Program-made: the position numbers and the translations under genes
Virus record (IMG/VR): IMGVR_UViG_3300037851_000620
Span: 1-64,000 of that record
Direction: 5' to 3' (one strand)
DNA from: a virus
Taxonomy: Duplodnaviria; Caudoviricetes
DNA length: 64,000 nt
In this document: positions 1 through 64,000 of the stretch, in pieces
Layout: every line of letters starts with the position of its first letter
Numbering within the stretch: the stretch's first letter is position 1
Notes under the pieces: generated by a model
What the model was told of the DNA's origin: nothing
The model's database searches: none
The model's input: the letters and a program-made list of their open reading frames with translations, nothing else

Positions 1-393
1 CCTGAAGTGTCGACTCGTCAGATAACCCAAATGGTTATTTCCAATATCGAAGAAGATGGTGTTCCTGAGATGGAGGGGATATCTGACACATTGGCAGAGT
101 TCCTGCATGTTTGCGGATTTGTTGATGAAGATGGAAATATTATCGAAGATGAGGAGAGTGTTGATGAAGAAGAGGAAACAGTAGAAGAAATTCCCGATTG
201 GATGTGTTTTGGATATGCGGACAGTAGGGATCCTGCGTGTGGTAAGTGCAAACTGTATGATCGTTGTAAGACCACAAGGATTGCGAATCGTCCAGAATGT
301 TTTGGAATTTCCTACAATGAAAATGCGCCAGAATGTAGAGAATGTATCGAGGCGCCATTCTGTAAGAAAGAAGTACAAAAACAAGGAGAATAA
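1..393 (+). CDS. C-terminal part of an acidic protein with two Cys-rich (CFG...C-x2-C...C) repeats; probably truncated by the window start
   Basis: Frame is open from base 1; repeats CFGYADSRDPACGKCKLYDRC and CFGISYNENAPECRECIEAPFC suggest Zn binding; followed by SD GGAG before the next gene. Confidence 0.6.
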   Translation, partial: PEVSTRQITQMVISNIEEDGVPEMEGISDTLAEFLHVCGFVDEDGNIIEDEESVDEEEETVEEIPDWMCFGYADSRDPACGKCKLYDRCKTTRIANRPECFGISYNENAPECRECIEAPFCKKEVQKQGE

Positions 394-395
394 AC

Positions 396-1112
396 ATGGT
401 CAAGAGGCGAAAGATCGTACGCACTGGTGGTGCAAAGCCAGCTGCAGTTGCTCCGAAAGTTTCGAAGAAAGCTGATCCAGAAGACGAATTCGAGGAAGTC
501 GACGAGACCGTCGTTGATGATGAGGAATATGACGACGATGATGCTGTCGAAGAAATCGATGACGAGGACGACGAGGAAGAGGCTCCCGCTCCTGTCCGCA
601 AGGCGAAGAGAGTCGTTGCCGTCGAGGCAGACGAGGAAGATCCTGATGATCAGCCTGTGGTTGTGAAGAAATCCAAGCCAGCACCCGTTGCCGCTCCGAA
701 AGCAGCTGAGATCAAGATGGTCGAGGCGACTGTGGTGGAGAACGTCTTCACGAAACTGATCGAGGCTCTTGATGAAGGCAAGGCTATCATCATCACCAAG
801 ACCAAGAGCAATCAGTATCAGGTTGTTTCCGGTGATGCGGTCAAATTCGGCGGTCAGAAGATGTCGAATGCCGAATATTGGAAAGAGGTGATCTCGCCTG
901 AATTCCGTGAGTGGAATGAAGAATGGTCACAGATGACTTTCGACGAGCGCAAGAAAGAAGCCATCAAGATCAAGGCGAAATGGGAGCCGCACGAGGATCC
1001 AGGTATCGAGGGCATGCATATCGCTCAGGCAGTGCGTGCGAAACTCGGGATTGAGAAGTACAAGCCAGAGTATCGCACTCGTGCCCAGCGGGCAGCGTTG
1101 CGCCATTCCTAA
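396..1112 (+). CDS. Hypothetical protein, acidic/disordered N-terminus plus helical C-terminal domain
   Basis: 238 aa ORF, SD at ~385, codon usage typical of highly expressed genes, followed by a terminator. Confidence 0.75.
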   Translation: MVKRRKIVRTGGAKPAAVAPKVSKKADPEDEFEEVDETVVDDEEYDDDDAVEEIDDEDDEEEAPAPVRKAKRVVAVEADEEDPDDQPVVVKKSKPAPVAAPKAAEIKMVEATVVENVFTKLIEALDEGKAIIITKTKSNQYQVVSGDAVKFGGQKMSNAEYWKEVISPEFREWNEEWSQMTFDERKKEAIKIKAKWEPHEDPGIEGMHIAQAVRAKLGIEKYKPEYRTRAQRAALRHS

Positions 1113-1135
1113 TTCATAACCATCGGCTGGAAAAT

Positions 1136-1166
1136 AGTGCCCTGTGTCACAGCAGGGCACTTTCTA
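1136..1166 (+). terminator. Rho-independent terminator
   Basis: agtgccctg-tgtcacag-cagggcact stem followed by ttct. Confidence 0.7.
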
Positions 1167-1176
1167 TAAGGTATAT

Positions 1177-2265
1177 ATGAAAGATATTGTCAAGAACGTT
1201 GCGTTTGTTTCAACAGGTAGAGATATTGGGGGAGTGACAGCATATGTTGGAAGACTGCTGACAGGCTTGAAGAAGATAGGACATGACGGTAAACTGGTAT
1301 TTATTACGCGAGGTACTGGAAAACCTATTGCAGATGCGTACAGACGTTTTGGTAATCACGAATACATACTAGCAAAGAATACAGAACAAATAGTAAATAT
1401 ACTGAATAGTTTTGATTTGGTTGTGCACGAGATGCCTGGAGGTTTCGACGATCATAGGCATTTCAAGACTTATGGAAATACAACATTACCATGGTTCTAT
1501 GACGGTTTATATAAAGTCACGGCTCCACAAACAGCCTTGTTATTAGATACAGGAACATTGACGAAATGGTGTCCATATATAGATAAATTTGAAGAGTTTT
1601 GTAAGTATTTTATTTCAATAAAGACAGGATTATCAAATTTATACGATGAAATGCGTGGGAATGTTGACGTTTATACCGTAGACGTTCCTATCAGTGTTGA
1701 TGAGACAGATCTTTCAAGGTTTGGAAAAAGAAATAACCTTATTGTTTCTACAAACAGGCTATATGCGGAGAAGCGATTGCATTTTCTAATTGATGCTATG
1801 CATTTTTTACCAAACTGGCGTGCCGAATTGCATACAGGTAGATATTATTATTTCTATGCCAAAAAGATAGAAGAAATTATGGCACAAAATACTATTTGGT
1901 ATAAGAATCTCGATATAAACTATGATGTATATTACGATGCAGCTTTGACGTATGCAGCTTCATATCTTGGAAATGGTAGCGATGGTGGGATGGAATGTGT
2001 ATCTATGGAGGGAGCAGTTCGTGGTGCTGTTCCATTGATTACAGACAATTGGGTTGCTCCTCATCTTGACAGTCCGGCTGAAGATATTGTTTACAAGTTT
2101 AGTATAAAGGATGGTAAGACTAATTTGTTAGACGTGATTTCCAACATTGATCCGCAATCAAGCGATTATCTAAGACGTCAGCAAGAGATATTTGAATATG
2201 TGAAGACGTTCAAAAGAGATACAGTACAAGCAAAGAAATTATTGTGGTTGATGAAATATGCATAG
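1177..2265 (+). CDS. GT-B fold glycosyltransferase (candidate DNA-modifying)
   Basis: GRDIGGVTAYV N-terminal motif, STNRLYAEKR, GGMECVSMEG (EGF/E7E-like); start moved to ATG 1177 because GTG 1144 lies inside the terminator. Confidence 0.7.
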   Translation: MKDIVKNVAFVSTGRDIGGVTAYVGRLLTGLKKIGHDGKLVFITRGTGKPIADAYRRFGNHEYILAKNTEQIVNILNSFDLVVHEMPGGFDDHRHFKTYGNTTLPWFYDGLYKVTAPQTALLLDTGTLTKWCPYIDKFEEFCKYFISIKTGLSNLYDEMRGNVDVYTVDVPISVDETDLSRFGKRNNLIVSTNRLYAEKRLHFLIDAMHFLPNWRAELHTGRYYYFYAKKIEEIMAQNTIWYKNLDINYDVYYDAALTYAASYLGNGSDGGMECVSMEGAVRGAVPLITDNWVAPHLDSPAEDIVYKFSIKDGKTNLLDVISNIDPQSSDYLRRQQEIFEYVKTFKRDTVQAKKLLWLMKYA

Positions 2266-2277
2266 GAGTTTGGAAAT

Positions 2278-3315
2278 ATGGCTACAGTGAGTTTGTTCTA
2301 TATGTCAAAAGTGAAGTTTGGTGGTTTTGCTGCATACACATCTCATTTATGCAGGGCATTTCGTCAATGCGGGCATGAATGTAATATCTATAAGATACGT
2401 GTGCGTACCGAAAGGAATGAGCGAGACTTCTTAGATGGTATCGGTTCTACAAACATTTCCATTGAAGATGCCTTGATAGTTATAAAGAATTCAGATTATG
2501 CTATCGTCACTGCTACATTTTGGCGTGGTTGGCATGAGCCGATTTCCAAACTGATAGAGGCAGGTTGTGAAGTTGTGCTTCATGATCATACGGATTATCG
2601 TGGCGACTTCAAAGATTTTCTACAGACCTATGGTGTTAGACCAGTTGTTATCAGGATTGCAAATTACACCAATTTGCATCGCGATGGGTTAGATCCGGTA
2701 TATATTCCTCATCCTTACGTTCAATTCCAAACACACAAAGTTCCACGTGATGTTCACGCTGTATCTGTATGCAGACTGGATTACGACAAGCATACAGATA
2801 TTCTTATCCGTGCTAATGAGCATTTACCAAAGGATAAACAAATACAATTATGGGGTGCTCATACACGGATGTATATGTTTCAGAAAGTGGTCGGGAAGTA
2901 CAAAGGTTGGAATGATAACAAGCATTACACTGGTCCTAATTATCCCCGTGAACAGCAAACATTTCCAAGTACCCCAGGATTTGCTGTTATGTTGAATCGT
3001 AGAGCAGAATTTTCGTGTGATATGAGTGCTATCAAAGGTGACGGTGGTGGCACACAATATTCATTTCTGGAAGCAATAAATGGAAATGCTGTGCTTGTGT
3101 TGAATCGTAAGTGGTTCGTAAATTCCGATGATGAATTGATTGAAAATTTCAATTGTTTGGCTGTAGATGACGATAAACAATTGGCATCATTGCTAAAATT
3201 GCAGTCTTGGGGGGATTTCCAAACTATTCGTGCAAATGCCAGAGTGGTGTTAGACGATCATGGCTCAGAATATGTTGTGAAGCGTTGGATAAAATTTCTT
3301 AGAGGTAAAATTTAA
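2278..3315 (+). CDS. GT-B fold glycosyltransferase (candidate DNA-modifying)
   Basis: KFGGFAAYTSHL, SVCRLDYDKHTDIL, GGGTQYSFLEA motifs; lies in a cluster with modification enzymes. Confidence 0.7.
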   Translation: MATVSLFYMSKVKFGGFAAYTSHLCRAFRQCGHECNIYKIRVRTERNERDFLDGIGSTNISIEDALIVIKNSDYAIVTATFWRGWHEPISKLIEAGCEVVLHDHTDYRGDFKDFLQTYGVRPVVIRIANYTNLHRDGLDPVYIPHPYVQFQTHKVPRDVHAVSVCRLDYDKHTDILIRANEHLPKDKQIQLWGAHTRMYMFQKVVGKYKGWNDNKHYTGPNYPREQQTFPSTPGFAVMLNRRAEFSCDMSAIKGDGGGTQYSFLEAINGNAVLVLNRKWFVNSDDELIENFNCLAVDDDKQLASLLKLQSWGDFQTIRANARVVLDDHGSEYVVKRWIKFLRGKI

Positions 3316-4304
3316 TGGGAAACAAACTAACACGTCCTTGGTCGGTGCAAGTTGAATTGGCAGAAGGATGTAGCAGGACATGTCCGTTTTGCGGAATTAA
3401 CGGTATTCGCGAGAAGCCTGGAAATTACAAATTTATGGAAATCTATATAGCACGTATGTTGGCAAAACAGTGTGCCGAATTTTGTCCCGATTCTCGCTAT
3501 GAATTTGCTATGCATGGCGAGCCGACAATGAATCCTAATCATTTGAAAATATTCAACATATTCAGGCAACATTTGCCAAAGACACAACTTCAACTGACTA
3601 CAAATGGTGTAAGATTTCTGAACGCAAAGATTGCTCAAGAAAATGTAGAAGCAATCTTTACAGCAGGGATAGACTTCATCATCTTGGATACATATTATCC
3701 AGAACGTGATAAGTTGCGTGAGATAGCGTATAGTTTGAAAGGGATTTCCATTGTAGATTATTATGAGGAGATGGCTCCTGCAGGTCAGTCTCCATGGTAT
3801 AACCATCGTAGGAAGTTGAATAATACGGTTATACTGATGGATGATTTGTTGAGTCGGAATGGGGAAGTCCGTTCGCGTGTTATTTATAACCATGCTGGGA
3901 ATGCAAATCCAAAAATTGCTCCTCCTGTTGACAAACCATTGAAGAAAACGTGTACGATGCCGTTCAGAGAAATTGCTGTGCGTTGGGATGGCACTGTTGC
4001 ACTTTGTTGTCATGATTGGAAAGGCGAGTATCCGATTTCCAACATTCATCACGAGCATCTAGAAGACATATGGAATCATCAGCGATTTGAAGCAGCACGG
4101 ACATTTCTTCAGAATAAGAAAAGGATTTTCAATCCTTGTTCGCGTTGTGATGTTGACGCTGGTGCACGGTCTGGATTATTACCAAAATATCCTGAGCCGA
4201 CGAAAGAAGATGCCGAAATTGTTTATGAAACAATCAATGAAGGACACAAGACTACAAACCATCTTTTGAGAGTTACAAAATCATTTTTGGAGTTATTGAA
4301 ATGA
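3315..4304 (+). CDS. Radical SAM / SPASM-twitch domain protein
   Basis: CSRTCPFC (CxxxCxxC), HGEP, TTNG, and C-terminal CTMPF...DGTVALCC...C-x2-C. Confidence 0.9.
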   Translation: MGNKLTRPWSVQVELAEGCSRTCPFCGINGIREKPGNYKFMEIYIARMLAKQCAEFCPDSRYEFAMHGEPTMNPNHLKIFNIFRQHLPKTQLQLTTNGVRFLNAKIAQENVEAIFTAGIDFIILDTYYPERDKLREIAYSLKGISIVDYYEEMAPAGQSPWYNHRRKLNNTVILMDDLLSRNGEVRSRVIYNHAGNANPKIAPPVDKPLKKTCTMPFREIAVRWDGTVALCCHDWKGEYPISNIHHEHLEDIWNHQRFEAARTFLQNKKRIFNPCSRCDVDAGARSGLLPKYPEPTKEDAEIVYETINEGHKTTNHLLRVTKSFLELLK

Positions 4305-5209
4305 GTGATTACGAGATTTCCAAAGATGCTTTGAAACGATTCTTTGGCTTCATCAAAGAGCGGCATGCTATTTATATTCGGAGGAACAGAGGCGATGAAT
4401 GGCCATGGACAGACGACAAAATCCTTCAGACATATAAATTCACAAATATCTTTAGAGAGCTGGATACAGGCACAGTGCACTGTCGAACAGCGATACGGGA
4501 GCCTTATGCGGACGATAGAGAACTATTCTTCAACATCGCCACTTATCGTCTTTATAATTACATCGATACACAACGGGAGATTGGATACATCTATCATTAT
4601 GATCCCGAGAGGGTGATGAATTTGATGTATATTAGAAGGAATCGTGGCGACCGTATATTTACAGGCGCACATATGATTACTGGTACTCTTGGAGGGGATA
4701 AAATTTGGCAGGTGTTTGGCTTATGTTTTGGTAAACTGTGGGAACAACGTCGCGAATTAGAGCCAAAACCTGGCGATACTTTGGAAAAAGCATTCAATCG
4801 TCTGAATAAACATAATCCTGGATATGGTCCATTCATTGCTTATGAAGTCATCACAGATTTGCGTTGGACACGATACCTTGACGATGCAGATGATATTATG
4901 ACATGGGCGAATCCTGGTCCAGGATGTATGCGTGGTATCAATCGTTTGCTTGGAAATCCTGTGTATAACAAGAAGGATTATAATGTCAAGAAAGACACCA
5001 AGAGGTATCCAGATAGAGAAGGTTATCTTGACATAATGCGTTATCTATTGCGTGCATCTAGCAATATGACATATCTTCCAAAGTGGATTTCAGCCTTGGA
5101 AATGCGGGATATTGAGCATTCCCTTTGCGAATTTGATAAGTACGAGCGTGTGCGTTTGGGTGAAGGAAGACCACGGTCACTATATAATCCACCAATCGTA
5201 CAAGTTTAG
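4301..5209 (+). CDS. aGPT-Pplase / 5-hmdU kinase helical-domain family protein (amino acid:DNA transferase-like)
   Basis: FIKERHAIY..R..G..WPWTDDKIL..YKFTNIFRELD, GYGPFIAYEVITDL, ANPGPG...G, DIEHSLCEFDKY: hallmark motifs of this DNA-hypermodification family. Confidence 0.85.
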   Translation: MSDYEISKDALKRFFGFIKERHAIYIRRNRGDEWPWTDDKILQTYKFTNIFRELDTGTVHCRTAIREPYADDRELFFNIATYRLYNYIDTQREIGYIYHYDPERVMNLMYIRRNRGDRIFTGAHMITGTLGGDKIWQVFGLCFGKLWEQRRELEPKPGDTLEKAFNRLNKHNPGYGPFIAYEVITDLRWTRYLDDADDIMTWANPGPGCMRGINRLLGNPVYNKKDYNVKKDTKRYPDREGYLDIMRYLLRASSNMTYLPKWISALEMRDIEHSLCEFDKYERVRLGEGRPRSLYNPPIVQV

Positions 5210-5211
5210 TA
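5201..5211 (+). promoter_or_regulatory. Conserved phage motif CAAGTTTAGT(A), copy 1
   Basis: One of six identical 10-mers, all at gene boundaries. Confidence 0.6.
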
Positions 5212-5252
5212 AAGTAGAGCTAGAATCCATTTGTAAGGCTCCAGGAGGAGCT

Positions 5253-5546
5253 GTGAGCGTTTTATGTGAGCAGTATAGTTATAATGATCAGCCTAATAAA
5301 GGAGAAAAGGTTGTAAAGGCTTCTCTGGAATTGCAGCTAGAGGCTGCCATTCAAGCATTTGAAAAGAAGCATGGGTATCGTCCGCATTATATTGAAATGC
5401 GTGTTGATGAGATTGATAATGTTAGTTATGCACCTTTGGATATTCATGGTGTTACGAAAGGACTTCCTCCGCACAATTACAGGCTTCATCCTGTGGTGAA
5501 GAGGAAACCAATCCGGAAAGTTGAAAGGATATCGTATGAAGGTTAA
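5253..5546 (+). CDS. Hypothetical protein
   Basis: SD GGAGGAG before GTG 5253; preceded by the CAAGTTTAGT motif at 5201. Confidence 0.6.
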   Translation: MSVLCEQYSYNDQPNKGEKVVKASLELQLEAAIQAFEKKHGYRPHYIEMRVDEIDNVSYAPLDIHGVTKGLPPHNYRLHPVVKRKPIRKVERISYEG

Positions 5547-6036
5547 AGTGTCGCGAGGGACTTTGTTGGATATTTGCGAGCAGCGCATCAATCATATTCT
5601 GAAGAAGAATGCGGACTATGGCGATGCTTGGCAAAATAATGAGGGATTTACACCCCTCTTGCGTATGCGCGAGAAGCTGCTGCGTGTTGAAACATTGTCT
5701 GATGGTCGTAAGGCTATGGTCGAAGACGAATCGGTCGATCAGGATGTTGCTGAAATCTTCGACTATGCGCTTCTGTATATGCTTTGGAAAGCGTGGCAAC
5801 CAAAGTTGGGCGAAAGTGTTCTGTATATGCTTTGGAAAGCGTGGCAACCAAAGTTGGGCGAAAGTGTTTATGAAAAGAGTCGTCAGATGTCATATGAAGA
5901 GCTTGGAAATTTCTTAGGAGGAATGAAAGATGAAGAAAGCGAGTGGGGAGATATTCGGAATCAGTTGCGGGATGCTGTTGCTATTGTGTTTGGTATTGAT
6001 CCTGACTTGCTTGACGACAGCGGCACTCCCGAGTAG
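5536..6036 (+). CDS. Nucleotide modification associated domain 1 (DUF1599/Nmad1-like) protein
   Basis: KKNADYGDAW...LRMREKLLR...ESVDQDVAEIFDYALL motif pattern. Confidence 0.7.
   Translation: MKVKVSRGTLLDICEQRINHILKKNADYGDAWQNNEGFTPLLRMREKLLRVETLSDGRKAMVEDESVDQDVAEIFDYALLYMLWKAWQPKLGESVLYMLWKAWQPKLGESVYEKSRQMSYEELGNFLGGMKDEESEWGDIRNQLRDAVAIVFGIDPDLLDDSGTPE
5771..5868 (+). repeat. Perfect 48-bp tandem duplication (LYMLWKAWQPKLGESV x2)
   Basis: ttctgtatatgctttggaaagcgtggcaaccaaagttgggcgaaagtg at 5771-5818 and 5819-5866. Confidence 0.95.
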
Positions 6037-6421
6037 TGTATTTTGTATATTGTGCACAGAGACACCTGAGTCATCAAGTACTCCTGAGCCATCAAAGACT
6101 CCTGAACCATCGGCGACGCCTGTTCCTACAAACACCCCTGTGCCATCGGCTACACCTTTTCCAACTGATACTTTGGAGCCAACTCCATCGTCGCCTCCTG
6201 AAGAACAAACAAGTACTCCATTCGCGACAGTCACCAAAACGTCGATTGTATATCCACCACCAGACGAGCCTGACGATCCGACTCCAATCCCTTCCCCGAC
6301 AGCATTACCAAACACAGGGATATTCGATGATATGCCTATGGATTTACGTTATATGTTTGCCATTGCGCTTATTTGCATAGTCATTATAGTTCCGCTCGCA
6401 ATTCGGAGGATGTTGTCATGA
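5972..6421 (+). CDS. Signal peptide + Pro/Thr-rich stalk + LPNTG sortase-type anchor protein
   Basis: Hydrophobic N-terminus, PTNTPVPSATP repeats, LPNTG followed by a TM helix and RR tail. Confidence 0.65.
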   Translation: MLLLLCLVLILTCLTTAALPSSVFCILCTETPESSSTPEPSKTPEPSATPVPTNTPVPSATPFPTDTLEPTPSSPPEEQTSTPFATVTKTSIVYPPPDEPDDPTPIPSPTALPNTGIFDDMPMDLRYMFAIALICIVIIVPLAIRRMLS

Positions 6422-6606
6422 CTCCAGAGATTTCCAACGAGAAAATTGTCATCTTGGTAGTACTGATTTGCGTGTTATTGTTCTTTCTTGCGCTCACATT
6501 CTCATCATGGGCAAGGCAACAGGTCGAGATTATCAAGATGAGAAACATCATACGTTCTGAGCAGGAAGCAGATGAGCAGCAATACAATCAGTCCATCGCA
6601 AAATAA
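6418..6606 (+). CDS. Small membrane protein
   Basis: SD GGAGG at 6405, one TM helix. Confidence 0.6.
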   Translation: MTPEISNEKIVILVVLICVLLFFLALTFSSWARQQVEIIKMRNIIRSEQEADEQQYNQSIAK

Positions 6607-9256
6607 TCCTATATGTATTGAATGCGGATGTTGGAAATCGTGTAAAAATCCGTTTATGGAGTTTTCCGGCAGTAGTCAGCCGGAACTCCTTATCATAGGG
6701 GAAGCACCAGGTGAGCGAGAAGATCAGAAGGGAATACCGTTTGTTGGCGATGCTGGCTCATTATTACGTAATGCACTTATAGAATTTGGCTTCACAGATG
6801 AAAATACAGCGTTCACGAACGTTGTGCGTTGTAGACCTGTTGGCAATAAGATTACCAAGAAGGCTATAAACTATTGTTCAAGATTTGTTCTTGAAGATAT
6901 AGAGAAGCTGAATGCTCCGATAGTGTTTTTGCACGGGAACGTTCCTTTGAATGCTGTGCTTGGTCAGACAGGTATATCTCAATGGAATGGTGTACCTGTG
7001 GAAAAGGAGAGATTATATGTCCCTCTTTTTCATCCTGCATATATATTACGAAATTCTAATGCCACAGACGAATGGCTTGCTGGAATGCTTGGGGCATTAG
7101 AGGGGACTGAGAAGAAAAAGAAATTCAATCGTACATTTCCAAAGATTTTAGAAGACATTCAGGCTATGAAAGATCAATTGGCTGAATGCGAGTATATATC
7201 TTATGATGTTGAAACGTCATCGTTAGATGCATTTTCCGAAAATTCTAGTATTATATCGGTATCACTGGCTGGCGGTGACTATTCATATGCATTTCCAATA
7301 GATCATCCTGAATCTTGGTGGAATCGCGAATCATCTTATAAACATATGTCTGAGCGCGATGCTGTTGTTCAGACATTGACAGATATATTGTTGGATCACG
7401 ATGGTCATGTCATAGGTCATAATATAAAATTTGATCAGATGCAGACGTTTGGAAATCTTGATTTCATGTTTGCTTCTGGTGGTGACACTATGCTTGTTAG
7501 TCATTTGTTGGATAGTCGGCAAGGAATTCATGGTCTGAAGCGTTTGGCTGGTATAAATTTGGGTATGTATGAATATGAGCAGGAATTGACGACATATATT
7601 CGTGAGCATCGCGAAGCAAATCCAAACTATGGTGGTTCGTATGCTAAGATACCTTTGGAAATATTGTTACCATATGGTGCAATGGACTCTGAAGCAACTC
7701 TTATGCTTCACGATAAGCTGTTTCCTGAGTTGACAGACAGACAAGCAATTTTATACGATCAATTGATATTGCCAGTCAGCGACGTTCTTTGCGAAATGCA
7801 ATGTAATGGTATCAAATTGGATAAATATATTGCCGAAAGATATCTTGCGATATATTCCCAAAAACAAAGAGAGACATATGTAGAAATTCTTGATGATCAT
7901 TATGTAAGGATTATGTCTAAAGATAGAAACAAAGCATTGAAAGAAGTGAACAAAAAGAAACGAAAGAAGGTTATATACGAATTCAATCCTCAGAGCTTTG
8001 CACAACTGTTAGATTTGTACGAAAATTATTATAACATAGCATTACCAAAAGTGACACGTCCTGATGGAACGGTGCGTTCTACAACATCGGGGGGAGCACT
8101 TCGACCACAAGAAGATATGTATCCTATCTTGAGAATGATAAGATATTATAAACTTCTTGGTAAGATGATGAGCACTTATCTAAGACCTGCGGCAACTGGT
8201 GTTTGGGAATCTGGTGATGGGCGTGTAAGAACGTCTTATAATTTGCATGGTACACGAACAGGACGACTCAGTTCTAGTGGTGACAAAGATAAGCATTCAA
8301 AAGGCATGAATTTACAGAATATTCCAACTCCTGAGAAGGAGCCTGGAACATTATTGGAAATCTTGCCAATCAAGAACATCTTTACACACAGTTATCACAG
8401 AAAACCAAGCCTGTGTGTTTCAAGTATCGGCGAGAAGTTTATCATGTACAATGCGAAAGAGTTGTACGGAGATGGTGTAGTAATGTCGGTAGATTTTAGT
8501 GGTATGGAATTGCGTTGTTTTGCATCGCTTGCTGATTGTGAACCAATGTTGGAAATCCATAGGAGCGGAAAAGACTTTCATTCGAGCGTTGCGTTGCGTG
8601 CTTTGACAGGGAAACCGATTCAAGACATAACATTCGAAGAGATTTCCAAGCTTGAGAAGTCTATAAGGTATCGTTATAAATGGACGAATTGGACGTTGCT
8701 TTATGGTGGTGATGCGAATACACTTCATCATTTGTATAATATGCCGATGGATGAAGCAGAACAACTGGTTGCAGATTATTTTGAGGCATTTCCTGAAGTG
8801 CGGGATTTCCAAGATAGTACAATCGAATTTGCTGAAGATCATGGCTATGTCGAAAGTCCGTTTGGCAGACGTGAATACTTGTATTATATCAATGATTCAG
8901 ATATGAAAAAGCGAAACGCAGATCGTAGAGCGGCAGTGAATATGCCTGTACAATCGGCAGCTTCTGATACCTTATTGCTTGCTTTGATAAATGTTGCTGA
9001 TAGGTTGCGAGGCATGAAAACACGTTTGGTAAATACCGTTCATGATAGTATTATGTTAGATGTTCCGAAAAGCGAAGTCATGCAAGCTGCGAAGATTTGT
9101 GTAGATTGTATGGAAAATGTAAAGGATTACGCAAAAGACTACGCTCCTGAAATAGATATGAGTTGGCTGAAAAGTCCACTCAAGGCTGATGTTGATGTTG
9201 GTTCTCATTATGGTACGATGATCAGTTTGGAAAAGTGGGAGGAATTGTATGGCTGA
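6572..9256 (+). CDS. polA: DNA polymerase family A with N-terminal family-4 uracil-DNA glycosylase-like domain and 3'-5' exonuclease
   Basis: UDG: C-x2-C, IGEAPG, TNVVRCRP, FHPAYILR; Exo: YDVET, HNIKFD, YGAMD; Pol: RTGRLSS, NLQNIP, DFSGMELR (motif A), R...K..N....YG (motif B), VHDS (motif C). Confidence 0.95.
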   Translation: MSSNTISPSQNNPICIECGCWKSCKNPFMEFSGSSQPELLIIGEAPGEREDQKGIPFVGDAGSLLRNALIEFGFTDENTAFTNVVRCRPVGNKITKKAINYCSRFVLEDIEKLNAPIVFLHGNVPLNAVLGQTGISQWNGVPVEKERLYVPLFHPAYILRNSNATDEWLAGMLGALEGTEKKKKFNRTFPKILEDIQAMKDQLAECEYISYDVETSSLDAFSENSSIISVSLAGGDYSYAFPIDHPESWWNRESSYKHMSERDAVVQTLTDILLDHDGHVIGHNIKFDQMQTFGNLDFMFASGGDTMLVSHLLDSRQGIHGLKRLAGINLGMYEYEQELTTYIREHREANPNYGGSYAKIPLEILLPYGAMDSEATLMLHDKLFPELTDRQAILYDQLILPVSDVLCEMQCNGIKLDKYIAERYLAIYSQKQRETYVEILDDHYVRIMSKDRNKALKEVNKKKRKKVIYEFNPQSFAQLLDLYENYYNIALPKVTRPDGTVRSTTSGGALRPQEDMYPILRMIRYYKLLGKMMSTYLRPAATGVWESGDGRVRTSYNLHGTRTGRLSSSGDKDKHSKGMNLQNIPTPEKEPGTLLEILPIKNIFTHSYHRKPSLCVSSIGEKFIMYNAKELYGDGVVMSVDFSGMELRCFASLADCEPMLEIHRSGKDFHSSVALRALTGKPIQDITFEEISKLEKSIRYRYKWTNWTLLYGGDANTLHHLYNMPMDEAEQLVADYFEAFPEVRDFQDSTIEFAEDHGYVESPFGRREYLYYINDSDMKKRNADRRAAVNMPVQSAASDTLLLALINVADRLRGMKTRLVNTVHDSIMLDVPKSEVMQAAKICVDCMENVKDYAKDYAPEIDMSWLKSPLKADVDVGSHYGTMISLEKWEELYG

Positions 9257-9497
9257 GATTGAAACGTATGCAGAGATTGTGATAGGAACGTGGGCTGATA
9301 CTGTCTTAGAGAAACTTGGCAAGCCATCAGATATCATCAATCTTGGAAATAATCCTGACGATGAGGCACAAGGTTATGTTGTCGAATGGATCTATCGCGA
9401 GGAGGGTGTGAAGTTTACAATGGCTCGTGGAATTAGAGACGACCTGTTTTATGGTCACATGACAATCTACTCTGTGCAGAAGATAGAGGCTATATGA
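9249..9497 (+). CDS. Hypothetical protein
   Basis: 82 aa ORF translationally coupled on both sides. Confidence 0.65.
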   Translation: MAEIETYAEIVIGTWADTVLEKLGKPSDIINLGNNPDDEAQGYVVEWIYREEGVKFTMARGIRDDLFYGHMTIYSVQKIEAI

Positions 9498-10021
9498 GCA
9501 TAATTGACGATATCCAAGGATCGAAAATATCGTTTGTTAGAAAAGGTGTGCAAAAGAGTGTAGACATCTCAGAATTGTTTGACATTGACGAGAACAATCT
9601 TACAGCTGAATTTGCACACCAAGCATCGTTGTATGCCTTCTTTGCCACTATTCAAGCAGATGCTGAGAGGGAATTAGCACATACTGCCTTGGAAAAAGAG
9701 CAAGAATATGCATCTGCTGATGAATATCATCGTAGATCTTTGGAAAAGAAAGAACAAAAATACACAGAGGCAGTAATCAGGTCTCTTGTAATGCGTGACG
9801 AAGATTACGAAAAAGCATATAATGCATATGCGTTGGCACAACAAGAGGTTGATATATTGAAAGCAATCGTGCGTGCACTTCAAATGCGTGCTGAAATGCT
9901 TATCTCGCTTGGTGCTCAATTGCGACAGGAATATAGCATGACAGGTATGAACGTTCGTGATAATGCATACAAAGCTGCAATTGATGATGCCAAGAAAGCG
10001 TTAAAATCAAAGCGAGAGTAA
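9494..10021 (+). CDS. UvsY-like recombination mediator (helical)
   Basis: IDENNL..EF..QAS.YAFF... coiled coil ending LISLGAQLRQE; located next to ssb and recA. Confidence 0.55.
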   Translation: MSIIDDIQGSKISFVRKGVQKSVDISELFDIDENNLTAEFAHQASLYAFFATIQADAERELAHTALEKEQEYASADEYHRRSLEKKEQKYTEAVIRSLVMRDEDYEKAYNAYALAQQEVDILKAIVRALQMRAEMLISLGAQLRQEYSMTGMNVRDNAYKAAIDDAKKALKSKRE

Positions 10022-10022
10022 A

Positions 10023-10037
10023 CAAGTTTAGTATATT
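10023..10037 (+). promoter_or_regulatory. CAAGTTTAGTATATT motif, copy 2 (upstream of ssb)
   Basis: Intergenic exact copy. Confidence 0.65.
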
Positions 10038-10145
10038 AGAGGAGTGAGGTCGGGTGCCAGTCGGCAAGTTTCCTGCGACTTTCGCCGCTGGTCGCTTCAC
10101 TCCTCTAAAAATTACTATCTTACTCTATTTGCAGGAAAGGGAAAA

Positions 10146-11075
10146 ATGGCTACGACGAAAAAGGCTTCTTCAAATGTTGACCGTCTTGCTGCCATCCGTG
10201 AGAAATTACGGAAAACAGACATGGGCAGCGGTCGGGGAGGCTTCTGGTCTCCGAAAGTTGGTAAGAACACGATCCGCATTTTGCCAGAAGTTGGAGATAT
10301 GGAATTCTTTTACCAAACTGTTGGCAAACACAACTTTCCTCCTGATGGAAAGCGGAGTGTATATTGTCCTCAATTTACTTCACAAGGCGAGCTTGACTGC
10401 CCTGTTTGTGAAGTAATCGATGAATTGAAGAAAGCTGGAGACAAGGCATCGAAAGAGCTTGCAGGGATGCTTGGTCTGCGTAAATCATATTGGATGAATG
10501 TCGTCGATCGCGCAAACGAGGATGCAGGTCCTCAGATCTACACTCCTGGTGTTATCGTGATGGGGTCTATCTCGAGCTTGATCCTTGATCCGGATTACGG
10601 GGATATCACCGATTTGGCAAAGGGAGTTGACATTACCATTGAGCGTGAAGGGACTGGTCGTGAAACAAAATACGAGGTACGACCAAAGCCACGCACATCT
10701 CCTTTACATGCTGATCAAGATGTTATCGAAGAATGGCTTGAAAAAGCCAAAGATTTGACAGTCGTCGAAGTATCGGACGATCCTGAAGAAGATCGAGAAT
10801 TGTCGAGCGGTCATGTGTTATGGCTGATGCCGTATGACCGCATCATCTCAGAATTTGATCTTGATGCGGACGACATCGTTGACAGTTTACAGGCTGCGGA
10901 TGAAGACACTGTAGAAGAGGAAGAAACTCCAAAGAAATCCTCAAAACAGTCTGTAAAGCAACCTTCAAAAAAGACGGTTGTTGAAGACGAAGACGAAGAC
11001 GAAGACGAAGACGAGAAAGAAAATGCTGGTGCTCGTGAGACTCGTCGTCGTGTAGTCGCTCGTCGTCATCGCTAG
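10146..11075 (+). CDS. ssb: gp32-like single-stranded DNA-binding protein
   Basis: FW.PK.GKNTIRILP, CP....G..CPVCE, YWMNVVDR, DYGDITD..KG.DITIER.GTG..TKY.V, acidic C-terminus; start at ATG 10146 after SD. Confidence 0.8.
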   Translation: MATTKKASSNVDRLAAIREKLRKTDMGSGRGGFWSPKVGKNTIRILPEVGDMEFFYQTVGKHNFPPDGKRSVYCPQFTSQGELDCPVCEVIDELKKAGDKASKELAGMLGLRKSYWMNVVDRANEDAGPQIYTPGVIVMGSISSLILDPDYGDITDLAKGVDITIEREGTGRETKYEVRPKPRTSPLHADQDVIEEWLEKAKDLTVVEVSDDPEEDRELSSGHVLWLMPYDRIISEFDLDADDIVDSLQAADEDTVEEEETPKKSSKQSVKQPSKKTVVEDEDEDEDEDEKENAGARETRRRVVARRHR

Positions 11076-11217
11076 ATGGGTTATGCCGCTGGATGGCCAA
11101 ACATGGTAGCTTGCCTGGTGCTCCGCTCAACTGTGGGAGGGGATCGCTTGGTAGGAAGTAATGACCGGAAGAAGGCTCTAGAAAACTTGTATATGGATTC
11201 CAGCGGATAATCGATGA

Positions 11218-11257
11218 GGAAGGAGCGTAGGGTAGAGACCACTGCGCTCCTTCCTTT
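11218..11257 (+). terminator. Rho-independent terminator after ssb
   Basis: ggaaggagcgtag ... ctgcgctccttcc 13-bp stem (one G-U pair) followed by ttt. Confidence 0.7.
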
Positions 11258-11276
11258 GAAAATTTATAGATTTACA

Positions 11277-12524
11277 ATGATAAGACTTCTTCATTTTAGC
11301 GATTTTCATATGGGTGCGGATACTCGTGGGGCATTAGACAAAGAAACACATTTGCCTGGACGAGTGATGGATTTTCTTGATTCACTAGATGCCATGATAG
11401 ATTATGCAGTTTGTGAAGATGTTGACGCTGTCATATTTACAGGGGATGCATTTCATCATCATTCGCCTAATCCTACATATTTTCAAGAATTTGGTGAGCG
11501 TATAATCAGGCTATCAGAACAATGCCCTGTTGTTATAGTGGTTGGAAATCATGACATGCCTGGCAGTTTGGATAAGGCATCGGCAGTTGATGTATTTACA
11601 ACACTGAAAGTGCCGAATGTTATAGTTGGTTGGGATTATGATGTTCATAAAATAGATACAAAACACGGAAGATTACAGATAGCAACATTTCCATATCCAA
11701 TCAAACAACAATTTTTAGACACAAAAGAAATCAAATTTCCAAATTCTGCTGAATTGTTTCAAGAACGTGTGTGTTATATGATACACGAATTGGAAAGCAT
11801 GTTATCGGAAGATGAGCCAGCTGTGTTTGCTGGTCATTTTTCTGTTAGTGAAGCAATGTTTGGTTCAGAACAATCTATGACAATCGGCACATCTGCTGAT
11901 ATTCCTATCAAGGAGCTGATTAGCGATAAATGGAGTTACGTTGCTCTTGGTCATCTTCATCATCATCAAAGTCTGAGTGCTGCAGGAGAAGTTCCGGTTG
12001 TGTATGCTGGAAGCCTTGACCGTGTTGATTTTTCTGAGGAGAACGACGATAAGGGATTTATCGATGTTTCTATTTATGATGAAGACGGTATATATCCTGC
12101 AGAATGGGAATTTGTTTCTGTCGATCCTCGTCCTTTCAAGACAATACGTGTAGAGGCAACTACATCTCAAAATATTACAAAGAAAGTTCTTGTTATTATT
12201 TCCAAACGAGATTTGAAGGATCATGTTGTTAGAGTTATCGTATCTGCTACAGAAGATAATGCCGACACTTATGTTGCAAATGTTATAGAAGAAGCACTGA
12301 AATCGGCAGGAGTGTACCTTGTACACGGGATGCGTTTAGATATAAAAAGAGAGCAGCGTAATCGTTTAGAATTAGAAGAAGGTGAAGACATAGCAACATA
12401 TTCGCATTTAGAGTTACTTGACATATATTTCCAAACACGCGATTTAGAAGATGATAAGATAAATAAGTTGTTAGATCTTGCAAAAAGTGTTATGGAGGAC
12501 GTGAATGACAGCAAAAAGTTTTAG
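11277..12524 (+). CDS. sbcD: SbcD/Mre11-type metallophosphoesterase nuclease
   Basis: HFSDFH, GDAFH, VGNHD, GH, ALGHLH, YAGSL.R.DFSE motifs. Confidence 0.9.
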   Translation: MIRLLHFSDFHMGADTRGALDKETHLPGRVMDFLDSLDAMIDYAVCEDVDAVIFTGDAFHHHSPNPTYFQEFGERIIRLSEQCPVVIVVGNHDMPGSLDKASAVDVFTTLKVPNVIVGWDYDVHKIDTKHGRLQIATFPYPIKQQFLDTKEIKFPNSAELFQERVCYMIHELESMLSEDEPAVFAGHFSVSEAMFGSEQSMTIGTSADIPIKELISDKWSYVALGHLHHHQSLSAAGEVPVVYAGSLDRVDFSEENDDKGFIDVSIYDEDGIYPAEWEFVSVDPRPFKTIRVEATTSQNITKKVLVIISKRDLKDHVVRVIVSATEDNADTYVANVIEEALKSAGVYLVHGMRLDIKREQRNRLELEEGEDIATYSHLELLDIYFQTRDLEDDKINKLLDLAKSVMEDVNDSKKF

Positions 12525-13560
12525 CATTGCCAGAAATATGGTTGCAGCAATGCGTAAGAAAGAGATGGAAGTATCTTTATTGAGTGACGATACTTCTCCG
12601 TGTACTGTGTCGTCGTTTGTATCCACTGGTTGTGTTGCGCTTGACGTTATAATGGGTGGTGGATTACCAGTCGGTAGAATGACTGAAATGTTTGGCGATC
12701 CTTCATCTGGAAAATCTCTTATTGCGGCTCAAATGGCTGCTGTTACACAAGAAGATGGTGGAATTGTTGCGTATGCGGATACCGAAACTGCTGTTAGCAA
12801 AGCAATGATGCATAAGGTTGGCGTCAATGTTGATGAACTGATCTATGCCAGTCCAGACACGGTTGATGAAGTATTCAAGTTCTTTGATTATGCTTTGGAA
12901 TTGAAGATGAAAATGGCTCCTGAAGCATTTTTGTTGATGATCTGGGACAGTGTGGCTGCAACTTCATCATCTGCAGAAATGGATAAGGATTATGGCGATG
13001 TTGGATATCTTACACATGCTCGTGTAATATCACAAGCATTGCGTAAAATTACACGTAAGATTTCCAAAGAAAAGACTGGGATGTTGTTCCTCAATCAAAC
13101 ACGCGATAAATTAGGTGTAATGTTTGGCGAAAAGACAGCGACGTTTGGAGGCAAAGCAATTTCATTTCATGCATCTGTTCGTGTGCAATTGTCTCTTGCT
13201 AATAAATTAAAGGTTATAGATGGAAAACGAAAACGTATTGTTGGAATGAATACTCGTGCTGTTGTCGTAAAGAATAAAGTTGCCGCTCCATTCAAGGAAA
13301 CAATATTGCCAATATATTTTGGCGATGGTATTGACGATCCATTGGCATCATATCTTTGGCTGAAAGATAATGGCTTCATAACGACGAGCGGCAGTTCTCA
13401 AACATTAGAGTTGCCTGAGTATGAACCAATAAAGTTTTCCAAAAATGCTTGGAATGGTATTTACGATAGCAGTTTCGATGCTATTGCGGAAACTATGATG
13501 GCAACAATTGAAGACGATTTTGCATCTAATGAGGTAGAGGAAGATGCTCCTGATAATTGA
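12505..13560 (+). CDS. recA: RecA/UvsX recombinase
   Basis: GGLPVGR..EMFGDPSSGKS (Walker A), DSVAA, NQ.R...GVMFG....TFGGKA..FHASVR, KNKVAAPFK. Confidence 0.95.
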   Translation: MTAKSFSIARNMVAAMRKKEMEVSLLSDDTSPCTVSSFVSTGCVALDVIMGGGLPVGRMTEMFGDPSSGKSLIAAQMAAVTQEDGGIVAYADTETAVSKAMMHKVGVNVDELIYASPDTVDEVFKFFDYALELKMKMAPEAFLLMIWDSVAATSSSAEMDKDYGDVGYLTHARVISQALRKITRKISKEKTGMLFLNQTRDKLGVMFGEKTATFGGKAISFHASVRVQLSLANKLKVIDGKRKRIVGMNTRAVVVKNKVAAPFKETILPIYFGDGIDDPLASYLWLKDNGFITTSGSSQTLELPEYEPIKFSKNAWNGIYDSSFDAIAETMMATIEDDFASNEVEEDAPDN

Positions 13561-14506
13561 TGGAAATAATCTTGCACATCGTTGTAAGCATACGTTTTCA
13601 TTGTCTAATCATGGTGTTGATGTATCTGTGACTTACGGATTTTTACGTGTGCTTGGAACAATGCTTCAAAAATTTTCACCATCTTCTGTTATTGTGTGCT
13701 GGGATGGAGGAGTTCCAGAATACAGGAAAAGAGCAGTTCCTGAATACAAAGCAAATCGTCATATTGGCGATGATCCAGACGAGTATGTCGATTTTATGAG
13801 GCAAATGAAAGAGTTGGAAAACATAGCGTTGCCTCTGATGGGTGTTGTGTCTGTTTGGAAATATGGTGCAGAGGCAGACGACTTGATGTATCATGCATCG
13901 CGTATTGTAAAAGACAAATCAATTATTGTCACAACAGATAAAGATTTGTTACAAGCAGTTACATCAAATGTTTCTGTGTACAATCCTGTAAGAGACGTGA
14001 TTTATACACCTGATTTGATAGAAGAAACATTTGGTGTGCCTGTTGATAAGTTTGTCGATTGGCGTGCTTTACAAGGAGATTCAAGCGACAACATTCCAGG
14101 TGTGTATGGTGTTGGCGAAAAGACTGCTACTAAACTTTTCCAAGAATATGGGAATCTGACATGTATTATGAATGTGGCACTTGGTCTTCATTCTAAACTC
14201 GTGATGAAAGGCAAGATAGCAGCCAATATAGCTGAATTTGGATTTCAAAGATTAGAAGGAAATCTTCTGATAACAAATTTGCGTGCTGATAGAGTAGGAG
14301 CACGCAATGCTATCATTGAAGCAGTTGGTAATCGTGCACCTGTAAATACTACAGGGTTGAAGAAGTATTTACACAGTAATGGATTTATATCTTTGGTAGA
14401 CGGCAAGTTGTTCAGTAATCTTTTGAAATTGAAAACTCCAATGATGCGAACAAATTTGCTTATGCCTGTGATTATTTCCAAACAGAGGATTCCATATGAA
14501 GATTGA
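13544..14506 (+). CDS. 5'-3' exonuclease / flap endonuclease
   Basis: IIDGNNL, YKANR, EADD, DKDLLQ, GDSSDNIPGVYGVGEKTA. Confidence 0.9.
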   Translation: MLLIIDGNNLAHRCKHTFSLSNHGVDVSVTYGFLRVLGTMLQKFSPSSVIVCWDGGVPEYRKRAVPEYKANRHIGDDPDEYVDFMRQMKELENIALPLMGVVSVWKYGAEADDLMYHASRIVKDKSIIVTTDKDLLQAVTSNVSVYNPVRDVIYTPDLIEETFGVPVDKFVDWRALQGDSSDNIPGVYGVGEKTATKLFQEYGNLTCIMNVALGLHSKLVMKGKIAANIAEFGFQRLEGNLLITNLRADRVGARNAIIEAVGNRAPVNTTGLKKYLHSNGFISLVDGKLFSNLLKLKTPMMRTNLLMPVIISKQRIPYED

Positions 14507-14993
14507 CGTGTATATTGGGATAGATCCTGGTAAATCTGGTGGAATTGCAGTTGTTCATGTGCACGATTGTGAAACGTATATCGAAGCGATAGCAACACCA
14601 TTAGCAGGTAAGACTTTGGATATCGCAAGAATATACGAATTTCTGTATAATCATACTGAGGAATTGAACGCAATCGCTGTTGTTGAGAAAGTGCACGCAA
14701 TGCCAGGGCAGGGTGTGTCTTCAATGTTTTCGTTTGGATATACAGTTGGTGTAATTCATGGTGTTATAACATCTTTGGGAGTGCCATTATATCTTATTGC
14801 TCCTCAAACATGGAAGAAAAGTATCCTTGCCGATACAAAGAAAGATAAGGACGCTGCAATTGAATTTTGTCGCAGAGTTTATCCAAGCGTAGAATTATTG
14901 GCAACTCCAAGATCTAAGAAACCACATTCCGGCATCGCAGATGCATTATGTTTGGCACACTACGGATATGAAAGGTTCAAAGATGTGGAATGA
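14496..14993 (+). CDS. RuvC-like Holliday junction resolvase
   Basis: IGIDPGKSGG, VEKVHAMPGQGVSSMFSFG, PQ.WKK, ADALCLA. Confidence 0.85.
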   Translation: MKIDVYIGIDPGKSGGIAVVHVHDCETYIEAIATPLAGKTLDIARIYEFLYNHTEELNAIAVVEKVHAMPGQGVSSMFSFGYTVGVIHGVITSLGVPLYLIAPQTWKKSILADTKKDKDAAIEFCRRVYPSVELLATPRSKKPHSGIADALCLAHYGYERFKDVE

Positions 14994-15685
14994 TATTCGA
15001 CAATGAATATGTTACAGACCTTGTTGTTCAATGGAACAAGTCACGAGATCAGAAGATCCTTGATCTTGTCATTGAACACTCGATGAGCTTGGTTGAAGTC
15101 ATTGTTAGCATTTACGATCCTATATATCGTGAAGATTTGATACAAGAGGCGTGTTTGCGTGTGCAATATGCGCTTCCATTCTTTGATCAAAGTATTTCCA
15201 ATCTTTATAATTATCTAACAACTGTCATAAGAAATATTTGTATAACATATCTTAGACAGCAATACAGGTATTCTGAAGAATATGACATAGATCTTCATGT
15301 AATCGAGGCTCCTTCAAATCAGGAGCCTGATGACATATTGTCTGAATTGATAGAGCGCAATAGGAAAAGATTTCCATCCTTTCCATCCGATACAATAGAT
15401 CTTGCTTCTGAGTATATTTTTGAAGCATTGCTCAATAATAGTGGTAAGAGACAACTCATAGATGATTTATGTAAGATAGTTGGTTGTGAAAAGGCTGAAG
15501 CAAATTCTTTATATATTTCCACTATTATCTTTTTGCGTTATCACTATCGCAATTTCTTTGATAGAAGGACATCAGAATACGACGAAGAATATTCTATAAA
15601 GCCAGATATTGCAGAAATATTTGGCGTGCATGTTGCGGAAACATTATGCACGATCTTGGCTGGTATGCAAATAAAGTTTCCATAG
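14990..15685 (+). CDS. Sigma-70-like transcription factor (region 2-like)
   Basis: EDLIQEACLRV...YNYLTTVIRN..ITYLR resembles sigma region 2. Confidence 0.6.
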   Translation: MIFDNEYVTDLVVQWNKSRDQKILDLVIEHSMSLVEVIVSIYDPIYREDLIQEACLRVQYALPFFDQSISNLYNYLTTVIRNICITYLRQQYRYSEEYDIDLHVIEAPSNQEPDDILSELIERNRKRFPSFPSDTIDLASEYIFEALLNNSGKRQLIDDLCKIVGCEKAEANSLYISTIIFLRYHYRNFFDRRTSEYDEEYSIKPDIAEIFGVHVAETLCTILAGMQIKFP

Positions 15686-15695
15686 CGTATATATT

Positions 15696-16004
15696 ATGGA
15701 GGCTGTTATGGATATTGCTATGATTTTAGCATTGACAAACTTGATACTTGCACTGATTTTAGCTGTGTCGCAATTTAAGGTATCTCGTTTGTTGAAGAAA
15801 GGCTCGTGTTTTCGTTGGATAAAAATTGTTAGTGGGGTTGTTGGTATATACTGGGCTGCTGTTTATGTGTATGTGCTGTTTACCGATCCTGCGACCGCTC
15901 CAATCGATTCTGTATTATTTGGTAAAATATTTATTCGCCCTGCAATTACTGTCACGCTTGCTGTGATGAGTGCGGGAGCACTTCTTAGGTCGAAATGCGA
16001 CTGA
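15696..16004 (+). CDS. Membrane protein with 3 TM helices (holin candidate)
   Basis: Three hydrophobic segments; about 2 kb upstream of the lysin. Confidence 0.5.
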   Translation: MEAVMDIAMILALTNLILALILAVSQFKVSRLLKKGSCFRWIKIVSGVVGIYWAAVYVYVLFTDPATAPIDSVLFGKIFIRPAITVTLAVMSAGALLRSKCD

Positions 16005-16012
16005 GGGGGATT

Positions 16013-16378
16013 ATGCCTGACTTCACAGTAGATTTGGCTGGAATTGCTGCGCTTGTTATTGCTGCACTGTCATTGTATAAATCTTTCAAGATGACTCCTC
16101 ACGAAGAAGTTGTTTCTGATGCAGATGCTGTTACAAAGTTTGCTACTGCAGCCGGAATGTCGGCTGATCAAGTTATTGTAGCATTGAAACAGGTGGAAGA
16201 TACAAACAAAACAATGGGAATCATGCGAACAGAACTAGATTCATTGCGGAATGAGGTCAAAAAGCGAGACGAACTCCTCGATGAGTGGCAGATGGGAATA
16301 GAATCTTTAATACGGCAGCTTAAAGAGCACAACATTGAGCCTGTTTGGAAGCCAAAACCTATTTCCAGACAAGTTTAG
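16013..16378 (+). CDS. TM + coiled-coil protein (holin/spanin-like candidate)
   Basis: SD GAGGGGG, N-terminal TM helix, C-terminal heptad pattern. Confidence 0.55.
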   Translation: MPDFTVDLAGIAALVIAALSLYKSFKMTPHEEVVSDADAVTKFATAAGMSADQVIVALKQVEDTNKTMGIMRTELDSLRNEVKKRDELLDEWQMGIESLIRQLKEHNIEPVWKPKPISRQV

Positions 16379-16380
16379 TT
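16370..16380 (+). promoter_or_regulatory. CAAGTTTAGT motif, copy 3 (upstream of the TerS candidate)
   Basis: At a gene end, exact 10-mer. Confidence 0.6.
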
Positions 16381-16430
16381 TAATGAGAAAATTGTAAAGA
16401 ATAAAAAGAAGAAATTGTGATAGAGGTATT

Positions 16431-17108
16431 ATGTCAGTTGAAGAGAAACAAGCAAAGATAGTTGAAATACGACGAGGTACAATTGGAGGAGATACGTATC
16501 TCGTACGATTGCCAAACAACGGTAAAGAACCAAAGGCTATATGTTATCGTAAGATGAAAAATCAGCCAACCATGCGTTGTACTCATGAGGCAGGTTACAG
16601 AACAAGCCATCTTGGAACAGGTGCCTGCAGATTTCATGGTGGGGCAGACAAGACTCCGACAATTTCAACTGGTATCAATGCCAAACAAACTCGTTTGCGT
16701 TTGCGGGATTCAATAGAAAATTATCTGAATTTGTCGCGTGACGATTTGCTTGATTTGACTGAGCATCTTGCCGCGACACGTGCTATCTTTGATGAGTTCC
16801 TGGAGAAATTTCCAAATCCTGATGACGAAAATTATGGGTTATGGTTTGGTCGCTTCAATGCGCTGATCATGACTCTTGGAAATCTCGTTGATAAGATATC
16901 CAGGATAGATTCTCGAAACACTCTTACAGCGGCACAAGTGCTGTATTTGCGTGCTACAATGGTTGATATCCTTATGAAATATATTCCCGATCCTGATGTA
17001 CGCGAGCGTGTTGTGAAAGAAATTGCCGTGCGTATGGGAGGAGATATGGAATTGACTATGCGACCGTCTGAAGTATCGATGAAAAGCATTGTGGAAATTG
17101 AGCAATGA
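16431..17108 (+). CDS. Putative terminase small subunit (HGG Zn-motif type)
   Basis: C...C...AG..T.H.G.G.CRFHGG motif and helical C-terminus. Confidence 0.6.
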   Translation: MSVEEKQAKIVEIRRGTIGGDTYLVRLPNNGKEPKAICYRKMKNQPTMRCTHEAGYRTSHLGTGACRFHGGADKTPTISTGINAKQTRLRLRDSIENYLNLSRDDLLDLTEHLAATRAIFDEFLEKFPNPDDENYGLWFGRFNALIMTLGNLVDKISRIDSRNTLTAAQVLYLRATMVDILMKYIPDPDVRERVVKEIAVRMGGDMELTMRPSEVSMKSIVEIEQ

Positions 17109-17989
17109 AACTAATAATCGTAAGAAAAGGTGGTTCTGGTTCAGGACATTTTGACCATGCAGGAAGACCTGGTGAACAAGGAGGGAGTTTACCTGGTACT
17201 GGTGGTGGGGATTCTGTAAAGGCTCTATACAAGCCTGGTCAGAAAGTGAATACAGAAAACATGATTCTTGATGTAATAAGAAACATTAAGAATTATCCAG
17301 ATATGTATAACCTATTAATCGGTTTGGAAGCAGACGGTGGATTACCAGCAGGGGAAAATTTAGAGTTTATTGTGAAAGGTATGGTTGGTGCTGATGCCGT
17401 TCTCGAAGAAATGGATCCAGAATCTGCAATTGGTGAGCATGAAATACGAAATAAGAAAATTTACGATGCTATACGCAAAGAAATAGATATATTGGCAGAA
17501 GAAGGAAGACATGCAGTTGATGAAGATGGTTGGGATGATCCTAATAATGATGGAAAGTCAAGAGAAAGAAAAGCGTGGGAACGTAAATATTACGGCAAAG
17601 AGGTTGGTGGGCATAAGGCTGCTGAGCATGACGGTGTTAAGAGGATTACATCTTATGTAAATGCGCTCATCGATGGTGCAGAAGCTGTTCCTCCAAAAAA
17701 GATGAGCAATAACGATATGTCATCAGATGAGAATTCACTCAAGCAATCGCGTGATAGACTATTTAATCATTTCCAAATTGGAAGTTCTGTAAAATATGAA
17801 GGTCGCGAAGGTTGGAATGTTGTGGCTCATCTTCCATTTTATGCAGGAGACAAGCCAGCTGTAATTTTGCACGACAATGACAGTGGTGTTCGTCTCGTTG
17901 TATCTTCGAATGGTATTCAAAAAAGAATTCCAAAAGATGAGTCATTTGAATATTGGGATGTTGATAAGAAAAGGATGGTAAGACTATGA
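17105..17989 (+). CDS. KGG-tag protein 1, cargo unknown
   Basis: N-terminus MKLIIVRK-GGSGSGHFDHAGRPGEQGGS. Confidence 0.8.
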   Translation: MKLIIVRKGGSGSGHFDHAGRPGEQGGSLPGTGGGDSVKALYKPGQKVNTENMILDVIRNIKNYPDMYNLLIGLEADGGLPAGENLEFIVKGMVGADAVLEEMDPESAIGEHEIRNKKIYDAIRKEIDILAEEGRHAVDEDGWDDPNNDGKSRERKAWERKYYGKEVGGHKAAEHDGVKRITSYVNALIDGAEAVPPKKMSNNDMSSDENSLKQSRDRLFNHFQIGSSVKYEGREGWNVVAHLPFYAGDKPAVILHDNDSGVRLVVSSNGIQKRIPKDESFEYWDVDKKRMVRL

Positions 17990-19164
17990 CTGAACCAATC
18001 CGAAATCCTGCTGCATTTACCTATCCCGAGCCATCGTTTATTTCAAAGCTGTTTGCAAAGGTCGGGATTCAGGCTGCTGAAGCAGTCTATAAACAGCTTA
18101 TCGACGAGTCTCATTGGCAATATGAAAACGGAAAAGAAGTTGATCATGCTGCGGCAAGAGAGGGTGGATTTCCTGGCACTATTATTCGTGCTACGATAGG
18201 TATGGAAGTAGACACAGCTTGGAAGGCTGGCAACTGGAAGCGTGCGCTTGACGATGGAATGATGGTTCAGACCTATCACTTTCATATTGGAAATATGTCA
18301 GGTTCTAATCAGGCAGACTTTCACCTGAACGCAACCAAAGAGTTTGCTGACGAGGTTGAAAAGTATGGAGCCATCGTGGTTTCTTACGGAGATTATGAAG
18401 CCGATGGCACAACCACACCAGTGACTACTCGCAAGCAAAATATGCTTGCTTTTCAGACTTATCTTCATAATAACAATCGCGAAAACGGTATTTATTCATC
18501 TGTAAAGTATTATCTCGAGCTTCTTGGAAATATTGCTCCTCCTCCCTGGTGTTGGTTATGGGGTGCTCATTGGACAGCTGGCACGCCTGTATTTCCAAGC
18601 GTGTGGAATAAAGCTAAAATCGTTGCTTGGCAGTACGCTGTTTGGGATAATTTCTCGTTTGCGAAGCCTGTGCCTGGGAATGTTCCTGACATTGACGTCA
18701 ATAAGTGGATCTATGCGCTGACAATGAAGGACTTCCTCAACTGGGGCACGACTTCTCCTCCTCCTGTTGATTGCTGTGACAAATTGGATGCAAAGATAAA
18801 TGATTTGGCTTCAAGTGTTGGAAATCAGTTTGCAGAGATAAATCGAGTACTTTCAGAATTGAAAAGTGCTATCGGTTTGCATGTGCCTGTTACGACTGTG
18901 AATGTTTCGAAAGATTCGGTACTGCGTTGGGACAGGACATATAATGGTGTTTATAAGCCAAAATATGATTTTTATCCAACAGGGAGTGTGGATGATGTTG
19001 GAAAACGCATTCATGTGATTGGAAAATTGATGATATTTCCAATACCATTGATTGGCGATGGTGGTCAGGTTTGCTATATGGTTGTAGAGCCAAAATATTA
19101 CATTGGAATTCCGGCTGGAATAACATTGTTTATTCGAAAAGAAGATATAGTTTTCCCAACCTAA
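17986..19164 (+). CDS. Endolysin, GH25-like muramidase with C-terminal extension
   Basis: IDESHWQ, YHF, DYE, LWGAHW, VAWQY, DIDVN motifs. Confidence 0.8.
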   Translation: MTEPIRNPAAFTYPEPSFISKLFAKVGIQAAEAVYKQLIDESHWQYENGKEVDHAAAREGGFPGTIIRATIGMEVDTAWKAGNWKRALDDGMMVQTYHFHIGNMSGSNQADFHLNATKEFADEVEKYGAIVVSYGDYEADGTTTPVTTRKQNMLAFQTYLHNNNRENGIYSSVKYYLELLGNIAPPPWCWLWGAHWTAGTPVFPSVWNKAKIVAWQYAVWDNFSFAKPVPGNVPDIDVNKWIYALTMKDFLNWGTTSPPPVDCCDKLDAKINDLASSVGNQFAEINRVLSELKSAIGLHVPVTTVNVSKDSVLRWDRTYNGVYKPKYDFYPTGSVDDVGKRIHVIGKLMIFPIPLIGDGGQVCYMVVEPKYYIGIPAGITLFIRKEDIVFPT

Positions 19165-19205
19165 TAAAAAGTCCATCTGTGCGCTCCCAGGAGGATCTAC
19201 AACGA

Positions 19206-20588
19206 ATGCAATCGGTAAAATTGACCAATATTACGTTAATATTCAAGGTTGGGACTGACGATTCTGGTCATTGGGGACACTATGGTCGTCCAGGACTTGT
19301 TGGAGGCAGTCGTGCACGTCGTGGTCATCGTAGATCGGCTCCACCAATAGAGACATATGCTATAGAATCTCAATGGATTTACGGTGATTATGAAGTTGGA
19401 GAATTGGCTCGTACAGCAGACGAGCTTAGAAGGCAAATTAGACGCGATCGTGGCGAATTGATGTATCGATATATCAATTATCGTGGATATTCTCGTGAAG
19501 AAGCACGAGAACAAATTGCACAAGAGTTAGCATATTCTACTGAGCATTTGCAAGACGCTCGTCGCGAACTCGAACGTAGGATAAATGAGCTAATCTATAG
19601 AGGTGAAGTTCCAAACGATCTTTGGTATGTCGACGGTGCTCCAGACAATTATAACCAACTTTCATCTTTTGGACAGCCAGAAGGTTATAGCAATGCAGCA
19701 AGTCAGATGCTAGGAGATAGAGCACAAGAACCAACTCCTCAAATAGAACCAACTGTTGTGGCTCCTGCATCAGAAGCAGTACGAGCAAATGTTCAAAACA
19801 AGATGGTTGCTTTTATGCAGGATTGGCAATCAATTCCTATTGAAATATCCAATGACATTGTGCATGTAAACACAGCAGATTTTACACAAGAGGAAATAAG
19901 TCAATTAGAGCAAAAATTTGGCTTCAATTTGCAAGATATAAAGAAGATGGTGTATCTTCCAAACACAACTGCAAATGTATCTATCAGAATAGAATCCGAT
20001 TCGATGATAGGCATACGTGCATATATTTATCAGGCTGGTGAGAATGATACTAATGTTGCTTATTTAAATTACGAGCTGATGGCATCTGAAGGCAAGCCAA
20101 ATACATTTTATGCAGGATATTTGAAGATAGGAGATAGATTTAGAGACAAGGATTATGGCACAACTCTTGTAACTCGTCATGCAATGATGGCAAAAATGGC
20201 GGGATACAAGACTATGGAATTCAGTGCTGACATTACAATTGGTAAATATGCGTGGGCGAAAGAGGGTGCTAATTTCAAAGACAATGAAGGTCAATTGTTC
20301 CGTGCTAGGATGTTGATGAAGACATATGCTAGTGCAAAATTCGATGCTATTTATAGACAACCTGGTGTACGAGAAGCATTTATGGCATCGTTAAATAATT
20401 TACATTCCGCATACGATATTGCTACATTCAAATATCCTGGCATGACAACATACGGTAGATACATCAGAAACGATGATGTATCTAGAGATATGCCTTTAGA
20501 GTTTGGAAAAGCATTCTTGTTAGACGACGATTCTAACTTTGGCAGTTGGCATGCTGTTGTAGATTTGACTAAACTCGGAGGATTTTGA
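19206..20588 (+). CDS. KGG-tag protein 2 (degenerate tag) with C-terminal GNAT-like domain
   Basis: LIFK-VGTDDSGHWGHYGRPGLVGGS; GDRFRDKDYGTTL...ADITIGKYAWAKEGANF; SD GGAGG at 19190. Confidence 0.75.
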   Translation: MQSVKLTNITLIFKVGTDDSGHWGHYGRPGLVGGSRARRGHRRSAPPIETYAIESQWIYGDYEVGELARTADELRRQIRRDRGELMYRYINYRGYSREEAREQIAQELAYSTEHLQDARRELERRINELIYRGEVPNDLWYVDGAPDNYNQLSSFGQPEGYSNAASQMLGDRAQEPTPQIEPTVVAPASEAVRANVQNKMVAFMQDWQSIPIEISNDIVHVNTADFTQEEISQLEQKFGFNLQDIKKMVYLPNTTANVSIRIESDSMIGIRAYIYQAGENDTNVAYLNYELMASEGKPNTFYAGYLKIGDRFRDKDYGTTLVTRHAMMAKMAGYKTMEFSADITIGKYAWAKEGANFKDNEGQLFRARMLMKTYASAKFDAIYRQPGVREAFMASLNNLHSAYDIATFKYPGMTTYGRYIRNDDVSRDMPLEFGKAFLLDDDSNFGSWHAVVDLTKLGGF

Positions 20589-21925
20589 TGCTAATTATTT
20601 CCAAGCCAGAAGATGTGAATGGTGAGTCTGACAAAGACTTTTGGAAATCTGTTTTAGAAACTGATGAACCACTCGGAATCTTTGCTGTCGCTGGTGCTGC
20701 GGCAACACAATTACAGTCAGTTGAAAAGGGAGGCAAAGGTTCTGGTCACTTTGGGCACAGAGGCAGACCAGGACAGATTGGAGGTTCTGTTGGAGGCATT
20801 CCTACATCCCTTGGAGAAAGCACGAAAATATATTCATTAGATGAGATAAAATCTGAAGACCAAGAAGCATTAGCAAAAGCAAGAGAATATTATGCTCAAC
20901 AAACACTTGCTATTGGCGGGAATTTTATGAATCCTGTCAATATAGTTCAGTGGGACAGAGTGCCTGGTGGGTGGAATACTTATCATCCGAAAGCGATTCA
21001 CAATTTCAAAGTATATTTGTCAAAGATTTCTGGTGTTTTGTATGGAAATATTTCTGATGAGCTTGCTGCACGTTATGGAAGAGGTCTGTTGACAACAGAT
21101 GAGGCTGTTCTAGATGCAAAACGGCAAAGAAAGACTGCCAAATTGCGATTCAAAGGTGGTAAACTCGCTGAGGACAATGTAGTCCCGGAATTTATTCCGT
21201 TTGAGCCTGAGATTGTTACAAAGAAGGCTAAACTCCGCTTGAAGGGAGGTGCCGGCTCTGGTTTCCATAATCACGCTGGTCGTCCAGGCGAAATAGGAGG
21301 CTCAGCATCCAGAGGCACTGTAAAAGATACAAGCTATTATGAAGAAAGGGATGCAGTCGGCGAATATTGGAGCAGATTGAACAGTTTCTTGCAAGGTTGG
21401 GCTGTAGCTGATGAAAAGGACAGTAATGTTACAGCAATACAAGCAGCAGCTTCTAGAGCGTTTGGAGTGTCACAAGAAGAGAACTTTGTGTATGAAAGAT
21501 TTATGGAAAGAGTGCGTGTAGATCCTGCACAGTTTGAACAAGCAATCAAGAATTTATACGATTATACGCAATCAAAATTGGCAAAAGATTATCCTGAAGG
21601 TTATATTGAAGTTTACCGTGCGTTGCATAACGTATACGATTATGAACAATTTCCAACATCTGGTGAAGTGGATTTGAATGATGACATATTATCATCTTGG
21701 TCTAGGACGCCAGAAGGAGCAAAACAAGCAATTGAATATTGGGGGACAAAGCAAAGCTATCGCCTTGTGAAAACACGAATTCCTACAAAGGACATTCTCA
21801 TGTATCCAGGTTCTACGTGGGCAATGCGTAGACAGGTCGGTGAAGAGGAATTTGTTACAATCAATCGTGCTCCTCGCAAAGCAGAAGTCATCGAATCTGC
21901 ATTAGATAAGAGAGATAAATCATGA
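20588..21925 (+). CDS. KGG-tag protein 3 (two full tags plus a half tag) with C-terminal ADP-ribosyltransferase-like domain
   Basis: Tag Lys codons at 20726, 21152 (half) and 21242; VYRA...LSSWS...GEEEF R-S-E motifs. Confidence 0.75.
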   Translation: MLIISKPEDVNGESDKDFWKSVLETDEPLGIFAVAGAAATQLQSVEKGGKGSGHFGHRGRPGQIGGSVGGIPTSLGESTKIYSLDEIKSEDQEALAKAREYYAQQTLAIGGNFMNPVNIVQWDRVPGGWNTYHPKAIHNFKVYLSKISGVLYGNISDELAARYGRGLLTTDEAVLDAKRQRKTAKLRFKGGKLAEDNVVPEFIPFEPEIVTKKAKLRLKGGAGSGFHNHAGRPGEIGGSASRGTVKDTSYYEERDAVGEYWSRLNSFLQGWAVADEKDSNVTAIQAAASRAFGVSQEENFVYERFMERVRVDPAQFEQAIKNLYDYTQSKLAKDYPEGYIEVYRALHNVYDYEQFPTSGEVDLNDDILSSWSRTPEGAKQAIEYWGTKQSYRLVKTRIPTKDILMYPGSTWAMRRQVGEEEFVTINRAPRKAEVIESALDKRDKS

Positions 21926-22506
21926 AACTCAAAATCGTAACAAAAGGTGGTTCAGGTTCAGGTCATTTCAATCATGAAGGACGTCCTGGTGAACAGGGTG
22001 GTAGTTTGCCTGGTACTGGTGGTGGTGCGCAAGCATCCTCAACAAGCAATTCATTTGAAGTACATGGGTCTAAAGTCAGTGTCAAGCCAGGTAGATATGA
22101 AAATTCTTTCGCATATACTGTGACGTCTTCTGATGGTGTTACATACACAGATTACGAAAGATCAGAGGAACAGGCAAAGAAGAAAGCAACTACGCTGGCA
22201 AAACTATTCAACAGTCCTGAAGGTAGGGCAGCACATTTGGCTGCCTCTTCTATGGCGAGCCGAGCTGATTCTGTCGCTGAATTGAAGAACGTGTTTTATC
22301 GTCAGATGAAGAACGAAGTCATCGTTGCAGATATTGATGGCTTCTATGGAAACACTCAGGCTGCTATTGAGCTTGACGATATGAATAGATATGGCTTCAA
22401 GACTGTTGGCGACTTTGTTGCAGCCTTGGACAAAGGTGGTGCTTCGAAAGCAAAGCAAAAAAGAAGTCCCAAAGGTGCAGGTCGTTCATATTCTGTGTAT
22501 GACTAA
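21922..22506 (+). CDS. KGG-tag protein 4, cargo unknown
   Basis: MKLKIVTK-GGSGSGHFNHEGRPGEQGGS. Confidence 0.8.
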   Translation: MKLKIVTKGGSGSGHFNHEGRPGEQGGSLPGTGGGAQASSTSNSFEVHGSKVSVKPGRYENSFAYTVTSSDGVTYTDYERSEEQAKKKATTLAKLFNSPEGRAAHLAASSMASRADSVAELKNVFYRQMKNEVIVADIDGFYGNTQAAIELDDMNRYGFKTVGDFVAALDKGGASKAKQKRSPKGAGRSYSVYD

Positions 22507-22605
22507 ACACGTAAAGAGCAAGCATTTCCAAACTATCTCTTTTCACATGTGTTCGCACGTAAATCATATCAAACAGGTAAATCATTTCGGAATGCTTCTT
22601 AGACT

Positions 22606-24462
22606 ATGCTAGAATCGAATGCTTCAACACCCACGTCAATTATAGACCTGATCCGAAGTGTTTCCATACACGTCTCAGGAAACAATACGTATGCTAGATT
22701 CAGGAAAATGTATGGACACGACAGGATAGCATTCGTGTATGATTGCTTGCCGACATTTGCCAAAACGATGGCTCCATATCAAGAGGAAATATTAGGATAC
22801 TTTGACAATGGTCATTACAGGGTTGCTGTAAGAGGTCCACACGGATTAGGAAAGACGGCAATCGCAAGCATATTGGTTCACCATGGAGTTTTGACAGCAG
22901 AAACAGATGCCAAGGTTGCTACAACGGCATCAGCGTGGCGGCAGTTGGAAAAGTATCTATGGCCAGAGATTAAGAAATCCGCAAAGTTTCTAGAGTGGTC
23001 TGAGATAGGAAGAGGGATATATACAAGGGAAGAACTCCTCACAATGAGTATCAAGTTGAACCAAGGGATTGTAGAGGCATTTGCTGTAGCAAGCGATGAC
23101 CATACTACAATTGAGGGTGCGCACGCAACACGAATGTTCTATGTTTTTGACGAAGCCAAGACGATACCAGGACCAACTTGGGACGCAGCAGAGGGTGCGT
23201 TTAGTAATGAAGGATTAACAATATCAGAATACGAAAGAGGAACTCCAGTAACAGGGTTAGAAAATAATTTATATAATAGTAATTCCCCTAATGGAGAAAG
23301 TAGTATAGGAAACGATTCCCGTAATGCCGTAGGTGCAGAGAACAAAAGTTCCAGTGCTGTGTATGCACGTGCTTCTGTAGAGGGTATTCAGAAGAGTGGT
23401 TCTAATAGTGTAGCAAACAAGTCCAAATCAGTCCTTCAGAACCCACCCCTGGTCGTCCCTCATGGGCAAGGGATTGCTTCCACACGTACTCCTGCAAGCA
23501 CGTTGCCAGCAACCATGTCTCCACCACGTGTCTCTGACATGATCGAGGATCACAGGCAATCACAAGTAATTAGCACTGCAAGCACTATCTATGAAGCATT
23601 AGCACTTGCAATCAGCACGCCTGGTGATCCAACAGGTCGGTTCTTTGATATACACATGCATAAGCCAGGGTATGAGGATTGGCATACTAGACACGTCACT
23701 CTAGAAGAAAGCATAGCAGCAGGACGTATTAGCAGGAAGTGGGCAGAGCAACGTGCTAGACAGTGGGGAGAAGAGAGTGCTGTGTATCAGAATCGTGTGC
23801 TTGGTGAGTTTGCTGATAACAGTGAGGATGGCATCATCCCTCGATCGTGGGTGTTACAAGCAAACGAGCGATGGCAAGCTAAACACAGGGCGGGCACACT
23901 AGACGATGATTCTCCTCGCATCCTTGGTGTAGACGTGGCACGTGGCGGCGAAGACAAAACGGTCATCGCTGTGAGGAACGGTGCGGCGGTCTCTAAAATT
24001 CACATATATTCGAAACTTGCGACCACGTCTGTCACAGGGCACGTGAAGAGTTTAGCGTCAGGCAGGAATATCCACATAGAGACTGACGGTGGTCTCGGTG
24101 CTGCGGTATATGATATGCTGAGGGAACAAGGGATTACAGGCTTGCGACCGATTACCGTGTCCGGGAGCACGTTCTTCCGAGACAAGAGTAAGGAATTGAC
24201 TTTTATCAATGTTCGTGCTGCTATGTGGTGGCACATGAGGGAATTATTGGATCCGCACTATGGGAGCGATATATGCTTGCCACCACTGGAGGAATTGACT
24301 GCGGATTTGACGACACCACGGTGGGAGATAATGAAAGACGCCAGAGTTAAACTTGAATCAAAAGACGAAATTAGCAAGCGTTTGGGAAGAAGCACGGATT
24401 ATGGAGACGCTGTTTGCTTGGCATTCTGGAATTCATCAACTGGTGGAGGAGTAGTGTTCTAA
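22606..24462 (+). CDS. terL: Terminase large subunit with ~125 aa low-complexity insertion
   Basis: GPHGLGKT (Walker A), VFDEA (Walker B), AISTP, RVLGEF, LGVDVARGGEDKT nuclease motif, STDYGDA. Confidence 0.92.
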   Translation: MLESNASTPTSIIDLIRSVSIHVSGNNTYARFRKMYGHDRIAFVYDCLPTFAKTMAPYQEEILGYFDNGHYRVAVRGPHGLGKTAIASILVHHGVLTAETDAKVATTASAWRQLEKYLWPEIKKSAKFLEWSEIGRGIYTREELLTMSIKLNQGIVEAFAVASDDHTTIEGAHATRMFYVFDEAKTIPGPTWDAAEGAFSNEGLTISEYERGTPVTGLENNLYNSNSPNGESSIGNDSRNAVGAENKSSSAVYARASVEGIQKSGSNSVANKSKSVLQNPPLVVPHGQGIASTRTPASTLPATMSPPRVSDMIEDHRQSQVISTASTIYEALALAISTPGDPTGRFFDIHMHKPGYEDWHTRHVTLEESIAAGRISRKWAEQRARQWGEESAVYQNRVLGEFADNSEDGIIPRSWVLQANERWQAKHRAGTLDDDSPRILGVDVARGGEDKTVIAVRNGAAVSKIHIYSKLATTSVTGHVKSLASGRNIHIETDGGLGAAVYDMLREQGITGLRPITVSGSTFFRDKSKELTFINVRAAMWWHMRELLDPHYGSDICLPPLEELTADLTTPRWEIMKDARVKLESKDEISKRLGRSTDYGDAVCLAFWNSSTGGGVVF

Positions 24463-24827
24463 TGAACGATCTTCTTGAAAGACGTGCTAGATTCGTGTAT
24501 GAAGGTGCAAGGCTTGCAAACATATCAACGAATGCTCCTATCAATCCTGTGCCATGGGAAGAACGCGAAGAGAGCTTCAAAGTACAGTTCTGTGAAGTGA
24601 TTGACAGGCAAATGAGCGATGCACGATCGATGTCTCCAGAAGAACTGCATGGATCGTGGATGCAAGCATACTACACGATGGGATGGAAGTATGGCGAAGT
24701 GTATGATCGCGAGAACAAAATACACCCAGATCTTGTGCCATTTTCTATGCTTCACAAACTTGAGCAAGACAAAGATGGGATTTTCATTGCACTATGTGAA
24801 ATAGCACGGTTATGGATAACATCATGA
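24462..24827 (+). CDS. RyR-domain protein
   Basis: H.SWM......GWKYGEVYDRENKIHPDLVPF..L...EQDKD. Confidence 0.75.
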   Translation: MNDLLERRARFVYEGARLANISTNAPINPVPWEEREESFKVQFCEVIDRQMSDARSMSPEELHGSWMQAYYTMGWKYGEVYDRENKIHPDLVPFSMLHKLEQDKDGIFIALCEIARLWITS

Positions 24828-25169
24828 AACTAATCATTCGTCACAAAGGTGGTCCAGGCTCTGGATTCTATGGACACGTTGGACGTCCAGGTCAGGTGGG
24901 AGGATCACAAGCGTCTAATACACAAACATATACAAAGCCATCAAAAGAGACACATGCTGGTCTTCTAGACACACGTAAAAATCCATTCGTGCCTGGAGCG
25001 TGGAGATCTTGGCTTCTGTGCGGATATTGTATACAGAAGCATCAAGAAGTGGGCAGGAAAAGGTTTGCAAAGCATTGATTATGAAGCGTATGCTGAGATC
25101 CTTACCAGACTCAATTTACTTGATGAATATGCTGCGTGCATAGAAATCATGAAGAAGTATATGCCATGA
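24824..25169 (+). pseudogene. KGG-tag protein 5, apparently frameshifted (+1) at the A5 run 24977-24981
   Basis: MKLIIRHK-GGPGSGFYGHVGRPGQVGGS; the +1 frame continues IHSCLERGDLGFCADIVYRS...MKKYMP to TGA 25169, overlapping the next ATG (ATGA). Confidence 0.6.
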
Positions 25170-25750
25170 AATTTATTCTTTGCGCAGGTCAGGCTACACG
25201 GTGGATTTATCATACACCAAAACAACTCATCGAAGTCGATGGCGAGTCGTTGTTGTATAGAACAGAAAGGCTCATTGGAAATACTGGGATAGTTGTGTCG
25301 TCTAATAAAGGTATATTGAAGCACGCACAAGCGTACGAGTTCCGCACTCACATCCCAGTTTGGCAAGAAACTATCGTACACTCTATTGTGTCTACTGCTA
25401 ATCTTTGGGAAGACGTCAATACGTTCTATCTTGGAGACGTGTACTTCACAGACGAGTGTATGAAGACAATAGAGACGAGTGTGGTGTACGATATCCATTT
25501 CATCGGTTCGAAGCGTGAGATATTTGCTGTAAAGATTAGGAATACAGATATGTCGAAGGGCATGCTGACTGCGTGCACACGCATTGAGGATTGCAAACTT
25601 TGGAATTTGTATTATTACATAGCATTAGGTAATGCAAAGCCAGGCAATCATACAGAGCCGTTGTCAGACAGCCTGTTTACCGTTATAGACGATAAAACAC
25701 GTGACTTTGATCAATATTCGGACTATATAAATTTTAGGCGCAATAGATGA
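25166..25750 (+). CDS. Sugar-phosphate nucleotidyltransferase-like protein
   Basis: ILCAGQATRW..PKQLIEVDGESLL.R, LGDVYF, DFD. Confidence 0.7.
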   Translation: MKFILCAGQATRWIYHTPKQLIEVDGESLLYRTERLIGNTGIVVSSNKGILKHAQAYEFRTHIPVWQETIVHSIVSTANLWEDVNTFYLGDVYFTDECMKTIETSVVYDIHFIGSKREIFAVKIRNTDMSKGMLTACTRIEDCKLWNLYYYIALGNAKPGNHTEPLSDSLFTVIDDKTRDFDQYSDYINFRRNR

Positions 25751-26240
25751 TAGAGACACTGACCTGGATTCTTCCTAGACCAAGAACAAATCCTTCATAT
25801 AAAGGAGGATTTCCACGTCACTTTGAAGTGAAACTGATGCGCTTGTATAACATGCCAGACCTTGTGCTTCATCCTTTTGAGGAAAGGCAGAGTGGGGGAT
25901 GGTACAAGATCTTAAGTTAGATATTGAGCCAGACATTGTTGCAGATGCTCACAATTTACCATATGATGATGAAACGTTCGATTTTATTGTGTTCGATCCT
26001 CCATATTCTGCACAAGAATCTGAATATATGTATGGTACTCCTCCTATCAGGCTTATCTATTGCGTGAATGAATCTGTGCGTGTGTTGAAGACAGGAGGTT
26101 ATATAGCTTTATACCATCGAGTTTGGATTCCTCGTCCAAAACATACAAAATACGATAAGAGGATATTAGTTTGTCCTGGGCAATGGCATGAGACGAGAAC
26201 GTGTCATGTATTTCAGAAGTACGCTGGAGAATATAAGTGA
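25747..26240 (+). pseudogene. SAM-dependent (DNA N6A/N4C-type) methyltransferase split by a 1-bp deletion near 25879
   Basis: Frame 1 gives MIETLTWILPRPR...GGFPRHFE...LHPF; the next frame gives (G)GKAEWG...DIVADAHNLPY...FDPPYS...EsVRVLKTGG; inserting one G restores ttt-gga-gga. Confidence 0.65.
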
Positions 26241-26491
26241 AGAAAAATGCATCTGTAATTGCAAAAGCTGCTAAAATTATTGACGATTTACGCAAAGAAA
26301 ACGCTCAATTGCGTAAAATCAATGCTGAAAACACGCTATTATTGTGTATTTTATGTCTAAATCAGCCAGAATATACACTTGTTGCAATGAAACAGGACTT
26401 TGATCCTAGGAATTATGTCTTGAAGCGTAATTATAATAGCGAAACAAGCCAATATACAGTACAATTGGTTAAAAAAGAGGAATCTTTATGA
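26237..26491 (+). CDS. Hypothetical protein
   Basis: 84 aa ORF coupled to its neighbours. Confidence 0.6.
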   Translation: MKKNASVIAKAAKIIDDLRKENAQLRKINAENTLLLCILCLNQPEYTLVAMKQDFDPRNYVLKRNYNSETSQYTVQLVKKEESL

Positions 26492-26724
26492 TTTATGTAG
26501 ACGATATGCGCGACGGTTGGTGCCACATGGTAACAGATGGCGACATTGAAGAATTGCATACGTTTGCTCAAGGCATAGGTCTGAAACGTTCCTGGTTTCA
26601 GATTACAAACAATCCGCACTACGATTTGAAAGGCTTCGCGAAGCGCGAAGAGGCAATAAAGAATGGAGCCAAGCCTGTGACGTCACGTGAAATGATTTCC
26701 ATTCTAAGGAGTGTGCGTGCATGA
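26488..26724 (+). CDS. DUF4031-like protein
   Basis: MIYVDD...WCHMVTD...EELH.FA..IGLKRSWFQ...HYDL...R..AI..GA. Confidence 0.75.
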   Translation: MIYVDDMRDGWCHMVTDGDIEELHTFAQGIGLKRSWFQITNNPHYDLKGFAKREEAIKNGAKPVTSREMISILRSVRA

Positions 26725-27401
26725 AGATAAGACTGAAGATAAGACTGAAGATAAGACTGAAGGGAGGCTCAGGTTCTGGTCACTTTGATCATGCAGGCAT
26801 TCCTGGGCATCAAGGTGGCAGTCTGCCAGGGAATTCAACTGCTGTTTCATATTCAGGTGTGTCGACAACTGCTACATCGCGTTCAAGAATGCCAGAAGCC
26901 AATAGAGTCATGCTACAAAATATTGCAAAACGTCTTGGATATAACAAGCCACTCGTTTTTAAAGACACTGTTAATCCAGGAGATTCCAACTTGATGGGCG
27001 ATTATGATGTCGAAACAGGCGTCATAACAATATACGATAATGCTTGGAGAGAGGGAGTATCTAAACAGGCTGTTGCTCATGAAGTCACGCATGCACAGTA
27101 TCACGATGTTCTTGATGCTGTGGTGAATGAAGATGCACGTGTTGATAATTACACACGCTTTGTTCAAAATAATTGGGACTCATTGTACGAAGCTGGGTCT
27201 AAGATAGAATGGTCAGATTATGCAAAGTCCTTCTGGGACGATACGTCTCCAGACGACGAGATTGACCATGCATTAGGTGAAACATATGCTGAGCTTGCTA
27301 GATTAGAAAGCAAGCAAATAGACATTTCTGGCAAGTTCGGGGACTCTATTTTGATACAATCTTACAGGGAGTTCAAGAAAGCATATGAAAACATCAAGTA
27401 G
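26721..27401 (+). CDS. KGG-tag protein 6 with zincin metallopeptidase domain
   Basis: MKIRLKIRLKIRLK-GGSGSGHFDHAGIPGHQGGS; AHEVTH...SDYA...GETYAE. Confidence 0.8.
   Translation: MKIRLKIRLKIRLKGGSGSGHFDHAGIPGHQGGSLPGNSTAVSYSGVSTTATSRSRMPEANRVMLQNIAKRLGYNKPLVFKDTVNPGDSNLMGDYDVETGVITIYDNAWREGVSKQAVAHEVTHAQYHDVLDAVVNEDARVDNYTRFVQNNWDSLYEAGSKIEWSDYAKSFWDDTSPDDEIDHALGETYAELARLESKQIDISGKFGDSILIQSYREFKKAYENIK
26723..26762 (+). repeat. 12-bp tandem repeat (gaagataagact)x3 encoding KIRL x3
   Basis: Direct reading of the sequence. Confidence 0.95.
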
Positions 27402-28506
27402 AGTTATGTATTTAGACGATGACTTCAATATAGTCTCAAAAGACAAGGCGACTATTTCCAAAGTCTGGAAGGCTGATGGAAGCATAGAATTTCGTGCTAT
27501 GCGATCTACGAAAGTGCGTTTGAAGGGAGGCTCAGGCTCTGGGCATTTCCAACATCGTGGTCGTCCAGGACAAGTTGGTGGAAGCACAGCAGATAATCAA
27601 GCTGCATATGAGGCACGATTAGCAGCAGCATTGAATGCTGAGGACACTGATAAGTGGGAAGCTGACAAGGTAAAAGATTTGCTTGCAGATACGAGTCGTT
27701 GGGAGTTAGATACATCTTATGCTACAGAGCGTGGTGCTAATGGTATCTCAAAGACTGCAAAAATCCATATCCAAGGTGATGGCTATGCTATCATCAAACA
27801 GCCGTATTATAAAGATCCGGCAATGCCAGGCGATGTGTCTGTATATTCCACTGAGAATGATCCTTACAAAGAAGAAGATACTTATTTGTTAGCACAAGCT
27901 CTTGGTTGGGATGTCGTTCCTGTTGGTGCATATGCAAGTGATACAAAAAACATTGTTGGTGGAGGTTTAGTATCTGTTCAACAGTGGGTTGACGATGTGC
28001 AAAGTGTGCACAGTTATATGGGAAAACCACAAAAAGACAAAGACGTCGATCTTGAAAGATTTAGACAGGTTGCGTGGATCGATACTATTACAGGAAACTA
28101 TGATCGTCATGGTGCTAATTTATTGATAAAAAGTGTGAATGGTGTTGCAACTCCTGTGGCTATCGACAATGGCATAGCGTGGGATATAAAACGTTACGAT
28201 TATGATCGTAAGGTTCGAGACAGTGGTTTGTCATTCTACGACAATGTCATGAATTCGGACAGTCATTATGGCGATGTACTTTCGCAAACACAGGCGCATA
28301 ACAATGAAGGAAGATTTCCATTAGGAAAACAGATATCTCGTAGACAATACAATCAAGTGAAATCATTCTTAGACACTGATAGTCCAACTCGTAGACAGTT
28401 TATCTCGCATTATGGAGATGAATGGCTTGCGCGAGCAAAATTGCGTGTGGATGGTGTGCGAGAATCTGCAGACAGACGCCTGTTTGGATACTCGTGGACA
28501 GACTGA
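27385..28506 (+). CDS. KGG-tag protein 7 with PI3/4-kinase-like (HipA-like) domain
   Basis: KVRLK-GGSGSGHFQHRGRPGQVGGS after a 46 aa leader; IIK..E..YLLA.ALG..VVP, SVQQW, GNYDRHGANLL, AIDNG. Confidence 0.8.
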   Translation: MKTSSRVMYLDDDFNIVSKDKATISKVWKADGSIEFRAMRSTKVRLKGGSGSGHFQHRGRPGQVGGSTADNQAAYEARLAAALNAEDTDKWEADKVKDLLADTSRWELDTSYATERGANGISKTAKIHIQGDGYAIIKQPYYKDPAMPGDVSVYSTENDPYKEEDTYLLAQALGWDVVPVGAYASDTKNIVGGGLVSVQQWVDDVQSVHSYMGKPQKDKDVDLERFRQVAWIDTITGNYDRHGANLLIKSVNGVATPVAIDNGIAWDIKRYDYDRKVRDSGLSFYDNVMNSDSHYGDVLSQTQAHNNEGRFPLGKQISRRQYNQVKSFLDTDSPTRRQFISHYGDEWLARAKLRVDGVRESADRRLFGYSWTD

Positions 28507-28509
28507 GGA

Positions 28510-28522
28510 CAAGTTTAGTATA
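28510..28522 (+). promoter_or_regulatory. CAAGTTTAGTATA motif, copy 4
   Basis: Intergenic, just before the SD. Confidence 0.65.
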
Positions 28523-28535
28523 AATAGAGGCAATC

Positions 28536-28763
28536 ATGGTGAAATATTCATTTTATGAGCGTGATGATTCTGGAACGAAACTTGTTGGGACTGTTTCAGT
28601 TGCTGACAACAAGGTTATTTGGAATATTCCAGATTGGCTTCAAGAGGATATGAGCAAGCGTATTATGCCTGATGGCAAGCCTTTCGATAGGTTTAATCCT
28701 GTCCATGTTGCGCAGATTCCTGCTGAATACAGGTATTCACGATTGTTTGTAGAAATATTGTAA
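28536..28763 (+). CDS. Hypothetical protein
   Basis: SD GAGG, preceded by the CAAGTTTAGT motif at 28510. Confidence 0.7.
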   Translation: MVKYSFYERDDSGTKLVGTVSVADNKVIWNIPDWLQEDMSKRIMPDGKPFDRFNPVHVAQIPAEYRYSRLFVEIL

Positions 28764-28783
28764 GGTATAATAAAAATAAATTT

Positions 28784-29179
28784 ATGGCGAAACTTTTAGT
28801 GATACTTCAAAATGCATATAAAGCACCAAGAGGCTTCAAGCCATCTATGTCAAATAGATGTTTTCTGAAGTCACGGACAGGATCAAGACTTCAGAGAATA
28901 TTGCCCGTTGGTGTCGATGTTTATATCATCAATGCTTCTCCTGAAATTGGAAATCATGCAACGTCTAATTATTCTCCACAACCAGACTATGTGCAGAATG
29001 AATTAGACGCTGTTATGCCGGATGTTATTTTAGCTTGTGGTAACAATGCTAAGAAAGTTATAAACTTGCTGAATTTGCAAGTTCCAGTAATTTCTATGAA
29101 GCATCCAGCATCTAGAACACTTACAAACACTGAGCTGTATGCTGTAAAGAATGAGCTATCAGAGTGTTTCAAGAGATGA
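28784..29179 (+). CDS. Possible small UDG-superfamily fold protein
   Basis: LVILQNA...SRTGSRL...PDVILACG..A...HPASR pattern. Confidence 0.4.
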   Translation: MAKLLVILQNAYKAPRGFKPSMSNRCFLKSRTGSRLQRILPVGVDVYIINASPEIGNHATSNYSPQPDYVQNELDAVMPDVILACGNNAKKVINLLNLQVPVISMKHPASRTLTNTELYAVKNELSECFKR

Positions 29180-29183
29180 GTTA

Positions 29184-29571
29184 ATGGAAATCTTGTTTTG
29201 GGTTATTGGGATCATTGTGCTGGCTGTTTTGTATAGATCAGCAGCGAATATTTTAAATTCCAGATAGGGAGGCAATCATGGCTGGAACAAGAAAAGGATT
29301 GACTACATGGTTAGCATGGAAGATTTTATGTCTATTGTTGCTCGTTTTGGTGATAATGTCTTGCGTGGCATTGAATATATTGTTTGCTTGATTGTCATAG
29401 CTATAATATTGACATTTCTTGGACTGTTAGCATTTTTCAACATGCTAATTGGAGATTGAAATGGAATATCTTATACTCGTCCTCGTGATCGTTGTTTTTG
29501 CATATGTAAGTATTATGTCTCACACTGGAAAGAGAATCAAGCTATTTTGGAACGATTCTAAGCGGAGGTAG
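29184..29571 (+). CDS. Cluster of 3-4 very small membrane-protein ORFs (below the ORF-track cutoff)
   Basis: MEILFWVIGIIVLAVLYRS... (29184), MAGTRKGL.../MVSMEDF...FFNMLIGD (about 29280-29460), MEYLILVLVIVVFAYV... (29461-29571). Confidence 0.45.
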
Positions 29572-29573
29572 AT

Positions 29574-30209
29574 TTGGCATTTTATTGGGTTGAAGAGTCT
29601 TGTCAAATTCAAAACTTGCCTGATATTCTTCTCTCTGTATTTGGGGAGAAGAGTGATGGTACGTTTGTTGAGGTTGGTGCATATGACGGTCGCACATATT
29701 CCAATACATATGGCTTGGCACGTATAGGTTGGCATGGCTTGTATATTGAGGGGATAAAAGAATTCTACGAGCGTTGTGTTGGAAATCACAAACATAACAC
29801 AAGAATTTCATGCGTGAATGCGTTTGTAAGTGATCATATAGGAACACGAGCCGTGTACAAATTTGGAGAATGTTACACTATCGATCATGCGTTTGCGATG
29901 ATACAAAACTGGAACATTCAACCAGAATTCTTTACAACGATTTTACCATTAGGCGATATTCTAAAAGAGTACAGCATTCTACCAGGATTTGATCTTCTTG
30001 TTACGGATACAGACGGCAATGATTTTACAATTCTGAACGGTTTCGACACTGATTATTGGATGCCGAAAATGATAATTTCTGAGGCTCATGAAGGTCATGA
30101 GACTGAGTTGTTCGATATGTATGCGGCTGATATCAATTCTCTGATGGATTCAAGGGGATATACAAAGATATACACAGATCATATCAATAACATATACGTG
30201 AGGTTGTAA
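29574..30209 (+). CDS. FkbM-family methyltransferase
   Basis: FVEVGAYDG.TYSNT, GW.GLYIE, DLLVTDTDG.DF.IL; SD GGAGG before TTG. Confidence 0.85.
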   Translation: MAFYWVEESCQIQNLPDILLSVFGEKSDGTFVEVGAYDGRTYSNTYGLARIGWHGLYIEGIKEFYERCVGNHKHNTRISCVNAFVSDHIGTRAVYKFGECYTIDHAFAMIQNWNIQPEFFTTILPLGDILKEYSILPGFDLLVTDTDGNDFTILNGFDTDYWMPKMIISEAHEGHETELFDMYAADINSLMDSRGYTKIYTDHINNIYVRL

Positions 30210-31739
30210 ATGACGGTTAAAAAACATCAGATGCCGTTGTATCTTGGAACATATGCTGAAAGAATTCTTGAAACACTTGTAGCAGAAGCTGCAGGGTCAT
30301 TATGGCTAGAAACAGATACAAGCGATTTGTATGTTTGGGATGGAAATTCATGGGCATATGTTGGAGGCACTTCATCTTTAGCATTAGATGATCTAAATGA
30401 TGTATATATATCGTCTCCAAGCGATGGAAATGTATTAGGTTATGTTGGAAGTGTTGGTTTGTGGGAAGCTATAACTGTTACTGGTATGGGAGGTGGTGCT
30501 CTAGAGGATCTAACAGATGTAAATATTAACAGTCCATCAAATGGACAGGCTCTTGTATGGGATAGTTCTAGTAGTGTGTGGGAGAATGCAACATTAGAAG
30601 GAGCTTTAAGCAACAAGCCTGCATTAGTATTGACATCTGGAAGTTCTGTTGACAATTCGTGTGGAAAGAATGGATCAGAGAGTGGTCATAGCAATGTTTC
30701 TGCTGTATATTATCCTCATACTTTTCAATTACTTACTGGTGTAAAATTTACTCCTGATGCTGATGCTAATTACAGGTTCTATCTTGCTGAATACGACGGG
30801 ACTGAAATTGCTGCGACTAGTTATTCATCATGTACTTCAGGCACTGAAAAGACATTTACACTAACAACTGCAGTTCTTCTTACACCATACAAAATTTTTC
30901 GTATTGGAATACAAAGAGAAACTGGCACAGGTGCATATCCATATAGAACAAGTGCTCTTGATACAATATATGGATACTTTACTGGTGGGTATTTTGAAAG
31001 TACATATTATTCTGGAAATCCGTTGGCTATAAAAGTGACGATAACTCCATATACTCCAACAGTAGAGAATGTTGGTGGATCATCTGGAGCTGATGCATCT
31101 GATATTACATACACACCATCAACACTTACTGATTGGGATGGTGATGCAGATCCAGGTAATGTGGATGATGCTCTTGATCAATTAGCAAACAATGTTGACG
31201 AACATTTGAGTGCAGCAGCTCCACATTCGGGACATGAGTTGATATCCAATAAAGGAGCGGTTAGTGGATATGCTCCTTTGGATGCGACTCAGAAAATACC
31301 GACTGCTAACCTGGGAGGTGCAGGTGCAAGTGGGTCAAACTTTTTACGTGGTGATCAAACCTGGGCAGTTCCATCTGGCTTGTCTGATGGAAATGTGTTT
31401 TTTGTAATTGATGGTGGTGGATCAGTTATCGTAACTGGTTCTAAGGGATACGTCATTTGTCCGTTCAGTGGCACAATAACTGGATGGACTATTTTAGGTG
31501 ATATCGCAGGAAGTATTGTTATAGATGTAAAGAAGAGCACTTATGCCAGTTTTCCTTCAACTACAAGTATTGCTGGAACAGAGAAGCCGACACTTGCTGG
31601 GGTGCAGAAAAATCAAGATTTGTCACTCGGGTCATGGACAACTGCACTGACAGCAGGTGATATATTGGAATTCGTTGTTGATAGTGTTGCGATAGTAACA
31701 CGGGTTCAACTGTCTATAAAAATCACAAAAACATCTTGA
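30210..31739 (+). CDS. Virion fibre/appendage-like protein
   Basis: Repeats L.DL.DV.I.SP..G..L.(Y/W), FLRGDQTWA, GS-rich linkers, beta-rich C-terminal domain. Confidence 0.55.
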   Translation: MTVKKHQMPLYLGTYAERILETLVAEAAGSLWLETDTSDLYVWDGNSWAYVGGTSSLALDDLNDVYISSPSDGNVLGYVGSVGLWEAITVTGMGGGALEDLTDVNINSPSNGQALVWDSSSSVWENATLEGALSNKPALVLTSGSSVDNSCGKNGSESGHSNVSAVYYPHTFQLLTGVKFTPDADANYRFYLAEYDGTEIAATSYSSCTSGTEKTFTLTTAVLLTPYKIFRIGIQRETGTGAYPYRTSALDTIYGYFTGGYFESTYYSGNPLAIKVTITPYTPTVENVGGSSGADASDITYTPSTLTDWDGDADPGNVDDALDQLANNVDEHLSAAAPHSGHELISNKGAVSGYAPLDATQKIPTANLGGAGASGSNFLRGDQTWAVPSGLSDGNVFFVIDGGGSVIVTGSKGYVICPFSGTITGWTILGDIAGSIVIDVKKSTYASFPSTTSIAGTEKPTLAGVQKNQDLSLGSWTTALTAGDILEFVVDSVAIVTRVQLSIKITKTS

Positions 31740-31752
31740 AAGGAGTTTGATT

Positions 31753-32268
31753 ATGGCGAATACATGGACGGCATATTATTCAGGTGTGGCTTTTGCTGCA
31801 ACAAAAAACATGGGTGCTGTACTGAATGGCGGCGCACGTGTACTACGGGTGAAGCGTGTAGGTCTTATCAATGCTCAAACTGCAGCCGTTACTGGGGTTG
31901 TGTGTTCAATAGAGCTTAGAAGATACACAGGTGCATCCTTGGCATCACCAACTGCGGTAACTCCTGTAGCGCATGATTCAACCAACTCTGCACTTTCATC
32001 TGTAACTGCAGGTCATGCTGGTACAATTGGTGGTACTCCAGCGACTTTGCGTCGTTTAATTTGGTCGAGTGATGAAGCAAAATTGTCAACCGCTCAAAAC
32101 AATGAATGGGAAACACTTATCCCGCTCAACATCATTTATGATTCTTATGGCGATACAACAGTACAACCGATTGTATTGCGTAATGGCGAGATGATCATGG
32201 TGTACAATGTGTCAGGTGCAGCGGGTTTGCTTGACGTTTGGATTGAATTTCTAGATGAGGCATCCTAA
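31753..32268 (+). CDS. Beta-rich putative virion accessory protein (single unit)
   Basis: SD AAGGAG; shares VTP...DS and PIVL..G motifs with the next gene. Confidence 0.6.
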   Translation: MANTWTAYYSGVAFAATKNMGAVLNGGARVLRVKRVGLINAQTAAVTGVVCSIELRRYTGASLASPTAVTPVAHDSTNSALSSVTAGHAGTIGGTPATLRRLIWSSDEAKLSTAQNNEWETLIPLNIIYDSYGDTTVQPIVLRNGEMIMVYNVSGAAGLLDVWIEFLDEAS

Positions 32269-33393
32269 GTGGCAAGCACATACCTTGCACGGGTTGAGCA
32301 AGTTCCATCCGCTATAAATTTTGAGTTCCCGATTACTGCGATAACGGGGCATCCGTATTTGCAGCATGTTGCTCAACTGGCAATTATCAACAATGGTGCT
32401 GGTACGCTTGAGGTAAAAACCATACGCATAGCTCCATTGAGTTCACAGAACGCAGCCTTGCCGGTAAACCTATCGGTGAGCAGGATAACCGTTCAGCCAG
32501 TGAACGGGACGGATGTTACTCCGATCAAACTTGACAGTGCAACAGCAAACTTGCCAGCACAAGTGCAGATCAAAATGTATCCAGACGCAGCGGTAGGGTC
32601 ACGATTTTCGATGGTGAACATTGCCACTCGACAAAACACGGCACGTGTCAATCAGGCTGTATGTGCAAGATCATTCGGGGAATTTGGGTCTGTGGCTTTG
32701 TCGGGTAGCTTGGTCAGGAATTTCAGGCAGGATTTGTCTGGCACGTCTCAACCGATTGTGTTGAATGAAGGACAGGGACTGAATATCCAGGCTGAGCAGC
32801 AATCAGCAACTGCAGCCTATTCCGTGCTGATTGAGTTCTACACGTCAGATGGTTCATATATGCTCAATGAATATGTCTATCCACTTGCGGTAAATTCTCT
32901 ACTCACTATCTGGAATGGGGTTGGCTCTGGGCGTGTAATTTCAATCAAAACAATTGCCATAAGTGAGATTTTAGAGGACACGATTCCTTATTTTGTTTTT
33001 GATATGATCGGTGCTGCTAGAGGTGGTAATGTAGTAACTCCTATAAAAATGGACAGCTCAAGTCCAGACACTGTCGATGTTGATGTGAGATCGAATTGCC
33101 TGGTTGACATTATTGGCTTTGATGCAGGAGCGATTATTGTAAATTCAGGCATGCGCAAGATGACGCGACAGACGTTTGGCATTGGTCTTTCGCAAACTGA
33201 TGTTTCATTTGGGCGCGATGCTAGGGATGTTAGATTTGCCGATTCTCCAATTGTGTTAAGACAGGGTGTTGGAATTGCTATCATTCAGAAAAACTATGGC
33301 GGTGTTGGATTGCATGAGTTCATCATTTCATACACATTTACTCCAGCAGTTGTTGGTGGGTCAAGTGAACATGCTTACGGTGGAGCAGGATAA
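32269..33393 (+). CDS. Beta-rich putative virion accessory protein (two tandem units paralogous to the previous gene)
   Basis: VTPIKLDS/VTPIKMDS and QPIVLNEGQG/SPIVLRQGVG internal repeat. Confidence 0.6.
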   Translation: MASTYLARVEQVPSAINFEFPITAITGHPYLQHVAQLAIINNGAGTLEVKTIRIAPLSSQNAALPVNLSVSRITVQPVNGTDVTPIKLDSATANLPAQVQIKMYPDAAVGSRFSMVNIATRQNTARVNQAVCARSFGEFGSVALSGSLVRNFRQDLSGTSQPIVLNEGQGLNIQAEQQSATAAYSVLIEFYTSDGSYMLNEYVYPLAVNSLLTIWNGVGSGRVISIKTIAISEILEDTIPYFVFDMIGAARGGNVVTPIKMDSSSPDTVDVDVRSNCLVDIIGFDAGAIIVNSGMRKMTRQTFGIGLSQTDVSFGRDARDVRFADSPIVLRQGVGIAIIQKNYGGVGLHEFIISYTFTPAVVGGSSEHAYGGAG

Positions 33394-33465
33394 TGAAATT
33401 AAACAATATACAGAATATTGTATATTCATGTGTATATTCATATATTAGAATATTTTACACGGTTG

Positions 33466-33480
33466 CAAGTTTAGTATATT
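33466..33480 (+). promoter_or_regulatory. CAAGTTTAGTATATT motif, copy 5
   Basis: Intergenic, just before SD AGGAGG. Confidence 0.65.
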
Positions 33481-33494
33481 AGGAGGACTTCATA

Positions 33495-33833
33495 ATGGTT
33501 GATAAGATAAATGCTCATTTCGATTTTGTGGTTCAGGGTGTCACTTTTGAAGATGCTCGTGCACTCAATATGCGCATCATTAACGCTGTTGAGTTGTTGG
33601 ATGCTTCTACTGGTGGAGGCTGGTATGTAGAAGACGACAAAGATAATGTCGAGAAGCTCGCAGAGTTAGATGCTAATATTTACGAAATATTGGATGCAAA
33701 GTTCAAGACCGTGACGAAAGAGGCAGACACTGGCAATGCGTCTAACGAAACAATCATATGGCTGAGAGGTTATGCTCAAGCTATCTGTTATGCGAAGAAG
33801 GTTGTGAGTGGGGAGATTGGGGATGAGGGCTGA
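33495..33833 (+). CDS. Hypothetical protein
   Basis: SD AGGAGG, preceded by the CAAGTTTAGT motif at 33466. Confidence 0.7.
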   Translation: MVDKINAHFDFVVQGVTFEDARALNMRIINAVELLDASTGGGWYVEDDKDNVEKLAELDANIYEILDAKFKTVTKEADTGNASNETIIWLRGYAQAICYAKKVVSGEIGDEG

Positions 33834-34146
33834 TCCGAAAACATTCACAAACAAAGATGTACAACGTGCGGCTCAGGAATTACAGAAGTATCGTAATTGT
33901 CCTGAAAAGTTGATCAATGAGGTTGACAGGCGTTGTAGGAAGAAGAACATTCCAATTAATTGGCGTCAAACAGGCTCTCATGTTGTTGGACAGGCTCCGA
34001 ATGCTGATGTTGTGATCCCCAATCATGGAGAGATTCCAAAAGGAACGCTTATGAGCATCGTCAAGATGCTTGCTGCAATCGGTGTGGTTATATTCATTGG
34101 CTTCTGTTATTACTCATACATTCTGATTCCTGCAGGAGGGAACTGA
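33823..34146 (+). CDS. HicA-like mRNA interferase domain with C-terminal TM helix
   Basis: RQTGSH...VVIPNHGEIPKGTLMSIVK matches the HicA pattern; then LAAIGVVIFIGFCYYSYIL. Confidence 0.6.
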   Translation: MRADPKTFTNKDVQRAAQELQKYRNCPEKLINEVDRRCRKKNIPINWRQTGSHVVGQAPNADVVIPNHGEIPKGTLMSIVKMLAAIGVVIFIGFCYYSYILIPAGGN

Positions 34147-34271
34147 TGAATGGATTTTTGTTCAAACGATTGTGGTGCTGGACATGTAATAAAGTGACAT
34201 GGTGGCATATGGTAAATAACCACTATCGTTGCTCTGTGTGTGGACAGCGTAGTATCGCTGATCTGAAATGA
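34146..34271 (+). CDS. 41 aa Zn-ribbon protein
   Basis: CWTC...CSVC; coupled to the upstream stop codon. Confidence 0.5.
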   Translation: MNGFLFKRLWCWTCNKVTWWHMVNNHYRCSVCGQRSIADLK

Positions 34272-34295
34272 TTCTAACACTCGCCCAGGTGTATA

Positions 34296-34560
34296 ATGAA
34301 AATCGATATCACGCAGTTATGTGTTGCGACATTGATCGCGATGTTTGTGCTAGGATGTGCAATAGTTCTAGCAGCCACTCTAATTAGAAAGGCTCAGCAC
34401 GAAAAGTCTTTGCGATATACAAAATGGGAACAAAGCGAGGAGAATGATGATGAAGAAAAACAGTAAACTGTATAACATTGTTTGGATGACGGTCATTGTT
34501 ATTGGCAGTGGGGTTGCGGTTGTAGTTTGGATGTTTGCCGCATCGGCAAACGGTATGTAA
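34296..34560 (+). CDS. Two small membrane proteins (34296-34466 and 34444-34560)
   Basis: MKIDITQLCVATLIAMFVLGCAIVL... and MMMKKNSKLYNIVWMTVIVIGSGVAVVVWMF... Confidence 0.45.
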
Positions 34561-34766
34561 TGAAAATCCGGATGCGTGCAATTTTATCCGTAATTCACAT
34601 ATTACTTATACGAGCCGACAAACTTGCCAAAGAAATTCCACCTGATCCTTCAACTGAAGAGCATTTATCGACACTCAAGAACGACATCAGTCATGCTGAG
34701 ATGGTTGTGACGAACATGCTTGTAACATCACGCATAGCAGATATGTCTTATGAAGATCCTAATTGA
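34560..34766 (+). CDS. Hypothetical protein
   Basis: Start moved to ATG 34560 (TAATG coupling). Confidence 0.5.
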   Translation: MKIRMRAILSVIHILLIRADKLAKEIPPDPSTEEHLSTLKNDISHAEMVVTNMLVTSRIADMSYEDPN

Positions 34767-35307
34767 TAAAGAGTTGAAAGAGTGGATTAAGACAGGCATA
34801 TATCCGCACGATTTGGCATACATAAATCCAGCCAGCGTCGATCTTTGCTTGGGTCATGGTTGGATAGATATAGAAGGCTATACATTGTCAAACAACGATT
34901 TAACGCTGTATCCTCGCTCTGCATATACAGACGTGTGGAATACATTTGCCAGGATCTTCCATTTCCAAAGGCATCCAACGGCTGTTCTTGCTACAACATT
35001 AGAGCGAGTTGTGCTTCTTCCTGATGAAGCAGCGTCTATCAAGCTGAAAACGACTCCGAGTCGTGAAGGTCTTGGGCATCCGATTGCAGATTGGGTAGAT
35101 CCTGGATTTCAAGGTCAACTTACGCTCATGCTTCATGCTCACAAACGGATTTCCATCCCGTATGGCAGGAGAATTGTTCAGATAGTGGTGTATAAGCTAG
35201 ACTATCCTGTTGAAATCTCTTATGCACACACAGGACATTATCAAGATCAGGCTGGTCCAACAATTTCATGGAGGCATATGTGGTATGCTAGACATAAACG
35301 ATCCTGA
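34750..35307 (+). CDS. dcd: dCTP deaminase
   Basis: INPASVDL.LG, SREGL, VDPGFQGQLTL, IVQIV, GHYQDQ.GP. Confidence 0.9.
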   Translation: MKILIDKELKEWIKTGIYPHDLAYINPASVDLCLGHGWIDIEGYTLSNNDLTLYPRSAYTDVWNTFARIFHFQRHPTAVLATTLERVVLLPDEAASIKLKTTPSREGLGHPIADWVDPGFQGQLTLMLHAHKRISIPYGRRIVQIVVYKLDYPVEISYAHTGHYQDQAGPTISWRHMWYARHKRS

Positions 35308-35800
35308 TACATTCATACAACCACGCTGGAAGTTTTGTAGTGCACGCGACACACATGTCAATATGCCAGCGTTCTTCTTGAAGACAGCCATCGATATTCT
35401 GACTCCGCTGTATTCATGTAATCGTCCTCCTGGAGCTGCAGGAGCAATCCTTGAGACAAAATCTCATGTAATCATTGCGCCTGTTATACCAACGATAGGA
35501 TATCCAACTTGTAAGCATGTTGGGTGCGATATCGTTGATGGGCACTGTGTAAGAGCAATTCATGCTGAGAGGCGTGCGTTGTTGTGGGCAGCGAAATACG
35601 GTATTCCTACAGACGAGTCTACTGTGTACTCGATACTCAAACCTTGTTATGAGTGTACAAAGGAGCTGATTGCGGCTGGCGTAAAGTTAATTTATTACGC
35701 TGGGATTGCTTATGATGAAGACAGGACAAAAGCTGTACTCAAAGCAGCAGATGTCCTGTGCATTGCGGTAGACGTCAAATTGGAGTACGGAAATGCTTGA
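35285..35800 (+). CDS. dCMP deaminase
   Basis: GC...GHCVRAIHAE, PCYEC, AGVK. Confidence 0.85.
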   Translation: MLDINDPDTFIQPRWKFCSARDTHVNMPAFFLKTAIDILTPLYSCNRPPGAAGAILETKSHVIIAPVIPTIGYPTCKHVGCDIVDGHCVRAIHAERRALLWAAKYGIPTDESTVYSILKPCYECTKELIAAGVKLIYYAGIAYDEDRTKAVLKAADVLCIAVDVKLEYGNA

Positions 35801-36947
35801 AACAACCAGATATATAACATCGACGAGCTTCTTTATTGATCAGTTGGAGGCGTTGCTAAAACAGGGATGCAAAGTGGCACCGAGAGGCAATGAAACAAAA
35901 GAATTATTGAATCAATTCTTTGAGATTTACTATCCAACCTATCGCTGTATCTTGCTTCCTAAACGTAGAAATAATATCTTTGCTCAGATTGCAGAGACAT
36001 TGTGGATGATTGCTGGACGTGACGATATTGAGTGGCTGAGTTTCTATCTTCCTCGTGCTCCACAATTTAGCGATAACGGACGTTCTTGGCGTGGGGCATA
36101 TGGTCCGAGATTGAGGAATTGGAACAGTTCTGATAAGAAAGTTGATCAACTTTCTTATGTTGTTGAAGCCTTGAAGAACGATAGTCTTACACGTCAAGCA
36201 GTCATTTCCATTTGGGATCCTGGTATCGATACCACTCCTGGTAAAGATATTCCTTGCAATAACTGGTTGCAATTCATCTTACGTGATGGGTTGTTGAGTA
36301 TGAGTGTTGCACAACGTTCATCAGATTTGATATGGGGATACAGTGGCATAGATGCATTCTCATGGTCTGTACTTCACGAAATGATGGCGTATTGGACAGA
36401 GTCTAATGTTCATATCCGCTCTCATCTTGTTGGCAGTCAACATATCTATCAGCAGCATTATGTTCTTGGGTACGACATTTTACAGAATTACAAGGCGTGC
36501 ATGTATGATAGAGTTTCGTGTCTTAATGCGCATCTTCTCGATGATGTGTATCTTCCTCCTAAGTTCCAAACTCCGTTTGATAAGATCGATGTTGCATTAC
36601 AGCACCTGTTTCGGCTCGAGCTGTTTATGCGGAATGGAGCGATGTCGTTTCAGGCTATATGGGACGATATCGAAACGGATACATGCATATCCTATGATCC
36701 ATTCTTGATTCAGTGTGCGCAGATGCTTTTGGTGTATCATGTATACCAAAACGTGAAGAAAAATCACGAAGGCGAGGACTTAGATAAGTTCAAGCCTGAT
36801 ATTATGCAGTTCGTTAACAAAATGGAAAAGAGCGATTTTCGCCTGTGTGCGGTCGAGTTCATGTCACGTTATATGAACATCGAGACCGATGATATGGCTC
36901 ATTCTAGTGACGTGTTGGAGCTGAAACGATTGAATATTTTGCAATAA
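35793..36947 (+). CDS. Thymidylate synthase-superfamily enzyme (hydroxymethylase-like)
   Basis: AYGPRLR, TRQAVISIWDP, DIPC (catalytic Cys), RSSD..WG...D, SQHIY. Confidence 0.85.
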   Translation: MLETTRYITSTSFFIDQLEALLKQGCKVAPRGNETKELLNQFFEIYYPTYRCILLPKRRNNIFAQIAETLWMIAGRDDIEWLSFYLPRAPQFSDNGRSWRGAYGPRLRNWNSSDKKVDQLSYVVEALKNDSLTRQAVISIWDPGIDTTPGKDIPCNNWLQFILRDGLLSMSVAQRSSDLIWGYSGIDAFSWSVLHEMMAYWTESNVHIRSHLVGSQHIYQQHYVLGYDILQNYKACMYDRVSCLNAHLLDDVYLPPKFQTPFDKIDVALQHLFRLELFMRNGAMSFQAIWDDIETDTCISYDPFLIQCAQMLLVYHVYQNVKKNHEGEDLDKFKPDIMQFVNKMEKSDFRLCAVEFMSRYMNIETDDMAHSSDVLELKRLNILQ

Positions 36948-37023
36948 GTATATATTCATAGGTTTGTAGATAAAAACCTATATGTGAATATAGCTTATTT
37001 GACACACATATTTGAGGATAATT

Positions 37024-37581
37024 ATGTCATATTACAAGGCTGCTGAAGTGTCTGCAAGTTTATTGGCTGAGTCGCCTATACAAGTTGCATCTTGTGAATT
37101 AACACGACCTGCAAACACGACAGCATATTCAGCTAACGATGTATGGAACGATTCAGATACATATAATCCAAGCTGTTTCGTGTTTCAATATCCACCAAGC
37201 TGGGCTAATACTATTGTTTGGATATCGCAAGTTGTAGTTGCATCTAATAATCCAAACTTCGCATCAGTTGTGATAGTTATGTTCTATAGAAAATATCCTA
37301 TGGCAATCCCATTAGATAATACATCGCAGATAGCTGCATTAGGGTATTGGACAGAGCGCACAAGTTTCAGTCAATTTGGAAGTTCGTTATCTATGCTGAA
37401 CATAGGTGCAGCAACAGGGAAAATAGGATTGTTAGCTTCGAATACACATTCACCAGTTATGTTAGACGAAACTGCAAAATTGTATGCGCAGCTGCGTTTG
37501 GGCGCACTCTATACACCATTGCCTGGTGAGAGTGTATATATTCGAGTCATTGCAAATAGATCGCTCACGAATGTATTTTAG
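37024..37581 (+). CDS. TRPxNTTxY-motif protein, paralog A (putative virion accessory)
   Basis: LTRPANTTAYSAND; paralogous to the next gene. Confidence 0.6.
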   Translation: MSYYKAAEVSASLLAESPIQVASCELTRPANTTAYSANDVWNDSDTYNPSCFVFQYPPSWANTIVWISQVVVASNNPNFASVVIVMFYRKYPMAIPLDNTSQIAALGYWTERTSFSQFGSSLSMLNIGAATGKIGLLASNTHSPVMLDETAKLYAQLRLGALYTPLPGESVYIRVIANRSLTNVF

Positions 37582-37605
37582 AGGACATATTAGAGGATAC
37601 CTTAC

Positions 37606-38157
37606 ATGTCTAAATCTATTGAAAAATCGCTCGAATTGACTTCTATGACCAGATTTTGCGAAGCTGAGGCATCGTTTACACGTCCAAACAACACCACGCA
37701 ATATACGGCACAAGACTTAGTGACTTCAGCATTAAGTCTAGATGCTGTTGGATGTATAGCATTCACTTTACCAGATTGGACAAGAAATATGAGTGGTCTG
37801 ATCTACAAGATATTTTGTGCGAAATCTGGAGATACTACAACTAATGCAAGCTTCACTATGTATTTGTGGAATAGACCACCGACTGTCATCAATGCAGTTG
37901 ATAATACTCCATATCCAAGCCAAATACCTGTGTGGAAAGATAGAGATGCATTCATAGGAACGATAGCTTGCGGCACGCAAACAGTTGGAATGACTGGGGG
38001 AGGGACGTATGCTTTATCTGCAGCAGCAAACTTGTATTATGCATTACCTGGTGGTGGAAATACAATCTATGGTCTTTTGACTGTATCTGCTGCATATGTG
38101 CCAATAGCATCAGAGCAATTTTATTTTCGGATTACGTGCATATATCCTCCATATTAG
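37606..38157 (+). CDS. TRPxNTTxY-motif protein, paralog B
   Basis: FTRPNNTTQYTAQD; C-terminal Y.P...E..Y.R motif shared with paralog A. Confidence 0.6.
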   Translation: MSKSIEKSLELTSMTRFCEAEASFTRPNNTTQYTAQDLVTSALSLDAVGCIAFTLPDWTRNMSGLIYKIFCAKSGDTTTNASFTMYLWNRPPTVINAVDNTPYPSQIPVWKDRDAFIGTIACGTQTVGMTGGGTYALSAAANLYYALPGGGNTIYGLLTVSAAYVPIASEQFYFRITCIYPPY

Positions 38158-38171
38158 ATTGATACAATTTT

Positions 38172-38924
38172 ATGCATAAACTGAAGAGAGAAACTTACAC
38201 ATCAATATCGTTTGGAGTCAAGAAGAGCTACATGCAGAAGGTGCTGAGTCTGAATCCGACCGGATATTGGACGCTTGGGGATGCCTCAGGCACAACGGCG
38301 GTTGACTTGAAAGGCTTGGGCAATGGGACTTACTACGGCTGTTTGCTGAACCAACCTGGCATGGGCGACGGTCGCAAGTCGGTGTACTTCGACAATGACA
38401 ACGATTACATGCAGTTCCATTCTGCTGGATTTGCCAGCGTGTTTAACGGCAATCTATTCTCGTTTGCGTGTTGGCTGAAAGCCAACAACGCAAGTTTTTG
38501 GACGGATGGCTTATATCATGATTGGGTGATATGCAGGGTGGATGGGAACAACAATGTGTTTGTCAGGAAGTCAAGTATCAACAACGATATCACATTCAGC
38601 CGCACAGCAGCAGCAACACTAAAATCCTGGTCTGTGGATGCCAGGACGTATATACCGGACCTGACCGGATGGTTTCACCTGGCGATAGTTTGCAACCAAG
38701 CCAGCGACATCTTCAAGGGCTATATCAACGGCGTGGACGTGACACCGGTATTCTCTGGCAACGGCTCATGGTCTGGCACATTAGATGCAGGTTACCAACT
38801 CTTAGGTGGTAGTATTGCTATACCAGCAATTGAGATTCATGAATGGTACGGCTGGATGCAGCACTTTGTATATTTCAATCGCAAACTCACACCTGATGAA
38901 GTTCTGAAGCTGGCAAAACAATAA
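38172..38924 (+). CDS. LamG/concanavalin-A-like lectin domain protein
   Basis: GYWTLGDASG, FSFACWLK, WFHLAIV, YING, YFNRKLT..EV. Confidence 0.8.
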   Translation: MHKLKRETYTSISFGVKKSYMQKVLSLNPTGYWTLGDASGTTAVDLKGLGNGTYYGCLLNQPGMGDGRKSVYFDNDNDYMQFHSAGFASVFNGNLFSFACWLKANNASFWTDGLYHDWVICRVDGNNNVFVRKSSINNDITFSRTAAATLKSWSVDARTYIPDLTGWFHLAIVCNQASDIFKGYINGVDVTPVFSGNGSWSGTLDAGYQLLGGSIAIPAIEIHEWYGWMQHFVYFNRKLTPDEVLKLAKQ

Positions 38925-38948
38925 TTAGATTGCTTAGGAGATTTTATA

Positions 38949-39275
38949 ATGTCATTGTCTGCAGAAATTTATCTAAAACAACTTGCGGCACTTATCGAAG
39001 AAGTGAATCCATGGCTGACACACACTGTAACTGTCGTGACTGCTGGAATAGAAGTACGTGGTCCGGACATGCCTGGGAATGGTTTCTATCTGAAGGCTCA
39101 TCCTGACAATACAGATACGGTATGGATTGGAAATAATGGATCAGGTGTGCTATCATCTGCTGTTGGATTTCCATTGAATCCTGGTGAGGTGATCTACGTG
39201 CCTGTCAGTAATTTGAATAGAATTATGTTCGATGCTGACGTGTCAGGAGAGAAAATTTGCTGTATACGTTTGTAA
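38949..39275 (+). CDS. Small beta-sandwich protein (decoration-like)
   Basis: LKAHPDN...VWIG...GFPL.PGE pattern; SD AGGAG. Confidence 0.55.
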   Translation: MSLSAEIYLKQLAALIEEVNPWLTHTVTVVTAGIEVRGPDMPGNGFYLKAHPDNTDTVWIGNNGSGVLSSAVGFPLNPGEVIYVPVSNLNRIMFDADVSGEKICCIRL

Positions 39276-39481
39276 TTGTACTACTGCACGGTTTCAGCAC
39301 GTGTGCAATCATTGTGCACTTTTATATTTAATGACCACTCCCTATTAAGTACTTAAGTATTTAATGCATTAAGGGATTAAGGTTAAGTTTGTTAATAGTT
39401 TTGAGTTTTAAAAGCAGACACGTGTTTGCGTGGCTGTGCCACGTAAGCAAAGATTTATGAAAGTTTTCTGAGGAGATTTAC

Positions 39482-41467
39482 ATGGGTCTGATGGATAGAT
39501 TCAAGAAAGGATTCAATGCCTTTGTTTCTTCTTCATCTGGGGAAGAAGCTGCACGTCGATTCGACGTCATATTGGATCCAGCTGCAACTTCAGAGGCGAT
39601 TGAGCAGTATATAGCACAAAAACAGAGCGAATCGAAACTAGACGTGCGCAAAACGTCTAACGATCTTGCTTTGTATTCAATATATGGCGCACTGAAGTCA
39701 TTTTATAGGGATAGGTTATCCAAAATCCCTGATTATGAAGATCCATCGCGGGATATTTATATCTCAGATATTTGGCGTCAAGAGCCAATCCTTGCTGGGG
39801 CTGTATATTCAATGACAGCCAAAATGACAGCAATGCGTTGGACTGTTACAGGGAAGCGCAAGCGTGCAATGGCTGCTGCCCAAATATTTGCAGAAGCTGC
39901 ACATATGGATGGATACGATTGGGGAGGCTTCATTGCTTCCACCGCTGCCGATTTTTATACCACAAATCGTGGTGTGTTTTGGGAGACTCCTCGTATTGGA
40001 AATCCTCTTTATGGCAAACTTGCAGAGCTTGGTCATATTGATTCCCTTGCTTGTAATCTTACAGGGAATAGAGATTTCCCGATGCTATATGATTCAGAGA
40101 CGGTTGGCCAGGTTATACGATTCAAGCGTGGCGAATATATCCATTTTGCCAGTTTACCGTCTCCTCGCGAACGGCATCTTGGACAAGGATTTTGCGCTGT
40201 TGACCGTGCCTATCGTGCTTTGAAGCTTCTGATAGCAGTTCATAATTATGATGACGAGAAGTTGAATAATCTTCCTCCTGAAGGAATCGCTTCTGTTTCC
40301 GGTTTGACGATGGAAGAGTTCAACGACGCTGTTGCGCTTTGGAAAAATCAGCGCAAGCAAGATAACAGTCTTACATTTCCTCAGGTGTTATGGCTGATAG
40401 GTTCGTCGCCAGGTGCTGAAGTGAATGTAAATATCAGTGGATTCAGTCAATTGCCTGAATCATTTGATAGAGAGCAGGTTGTAACTCACTATATTTCCAC
40501 TCTTGCGCTTGATTTCGGTGTAGATGCTCGTGAATTCTGGCCAATTTCGAGCGGATCACTTGGCACAGCGTCTGAAAGTGAAATTCAGCACTTGAAAGCG
40601 AAGGGAAAAGGTCCAGGCGAATTTATTTCCACTGTCGAACGTCATCTGAATGGCGAGCTGGATGACGATACTCAATTTGCGTTTGACACTCAAGATATTG
40701 GCGAAGATATGACACGAGCGGCATACGCAAAGGCTATGATTGATGCCTATTATCCATTATTCACAGGCACTCCCGCTGGTAAGAGTAAAGCCAGTCCTGG
40801 TGGGAAGCCAAACACTGAAGCAACTCCTAATCCTGAAGAAATTCCTCTCAGCGATGCTTCTGGGCAAGCAATGTCTGCTGCAGGTCCAGCAGCTGGTGGT
40901 CCAGAACAGGTCATTTCCAAAGACGATCTGTTACGAATCCTTGCTGATCATCATGTCATTCCAGAGTGGATGATGAATGATAAGCGAGAAATGGTGCTAG
41001 ATACAAGCATTCATATCTCAAAAGAACTCGATCCTGACGAATATACATCATTTGTCTTTGAGAAAGGTATTCTAAAAGAGCATCGTTTGCCTCCGATAAC
41101 AATCAATTCTCCTACAATCGGTGTAGATCGTGCTACTGGCAAAGATAAGACGGTATATGCTTTGGTCAATAATGGAAAAGTTGTAGACACAAGCGAGGAC
41201 TATACTGAAATTATGAAATCGCTTGATGAAGAGCGTCAACATGACATGCTTCTGTTCTTGAAGCAAAAAGAAGAAGAGATTTTTGCTGGGATGCGCAAAA
41301 TTGTTGGAAATCCGATACCAGAAGGTGAGGTCGTTCGTGGTACTCGCGTCACAGCAAACACACTGCGTGATGAGCTAGAGCGTTGGCGCAATCATCCGAT
41401 TCTTGCTCCTTATGCGCTGACTGAAGAAGAATTGGCTAAAATGATTGAAGAAGGCAAGAAACAATAA
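39482..41467 (+). CDS. Portal protein
   Basis: 661 aa, first gene of the head module, upstream of the MuF-like gene, protease and capsid; ILAGAVYSM, LALDFGVDARE.WP. Confidence 0.75.
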   Translation: MGLMDRFKKGFNAFVSSSSGEEAARRFDVILDPAATSEAIEQYIAQKQSESKLDVRKTSNDLALYSIYGALKSFYRDRLSKIPDYEDPSRDIYISDIWRQEPILAGAVYSMTAKMTAMRWTVTGKRKRAMAAAQIFAEAAHMDGYDWGGFIASTAADFYTTNRGVFWETPRIGNPLYGKLAELGHIDSLACNLTGNRDFPMLYDSETVGQVIRFKRGEYIHFASLPSPRERHLGQGFCAVDRAYRALKLLIAVHNYDDEKLNNLPPEGIASVSGLTMEEFNDAVALWKNQRKQDNSLTFPQVLWLIGSSPGAEVNVNISGFSQLPESFDREQVVTHYISTLALDFGVDAREFWPISSGSLGTASESEIQHLKAKGKGPGEFISTVERHLNGELDDDTQFAFDTQDIGEDMTRAAYAKAMIDAYYPLFTGTPAGKSKASPGGKPNTEATPNPEEIPLSDASGQAMSAAGPAAGGPEQVISKDDLLRILADHHVIPEWMMNDKREMVLDTSIHISKELDPDEYTSFVFEKGILKEHRLPPITINSPTIGVDRATGKDKTVYALVNNGKVVDTSEDYTEIMKSLDEERQHDMLLFLKQKEEEIFAGMRKIVGNPIPEGEVVRGTRVTANTLRDELERWRNHPILAPYALTEEELAKMIEEGKKQ

Positions 41468-43509
41468 TGGCTACCATTTCCATTAGATTCAAAGGTGGTT
41501 CAGGTTCTGGACATTTTAATCATGCTGGCAGACCTGGAGAAGTTGGTGGTTCTCTTTCTAGAAAAGCAGGTAATCAAGCACGTGCAGGAATGGTAAATAG
41601 GATACGCAATTTGCAACTTCTAGATGAGAATGATCCTAATTTCATGTCTAAAGTCGATGCAATTGTTGATGATTATAGGTTATCGAATAACGATCTTGGA
41701 AGGCTGTACAAAAGCGATATCCCGTTTGTATTGGAGGCGATTTCAAGATTCCCATCGTCTGATTTGCCTGTTGTGTGGGAGTCTTATAAATCAGATGACA
41801 TGAAACAAAAACTAGAATCTATGGCTATCGAGGATGGGGAGGATATCGATGCATATAAAAGTGCAGCTGGCATAGGAAGATTCAATGGAACAGATTACGA
41901 GATAAATATTCATACAGTATCAGATAATGAGTGGATAAGTGGATTAGATCTTCCTGATGTTATGCATAATAAAGCTGGAACAATGGTTGCGGTTGCTGCA
42001 CATGAGTATGCACATTCTTTTGACCTATACTATAAATTTTCTGGAACAAAAGCATGGGATGATGCAGTAAAATCTGATAAATTGTCTGTATCTGGATATG
42101 GAAGACGAAACAATCAAGAGGATTTCGCCGAATCTATGGCATTGATGGCTATACGTCCTGCATTTTTCAAGAAAAGATATCCTGCAAGATATGATTCAAT
42201 ACGTTCAATGCTGGATTGGGATCCTGCAGTTCCAAACACTGTAAATAAGGAATATGTTGGACAGGCATTTGATGAAGTTCCATACAGGATTTTTGTAGTA
42301 ACAACATCTGGATATCATTTACAGTTATTATCGTCAAAAATCACAAAAGAAGTGCATTTCAAAGAATTGACTCAAGTTGATGAAGACATTACTGCTGTCA
42401 TAGCATTCAACTTTGAAGGCATGTTTGATGCACTACTCGATAGATTTAAGCCAGAGGATGTTGTTAGAGATTCTCATATAACATTGCTGAATCTTGGCGA
42501 AATAGAAAGAATTCCTATTTCCAAAGAAAATTTGATGGTCATATTAGAAGGATTTGCAAAAAGTCATGCTATTATAGATGGCAAGATAACAGGTGTTGCA
42601 ACATTCAGTACAAATCCTGATGAAGATGGAAAAGTTCCTATTGTATTGTTATATGATAGTCCGCAACTTCCATTCTTTAGAGTAGATTTGCAACGCATAT
42701 TGAGAGAATTAGGTATCGAATATCTTGAACAAAATCATGGATTTATCCCTCATATTACATTAGCATATATCTATGAGCCGTATGTGGAAGTTACATTCAA
42801 ACCAGAAATATTGTATATCGATTCTTTGTGGTTGTTTTGGGGAACTGAAAAGTATAGTTTTTCATTACAAGGTGTTGTCGTAGAAAAGCAGCTTCCAATT
42901 GATGACGATAGCAAGAAGCGATTGATAGAAATTCGTCGTAACATTTTCAATGACGATGTAGACAGACTTGCAGAACGTATGTATACAGGTGAGATGTCGC
43001 TTGGTGCTTGGGAAGAAACGATGAAGCGGTATATTCGAGAGCTGCATACGTCTGTTGCAGCAATTGGAAAAGGTGGGTGGGATCAGATGACCTGGGCAGA
43101 TTGGGGTCGTCTTGGTGCTGTCATGCGTGAACAATACAGATATCTTCATGGGTTTGCTGAAGCAATTGCTGAGAATCGGGAGACTATTTCCATTAATGCT
43201 ATCAAAGCAAGAGCGCATTTGTATGGAACTGCTGCAGGGCATTCGGCATATCTTATAGAAGCAGGAGCTGATATTGCATCACAGCTTCCATGGTTGCCGA
43301 AAGATGGTTCTACTGAATGCCTTGTTGGTTGTAAATGTCAATGGGATTTGAAGAAGGTTGGTGTAGAAAAGAATATGCAATTAGTTCAAGCAACTTGGAA
43401 ATTAAATCCTGCTGAGCATTGCAAAACCTGTATTGATCGAAAAGGCTATGTAGTTGTAATACGTGTGCCGAAAGATGCAATCGTGCCGAATAAAATTGGT
43501 GGATATTAG
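41467..43509 (+). CDS. KGG-tag protein 8: tag + zincin + 2H phosphoesterase + MuF-like minor head domain
   Basis: IRFK-GGSGSGHFNHAGRPGEVGGS; AHEYAH...SGYG...EDFAE; SHITL...PHITL; C-terminal GGW...QYRYL.GFA...C...C.C...HC.TC. Confidence 0.8.
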   Translation: MATISIRFKGGSGSGHFNHAGRPGEVGGSLSRKAGNQARAGMVNRIRNLQLLDENDPNFMSKVDAIVDDYRLSNNDLGRLYKSDIPFVLEAISRFPSSDLPVVWESYKSDDMKQKLESMAIEDGEDIDAYKSAAGIGRFNGTDYEINIHTVSDNEWISGLDLPDVMHNKAGTMVAVAAHEYAHSFDLYYKFSGTKAWDDAVKSDKLSVSGYGRRNNQEDFAESMALMAIRPAFFKKRYPARYDSIRSMLDWDPAVPNTVNKEYVGQAFDEVPYRIFVVTTSGYHLQLLSSKITKEVHFKELTQVDEDITAVIAFNFEGMFDALLDRFKPEDVVRDSHITLLNLGEIERIPISKENLMVILEGFAKSHAIIDGKITGVATFSTNPDEDGKVPIVLLYDSPQLPFFRVDLQRILRELGIEYLEQNHGFIPHITLAYIYEPYVEVTFKPEILYIDSLWLFWGTEKYSFSLQGVVVEKQLPIDDDSKKRLIEIRRNIFNDDVDRLAERMYTGEMSLGAWEETMKRYIRELHTSVAAIGKGGWDQMTWADWGRLGAVMREQYRYLHGFAEAIAENRETISINAIKARAHLYGTAAGHSAYLIEAGADIASQLPWLPKDGSTECLVGCKCQWDLKKVGVEKNMQLVQATWKLNPAEHCKTCIDRKGYVVVIRVPKDAIVPNKIGGY

Positions 43510-43535
43510 TATATATCTATGAATAGGAGTATCCT

Positions 43536-44936
43536 ATGCCTTGGGATATAAAGATTGAAAACGGAAAGCATTGTGTATACAAAAAGACAACTGGCAAGAT
43601 AATGCATTGCTATGACAATGAGAAGGATGCAAAAGATTATCTTGGCGCATTGTATGCAAATGTCAGCGAGAAGGAATTAAAAGAATTTCTTGCTGATAAT
43701 ATTTCCAATATTGCAACTTTCAAAGAAGCGGATGGTCGTTATAAAATCGTTGCTGTGTCGACTGCTGCACTCAAAGATCGTGATGGGGAGACGTTTGATG
43801 TTGCCGCGATTGATTACGATGCTCGTGCTGCTGCAAAGCATGGTGACTATCCTGAATTTCGCATGTTTCACAAGAAAGGTTTGAAGATTGGAAAAGTTGA
43901 GAAGATGAAGCGAGTCGGTATATTTGCTGTAGACGAAGGACATTCGTATACCGATCAATTTTCCTTAGAAGTTTGCGAAAAGATGTTGTCTACAAATGAT
44001 GGAAAATGGCGCACGTCTCGTGGATTTTACGTTGTTGAAGCATCAGGGGATTGCCCTGTTTGTAAGGAATCATTGCTTATACAGACCAAGCATATGGTTG
44101 CAGGCTTCAGATGCCCGAGTTGTAATGCGGTGCACATGAGTAGTCGGGGAGTGCTTGGAGACATGCACTTTCGGAAGGCACGGACTTTTGATGTCACGGT
44201 GACTGATAATCCATCAGTGCCGTGGACAGGAGTTTCTGCATTCAAAGAAAATTCAAGTTTGGAGGATTTGGAAATGACAAAACAGCAGTTGGAGAAGAAA
44301 CTTCTCGACGCTGGCATCAGCAAGGAAGCGATTGCGGCTCGTCTTGAAGGTTTGTCGGAAGAGCAGTTGAAAGAGTTCTCTGACATTCCGTTCGCAACCA
44401 TGCTGAAAGAGTTTGGCAATGATGCTGGTGAAGAGGAAGAGTACGACACGATTGCTCTTGACGAGGAATCGTTGAAGGAGTTTGGCAAGATTGTGCGTGC
44501 TGTCATTCGCGAAGAGATGGGCACAGTCATTAAGGAGCAGGTTGCGGCTGCGATCGAAGGTTTGGAAATCGATATTGCCGATCTTGGTGGTATGGAAGTC
44601 GATTTCAAAGAGGCTCCTCAATTTGTTGAGCTGAAAGAAGCAGTAGATTCATTGACTGAAAAGGTTGAGAAGCTTCTGACTTCTGATGAGCAACGGCTGA
44701 AGGAGATGCTGGAAGAGACTCCTCGCGCTGGTAAGCTGCGCATTCGTCGCTACAAGAAAGCATCTCCACCCGGAGATGAAGAAGATGATGACGAAGACGA
44801 TGATGAAATGGACGATGACGAAGACGTCTACGACAAGAAAACAGGTCATCGCCAGAAAGAATCTGGGCTGATCATCGTTGGTGCTGATGGCAAAACCGCG
44901 AAAAGCATGACCGAGTTCGTCCTCGGATCTGAATAA
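43536..44936 (+). CDS. Prohead protease-scaffold fusion
   Basis: MPW...HCV...A...L.ALYAN leader; DRDGE, MFH, SRGF protease-like motifs; CxxC insert; acidic coiled-coil C-terminus. Confidence 0.75.
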   Translation: MPWDIKIENGKHCVYKKTTGKIMHCYDNEKDAKDYLGALYANVSEKELKEFLADNISNIATFKEADGRYKIVAVSTAALKDRDGETFDVAAIDYDARAAAKHGDYPEFRMFHKKGLKIGKVEKMKRVGIFAVDEGHSYTDQFSLEVCEKMLSTNDGKWRTSRGFYVVEASGDCPVCKESLLIQTKHMVAGFRCPSCNAVHMSSRGVLGDMHFRKARTFDVTVTDNPSVPWTGVSAFKENSSLEDLEMTKQQLEKKLLDAGISKEAIAARLEGLSEEQLKEFSDIPFATMLKEFGNDAGEEEEYDTIALDEESLKEFGKIVRAVIREEMGTVIKEQVAAAIEGLEIDIADLGGMEVDFKEAPQFVELKEAVDSLTEKVEKLLTSDEQRLKEMLEETPRAGKLRIRRYKKASPPGDEEDDDEDDDEMDDDEDVYDKKTGHRQKESGLIIVGADGKTAKSMTEFVLGSE

Positions 44937-44979
44937 ATAACATAACCAAAAAGAATTCATGTGATGGAGGTACAATAAG

Positions 44980-46452
44980 ATGAAGAAAAAGATGAAGAAA
45001 GGTATCTATTCTCCCGAAGATATGCAGGCTCTTGGTCGTGCTATCGGATCCTCGCTGGCGTCTGCTCAGTTCGGCATGCAAAACGCTCAGCGACCTGCAG
45101 CCTTCGAAATGTTCAAGGAAGCCAGCATCACCCCGACGTCGGTTTCCATTTACGGTCGTAATTCGATCTTCGATGCGTGCAGCCCTGGTGATGTGTTTGG
45201 TCTTCAGGTTCAGACGATTGGTTTGATGCCGTGGATCGGTTGGCGTCCGAATCGCTTCTATCGCCGACATGTTGATTTCATCCCGTGGTGGGGTCCTGCT
45301 GGTACGAAGAGCGGCTCTCCTGCAACAGGTGCGAAGTCTCCGTGCGACGACCCGACATCTTGGGAATATGCAATCTGCGGATACGACCTGTGCCACACGT
45401 CCTTCTACAGCATTGGCAGCGAAGGTCTCGATCCTCATACGATTGTGCAAGATCGTTGCGAAACGTCGCCTCGTTATCGTCTGAATGGTCAGTTGATCAG
45501 CGACGATGTTGAGTGGCAGATGAACGGTATCATGAACGTTCTCGCTCAGCAGATGCGCCGTGCACTGATCCATGGCTCTCACGACAATGCCAATGAGATG
45601 GATGGTCTTGAGCAAATCATCAAGACAGGCTACACCAACGACAACAATACTACCTGCCCTCAGATTGACAGCATCTTGGTTGACTGGAACAACGACGACC
45701 TTGATGGCGCTGTGAACAATCTTGGAAATTTCTTCGATTATCTTGACGAAGTTGTGACCGAGATCGAATGGCGTGCTCAAGAGCTTGGTCCGATCCTCGA
45801 GACCGATATGGTTCTGATCACATCGCGCTTTATGGCAACCTGTTTGCTCGATGCTTATGCATGCTACACGACCTGTGGTGTGACTGATACCAATGACGTC
45901 ACGGATCAGGCACTGCGTGCTCAACAGCGTGCGGCTCGTATGGCTCTGAATGGTGGTCCGCTCTATGATGGTGCTCGTGCGGTTGGATATCTCAACCTGA
46001 AATCTGGGCGTCGGCTGCCGATCATCGTCGAGGATGCTTTGGATATCTCAAAGTTTTCGACGACATACTGCACCGACGTCTACCTGCTGACTCGGCGCAT
46101 CGGTTCGCGCGACGTTCTGTATGGCGAATACCTGGATATGCGCGAGTACGAGAATCGTGTGAAGAGGCAGTTTACAAACTTCTCCGGTCGCTCTGATTCG
46201 ATGGGTCGCTTTGCTCTTAAAGGCAAAGAGGACAACTTCTGCATCAGCCTGATGATGGGCACGTCTCCAGAGATCTACTTGTCGGCTCCATGGGCACAGG
46301 TTCGCTTCCAGGATGTTTGCTGCACTCGCAAGCGCACTCCGCTGACTGGCGATCCTTTCCAGCCGTATTATATGCCTGGTGGGAAGCCTTTGCATACTGC
46401 AACTCCTCAGACCGATTGTGGTCCGGACTGCGGTCAGGATGGAACTGCATAG
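44980..46452 (+). CDS. Major capsid protein
   Basis: 490 aa after the scaffold, strongly biased codons, GD/EFDGL-like EMDGLEQII motif, followed by terminator hairpins. Confidence 0.8.
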   Translation: MKKKMKKGIYSPEDMQALGRAIGSSLASAQFGMQNAQRPAAFEMFKEASITPTSVSIYGRNSIFDACSPGDVFGLQVQTIGLMPWIGWRPNRFYRRHVDFIPWWGPAGTKSGSPATGAKSPCDDPTSWEYAICGYDLCHTSFYSIGSEGLDPHTIVQDRCETSPRYRLNGQLISDDVEWQMNGIMNVLAQQMRRALIHGSHDNANEMDGLEQIIKTGYTNDNNTTCPQIDSILVDWNNDDLDGAVNNLGNFFDYLDEVVTEIEWRAQELGPILETDMVLITSRFMATCLLDAYACYTTCGVTDTNDVTDQALRAQQRAARMALNGGPLYDGARAVGYLNLKSGRRLPIIVEDALDISKFSTTYCTDVYLLTRRIGSRDVLYGEYLDMREYENRVKRQFTNFSGRSDSMGRFALKGKEDNFCISLMMGTSPEIYLSAPWAQVRFQDVCCTRKRTPLTGDPFQPYYMPGGKPLHTATPQTDCGPDCGQDGTA

Positions 46453-46461
46453 CATTCTCCT

Positions 46462-46527
46462 TGGAAATCGACTTGGGCGTCGATTACATTCTCCTGAATG
46501 GGCTGGTAGCAATACCAGCCCATTTCA
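46462..46527 (+). terminator. Two hairpins / terminator after the capsid gene
   Basis: aatcgac..gtcgatt and aatgggctggta-gcaa-taccagcccatt. Confidence 0.7.
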
Positions 46528-46535
46528 TAATGATA

Positions 46536-46550
46536 CAAGTTTAGTATTAT
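46536..46550 (+). promoter_or_regulatory. CAAGTTTAGTATTAT motif, copy 6 (start of the glycosyltransferase cassette)
   Basis: Directly after the capsid terminator, before ATG 46551. Confidence 0.65.
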
Positions 46551-47366
46551 ATGAGAACAATATTTGTAAAGACACGTTGGTATTATCAATCTTATACAGA
46601 CTTCTGGAAACTGGTCGAGTTATCTGATTTTCAGACGTGTTTTGTTGATGAGATGGACTTGTATGCTGAAGATACGGCATACATCGTTGCTCCGATGAAT
46701 GGGGAATGGAGACCGTTCGTAGATGAGCGTCCAAACAGAAAGGCTAAACTCATCTTGTGGAATCTTGAACGTCCAGGTGGTAGTGGTTCAGTTGCAAAAT
46801 ATGCATCAGACAATTTAGAACTGGTTGGAAAATATCTTGATAAGGTTGTTGTATCTGATAGAAGCCTTGCTAATCTTTGCGGACTCGATTACATTATTAT
46901 GGGTGGGCATCCCGATCTTGGAATTCCTGGAATGCCATCGCTGAAGAAATACGATCTAATTCACCTGTCATGTTATAGCAATGCTAGAAGCTGGATGTTT
47001 GATACTCCAGATCATCCAAAGACAATGTTGCTTGGAAACTTGACTGTTGCAAGGAATGGTTGGGGTCAGGATCGTCACTGGAGTCTTCAAGAATCACGAT
47101 TCATGCTGAACGTTCATCAGGATGGATTTCCATTTATCGAGCCGTTGCGCTTTATTCTTGCAGCTGAATATGGACTTCCAGTAATTTCTGAGGCATCAAA
47201 TTCATTCTTTCCATACGAGAATTTTGTTATTCCGTTGTATGATGTAAAGAACGGTTATTATTCGTATGGAGATAGTGTATATATGCATGGAATAAATTTC
47301 AGAAATTATGTCAATAGGCATTTTCCATTTCGCAGATGTGTAGAGGATTATGTAAATACGCTATGA
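46551..47366 (+). CDS. Glycosyltransferase-like protein (CgeB/GT-B C-terminal type)
   Basis: SRFMLNVH...EPLRF..A...G.PVISE; preceded by the CAAGTTTAGT motif. Confidence 0.6.
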   Translation: MRTIFVKTRWYYQSYTDFWKLVELSDFQTCFVDEMDLYAEDTAYIVAPMNGEWRPFVDERPNRKAKLILWNLERPGGSGSVAKYASDNLELVGKYLDKVVVSDRSLANLCGLDYIIMGGHPDLGIPGMPSLKKYDLIHLSCYSNARSWMFDTPDHPKTMLLGNLTVARNGWGQDRHWSLQESRFMLNVHQDGFPFIEPLRFILAAEYGLPVISEASNSFFPYENFVIPLYDVKNGYYSYGDSVYMHGINFRNYVNRHFPFRRCVEDYVNTL

Positions 47367-48106
47367 TTACAGCATGCTACATACTTCACTATGGTGTTGA
47401 ATGGCTGTACTGGTCTGTGCGTTCCGTTGTAGATTCTGTTGATAGGGTAAATTTGTTCTATACACCATTTCCATCCCATGGTCACGGAACAAACCTTGTG
47501 TGTCCAGAAACTCGCGATCAGTTGCGTGAGGCATTAATTCCCCTTCTTGTTCACGACTATGATATAAGATGGTTTGATTGTCCTGACAGATTTCCTCACG
47601 AGGGTGCACATAGAACGTATGCGGTAAATACTTGCTTTGATGATGGTGCTGATAAGATTGTTGTTGTAGATGCCGATGAAATTTGGGATAGCGAAGTATT
47701 GTATAAAGCATTGAAAGAATCGTATAGCGATAATAGATCATATCGTATAGGGATGCGGCATTTTTGGCGATCTACGAAATGGGTGTGTGATGATGCAGCT
47801 GCTCCCACGCGAATTATAGTCAGGGATGGAAATCCGACTACAGAAGGCTATCTTCCAGGCAAAGTTCTTCATATGGGTTATGCTCAAACTCCTGAGATTA
47901 TACGCTATAAACAGGATATCCATGGGCATAAGGCTGAGTGGAGGCAGGGGTGGTTCGAAAATATCTTCTTGCCATGGAAGCCTGGTGTTGGTGATGTGCA
48001 TCCAACAAATCTGAAATATTGGGATCCTGTAGAATATAAAGACGATGGACTTCTTGAATATTTGATAGGCGATCATCCTCAGTGGGGAAAGGACTTAATT
48101 GTATGA
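47363..48106 (+). CDS. GT-A fold glycosyltransferase
   Basis: VVVDADEIW (DxD motif), HMGY. Confidence 0.7.
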   Translation: MITACYILHYGVEWLYWSVRSVVDSVDRVNLFYTPFPSHGHGTNLVCPETRDQLREALIPLLVHDYDIRWFDCPDRFPHEGAHRTYAVNTCFDDGADKIVVVDADEIWDSEVLYKALKESYSDNRSYRIGMRHFWRSTKWVCDDAAAPTRIIVRDGNPTTEGYLPGKVLHMGYAQTPEIIRYKQDIHGHKAEWRQGWFENIFLPWKPGVGDVHPTNLKYWDPVEYKDDGLLEYLIGDHPQWGKDLIV

Positions 48107-48714
48107 ATATGAAGGATTTGGAATCGCTTGCAATCAAGAGTATTCACGAACCATGGGGTGTTGGAATTCCTGGTCTAAAGACTAATTCTGAAGCAGCTGC
48201 ACCATATTACAGGTTTCTGCACAAGGTTGTAGATCTTTATAAGCCAGAGGCAGTCCTTGAATGTGGTGTGTATCTTGGTGTGGCATCTGTTCATATGGCT
48301 GTTGCAAACTTGGATACAAAAGTTATAGGTATAGATATTTCTTTGCGACAAGAGCCACAAAAGTATGCGGAATTGTATGGAAATTTGACATATATCGAAG
48401 GCGATACAACATCGCGACTTACATGTGATCGTGTTGAAAAGATTCTAAACAGAAAGAAACTTGGTATACTGTTTCTAGATTCTGAGCATAACGGAACAGT
48501 TCCAACGCTGGAATATCTGATATATAAGAAGTTCTTTGCTCATGAGTGTCTGATTGCTTGCGACGATATCCTGGACAAGCGTATGGAGGAATTCTGGGTG
48601 AAACTTCCAGGAGAAAAGGCAATCTTAAATTATCTTCATCCATCACCATATACAGGAGTTCCTGAGCCTGGGTTTGGAATCAGCATTGTGAGGACTAATT
48701 ATAATCATGCCTGA
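48103..48714 (+). CDS. Class I SAM-dependent methyltransferase (Methyltransf_24-like)
   Basis: VLECGVYLG.AS, IGID, IEGDT, LFLDSEH, ACDD. Confidence 0.8.
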   Translation: MNMKDLESLAIKSIHEPWGVGIPGLKTNSEAAAPYYRFLHKVVDLYKPEAVLECGVYLGVASVHMAVANLDTKVIGIDISLRQEPQKYAELYGNLTYIEGDTTSRLTCDRVEKILNRKKLGILFLDSEHNGTVPTLEYLIYKKFFAHECLIACDDILDKRMEEFWVKLPGEKAILNYLHPSPYTGVPEPGFGISIVRTNYNHA

Positions 48715-49312
48715 TATTTCCATTATCATTCCGCATAAGCGCACAGAATTAAACGATTATTGCTTGGAGCTGAATCTGCGCATGCTTCTAGAAAATACAA
48801 GATGTAGTTATGAGCTGATAATCGATACAGAGGCTCCGAAAGATCCGTATAAGATCTGGAATGAGGCATCACGGTCTGCACGTGCTGACATCCTCGTGTT
48901 TACAAACTCTGATGTTCTTATGGCGATAAATTGGGATTTCCATTTCGTTGCACATATGGAGTACAATGCTATCATTACAGGCTATCTTGTAGAGCCAGGA
49001 AACATTGGCGTTGCTGATGTAAATATTCATCGTGATTTTGGAAAAAATCCGCATACGTTCGACAGACTGGCGTTTGAAGCGTTTGCTATACAGCACCCTG
49101 TTCCAGATTATACAATTCAACGAGGATGGTACATGCCATGTGCTATGCGCAAAGACTTCTTCTTGAATGCTGGTGGATTTGATACTACTCTTGGGTTCCC
49201 AAATCCTAATGACATCATCTTTTGGGAACATTGTATAAAAGATTATGGAACCAAACTAATTCGAGTAAAGTCTTTTGCATATCATTTTCAAAACTTGAGT
49301 GGGAGAAGCTGA
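48707..49312 (+). CDS. GT2-like glycosyltransferase
   Basis: ISIIIP, WNE, LVFTNSDV, GGFD, YHF. Confidence 0.75.
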   Translation: MPDISIIIPHKRTELNDYCLELNLRMLLENTRCSYELIIDTEAPKDPYKIWNEASRSARADILVFTNSDVLMAINWDFHFVAHMEYNAIITGYLVEPGNIGVADVNIHRDFGKNPHTFDRLAFEAFAIQHPVPDYTIQRGWYMPCAMRKDFFLNAGGFDTTLGFPNPNDIIFWEHCIKDYGTKLIRVKSFAYHFQNLSGRS

Positions 49313-51018
49313 TGATTGTTTCCGTTGTATCAGGAACGTATAATAGGCTCGACTATCTCAAGCATATGGTTGACAGTGTGAGAAAGTCGATAGGTGTTGG
49401 AATTCCATACGAAATAGTTCTTGTTGATGGTGGGAGTACGGATGGGACTCAAGACTGGTGCAAATCTCAGCCTGATGTTGTTTTGATAGAGCAATATACA
49501 CTTCTTGGGGCTGTGAAAGCATTCAATGCTGGGGCATATGCGGCGCGAGGAAAGTATGTAATCCTTGCGAACGATGATATTTCTTTTATCGATGAGTCAA
49601 TTTTGTGTGCATTGTCATTTATGGAAGATAACCAAGATGTTGGGATAGGTTGCTTTTATCAAGATCGTCGTGGGTGGCAATGGCATGTAGAGCAAATGTC
49701 GGCTGTTACTGAATCTGGAACTCCGACAACGGCATATTACGGGCAGGTGTGTATAGTCCGTAAATGGCTTGGCGATCGTGTTGGATGGTGGGGTGATTAT
49801 CTTCGCACTTATGGTGGAGATAATGAATTATCGTGTAATGTGCTTGAATTAGGTTATAAAATACTTCCAATTCCGTGTGCAAAAATACACGATTATACAC
49901 CACAAGATGATTTGCGCACACGGAATAATGAGGTCAAGCCTGTCAATAACCAACATCCAGATACATATGCATGGCTTCAGAAGTGGACAAGAAATGGAAA
50001 ACTTGGTCCGATTGTGAGATCATCGCCAATAGTTCCAAATTCGGATAATAAATCAATTCGTGTGTTATATCTTCCGATATACGAGCCTGGGCACGTTCTT
50101 CAGAAATCTACGAAGCATGGGTTGCGTGATGCTCTTGCTAGATCGTGCATGGTTCTAGAGCTTGATTACCTTGCTATGGATATTGGTGCTGTCTATGATG
50201 CTGCGTGTGCGTTCGATCCGCATCTTATTTTGACACAGCTTCATAGTGGCGATTCTATTTATCACTCTATGATTGTAGAGCTTAGGAATATGCTCGATCC
50301 TGCTGTGATGTTTGTGAACTGGAATGGAGATTACCATCCCGAGACATTGTTTTCTGATGCGTATATATTGTTGATGAGACGTTTCGACCTGGTTGGTGTT
50401 GTTACGACATCTGTAGAAGCACCATTCGATGCCGCAGGAATTCGGTGGTTCTATTGGCAGATTGGTTACGAAGAAGCGTCTGCAAAAGGATCTAATGCGA
50501 CGCCTGTTCATGATGTATTATTTCTTGGAAATGGATATTCTAAAGACAGATTTCAACTTGCTTCTGTGTTGAAAGGTATGCGAGGGATAAATGTTGGGAT
50601 ATATGGATCGTGGCCAAATAATCAAGCATCTGGAAGCAACTTGTATGACTTCGATGCTGGTGCAAGGCTATACAGCAAATGCAAAATCGCAATCGGCGAT
50701 TCTCAGTGGCCACATGCTGCCGGATTCGTCTCAAACAGACTTTTCCAAGCAATGTCAGCCGGAGCATTTCTATTGCACCAACATTTTGACGGTATGGAAG
50801 AGCTTCTCGGACTCAGAGATGGAGTCAATATTGCAGTTTGGGAATCCCTCTCTGATCTCGAAAATAAGATCAAATACTATTTGGCACATCCGGACGAGAG
50901 AAGAAACATTGCTGAGGCTGGCACTCGGCATATACGATCTAATCATTCCTTTGACAATAGAGTGAGGGAATTGTTTGAGGAATTGGCTGTTGTAAGAAGT
51001 GAGAGGATACATGCATGA
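49312..51018 (+). CDS. Bifunctional glycosyltransferase (GT2 + CgeB-like GT-B)
   Basis: VDGGSTDG, ANDD, YGGDNE; C-terminal FLGN, SNRLFQAMSAGAFLL, KIKYYL.HP.ER..IA..G. Confidence 0.85.
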   Translation: MIVSVVSGTYNRLDYLKHMVDSVRKSIGVGIPYEIVLVDGGSTDGTQDWCKSQPDVVLIEQYTLLGAVKAFNAGAYAARGKYVILANDDISFIDESILCALSFMEDNQDVGIGCFYQDRRGWQWHVEQMSAVTESGTPTTAYYGQVCIVRKWLGDRVGWWGDYLRTYGGDNELSCNVLELGYKILPIPCAKIHDYTPQDDLRTRNNEVKPVNNQHPDTYAWLQKWTRNGKLGPIVRSSPIVPNSDNKSIRVLYLPIYEPGHVLQKSTKHGLRDALARSCMVLELDYLAMDIGAVYDAACAFDPHLILTQLHSGDSIYHSMIVELRNMLDPAVMFVNWNGDYHPETLFSDAYILLMRRFDLVGVVTTSVEAPFDAAGIRWFYWQIGYEEASAKGSNATPVHDVLFLGNGYSKDRFQLASVLKGMRGINVGIYGSWPNNQASGSNLYDFDAGARLYSKCKIAIGDSQWPHAAGFVSNRLFQAMSAGAFLLHQHFDGMEELLGLRDGVNIAVWESLSDLENKIKYYLAHPDERRNIAEAGTRHIRSNHSFDNRVRELFEELAVVRSERIHA

Positions 51019-52144
51019 CGTTACGATTATTATCCCAATCTATTGTACGACTGAAAAGTCTTTGGAATGGCTTGGTGAGTGCCTTGAAAGTGCACTTATT
51101 CAAGATTGCGAAGTCGTCACAGTCGACGACGGATCACCTATTGATGTCTCAGATATCACAAGAAAGTTTAGAGGGAATCATTATCCTTCCAGACATATCG
51201 GAGTCGCAGCTGCAAGAAATGAAGCAGTTCTTCGAGCAAAATCAAGACTCGTGTTACCACTTGATTGTGACGATAGACTCGTGCCAGGCGCAATTAATAA
51301 ACTCGTCGCAATGTGGGATGGAAATACTCCAGTCTATCCAGACGTCAGAAAGTTCGGAGAAATAAATGAGCCGCATTATGCTTTATTGGATTTTACATGC
51401 GAGCACGTATATACTCATGTTGGGTTTACATCGGTCAATGTCTTACATGCGAAAGATCAATGGAAATCTGTCGGAGGTTGGAACAAAGATTTAGAGTTTT
51501 ATGAGGATGGGGAGTATAACGCACGCCTGTTTGCAAGATGGTGCGCTGTAAGGCTTCCCGAGCCGTTGGTTGAGTACAGGATACATGATTCACAACGCAC
51601 GAAAACATACAAAAGCGAATCTGCTGCGTATGCAAAACTTGTTTTATCGATGATAAGGAGATTAGATATGCCTTGTTCAACATGCTCAAAAAGACGTGGA
51701 AATACTTCACAGTTGTCTACACTAGATACCAGTGGTACGACAATGAGAGTCGCTGGTGGGAATTCTGCTGTTGATGTCAATTCTTTGCCTGGTGAAGTTG
51801 ATGGCAGAGTTTTGTCGCAATACACAGGTGGTCAAGGTCGCGGGAAGCATTATTATCGCGGCATCTCGACAGGATTTCCATACAAAGTACAATATCATGA
51901 TTACGTGTATGCCGATCCTTCTGATGTTAAAACAGAAGGAGATATGAACAATCGTTCGTTATTGCTTAGAGTGAAACAGGTTGTGAAGCAGACGATGCCG
52001 GCTCCTGTTCCGACACCGACTCCGTTCGATATTCCCAAAAAAGAAGAGCCAGTTGTTCAGACCGTTGCTGAAACTCCAGCTGTGGAGCCGCAGGAAGTCC
52101 TCAGGAAGCCGAAAAAGGATGTAAGTAGGAAAGCTAAACAATGA
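51011..52144 (+). CDS. GT2 glycosyltransferase fused to a C-terminal Cys-led domain
   Basis: TIIIP, VDDGS, GVAAARN, LDCDD, EDGE; C-terminal part starts MPCSTCSKRRG. Confidence 0.8.
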   Translation: MHDVTIIIPIYCTTEKSLEWLGECLESALIQDCEVVTVDDGSPIDVSDITRKFRGNHYPSRHIGVAAARNEAVLRAKSRLVLPLDCDDRLVPGAINKLVAMWDGNTPVYPDVRKFGEINEPHYALLDFTCEHVYTHVGFTSVNVLHAKDQWKSVGGWNKDLEFYEDGEYNARLFARWCAVRLPEPLVEYRIHDSQRTKTYKSESAAYAKLVLSMIRRLDMPCSTCSKRRGNTSQLSTLDTSGTTMRVAGGNSAVDVNSLPGEVDGRVLSQYTGGQGRGKHYYRGISTGFPYKVQYHDYVYADPSDVKTEGDMNNRSLLLRVKQVVKQTMPAPVPTPTPFDIPKKEEPVVQTVAETPAVEPQEVLRKPKKDVSRKAKQ

Positions 52145-52497
52145 CCAATATTGCGCTCTGTGGGCTCTCTACAGCAGCCATCGTGTTCTTATTGAAGTAC
52201 ACTGATGGTCCATTTGATATATTCTATCGGCTGCGTAAAGCATCTGGTATGATTATTCCGTTGTACGATACTTTGAATATTTCCATCGTAGGTTATGCGG
52301 AAGACGACGATCCTGAACGATTTTGGGCATTGTGGTTCAGATGCTTCTGGTGCATGTCTACATGGATTGCATTCTTTGTATCGATAGCGTATATATTATT
52401 GATGAGGATGCCTGTTGCTTTATTTCCATTTCTATGGTTTGCATCTATTGGAGTATCTGGATTACTGCTGGAGTTATTGAATAAATGGCGAGAATAA
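52141..52497 (+). CDS. Membrane protein with C-x2-C-x3-W motif (DUF1360-like)
   Basis: GPF.IF..LR, CFWCMSTW, three TM segments. Confidence 0.55.
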   Translation: MTNIALCGLSTAAIVFLLKYTDGPFDIFYRLRKASGMIIPLYDTLNISIVGYAEDDDPERFWALWFRCFWCMSTWIAFFVSIAYILLMRMPVALFPFLWFASIGVSGLLLELLNKWRE

Positions 52498-53579
52498 CAG
52501 CTGGAATATTGCCTGAAGGTTTCGTTCCTGGTCTGACTATTGACAGATATCAGGAAATTATGAGGCTGCCGATTGCAGCCTTCAATGGTTTGAATAAGCC
52601 AGATGAACTCCCTGTTTATCAATGTTCGGAGATTTGGAAGCAAGGCGAGCGTGATGGTCTTGCGATGCATCTTGCGCAAGCAGAAGAAATGCGTGAAGTA
52701 GAATTAGGATATCCATTATCTCTGAAATACTTTTCATGCAAGACTTATGAATATGGCTATCCTGTTATAATTCCTGTCAAGCACATGATCGAGATAGGCA
52801 CTCAGAAGTTTAGTGACATTTCCATAGGTGCTGCATTAACATTAGGTGTAGAAACGACACCAAACGATCCTGTAACACTTGTGATTGCTTCTGCATTGAC
52901 TGATGCTTCTGAAATTCGTGTTTATTATCCTGGCGAAGATGTTGAAATCCATCCTTCAAGTGTGACGATTTCTGGTGGTAACATTACCATTAATATCCCT
53001 CGATCGAGGCTTGTGAAGCCTTCTTTGTTAGATGACCGTGAAGATCATTTGAGCTATTATGAGAATGATAATTTCTTGACGACAGTTGATGTCAAGCGCA
53101 AATACTACGATATTTCAGATGCCGCATACTTTATATGGACTGAAGATCAATGTGCTTGCAGTACTGTGTCATCTGATGTATTATCTGAGAAATCACAACT
53201 AGCATTTCCAAAGATAGAAGATACAAGACTTAGTATCGTATATTTCACTCCGGCAACATATTCGGCTCCGACATGGACTGCTGCGTGTTGGTCGTATGCT
53301 TGTGAGCCAAATCATGTGCGCTTGAATTTCACTGCAGGACGTCGAGCGTCTATGTATACAGAAGTACAGACAGCACGTCTTGCGCATACACTTATGCCAA
53401 ACAAACCATGTTCATGTCCGACCGTTCATCAGTATTGGCAGGAAGATATTGTAGATTCGCAACAGAATACTCCATACGGACGTCGTGTTGGAGCACTGAA
53501 CGCATGGCTTGCAGATAGTCGACAAAAAGTTGGACAAGGTGGAAAATTTCCATCCATGAGAGGACATTATGGGCGATAA
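52485..53579 (+). CDS. Head-tail adaptor-like structural protein
   Basis: 364 aa, located between head and tail genes; inferred mainly from synteny. Confidence 0.45.
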   Translation: MARITAGILPEGFVPGLTIDRYQEIMRLPIAAFNGLNKPDELPVYQCSEIWKQGERDGLAMHLAQAEEMREVELGYPLSLKYFSCKTYEYGYPVIIPVKHMIEIGTQKFSDISIGAALTLGVETTPNDPVTLVIASALTDASEIRVYYPGEDVEIHPSSVTISGGNITINIPRSRLVKPSLLDDREDHLSYYENDNFLTTVDVKRKYYDISDAAYFIWTEDQCACSTVSSDVLSEKSQLAFPKIEDTRLSIVYFTPATYSAPTWTAACWSYACEPNHVRLNFTAGRRASMYTEVQTARLAHTLMPNKPCSCPTVHQYWQEDIVDSQQNTPYGRRVGALNAWLADSRQKVGQGGKFPSMRGHYGR

Positions 53580-54291
53580 AAATTTGAAAGTTGTGTTTGC
53601 ATTTGAAAAAGAAAATCCTGAATCGATGAACGCACCTGTGCTGAAAGGTGGTAAAGGAAGCGGACATCACGGGCATAAAGGTATTCCTGGACACCAAGGA
53701 GGAAGCCTTCCAGAAGGTGCTGCTGGTAATGCTGGAGAAGCACTGAATGCTATTCTTGGTGAAGAATTGGCAAATACTCCTCGTGCTCCGATGCCAGACA
53801 CTACACCTGTTGGAAATGTCAAGCCAGGTGGCAAACAACTGACTATGGACGAGTTGCAGAAGCAGATGGATAGACATAACGAAAGAGTTGTGACAGAAGG
53901 TGTGCAAATTTCGTCTTATAATGGTCGCACAGGTCGGTCGTCTTGGTACAGACAAACAAACAGATTCGATCAGACTGTGTCGTTCAATACTCCTGAAGAA
54001 GCTGATATTTGGATGAACGAAATCCATGGGCAGTTATCGGATGGTAAATATGAACATCGTTGGAATAAAGATACATACTTGCCATATTTGTATAAGGTGA
54101 AAGTTGATAGGTCGAAGCCAACAACTTTTCCAAAACAGCATTATGGAGATCCGCATCTGAGTTTCACAGATTTGGCGTTTGTATTTGAAGGTGATACATA
54201 CGAGGCACGAGGCAGATATACTCAGAAAGATGCTCGTGCTATCCTTGCAAAGATTTCCAAAGCATACAGAGCTTCGTATTCGGATTATTGA
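53569..54291 (+). CDS. KGG-tag protein 9, cargo unknown
   Basis: PVLK-GGKGSGHHGHKGIPGHQGGS after a 25 aa leader. Confidence 0.8.
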   Translation: MGDKNLKVVFAFEKENPESMNAPVLKGGKGSGHHGHKGIPGHQGGSLPEGAAGNAGEALNAILGEELANTPRAPMPDTTPVGNVKPGGKQLTMDELQKQMDRHNERVVTEGVQISSYNGRTGRSSWYRQTNRFDQTVSFNTPEEADIWMNEIHGQLSDGKYEHRWNKDTYLPYLYKVKVDRSKPTTFPKQHYGDPHLSFTDLAFVFEGDTYEARGRYTQKDARAILAKISKAYRASYSDY

Positions 54292-54860
54292 TGCCTCTAA
54301 CATTGATTCGTCGTCCTCGCTCTCCTCGTGTCCTTCATGATATTATCAAGGACGAAGTCCGTGCAGCTTATAAACAGCTTGGCGATGAGATGATTGCACG
54401 ATTAGAGAAGGACATCGACGAATGGGCAGCGAAGCCAGATTTCCAAAGTCGTATAGAGGTTGGCGACAAACGTTGGATGGTTTCTGTACGATATGACAAG
54501 GATACAGATATCGGTACAATCTATATGTGGGTTGATGAAGGAACGGCTGAAGCTGGTGGAAAGGGAAGTAAATATCCAATAGTTCCTGTGAATGCCAAAG
54601 CATTGAAATTTACTGTTCCTAACATGCCGAAAACACGACCAAATGTTATTGCTGGTATTCCAGGTGTTGTGATGGCGCAAGGCAATGCGACTGTTATGGA
54701 TGTTTACAGCCAAAAGGTTATGCATCCAGGCATCACACCGAGGAATTTTACCAAATCCTTGCGTGAAGAGTATATGCAGCGAGAAAAAGTTGGAGGCTTC
54801 CGTTCTGTAACAGAAGCTGCAATCAAGCGAGGAACTCGCAAAATTGGGAAATATGCATAG
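54291..54860 (+). CDS. Neck/tail-completion protein (HK97 gp10-like)
   Basis: WVDEGT...YPI.P..AKALKF...V.HPGITPR.F. Confidence 0.6.
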   Translation: MPLTLIRRPRSPRVLHDIIKDEVRAAYKQLGDEMIARLEKDIDEWAAKPDFQSRIEVGDKRWMVSVRYDKDTDIGTIYMWVDEGTAEAGGKGSKYPIVPVNAKALKFTVPNMPKTRPNVIAGIPGVVMAQGNATVMDVYSQKVMHPGITPRNFTKSLREEYMQREKVGGFRSVTEAAIKRGTRKIGKYA

Positions 54861-54873
54861 AGAGAGAGAGAAA

Positions 54874-55335
54874 ATGACAAAACTCATCATAACATACAAA
54901 GGTGGTTCTGGTTCTGGGCATCATGGTCACAGAGGAAGACCTGGTGAGCAAGGTGGTTCTCTTCCTGGTGATGGTGGTGCTCCTAAACAGGATGTTCCTG
55001 ACTACGAATTTAAGCCTGGTGTTGAAGATGTGTATAGAGAGCTTGTAAATTCTGGAATAGAGGAATTTTCTGTCGTAACAGATAAACGACCGAAAGTCGG
55101 AGGTTTTGGTGCTGGTCAGTATATAAAATTAACATATGCAGGATCGCGAAAGATAGACGATCTTGCTGATGGAATCGATACAATAATGAGAAAGGCAGGA
55201 TTTTCTCATACACACAATTCAAGTGGATGGTCGCATTATAAGAAAGGAAATGTGATATTGTCTACAAAGCGATCTGTTCACGGAACTACAGGGAATACAT
55301 ATAAATCGAAATACACGATTGCAAATCTTGGATAA
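54874..55335 (+). CDS. KGG-tag protein 10, cargo unknown
   Basis: MTKLIITYK-GGSGSGHHGHRGRPGEQGGS. Confidence 0.8.
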   Translation: MTKLIITYKGGSGSGHHGHRGRPGEQGGSLPGDGGAPKQDVPDYEFKPGVEDVYRELVNSGIEEFSVVTDKRPKVGGFGAGQYIKLTYAGSRKIDDLADGIDTIMRKAGFSHTHNSSGWSHYKKGNVILSTKRSVHGTTGNTYKSKYTIANLG

Positions 55336-55341
55336 GTATGC

Positions 55342-55710
55342 ATGAAAGCTAAACTTTTATCGCAACATGGTTCATCATCTTTGATACTTTATACCGATTC
55401 TGACGGTGTTTTCCAAGCATGTATAGTCGATTCAGAAGACGTTATGACGTCTCGGGTTGGCGAAGAATTTACACTAGAGGATACCGTCTTGTCTAGAGCA
55501 ACTCCTTATGGGATTGACTGGTCTGTGCCATATCCTGGAGGGATTTGCATATCGGCTGGCGATTTCCAAAATGTTATGTATCGCCATGGTGTTATATCGT
55601 TAGAAGATCTGAAAAGAAACACGAATGCTGTCGTGGATGCTTTGGTCGAGTTATGGAAAATATCTACGATAGAAATTTACAAAGCTGCGAAGAGTAGCAT
55701 GGAGGTTTGA
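55342..55710 (+). CDS. Hypothetical protein (tail region)
   Basis: 122 aa ORF upstream of the tail tube gene. Confidence 0.6.
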   Translation: MKAKLLSQHGSSSLILYTDSDGVFQACIVDSEDVMTSRVGEEFTLEDTVLSRATPYGIDWSVPYPGGICISAGDFQNVMYRHGVISLEDLKRNTNAVVDALVELWKISTIEIYKAAKSSMEV

Positions 55711-55711
55711 T

Positions 55712-57214
55712 ATGTCATATGCGATTGGTGATGGACGAATCTGGTTGCAACGTAAGAAGTTTGAAGGCTATGATCTGTTACTGCCTTATGGTTTGACAAA
55801 TGTGACGGATCCTGTTGGTGGTCTGACGCCTGTGCGAGAGCCTTCTGCAACCAAACGGAGGACTACGGTAATCACGGATATCCTTCGTGGTGAGCCAGGT
55901 CTTCCTGAATTCCAAATTGAAACTCGCTTGAAGGCGACACTCAATTATATGTTTGCGCTCAAAGATTGTGCTGTGAATTATCAGGCACATCTTGGTGCGT
56001 GTGACCGTGCTGACAACTACACGGCATCTGAGATCATGCTTCATTGGGAACGTTCGCATCGTGGCGATATGACGATCGACAGGTTATCCAAAATCCAAGG
56101 CGATGAAGCACCTATCCAGATTGCCACTCCGTGGTCGGCAGAAGTTGGTCCTATCTTGATCGATTTCATGGCAGAATTTCTGAGTGCACGCACGATTGCA
56201 GAGTCGGAGAATATCACTGGTGTTGCCTTCTTGGAAAGTGAATGCTTCGAAGACTGCAAAGCACAAGAAGATGCCGGCGAAAACGGATACATCGTGACGG
56301 CAGCTGCAGCTGGGTCTCCTTCGAACAAAGCAAATGTTTGGTTCACGGAAGACAAAGGCGAATCTTGGGCAGAAGCATCGGCATATCCATTTGCTGGTGG
56401 TGAAGATATTTCGGATGTTGTTCTGATCGGGACGAAGTATAATCACCGTGTCATCGTTGCTCGTGGTACTACTGATGCAGGAAATCCCGCCGAGATCGCG
56501 TATGCTGACGTCACGGATATCGGGACTACTACTTGGGTGAATGTGAACGTTGGTGCTGTGAATGGTCAGTACATCAATAAGCTGTTGTTGCTTGACAGCC
56601 GGCATTTGTATGCGATTACCAACGATGGATATGTGTACCTATCCTCAAATCTTGGTGCATCGTGGACTGCCAAACTCACGACTGCAGTGAACGCACTATA
56701 CGACATTGCAGGCTTGGGGTCTGGTGAACATGCTGGCACAATCTGGGTTGTTGGTGCAAGCAATACGATCTATCTGAGCGAAGATTTCGGAAGCACATGG
56801 ACAGCGAAGACAGGTCCTACAGCTGGTGCTGGCGATGCAGCAAAGAGCGTGACCGTAACTCCAGATGGTACGATGATCTTTGGAAATGATGCTGGCGAGA
56901 TTTATGGCACGTATGACGAAGCGACCGAGTGGCATGTACTCGCTGCGCAAGGAGTCATTCCTACCAGCGTCGACGCTCTTGCATGTTGGGGAGATTCGCT
57001 GATCTGGATTGCTGTCAACACAGCGTCTGGTGGTCGAGTTTTGAGGTCTACCGATGGTGGTGCTTCATTCCGATTGTGGCATCTGAACATCCCTACGAAC
57101 AGTGGTTTGACAGACCTGGAAGCTGTTGATCCGAACATCGTATATGTGGTCGGAGCGGCTCACAGCGGTATGGGATTCATCACTCGCACCAAATCCAACG
57201 TTACTGGTATCTAG
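55712..57214 (+). CDS. Probable major tail tube protein fused to an Asp-box (BNR) beta-propeller
   Basis: Capsid-like codon bias; followed by a terminator and chaperones; S.D.G.(S/T)W repeats x5. Confidence 0.6.
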   Translation: MSYAIGDGRIWLQRKKFEGYDLLLPYGLTNVTDPVGGLTPVREPSATKRRTTVITDILRGEPGLPEFQIETRLKATLNYMFALKDCAVNYQAHLGACDRADNYTASEIMLHWERSHRGDMTIDRLSKIQGDEAPIQIATPWSAEVGPILIDFMAEFLSARTIAESENITGVAFLESECFEDCKAQEDAGENGYIVTAAAAGSPSNKANVWFTEDKGESWAEASAYPFAGGEDISDVVLIGTKYNHRVIVARGTTDAGNPAEIAYADVTDIGTTTWVNVNVGAVNGQYINKLLLLDSRHLYAITNDGYVYLSSNLGASWTAKLTTAVNALYDIAGLGSGEHAGTIWVVGASNTIYLSEDFGSTWTAKTGPTAGAGDAAKSVTVTPDGTMIFGNDAGEIYGTYDEATEWHVLAAQGVIPTSVDALACWGDSLIWIAVNTASGGRVLRSTDGGASFRLWHLNIPTNSGLTDLEAVDPNIVYVVGAAHSGMGFITRTKSNVTGI

Positions 57215-57217
57215 GAT

Positions 57218-57242
57218 GAGGGGAGGAAACTCCCCTCTTTCA
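57218..57242 (+). terminator. Rho-independent terminator
   Basis: gaggggag-gaaa-ctcccctc followed by ttt. Confidence 0.85.
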
Positions 57243-57246
57243 ACTT

Positions 57247-57891
57247 ATGTCTAAAGACAAGAAACGCAGAAATCCTGCTGGTGTTGTGTTTGATAATCTG
57301 AAGAGTGGTTTCCGAATATTCGTGAAGCCACTCCCTCCTTATTACATCGATTTAATCGACGACCAGCTTCCTCTTCCAGAATATCCAAAAAGAGCTGTTA
57401 CACTGATAGCAGGTGATGTTGTATATTGGGATTATAATCCTCCTTTGGAAGAACCATCAACAGATGACGAAGATTTCGAGTTGTATGCACGGTGGCGAGA
57501 AGTCAATGAATTACGGCGCGATTTGGAAAAAGAGCGAGAGATTGTAAAGCGTAAGTTTCTATTGAGCAATTGTGTATCAATCTTAGATGGTCCATACAAA
57601 CTTGAAGGTAAAGACTGGGTTGAGCGTGTCGAAGCAGCATTTCCAAACTTCACTATTCCTGAACATCCTGGTAAACGACGTCTTATCTTTTTGCAAACAC
57701 AAGTTATCTTATCTGTTGATGAAATGGAAATAATACTTGCTAGTGCTGTTGCTCCGGAGGTGACCATGCAGGGCATTACAAATGCCCTGCTAGGATTTCA
57801 ACATAACTTGGCAGAAAGAGAAAATTTCAGAGGCATTGAGCAGACTTCCGAAGTCGGGGATCGAGTACGATCTGAGACTGTGGGAGCATGA
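57247..57891 (+). CDS. Tail assembly chaperone (G-like)
   Basis: Lies between tail tube and tape measure; overlaps a +1-frame ORF. Confidence 0.6.
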   Translation: MSKDKKRRNPAGVVFDNLKSGFRIFVKPLPPYYIDLIDDQLPLPEYPKRAVTLIAGDVVYWDYNPPLEEPSTDDEDFELYARWREVNELRRDLEKEREIVKRKFLLSNCVSILDGPYKLEGKDWVERVEAAFPNFTIPEHPGKRRLIFLQTQVILSVDEMEIILASAVAPEVTMQGITNALLGFQHNLAERENFRGIEQTSEVGDRVRSETVGA

Positions 57892-58039
57892 AACAGCAAT
57901 GGAAATGGGAATGGTGCCAGATGAACATTGGTATGATATTCCTGTGAGGACACGAGAGCGCATGGTTGCTACCAGAATGGCAAGAATGTTTATAGAAGCT
58001 GCTGCTGCGCAAGAAGCTGTAGAGGATGCATATGCCTAA
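57794..58039 (+). CDS. Tail assembly chaperone T-like segment reached by frameshift
   Basis: Open +1 frame from 57794 (DFNITWQKEK...WYDIP..TRERMVA) with no good SD/ATG of its own. Confidence 0.55.
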   Translation, partial: DFNITWQKEKISEALSRLPKSGIEYDLRLWEHETAMEMGMVPDEHWYDIPVRTRERMVATRMARMFIEAAAAQEAVEDAYA

Positions 58040-60497
58040 CAGTCCTGATGATATCCTTTTCGGTGCTTCTGTTGATGATCAGACTGGCAAATTTTTCGAC
58101 GATTTCAATACTCGTCTGAATGGTTTGGATAATAAAATGAAACAAGGATTTGCTGGAATTGATTCTATGTCTGGCAAATCTGTTTTAGGTCTTTCTGCTG
58201 TTGCTGGTGCTGTTGGTGGTGTTGCTGCAATGATAGGCACAAAACTTCTTGATTCTGTTGGAAATGCTGCTGCGGCAATGCAAAATCTTGTAAAAGAATC
58301 TACACTGTTGGCAGCACGCAATGAAACACTTGGCGTGTCGCTAGAGATTGTTGGGCAAAATGCTGGATACTCGAAAGAAGAATTAAAAGGTTATGAAGAA
58401 GGTCTGAAAAAGACAGGTATTTCCATTCTTGAATCTAAGCAAGGTCTTGTATCTATGATACAAGCAGATCTCGATCTTGCCGATGCCGCAAAATTGGCAC
58501 GAGTTTCTCAAGATGCTGCTGTGTTGGCTGGATTAAACTCGTCAGAAACATTCCAACGTGTGTTGCGAGGCATTACAACATTACAGCCTGAAATATTGCG
58601 TAGTTTGAATTTGGAAGTCAATCTTCAAAAAGAAGTTGAAGAATATGCACGCAAGAACAATATTGCAGCGGCAAGCATAGATTATGCTACGAAAAAGCAG
58701 ATAGCATTGAATGCAGTTTTGGAAAAAGGTAAAACAATTGCAGGTGCTTATGAAGCTGCAATGGGAACTGTTGGAAAGAAATTAGGATCGCTTGAGCGGT
58801 ATAAAGAGGATTTCAAAGTTTTGTTTGGAACGACATTCCTTCCAGCATTTGGTGCTGGTGTAGATTTTATTATAAAGAAATTAGAGGAAATGAAGAAGTG
58901 GATAGAGGAAAACAAGGAATCACTTGAAACTTTTGGAGCTGCTGCAAAGACTGTTGTTGAAGGAGCAATAAAATTATTCGAGCAATTGATAGGTGTTATA
59001 TCTAGCATTCCTGGATATATAGTCGATATTTCTGGAAAGATTGCTCAAGCAATTGCAAACAGTGGTGGAAATATAATACCAGATATTTCTGATAGTGAGT
59101 TAGAGAAGCGTAAAGCTAAACTCGGTGTTTATTTCGGACAGGTTGTAGCACTGGCTGCAGGGTCGATAGCGTATATTGGTGTATTTGTTGGAGAGGCAGT
59201 TGATTCTGTTATATCTGTTGGGCGTGCAGCGGCTGCAGCATTGTCTGGCGATTTTGACAAAGCCAATGACATTATGTATGAAGCTGCAGAAAGATTTCTT
59301 TCTACACCAGAGCGTGCAAAAGATGCGTTTGGAAATGCTGCATTGGAGGCAGGTAAGTTTGTTGGTGTTGTAGAAGAGGTCGGAGACGCTGCAGACGATG
59401 CATCTTCTGGAATAGACAAAATGGCGAAAGCTACAGAAGCATTAGCAGAAGCCACTATCCAAGCAAATAATTTATTGGCAGAATTTGCAAAAAAGATGGA
59501 AGAAGAAGCTGCAGAATTGGCTATAAAGGCAGCACGAGAAGCGCAAGAAACAGCGATGCGCGAAGCATGGGAGTTGGAAGATCTAGCACGGCAGCACGCA
59601 GAGCGAGTTGCGGCAATAATGGAAAACGCTGCACAATCTCAGCAAGAAGCAATGGAACGTCATTCTCAAGAACGTATAAATATAGAAATAAATCTTCAGA
59701 GGCAGTTACGAGATATTCGTAGACGATTCGAGTTTGAGGCTTCTGAGCTTGCACGTGCTCGTGACGCTGTTGGATTATTGCAGTTGATGAGGCGTAATCG
59801 TCAAGAAGTAGAAGATGCTCGTATTGCTGCACAAGATCAGCGACAAGATTCAGATCGTCAGTATCAGTTGGAATTGAGACAAATAGAAGCCAGACGTCGC
59901 AAAGCATTACAAGATCTTGCTCGTCAAGAAGTTCGCGAGGCAGAAGTTCGCGAGCGAAGCAGACAACGTAATCGTCAATTACAACAACTGCATGATAGAT
60001 GGGAAGAAGAGGACAGACGTCGTAAATATGCTCGTCAACTTGCAGACTTGTTACGGCAAATTCAAGGTATGAGTGGTATGACACAGTCTGGGCTGAATAT
60101 CCTTACGACACAATGGAGCAATTATTTTGGAAATCTTTTAAATATGGCAACAACATATATGACATACATGAACAGAATCATAGTTCCAGGTGGGACTGTT
60201 CAGCAATATAACCCTGCTGGAAGTCCTGGCGGTCTTGGATTTCAGACAAATTCTGTACCTGGTGGGACAAGTTCTACAAAAGTTGTTGGACAGGGTGGGC
60301 AGGTTTCACAAATGCTTGCTGATGCTGCAAAAAGATTCAAAGAAATTGGAAATATTTCGCGTGTTCCTGCAGTCAGTTCGCGAAAATCTACAGACCGTAA
60401 AGAGATTTCAATCACTGTCGAAGGTAGTGGTTTAGATCCATATATCCAAAGAGTGGTAGCAAGGACATTGTACGAGATAGAAAGGAATAAAGGATAA
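58032..60497 (+). CDS. Tape measure protein
   Basis: About 820 aa, Ala-rich helical, TMP-like core, long coiled coil. Confidence 0.88.
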   Translation: MPNSPDDILFGASVDDQTGKFFDDFNTRLNGLDNKMKQGFAGIDSMSGKSVLGLSAVAGAVGGVAAMIGTKLLDSVGNAAAAMQNLVKESTLLAARNETLGVSLEIVGQNAGYSKEELKGYEEGLKKTGISILESKQGLVSMIQADLDLADAAKLARVSQDAAVLAGLNSSETFQRVLRGITTLQPEILRSLNLEVNLQKEVEEYARKNNIAAASIDYATKKQIALNAVLEKGKTIAGAYEAAMGTVGKKLGSLERYKEDFKVLFGTTFLPAFGAGVDFIIKKLEEMKKWIEENKESLETFGAAAKTVVEGAIKLFEQLIGVISSIPGYIVDISGKIAQAIANSGGNIIPDISDSELEKRKAKLGVYFGQVVALAAGSIAYIGVFVGEAVDSVISVGRAAAAALSGDFDKANDIMYEAAERFLSTPERAKDAFGNAALEAGKFVGVVEEVGDAADDASSGIDKMAKATEALAEATIQANNLLAEFAKKMEEEAAELAIKAAREAQETAMREAWELEDLARQHAERVAAIMENAAQSQQEAMERHSQERINIEINLQRQLRDIRRRFEFEASELARARDAVGLLQLMRRNRQEVEDARIAAQDQRQDSDRQYQLELRQIEARRRKALQDLARQEVREAEVRERSRQRNRQLQQLHDRWEEEDRRRKYARQLADLLRQIQGMSGMTQSGLNILTTQWSNYFGNLLNMATTYMTYMNRIIVPGGTVQQYNPAGSPGGLGFQTNSVPGGTSSTKVVGQGGQVSQMLADAAKRFKEIGNISRVPAVSSRKSTDRKEISITVEGSGLDPYIQRVVARTLYEIERNKG

Positions 60498-60934
60498 TGT
60501 CTTATTGTGAAGACATAGGCTATCAGATTGGATTGTCTCCGACAGAGATGACGACTTTGAGGAATCTTGGAGTTCCTCCACCAGATCAGATTGTATATAA
60601 ACCATCTGGGATATATTATGTAAGGTCGGATTTCCATCGTGTTGGTGATGGGTTTGCATCGTGTGAATGGACATGGGACATAATCTCGTTAGCACGTTTG
60701 TATAAATTGATAGACCTTCTTGCAGGTGAAGAATCTGCGAATGTTTATATTGTTACAGATAAGCGAGATGCAACATTTCCAAATCCGGAAGCATCTTTTG
60801 GATTGTTTTCTGCTATTATGTGGAAGCCTGTTATAACAGGTGAAGAAGGTGTTTTTGTAGCAAAATCTCCGTATGCTATTCAAACTGTGAAAGTTCAATT
60901 TGTGTACATGGTTGAGCTGACTGGGTATCTATGA
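60497..60934 (+). CDS. Distal tail (Dit)-like protein
   Basis: 145 aa beta-rich ORF immediately after the TMP. Confidence 0.55.
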   Translation: MSYCEDIGYQIGLSPTEMTTLRNLGVPPPDQIVYKPSGIYYVRSDFHRVGDGFASCEWTWDIISLARLYKLIDLLAGEESANVYIVTDKRDATFPNPEASFGLFSAIMWKPVITGEEGVFVAKSPYAIQTVKVQFVYMVELTGYL

Positions 60935-63843
60935 CAGTATCTCTTGCTGATATCAATGCTTTGAGGGATGGTCATCCTCATATTTCCAAAATATACATGT
61001 CAGTTCTGAAGCCGACGGTTGTATATTGCGGGACTGTGTCTGGATCTCCTGCGTTTGGAGCACGTGCTATAACAGTCGTTGATGTTTCAGGAGATATTAC
61101 AGACATAGAATCTGGAATGACTGTGTTTGTTGGGACGTCTTGTGGTGATAACAGTATTTCCAAAAGACGATTCAGGTCACGTGCTGGGCAAATTCTTACA
61201 TTAGATGAAAATAGCATCACGTGGGTTGCAGGGCAGTATATAACGGTATACAAAAATTGGGAATTGTGGAGCATATTTCAGTATATAGATCCTACGACTT
61301 ATGTTTTCTACAAAGATTATGACATAGCCTATACTAATGATAATTTGTATCAATCTCCTGTTGCAATCGCAGGATCTCATCGTGCAAAGTTTATCGATGG
61401 TCCATATGTATCGTTCGATCTTGATGCATCAGATTCCTATGCTATTGCAGCTGGGGCAACGATATCGTCCTATCTTTGGGAATGTGATGGAGGTTCGATA
61501 GTCAATCCTGCTGCTGCAGTAACAACTATCAATTTTACACTGCCTGGGCAATATTGGTTGAAGTTGACAGTGACAGACAGTAATGGAAAATTGCAATCGA
61601 CGAGGCGTGTATTATTTGTGCATCAAAGAACGGGTGCATATGCTCCTCATACTGGACTTGAATTTGATGCAGGACTTTCTGGAGATTGGTCGAGGGGTGG
61701 TTGGACAGCAAGTGTGAAAATGCGAGCTGATGCACCTGTGTCTGATATTCCTGATGGAGCACTTGTTGTATTATGGTACGAAACATACTTTGGTGGATCA
61801 GAGTATTATGTTGGAGGAGATAATACATTATTTGTAGGATATATAGCTGACGAGAAGATTACCAAAGAGCTTGACGTCGGTTATGTTACATTCAATTTAG
61901 AGACGATAAACTATTTGTTGGATAAGACAGCAATGCGGAGCGTCTCGATTGAAAACGATTCTACTCCATCTACATGGTATGAGATGGCTAATTTGACCAT
62001 GCGCAGAGCTGTTCATCATTTATTGCGTTGGCATTCAACGATGTTGGATATTTGTGATGTATTCATGGATGAGGACGATAACCTTATCTATGCCCTCGAT
62101 GATTTTACAAACGGCACGTTGTATAAGATGATAGACGTGTTTACTTATCAACACGGAAACTTTTCTCATTTATGTTCATCCAGGGTTGGAAAAGTTTATT
62201 TGGATAGAGATATAAACGTTCTAACAGTTGCCGAGAGTGCCGCAAAAGGTGTGGACTTGATCATGGATAATGCGGATAGGCGTGGTCCAACAGACTTAGA
62301 TATTGTCCGTGATCCTCATAACAGAGTATCTTACGTTCTGATATCTGGAACGTCATATGATGGTTCAACTAACACGCCGATCATTGCTCAGGCTCCTGGT
62401 GAGATTCCGGATAATTTTGGGTCTACAGAAACCACATTTGAGCGTTTGGTATTGGAAAATCAGGCTCAGGCAAACTTCTATGCTGGAAAGGTTATAGCGA
62501 TAGCAAACAGAGAATTTGTAGAAATAAGAATTCCGTTGGCTGGCAATTATCTTGGTGTGTTGGATATTGTCCCGCAGCGTTGGTGGTATCTTCAATTTGA
62601 CGCGAATTCTAATAAGCGAGAGGTGTCTTTTGCAGGGAATGTTGTTCCACGCTTGATAAATACAGAGATAAGCACACAAGCTGGAACAATATTAGTCGAA
62701 GTTGGTGTTGAGCCAGAAGTATCTAGTGTTGACGGTATTGCGGCTCCGATTCCTACCACAGAACCACCGGATAATCCTGTAGATTACCCAATGCCTCCGA
62801 TTCCTGAGCTTCCTCCATGGCCACCATTACCATTACCAACAACTTGCCATGAACAGCCAACAGCACCTGCAAATGGTCCATTCACTGGAGCGTTTACAGG
62901 GACATTGAGCAGTATAGATCCAGTTCCATATGTTTTGAATTATCTTAATAGTTATATCAGAATGGGATCGTCAACCTTCAAAACAACTGTTCTTATAGAA
63001 GGTTGTAAATATCAAAGTACAAATGGTGGAGCTTCATGGACTCCATGGGTTGATACAGATGGTTTGGTAATCTCTGCATATGACATAGCGACTGGACCAA
63101 AATCTCCTGTTGCTACAAACTTTCCTGTATTGGCGTCTGATACTGACGGTTGCGGTTGGAGGGGTGGAGAATTTACACAGGTTGCTGCGGTTTTAACAGA
63201 TTGTTACATGACGAAACTTGAGCCTGCACAACTATTCTTCAATGGCTTGGATGAGTTCGAAATATTTACAGGATGCTCTCATACAGAAATTATTGACAAG
63301 ATGCGTTGGAAATCGCTTGGTGTAACACCACCGGAAGATGGCTCTCAAAAGACTTATGTTATAGCAAGGCTACATTTTTCAGCCTTGGCACCATTCATAA
63401 ATGAGGCGTCTGGTTCGTTGAAATTTTCATTTATTCCTGTGTCTGGAGGTTCTCCAATAGCAGATTTTAGTGGGGATTATGGTTCATCTATGTACACATC
63501 GAAAGTGGAAGATCATCATGGAGAAATATTTGATATGTATTCCATTCCTGCTCCGGATGGATTATCCGTTGGCAGTTCTACTGATCCTCCTGCTAGGATA
63601 GGCGAGGTCGGTTACTGCTACCAGGCAAGAGGAGGAGCATCGCAAGACATAGCTATTGGAGATAATTATATTGGATTTCATACGCAAGGTTATAGTGGTG
63701 CGATAGGTGCATTTGAAACAGAGTTTCAGATGATGAATATTTTCTGGTCAAAATCCGGCAATCCAGACCAATTGCTTATGACGTCAGTTATACATAAGAT
63801 AGACGTCACTGCTATCCGGGTTTATAATGTGTGCTTCGATTAG
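60931..63843 (+). CDS. Baseplate hub / tail-associated protein with PKD-like domain and Pro-rich linker
   Basis: 970 aa; PVAIAG...DASDSY...SSYLW...F..PG.Y..KLTVTDSNG (PKD-like); PPIPELPPWPPLP linker. Confidence 0.6.
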   Translation: MTVSLADINALRDGHPHISKIYMSVLKPTVVYCGTVSGSPAFGARAITVVDVSGDITDIESGMTVFVGTSCGDNSISKRRFRSRAGQILTLDENSITWVAGQYITVYKNWELWSIFQYIDPTTYVFYKDYDIAYTNDNLYQSPVAIAGSHRAKFIDGPYVSFDLDASDSYAIAAGATISSYLWECDGGSIVNPAAAVTTINFTLPGQYWLKLTVTDSNGKLQSTRRVLFVHQRTGAYAPHTGLEFDAGLSGDWSRGGWTASVKMRADAPVSDIPDGALVVLWYETYFGGSEYYVGGDNTLFVGYIADEKITKELDVGYVTFNLETINYLLDKTAMRSVSIENDSTPSTWYEMANLTMRRAVHHLLRWHSTMLDICDVFMDEDDNLIYALDDFTNGTLYKMIDVFTYQHGNFSHLCSSRVGKVYLDRDINVLTVAESAAKGVDLIMDNADRRGPTDLDIVRDPHNRVSYVLISGTSYDGSTNTPIIAQAPGEIPDNFGSTETTFERLVLENQAQANFYAGKVIAIANREFVEIRIPLAGNYLGVLDIVPQRWWYLQFDANSNKREVSFAGNVVPRLINTEISTQAGTILVEVGVEPEVSSVDGIAAPIPTTEPPDNPVDYPMPPIPELPPWPPLPLPTTCHEQPTAPANGPFTGAFTGTLSSIDPVPYVLNYLNSYIRMGSSTFKTTVLIEGCKYQSTNGGASWTPWVDTDGLVISAYDIATGPKSPVATNFPVLASDTDGCGWRGGEFTQVAAVLTDCYMTKLEPAQLFFNGLDEFEIFTGCSHTEIIDKMRWKSLGVTPPEDGSQKTYVIARLHFSALAPFINEASGSLKFSFIPVSGGSPIADFSGDYGSSMYTSKVEDHHGEIFDMYSIPAPDGLSVGSSTDPPARIGEVGYCYQARGGASQDIAIGDNYIGFHTQGYSGAIGAFETEFQMMNIFWSKSGNPDQLLMTSVIHKIDVTAIRVYNVCFD

Positions 63844-63851
63844 GATTTCCA

Positions 63852-64000
63852 ATGATACGAGATATTGTAATTGCTCAACAAAAACAAGCTGATAAGTTTG
63901 AACGCAACAGGCAGCTTGTGAAGGCAGTTACCGCAGCTGTTCAATCTACGACATCGATTGCTGTTACAGGACGTCCAGGATATATTTGGGTCAAGGAGTT
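63852..64000 (+). CDS. Start of the next tail gene (truncated by the window end)
   Basis: ATG 63852, open to the end (MIRDIVIAQQKQ...GRPGYIWV). Confidence 0.5.
   Translation, partial: MIRDIVIAQQKQADKFERNRQLVKAVTAAVQSTTSIAVTGRPGYIWVKE

Follow-up and report, generated by a model that had tools for sequence, protein, structure and literature searches.

The gene cluster at positions 1,177-6,036 of this uncultivated phage is best read as a cassette for glycosylated, radical-SAM-tailored 5-hydroxymethylcytosine in DNA, a reading that we put forward tentatively, and cytosine, not the thymine-type base assumed in a first-pass annotation of the sequence, is probably the one that is modified. The phage is represented by a metagenomic genome of 75.7 kb, and the window analysed here is the first 64,000 nucleotides of that record. 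Five genes, all on the plus strand, make up the cluster: two glycosyltransferases (GTa and GTb), a radical SAM enzyme (rSAM), an aGPT-Pplase of clade 1 (Pplase1) and an Nmad1 protein. The first-pass annotation had described five genes at these positions as a DNA base hypermodification cluster; the genes are real, this function is supported, and the sugar-linked pyrimidine that it proposed is the most likely product. It had also placed the cluster directly upstream of the polymerase, which does lie nearby, but two small orphan ORFs intervene after Nmad1.

To the left, the variable cassette is bordered by two conserved plus-strand genes of unassigned function (7-393 and 396-1,112), for which a Pfam search returned no family and which have homologues with 30-41% identity in the same position in the lineage relatives L002, L006, L007 and L154. 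On the right lies a fusion of UDG, 3'-5' exonuclease and family A DNA polymerase (6,572-9,256, plus strand), with Pfam scores of 95.8 bits for UDG, 59.5 bits for DNA_pol_A_exo1 and 222.7 bits for DNA_pol_A, an architecture reported from phages whose genomes carry modified T (PMC13697223). The two orphan ORFs in front of it (6,036-6,380 and 6,373-6,606, plus strand) have no significant Pfam family and no homologues in related loci. Another small orphan ORF of 97 aa on the plus strand, probably at 5,253-5,546 with a GTG start after AGGAGG, belongs to no family and lacks homologues in any related locus compared. The phage also carries a second glycosyltransferase/methyltransferase cassette, which is located in the structural module behind the capsid gene.

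Both glycosyltransferases had been called GT-B enzymes, which is supported by fold for GTb and by homology to GTb plus an Atlas model for GTa. GTb (2,278-3,315, called start 2,302, plus strand) is GT4-like. Its AF2 model (pLDDT 94.3, pTM 0.92) matches GT4 GT-B enzymes of the PDB at E 1e-8 in Foldseek. VIA scored HepE at Z 25.2 and T4 DNA alpha-glucosyltransferase (AGT) at Z 23.2 (318 residues), so that GTb is structurally as close to T4 AGT as to other GT4 enzymes. Its BFVD matches include a cyanophage 'DNA alpha-GT' and an SP-15 GT, and 283 relatives were found in viral contigs. GTa (1,177-2,265, frame open from a GTG at 1,144, plus strand) is a paralogue that has diverged from GTb and belongs to a rare family, with just 5 relatives in 5.8e9 clusters and approximately 20 representatives in 1.84e9. 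Its homology to the GTb family was detected by hhalign (probability 90.6%, E 1.3e-6, 276 columns) and by local HMM (1e-7). The AF2 model of GTa is poor (pLDDT 50); an ESM Atlas model (pTM 0.81) matches GT4 models at TM 0.75-0.83, its closest neighbours in a comparison of features are clusters of PF11440 DNA alpha-glucosyltransferase, and a PDB profile search returned WbaZ-1 (4.7e-4) and T4 AGT (0.009). Both proteins stay below Pfam thresholds, including that of the AGT model; GTa matches Glycos_transf_1 at E=0.13.

The third enzyme (3,315-4,304, plus strand) is a radical SAM protein with a SPASM/twitch domain (Pfam SPASM 54.9 bits, Radical_SAM 36.5 bits) and a CxxxCxxC motif. Its only PDB match by sequence, a weak one over two short stretches (E 1.5e-10), is BtrN (4m7t), a radical SAM 2-deoxy-scyllo-inosamine dehydrogenase which shares the motif and the auxiliary cluster domain; the substrate of BtrN is a carbohydrate-like secondary alcohol, whereas that of the phage enzyme is possibly DNA-bound. 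Pplase1 (4,301-5,209, plus strand) belongs to PF18723 (HMUDK_hel; E 7.6e-47, 160 bits) and is 60-65% identical to its counterparts in lineage relatives and, by tblastn, 39-41% identical to proteins of M6/YuA-type phages, including the clade 1 protein M6 gp55. A DNA-glycosylase-like fold has been predicted for Pplase1 (PMC8989533). The Nmad1 (DUF1599) protein (5,521-6,036, plus strand; PF07659 at 26.1 bits, just above the cut-off of 25) is conserved between Pplase1 and the polymerase in L002, L006 and L154.

The first-pass annotation saw no 5-hmdU kinase, and this absence holds across the 75.7-kb genome: Pfam scans covering nearly all plus-strand ORFs of at least 100 aa, a Walker-A scan, and lineage-specific HMMs for kinase and ADDT were all negative. 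The phage also has no PLP enzyme and no recognisable dNMP kinase like T4 gp1, and no kinase or ADDT was found in 80 GTb loci. In 41 viral loci where a GTb relative has 4 kb or more of sequence on either side, Pplase1 lay within 4 kb in 19, a thymidylate synthase (TS) homologue in 17 and this rSAM in 14, so that the clustering is not due to chance. Relatives of the rSAM (33-52% identity) adjoin GTb relatives in 20 loci, and the usual order in other viral contigs is Pplase1-(rSAM)-GTb-TS. Related phages retain the flanks of the cassette (L002, L006, L007 and G007/L154) and the core of Pplase1, Nmad1 and UDG-polymerase, while the same site holds either a kinase, transferase and inositol-phosphate-synthase cassette or other GT/rSAM sets. 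These conserved surroundings and differing contents mark it as a swap site for modification cassettes.

The acceptor base would be made by a nucleotide-pool triad at 34,750-36,947. Its first gene (34,750-35,307, plus strand) encodes a dCTP-deaminase-fold protein (Pfam DCD) without the catalytic Glu, showing TLML in a PDB alignment where deaminases show TLE, and this Glu is missing lineage-wide. The protein is probably a dCTP/dUTP pyrophosphatase, and its lack of the deaminase Glu is reminiscent of T4, which combines a dCTPase with a dCMP hydroxymethylase and a dCMP deaminase. The dCMP deaminase gene (35,210-35,800, plus strand; Pfam dCMP_cyt_deam_1) overlaps that of the phage's only TS homologue (35,793-36,947, plus strand; hereafter 35793), whose best PDB match is the CMP hydroxymethylase MilA. 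The motifs ..KDIPCN.. (L143D), ..RSSD.. (D169) and ..SGID.. (N177D; E. coli ThyA numbering) together form the published dCMP hydroxymethylase signature, with Asp at N177 being the classical change that shifts the substrate from dUMP to dCMP (PMC8670742; PMC13326640). The signature in 35793, as read from its motifs, is new here and makes the earlier 5-hmdU framing doubtful. All three residues are invariant across the Asp-type alignment (A4). Among the 120 best homologues of 35793 the N177 position is Asp in 35 and Asn in 78, with Asp in 31 of the 32 closest, and 33 of the 35 Asp-type homologues fall in one clade (support 0.89); this conservation across the clade excludes a sequencing error. A dCMP deaminase lies immediately upstream of the Asp-type homologue in the window and in L103, L156, L159, L160, L162 and L163, and every Asp-type TS with upstream sequence available directly follows one.

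We propose that the cluster is a post-replicative DNA sugar-modification cassette, placed at the swap site between the two flank genes and the Pplase1-Nmad1-UDG-polymerase core. The dCTP-deaminase-fold enzyme would probably yield dCMP, 35793 would hydroxymethylate it and the polymerase would incorporate 5-hmdC. GTb and GTa would then move sugars from nucleotide-sugars onto the DNA; one may act on the 5-hydroxymethyl group and the other on the first sugar, or the two may add alternative sugars, like T4 AGT and BGT. The BtrN-like rSAM could subsequently tailor a sugar at one of its hydroxyls or carbons; oxidation to a keto-sugar, dehydration and epimerisation are examples of what it might do. 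Pplase1 and Nmad1 would be accessory, probably serving whatever modifying enzymes accompany them by recognising or flipping the hydroxymethylated base.

Several observations weigh against 5-hydroxymethylcytosine. Thymine-modifying phages are to date the only known carriers of Pplase1, Nmad1 and UDG-fused polymerases (PMC8989533; PMC13697223). No T4 gp1-type dNMP kinase was found, both glycosyltransferases stay below the Pfam thresholds, the AF2 model of GTa is poor, and the glycosyltransferase cassette behind the capsid gene implies that not every such enzyme of this phage need act on DNA. TS homologues beside GTb relatives carry Asn in 23 of 23 cases where the motif is readable, which points to 5-hydroxymethyluracil as the usual GTb acceptor. 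A glycosylated 5-hydroxymethyluracil, replacing thymine in the manner of base J, is a serious rival, if a less likely one. Here GTb and GTa would glycosylate 5-hmU without prior phosphorylation, the rSAM would tailor the sugar and Pplase1 would act on the uracil ring, like its clade 2 relatives. Viral contigs commonly contain the Pplase1-GTb-TS(Asn) module, and relatives carrying kinase and ADDT have the same Pplase1-Nmad1-UDG-PolA core, at 45-65% identity. The deaminase preceding Asp-type TS genes fits as well; in 5-hmdU phages, dUMP is provided by dCMP deaminase (PMC8989533). Against this stands the clade-wide Asp at N177; 5-hmdUMP would have to arise either from an Asp-type enzyme that still takes dUMP or through the deaminase. 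Being translationally coupled to 35793, the deaminase would consume dCMP or could convert hm-dCMP to hm-dUMP, which counts against the cytosine reading; the conversion of hm-dCMP is a putative route that rests on older enzymology.

It is unlikely that the glycosyltransferases and rSAM simply neighbour the replication genes and serve another purpose, either glycosylation of a protein or glycan of the virion or host, or synthesis of a tailored nucleotide-sugar. In favour of this, the structural matches are to generic GT4 enzymes acting on lipids, small molecules and proteins, 15 of the 41 well-flanked GTb loci (some from giant-virus MAGs) lack Pplase1, TS and rSAM nearby, and the structural module has its own glycosyltransferases. 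However, the genes sit between replication genes in the slot of their relatives' kinase and ADDT cassette, repeatedly adjoin Pplase1 and TS homologues, and are similar to T4 AGT and to viral proteins labelled 'DNA alpha-GT'. Less probable still is the route of the first-pass annotation, in which the aGPT-Pplase adds an amino acid or amine to activated 5-hmdU and the rSAM remodels the adduct as in M6, with sugars in addition. M6 offers a documented precedent (PMC8989533), and Pplase1 retains an E..LCE motif which aligns with the Cys/Glu motif of ADDT, the clade 2 transferases. Nonetheless, Pplase1 is a clade 1 enzyme and not one of the clade 2 type for which amino-acid transfer has been shown, M6 gp55 was dispensable in reported reconstitution reactions (PMC8989533), and the rSAM, which has no match in M6-type phages, is BtrN-like and unrelated to M6 gp53. 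There is also no kinase to activate 5-hmdU, no ADDT and no PLP enzyme, and the TS signature points to cytosine.

Among the systems closest to the preferred reading, glycosylated 5-hydroxymethylcytosine, is the T-even pathway (gp56 dCTPase, gp42 dCMP hydroxymethylase, cd deaminase, alpha- and beta-glucosyltransferases). Shared features are a TS homologue with L143D, D169 and N177D, a dUTPase/dCTP-deaminase-fold enzyme without deaminase chemistry alongside a dCMP deaminase, and two GT-B enzymes that look like DNA-GTs, T4 AGT being among the best structural matches of one of them. Unlike T-even phages, this unrelated 76-kb type lacks a recognisable dNMP kinase, has GTs that miss the Pfam AGT model, adds the SPASM rSAM, Pplase1 and Nmad1, and uses a family A UDG-fusion polymerase. 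As in RB69 and DLP3 (5-hydroxycytosine arabinosylation) and RL38JI (hexosylation), the TS homologue would make a cytosine-derived acceptor as a mononucleotide on which several DNA GTs build glycans; the D169N diagnostic of 5hodCMP synthases is missing (PMC13326640), and the retained Asp leads us to expect a hydroxymethyl rather than a hydroxyl group.

Thymidine hypermodification in M6, PaMx11, ViI, PhiW-14 and SP10 combines a 5-HMUDK kinase, ADDT/aGPT-Pplase2 and PLP/rSAM/FAD enzymes (PMC8989533). With M6-type clusters the phage shares a gp55 homologue, a TS-homologue hydroxymethylase, a dCMP deaminase and modification genes beside the polymerase, but it has two GT-B enzymes in place of kinase, ADDT and PLP enzyme, an rSAM from another family, and Asp rather than Asn in its TS homologue. 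A GT-B/ThyS association has been reported (bioRxiv 10.1101/2023.12.21.572611), and kinase-less Pplase1-GT-(rSAM)-TS modules of uncultivated phages contain the same GTb and rSAM families with Pplase1 and no kinase or ADDT. Those modules lack the extra rare GTa, and their TS is adjacent and of the Asn type, whereas that of the phage is 30 kb away, of the Asp (cytosine) type and deaminase-coupled. The close relatives L002 and G007 hold the kinase and ADDT version at the same site, and in G007 it occurs together with an Asn-type TS, so that TS type and cassette type change together.

The single 75,746-bp phage contig, whose first 64 kb make up the window, carries all of its genes on the plus strand and has helicase, primase, and UvrD-type genes at its 3′ end; circular permutation of the genome would place these immediately upstream of position 1. 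The hypermodification cluster described in the first-pass annotation is present with all five genes in their proposed positions, namely GTa (1177-2265), GTb (2278/2302-3315), a radical SAM enzyme (rSAM; 3315-4304), the aGPT-Pplase clade 1 protein Pplase1 (4301-5209), and Nmad1 (DUF1599; 5521-6036), all on the plus strand. The one hypothetical ORF said to intervene is probably 5253-5546. The existence of the cluster is thus confirmed, while the interpretation attached to it was only partly supported. A UDG-exonuclease-PolA fusion polymerase (6572-9256, plus strand, identified by Pfam) follows, and a stand-alone 131-aa UDG-like ORF is found at 28784-29179 (Pfam UDG E 8.7e-5, below threshold) besides the polymerase-fused domain. 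The cluster had zero megablast matches among 50,697 phage records. The small ORF 5253-5546 and two small ORFs ahead of the polymerase have no relatives in any related locus, and the idea that the former is a split-off kinase domain is unsupported, as it belongs to no family and lacks relatives in the related loci. The exact 10-mer CAAGTTTAGT occurs seven times, on the plus strand only (window 2094, 5201, 10023, 16370, 28510, 33466, and 46536), with 13 matches vs. 4.1 expected when up to one mismatch is allowed. GTa contains one copy in its 3′ end and Pplase1 another at its extreme end, ahead of the small ORF and Nmad1; as a candidate phage promoter, the motif would divide the cluster into separate transcription units.

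A 5-hmdU DNA kinase (P-loop, HMUDK) or clade 2 amino-acid:DNA transferase (ADDT) was not detected by Pfam among nearly all plus-strand ORFs of at least 100 aa, Walker-A scans yielded no suitable kinase protein, and HMMs for both enzymes, derived from lineage relatives and phage M6, matched nothing in the 75.7-kb genome. The earlier observation that the window lacks such a kinase is therefore borne out and now extends to the rest of the genome. A 165-aa Walker-A-like ORF at 14496 was rejected as a kinase, having no Pfam match and an N-terminal motif that may be RuvC-like. Pplase1 matches PF18723 (HMUDK_hel) with 160.4 bits (cut-off 25) over profile positions 3-277 of 281. Its identity to proteins carrying the annotation aGPT-Pplase clade 1, namely M6 ORF055 (gp55) and relatives of it, is 39-41% (39% for M6 ORF055 itself). 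The first-pass annotation placed Pplase1 in a family whose members transfer amino acids, a role that is not supported here, since clade 1 PF18723 is the only such family in the genome and, when the M6 pathway was reconstituted, kinase gp54 and clade 2 gp51 were sufficient and clade 1 gp55 was dispensable (PMC8989533). An E..LCE motif is retained in the window Pplase1 and, in alignment, coincides with the Cys/Glu motif that the clade 2 transferases of M6 and the related contig L002 carry; a catalytic role is therefore possible. The match of Nmad1 to PF07659 is marginal (26.1 bits, cut-off 25), with the L002 orthologue scoring 45.6 bits. In IMG/VR, a large group of thymidylate synthase (TS) homologues of the Asn type (contigs L086-L100 and L104-L116), measuring 500-600 aa and bearing an unexplained C-terminal extension, is encoded almost always directly 3′ of a divergent Pplase1-like gene.

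What resides between the conserved flank genes and the polymerase differs among same-lineage IMG/VR contigs, in which the polymerase is 39-48% identical, gp32 is 44-58% identical, and the flank genes are conserved. In the window this interval holds GTa, GTb, and rSAM, then Pplase1 and Nmad1. In L002 and the sister phage G007 (also L154) it holds a myo-inositol-1-phosphate-synthase-like gene, an ADDT, a DSP phosphatase, and an HMUDK-like kinase, followed again by Pplase1 and Nmad1 (L002:6796-9983 and L154:4741-8674 for the kinase/ADDT/inositol-type part, with an additional FkbM methyltransferase in L154). The gene content of this sister cassette hints at a cyclitol-linked or other unusual thymine adduct. 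In L006 a DSP phosphatase between two GT genes precedes Pplase1 and Nmad1. L007 carries rSAM and two GT genes, with no Pplase1 or Nmad1 detected; a predicted metal-binding DUF2284 protein (L007:10900-11802) replaces them. As different cassettes occupy the same place between the same flanks and polymerase, the site is a hotspot of modification-cassette exchange, and Pplase1 and Nmad1 are constant across the compared cassettes, L007 excepted. G007, which is 90% complete, combines its kinase and ADDT cassette with an Asn-type TS homologue, and searches of the L002 and L006-L009/L013 contigs, 10-54% complete, yielded no TS homologue.

Neither GTa nor GTb has a Pfam family, and both glycosyltransferase calls were therefore examined separately. 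The protein collection holds 72 GTb relatives, and an alignment of 35 of these gave an AlphaFold model with a pLDDT of 94.3, which matches GT4-type GT-B enzymes in Foldseek (E 1e-8). The modeled fold comprises two Rossmann-like domains with a cleft and matches solved GT-B (GT4-like) enzymes over the full length, including HepE (VIA; Z 25.2, 304 aligned residues, rmsd 3.2) and T4 DNA alpha-glucosyltransferase (VIA; Z 23.2, 318 residues), the latter tied with many GT4 enzymes. Among the viral matches of GTb are proteins named DNA alpha-GT and an SP-15 glycosyltransferase. GTb itself has no Pfam match to Glycos_transf_1 or a related model at the curated threshold, and a few of its relatives carry PF00534 or PF13524; neither protein matches Pfam AGT (PF11440), and tblastn with both against the 50,697 phage records returned nothing. 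An AAA_18 match in the GTb C-terminus (E 0.22) was dismissed as noise in light of the GT-B model. GTa is rare, with five relatives in 5.8e9 clusters and about 20 in 1.84e9 representatives, and no related loci were found in viral, genome, and metagenome contigs. It matches Glycos_transf_1 below threshold (E 0.13, 12 bits vs. 26.4) and T4 AGT over the N-terminal 83 residues only (profile E 0.009). An AF2 model from five sequences was poor and its Foldseek matches were meaningless. Profile-profile comparison (hhalign) to the GTb family (90.6%, E 1.3e-6, 276 columns), reciprocal HMM matches between the two proteins, and an ESM Atlas model (TM 0.75-0.83 against GT4 models, with PF11440 AGT clusters closest in features at a score of 0.98) together place GTa, as a prediction, in the superfamily of GTb (GT-B, GT4-like), with GTb as the main test and the evidence for GTa being indirect.

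Among the loci of the 283 GTb relatives in IMG/VR, 41 extend at least 4 kb to either side. Within 4 kb of the GTb relative, Pplase1 occurs at 19 of these, a TS homologue at 17, and the same rSAM family at 14, and a kinase or ADDT at none (0/41). The commonest gene order is Pplase1-(rSAM)-GTb-TS, and a preprint reports frequent proximity of GT-B enzymes to ThyS homologues in phage metagenomes (10.1101/2023.12.21.572611). The window rSAM matches the Pfam models Radical_SAM (36.5 bits, cut-off 29.5) and SPASM (54.9 bits, cut-off 21.5), and its CxxxCxxC motif is visible in the alignment to BtrN, the sole match among solved structures. Among cultured phages, tblastn at E 0.01 recovered Campylobacter-phage BtrN-like genes only, leaving M6-type phages unmatched. 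The suggestion that this enzyme remodels amino-acid adducts, the substrate of the glycinyl-thymine isomerase M6 gp53, is accordingly not supported, as it is not of the gp53 type. We propose instead that rSAM alters the sugar. Its linkage goes with the GT rather than Pplase1, which is missing at 7 of the 14 rSAM-positive GTb loci. If confirmed, rSAM action on a DNA-linked sugar would to our knowledge be new, M6 gp53 being the sole described rSAM DNA-modification enzyme that we found. Sugar genes also occur elsewhere in the window, where a second cassette (46551-52144) directly follows the capsid gene (44980-46452) and encodes a rhamnosyl-O-methyltransferase-like protein (48082-48714), a GT2 and Glyco_trans_1_2 fusion (49222-51018), a GT2 (50999-52144), and three unassigned ORFs. 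Homologues of 47336-48106 and 48082-48714 are present in the lineage relatives L102 and L103, and of 47336 also in L160; this cassette possibly serves virion glycosylation.

Which base would accept the sugar can be approached through the sole TS homologue of the genome (35793-36947), whose best alignment is to the CMP hydroxymethylase MilA. It has Asp in place of E. coli ThyA N177 (SGID) and of L143 (KDIPCN, with the catalytic Cys), and keeps D169 (RSSD). These are the residues of the dCMP hydroxymethylase signature, L143D/E and N177D with D169 retained (PMC13326640; PMC8670742), and the enzyme is thus predicted to be of the T4 gp42 type; a methylase would carry a different signature. The D169N of 5-hydroxy-dCMP synthase (RB69 gp48 type) is absent, Asp being retained, as is the Asn at ThyA 177 that marks the dUMP hydroxymethylases of thymidine hypermodification systems (Lee et al. 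2018/2021). Asn does occupy this position in the homologues from SP8, an M6-like phage, and a ViI-like phage. Among the 120 best TS homologues, 35 have Asp and 78 Asn; of the 32 closest, which are 40-87% identical, 31 have Asp. One clade (support 0.89) takes in 33 of the 35 Asp-type sequences, and 25 aligned Asp-type sequences show no variation at the key residues. A sequencing error is ruled out by the sharing of Asp among 35 homologues. An Asp-type relative with 59% identity lies on a 75,393-bp contig, and an Asp-specific DNA pattern matched 10 metagenome contigs and no IMG/VR contig. Wherever upstream sequence exists (the window and contigs L103, L156, L159, L160, L162, and L163), a dCMP deaminase gene directly precedes the Asp-type TS gene, itself preceded by a dCTP-deaminase-fold gene where the sequence reaches (the window, L103, L159, L160, and L162). 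The dCTP-deaminase-fold protein (34750-35307) lacks the catalytic Glu of deaminases lineage-wide (TLML, TLIL, or TLVL for TLE; Met in the window, TLML), so that it is more likely a triphosphatase than a deaminase. Short PDB entries named dCTP deaminase (8y1w and 9ln0) match it, and the 8y1w alignment also shows TLML. A HicA-toxin-like domain was seen in a 112-aa ORF (33808-34146) just upstream of this nucleotide-metabolism triad.

Taken together, the TS signature, the Asp clade, the coupling to a deaminase, the Glu-less dCTP-deaminase-fold protein, and the contrast with G007 favor synthesis of 5-hmdC much as in T-even phages, with subsequent glycosylation. The alternative is that 5-hmU is the acceptor. 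Pplase1, Nmad1, and UDG-fused polymerases have so far been tied to thymine modification (PMC13697223), GTb relatives elsewhere accompany Asn-type enzymes (23/23 adjacent TS homologues with a readable motif), and the coupled deaminase could turn hm-dCMP into hm-dUMP. A dNMP kinase was also not found in the genome, which counts against the 5-hmdC route. In view of this counter-evidence we place the 5-hmdC route just short of an even chance and consider 5-hmU the less likely acceptor base, though a serious rival. The first-pass framing around 5-hmdU survives in its idea of a sugar-linked pyrimidine, and its uracil base is doubtful, the Asp, L143D, and D169 residues favoring cytosine.

In the mechanism we propose, the acceptor base would be made as a nucleotide and then incorporated by the polymerase, GTb and GTa would put one or two sugars on it in DNA, the SPASM rSAM would change the sugar, and Pplase1 and Nmad1 would handle the hydroxymethylated base for whichever cassette resides at the site. 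A fuller version is in our estimation improbable in its entirety. In it, a single cytosine-specific hydroxymethylase, translationally coupled to a dCMP deaminase, would supply the DNA with 5-hm-dC as well as 5-hm-dU; kinase-free decoration by Pplase1 (base handling), two GT-B enzymes (sugar addition), and a DNA-acting SPASM rSAM (sugar tailoring) would yield a new hypermodified base or pair of bases; and the whole cassette would be interchangeable with the kinase/ADDT/inositol-type one of sister phages. Uncharacterized so far are the combination of enzymes, the switch in base specificity, and the exchange of cassettes; the system is kin to known pathways of DNA glycosylation and hypermodification. 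Hypermodified bases decide phage escape from restriction and CRISPR as well as the sequencing and cloning of DNA, and supply DNA-labeling enzymes. The locus ties a clade 1 aGPT-Pplase, a phage GT-B family of hundreds of members, and a SPASM rSAM to a pathway without a DNA kinase. The swap of cassettes at one site, together with the Asn/Asp switch of the matching TS homologue, would amount to a natural experiment on which base is modified and in what manner.
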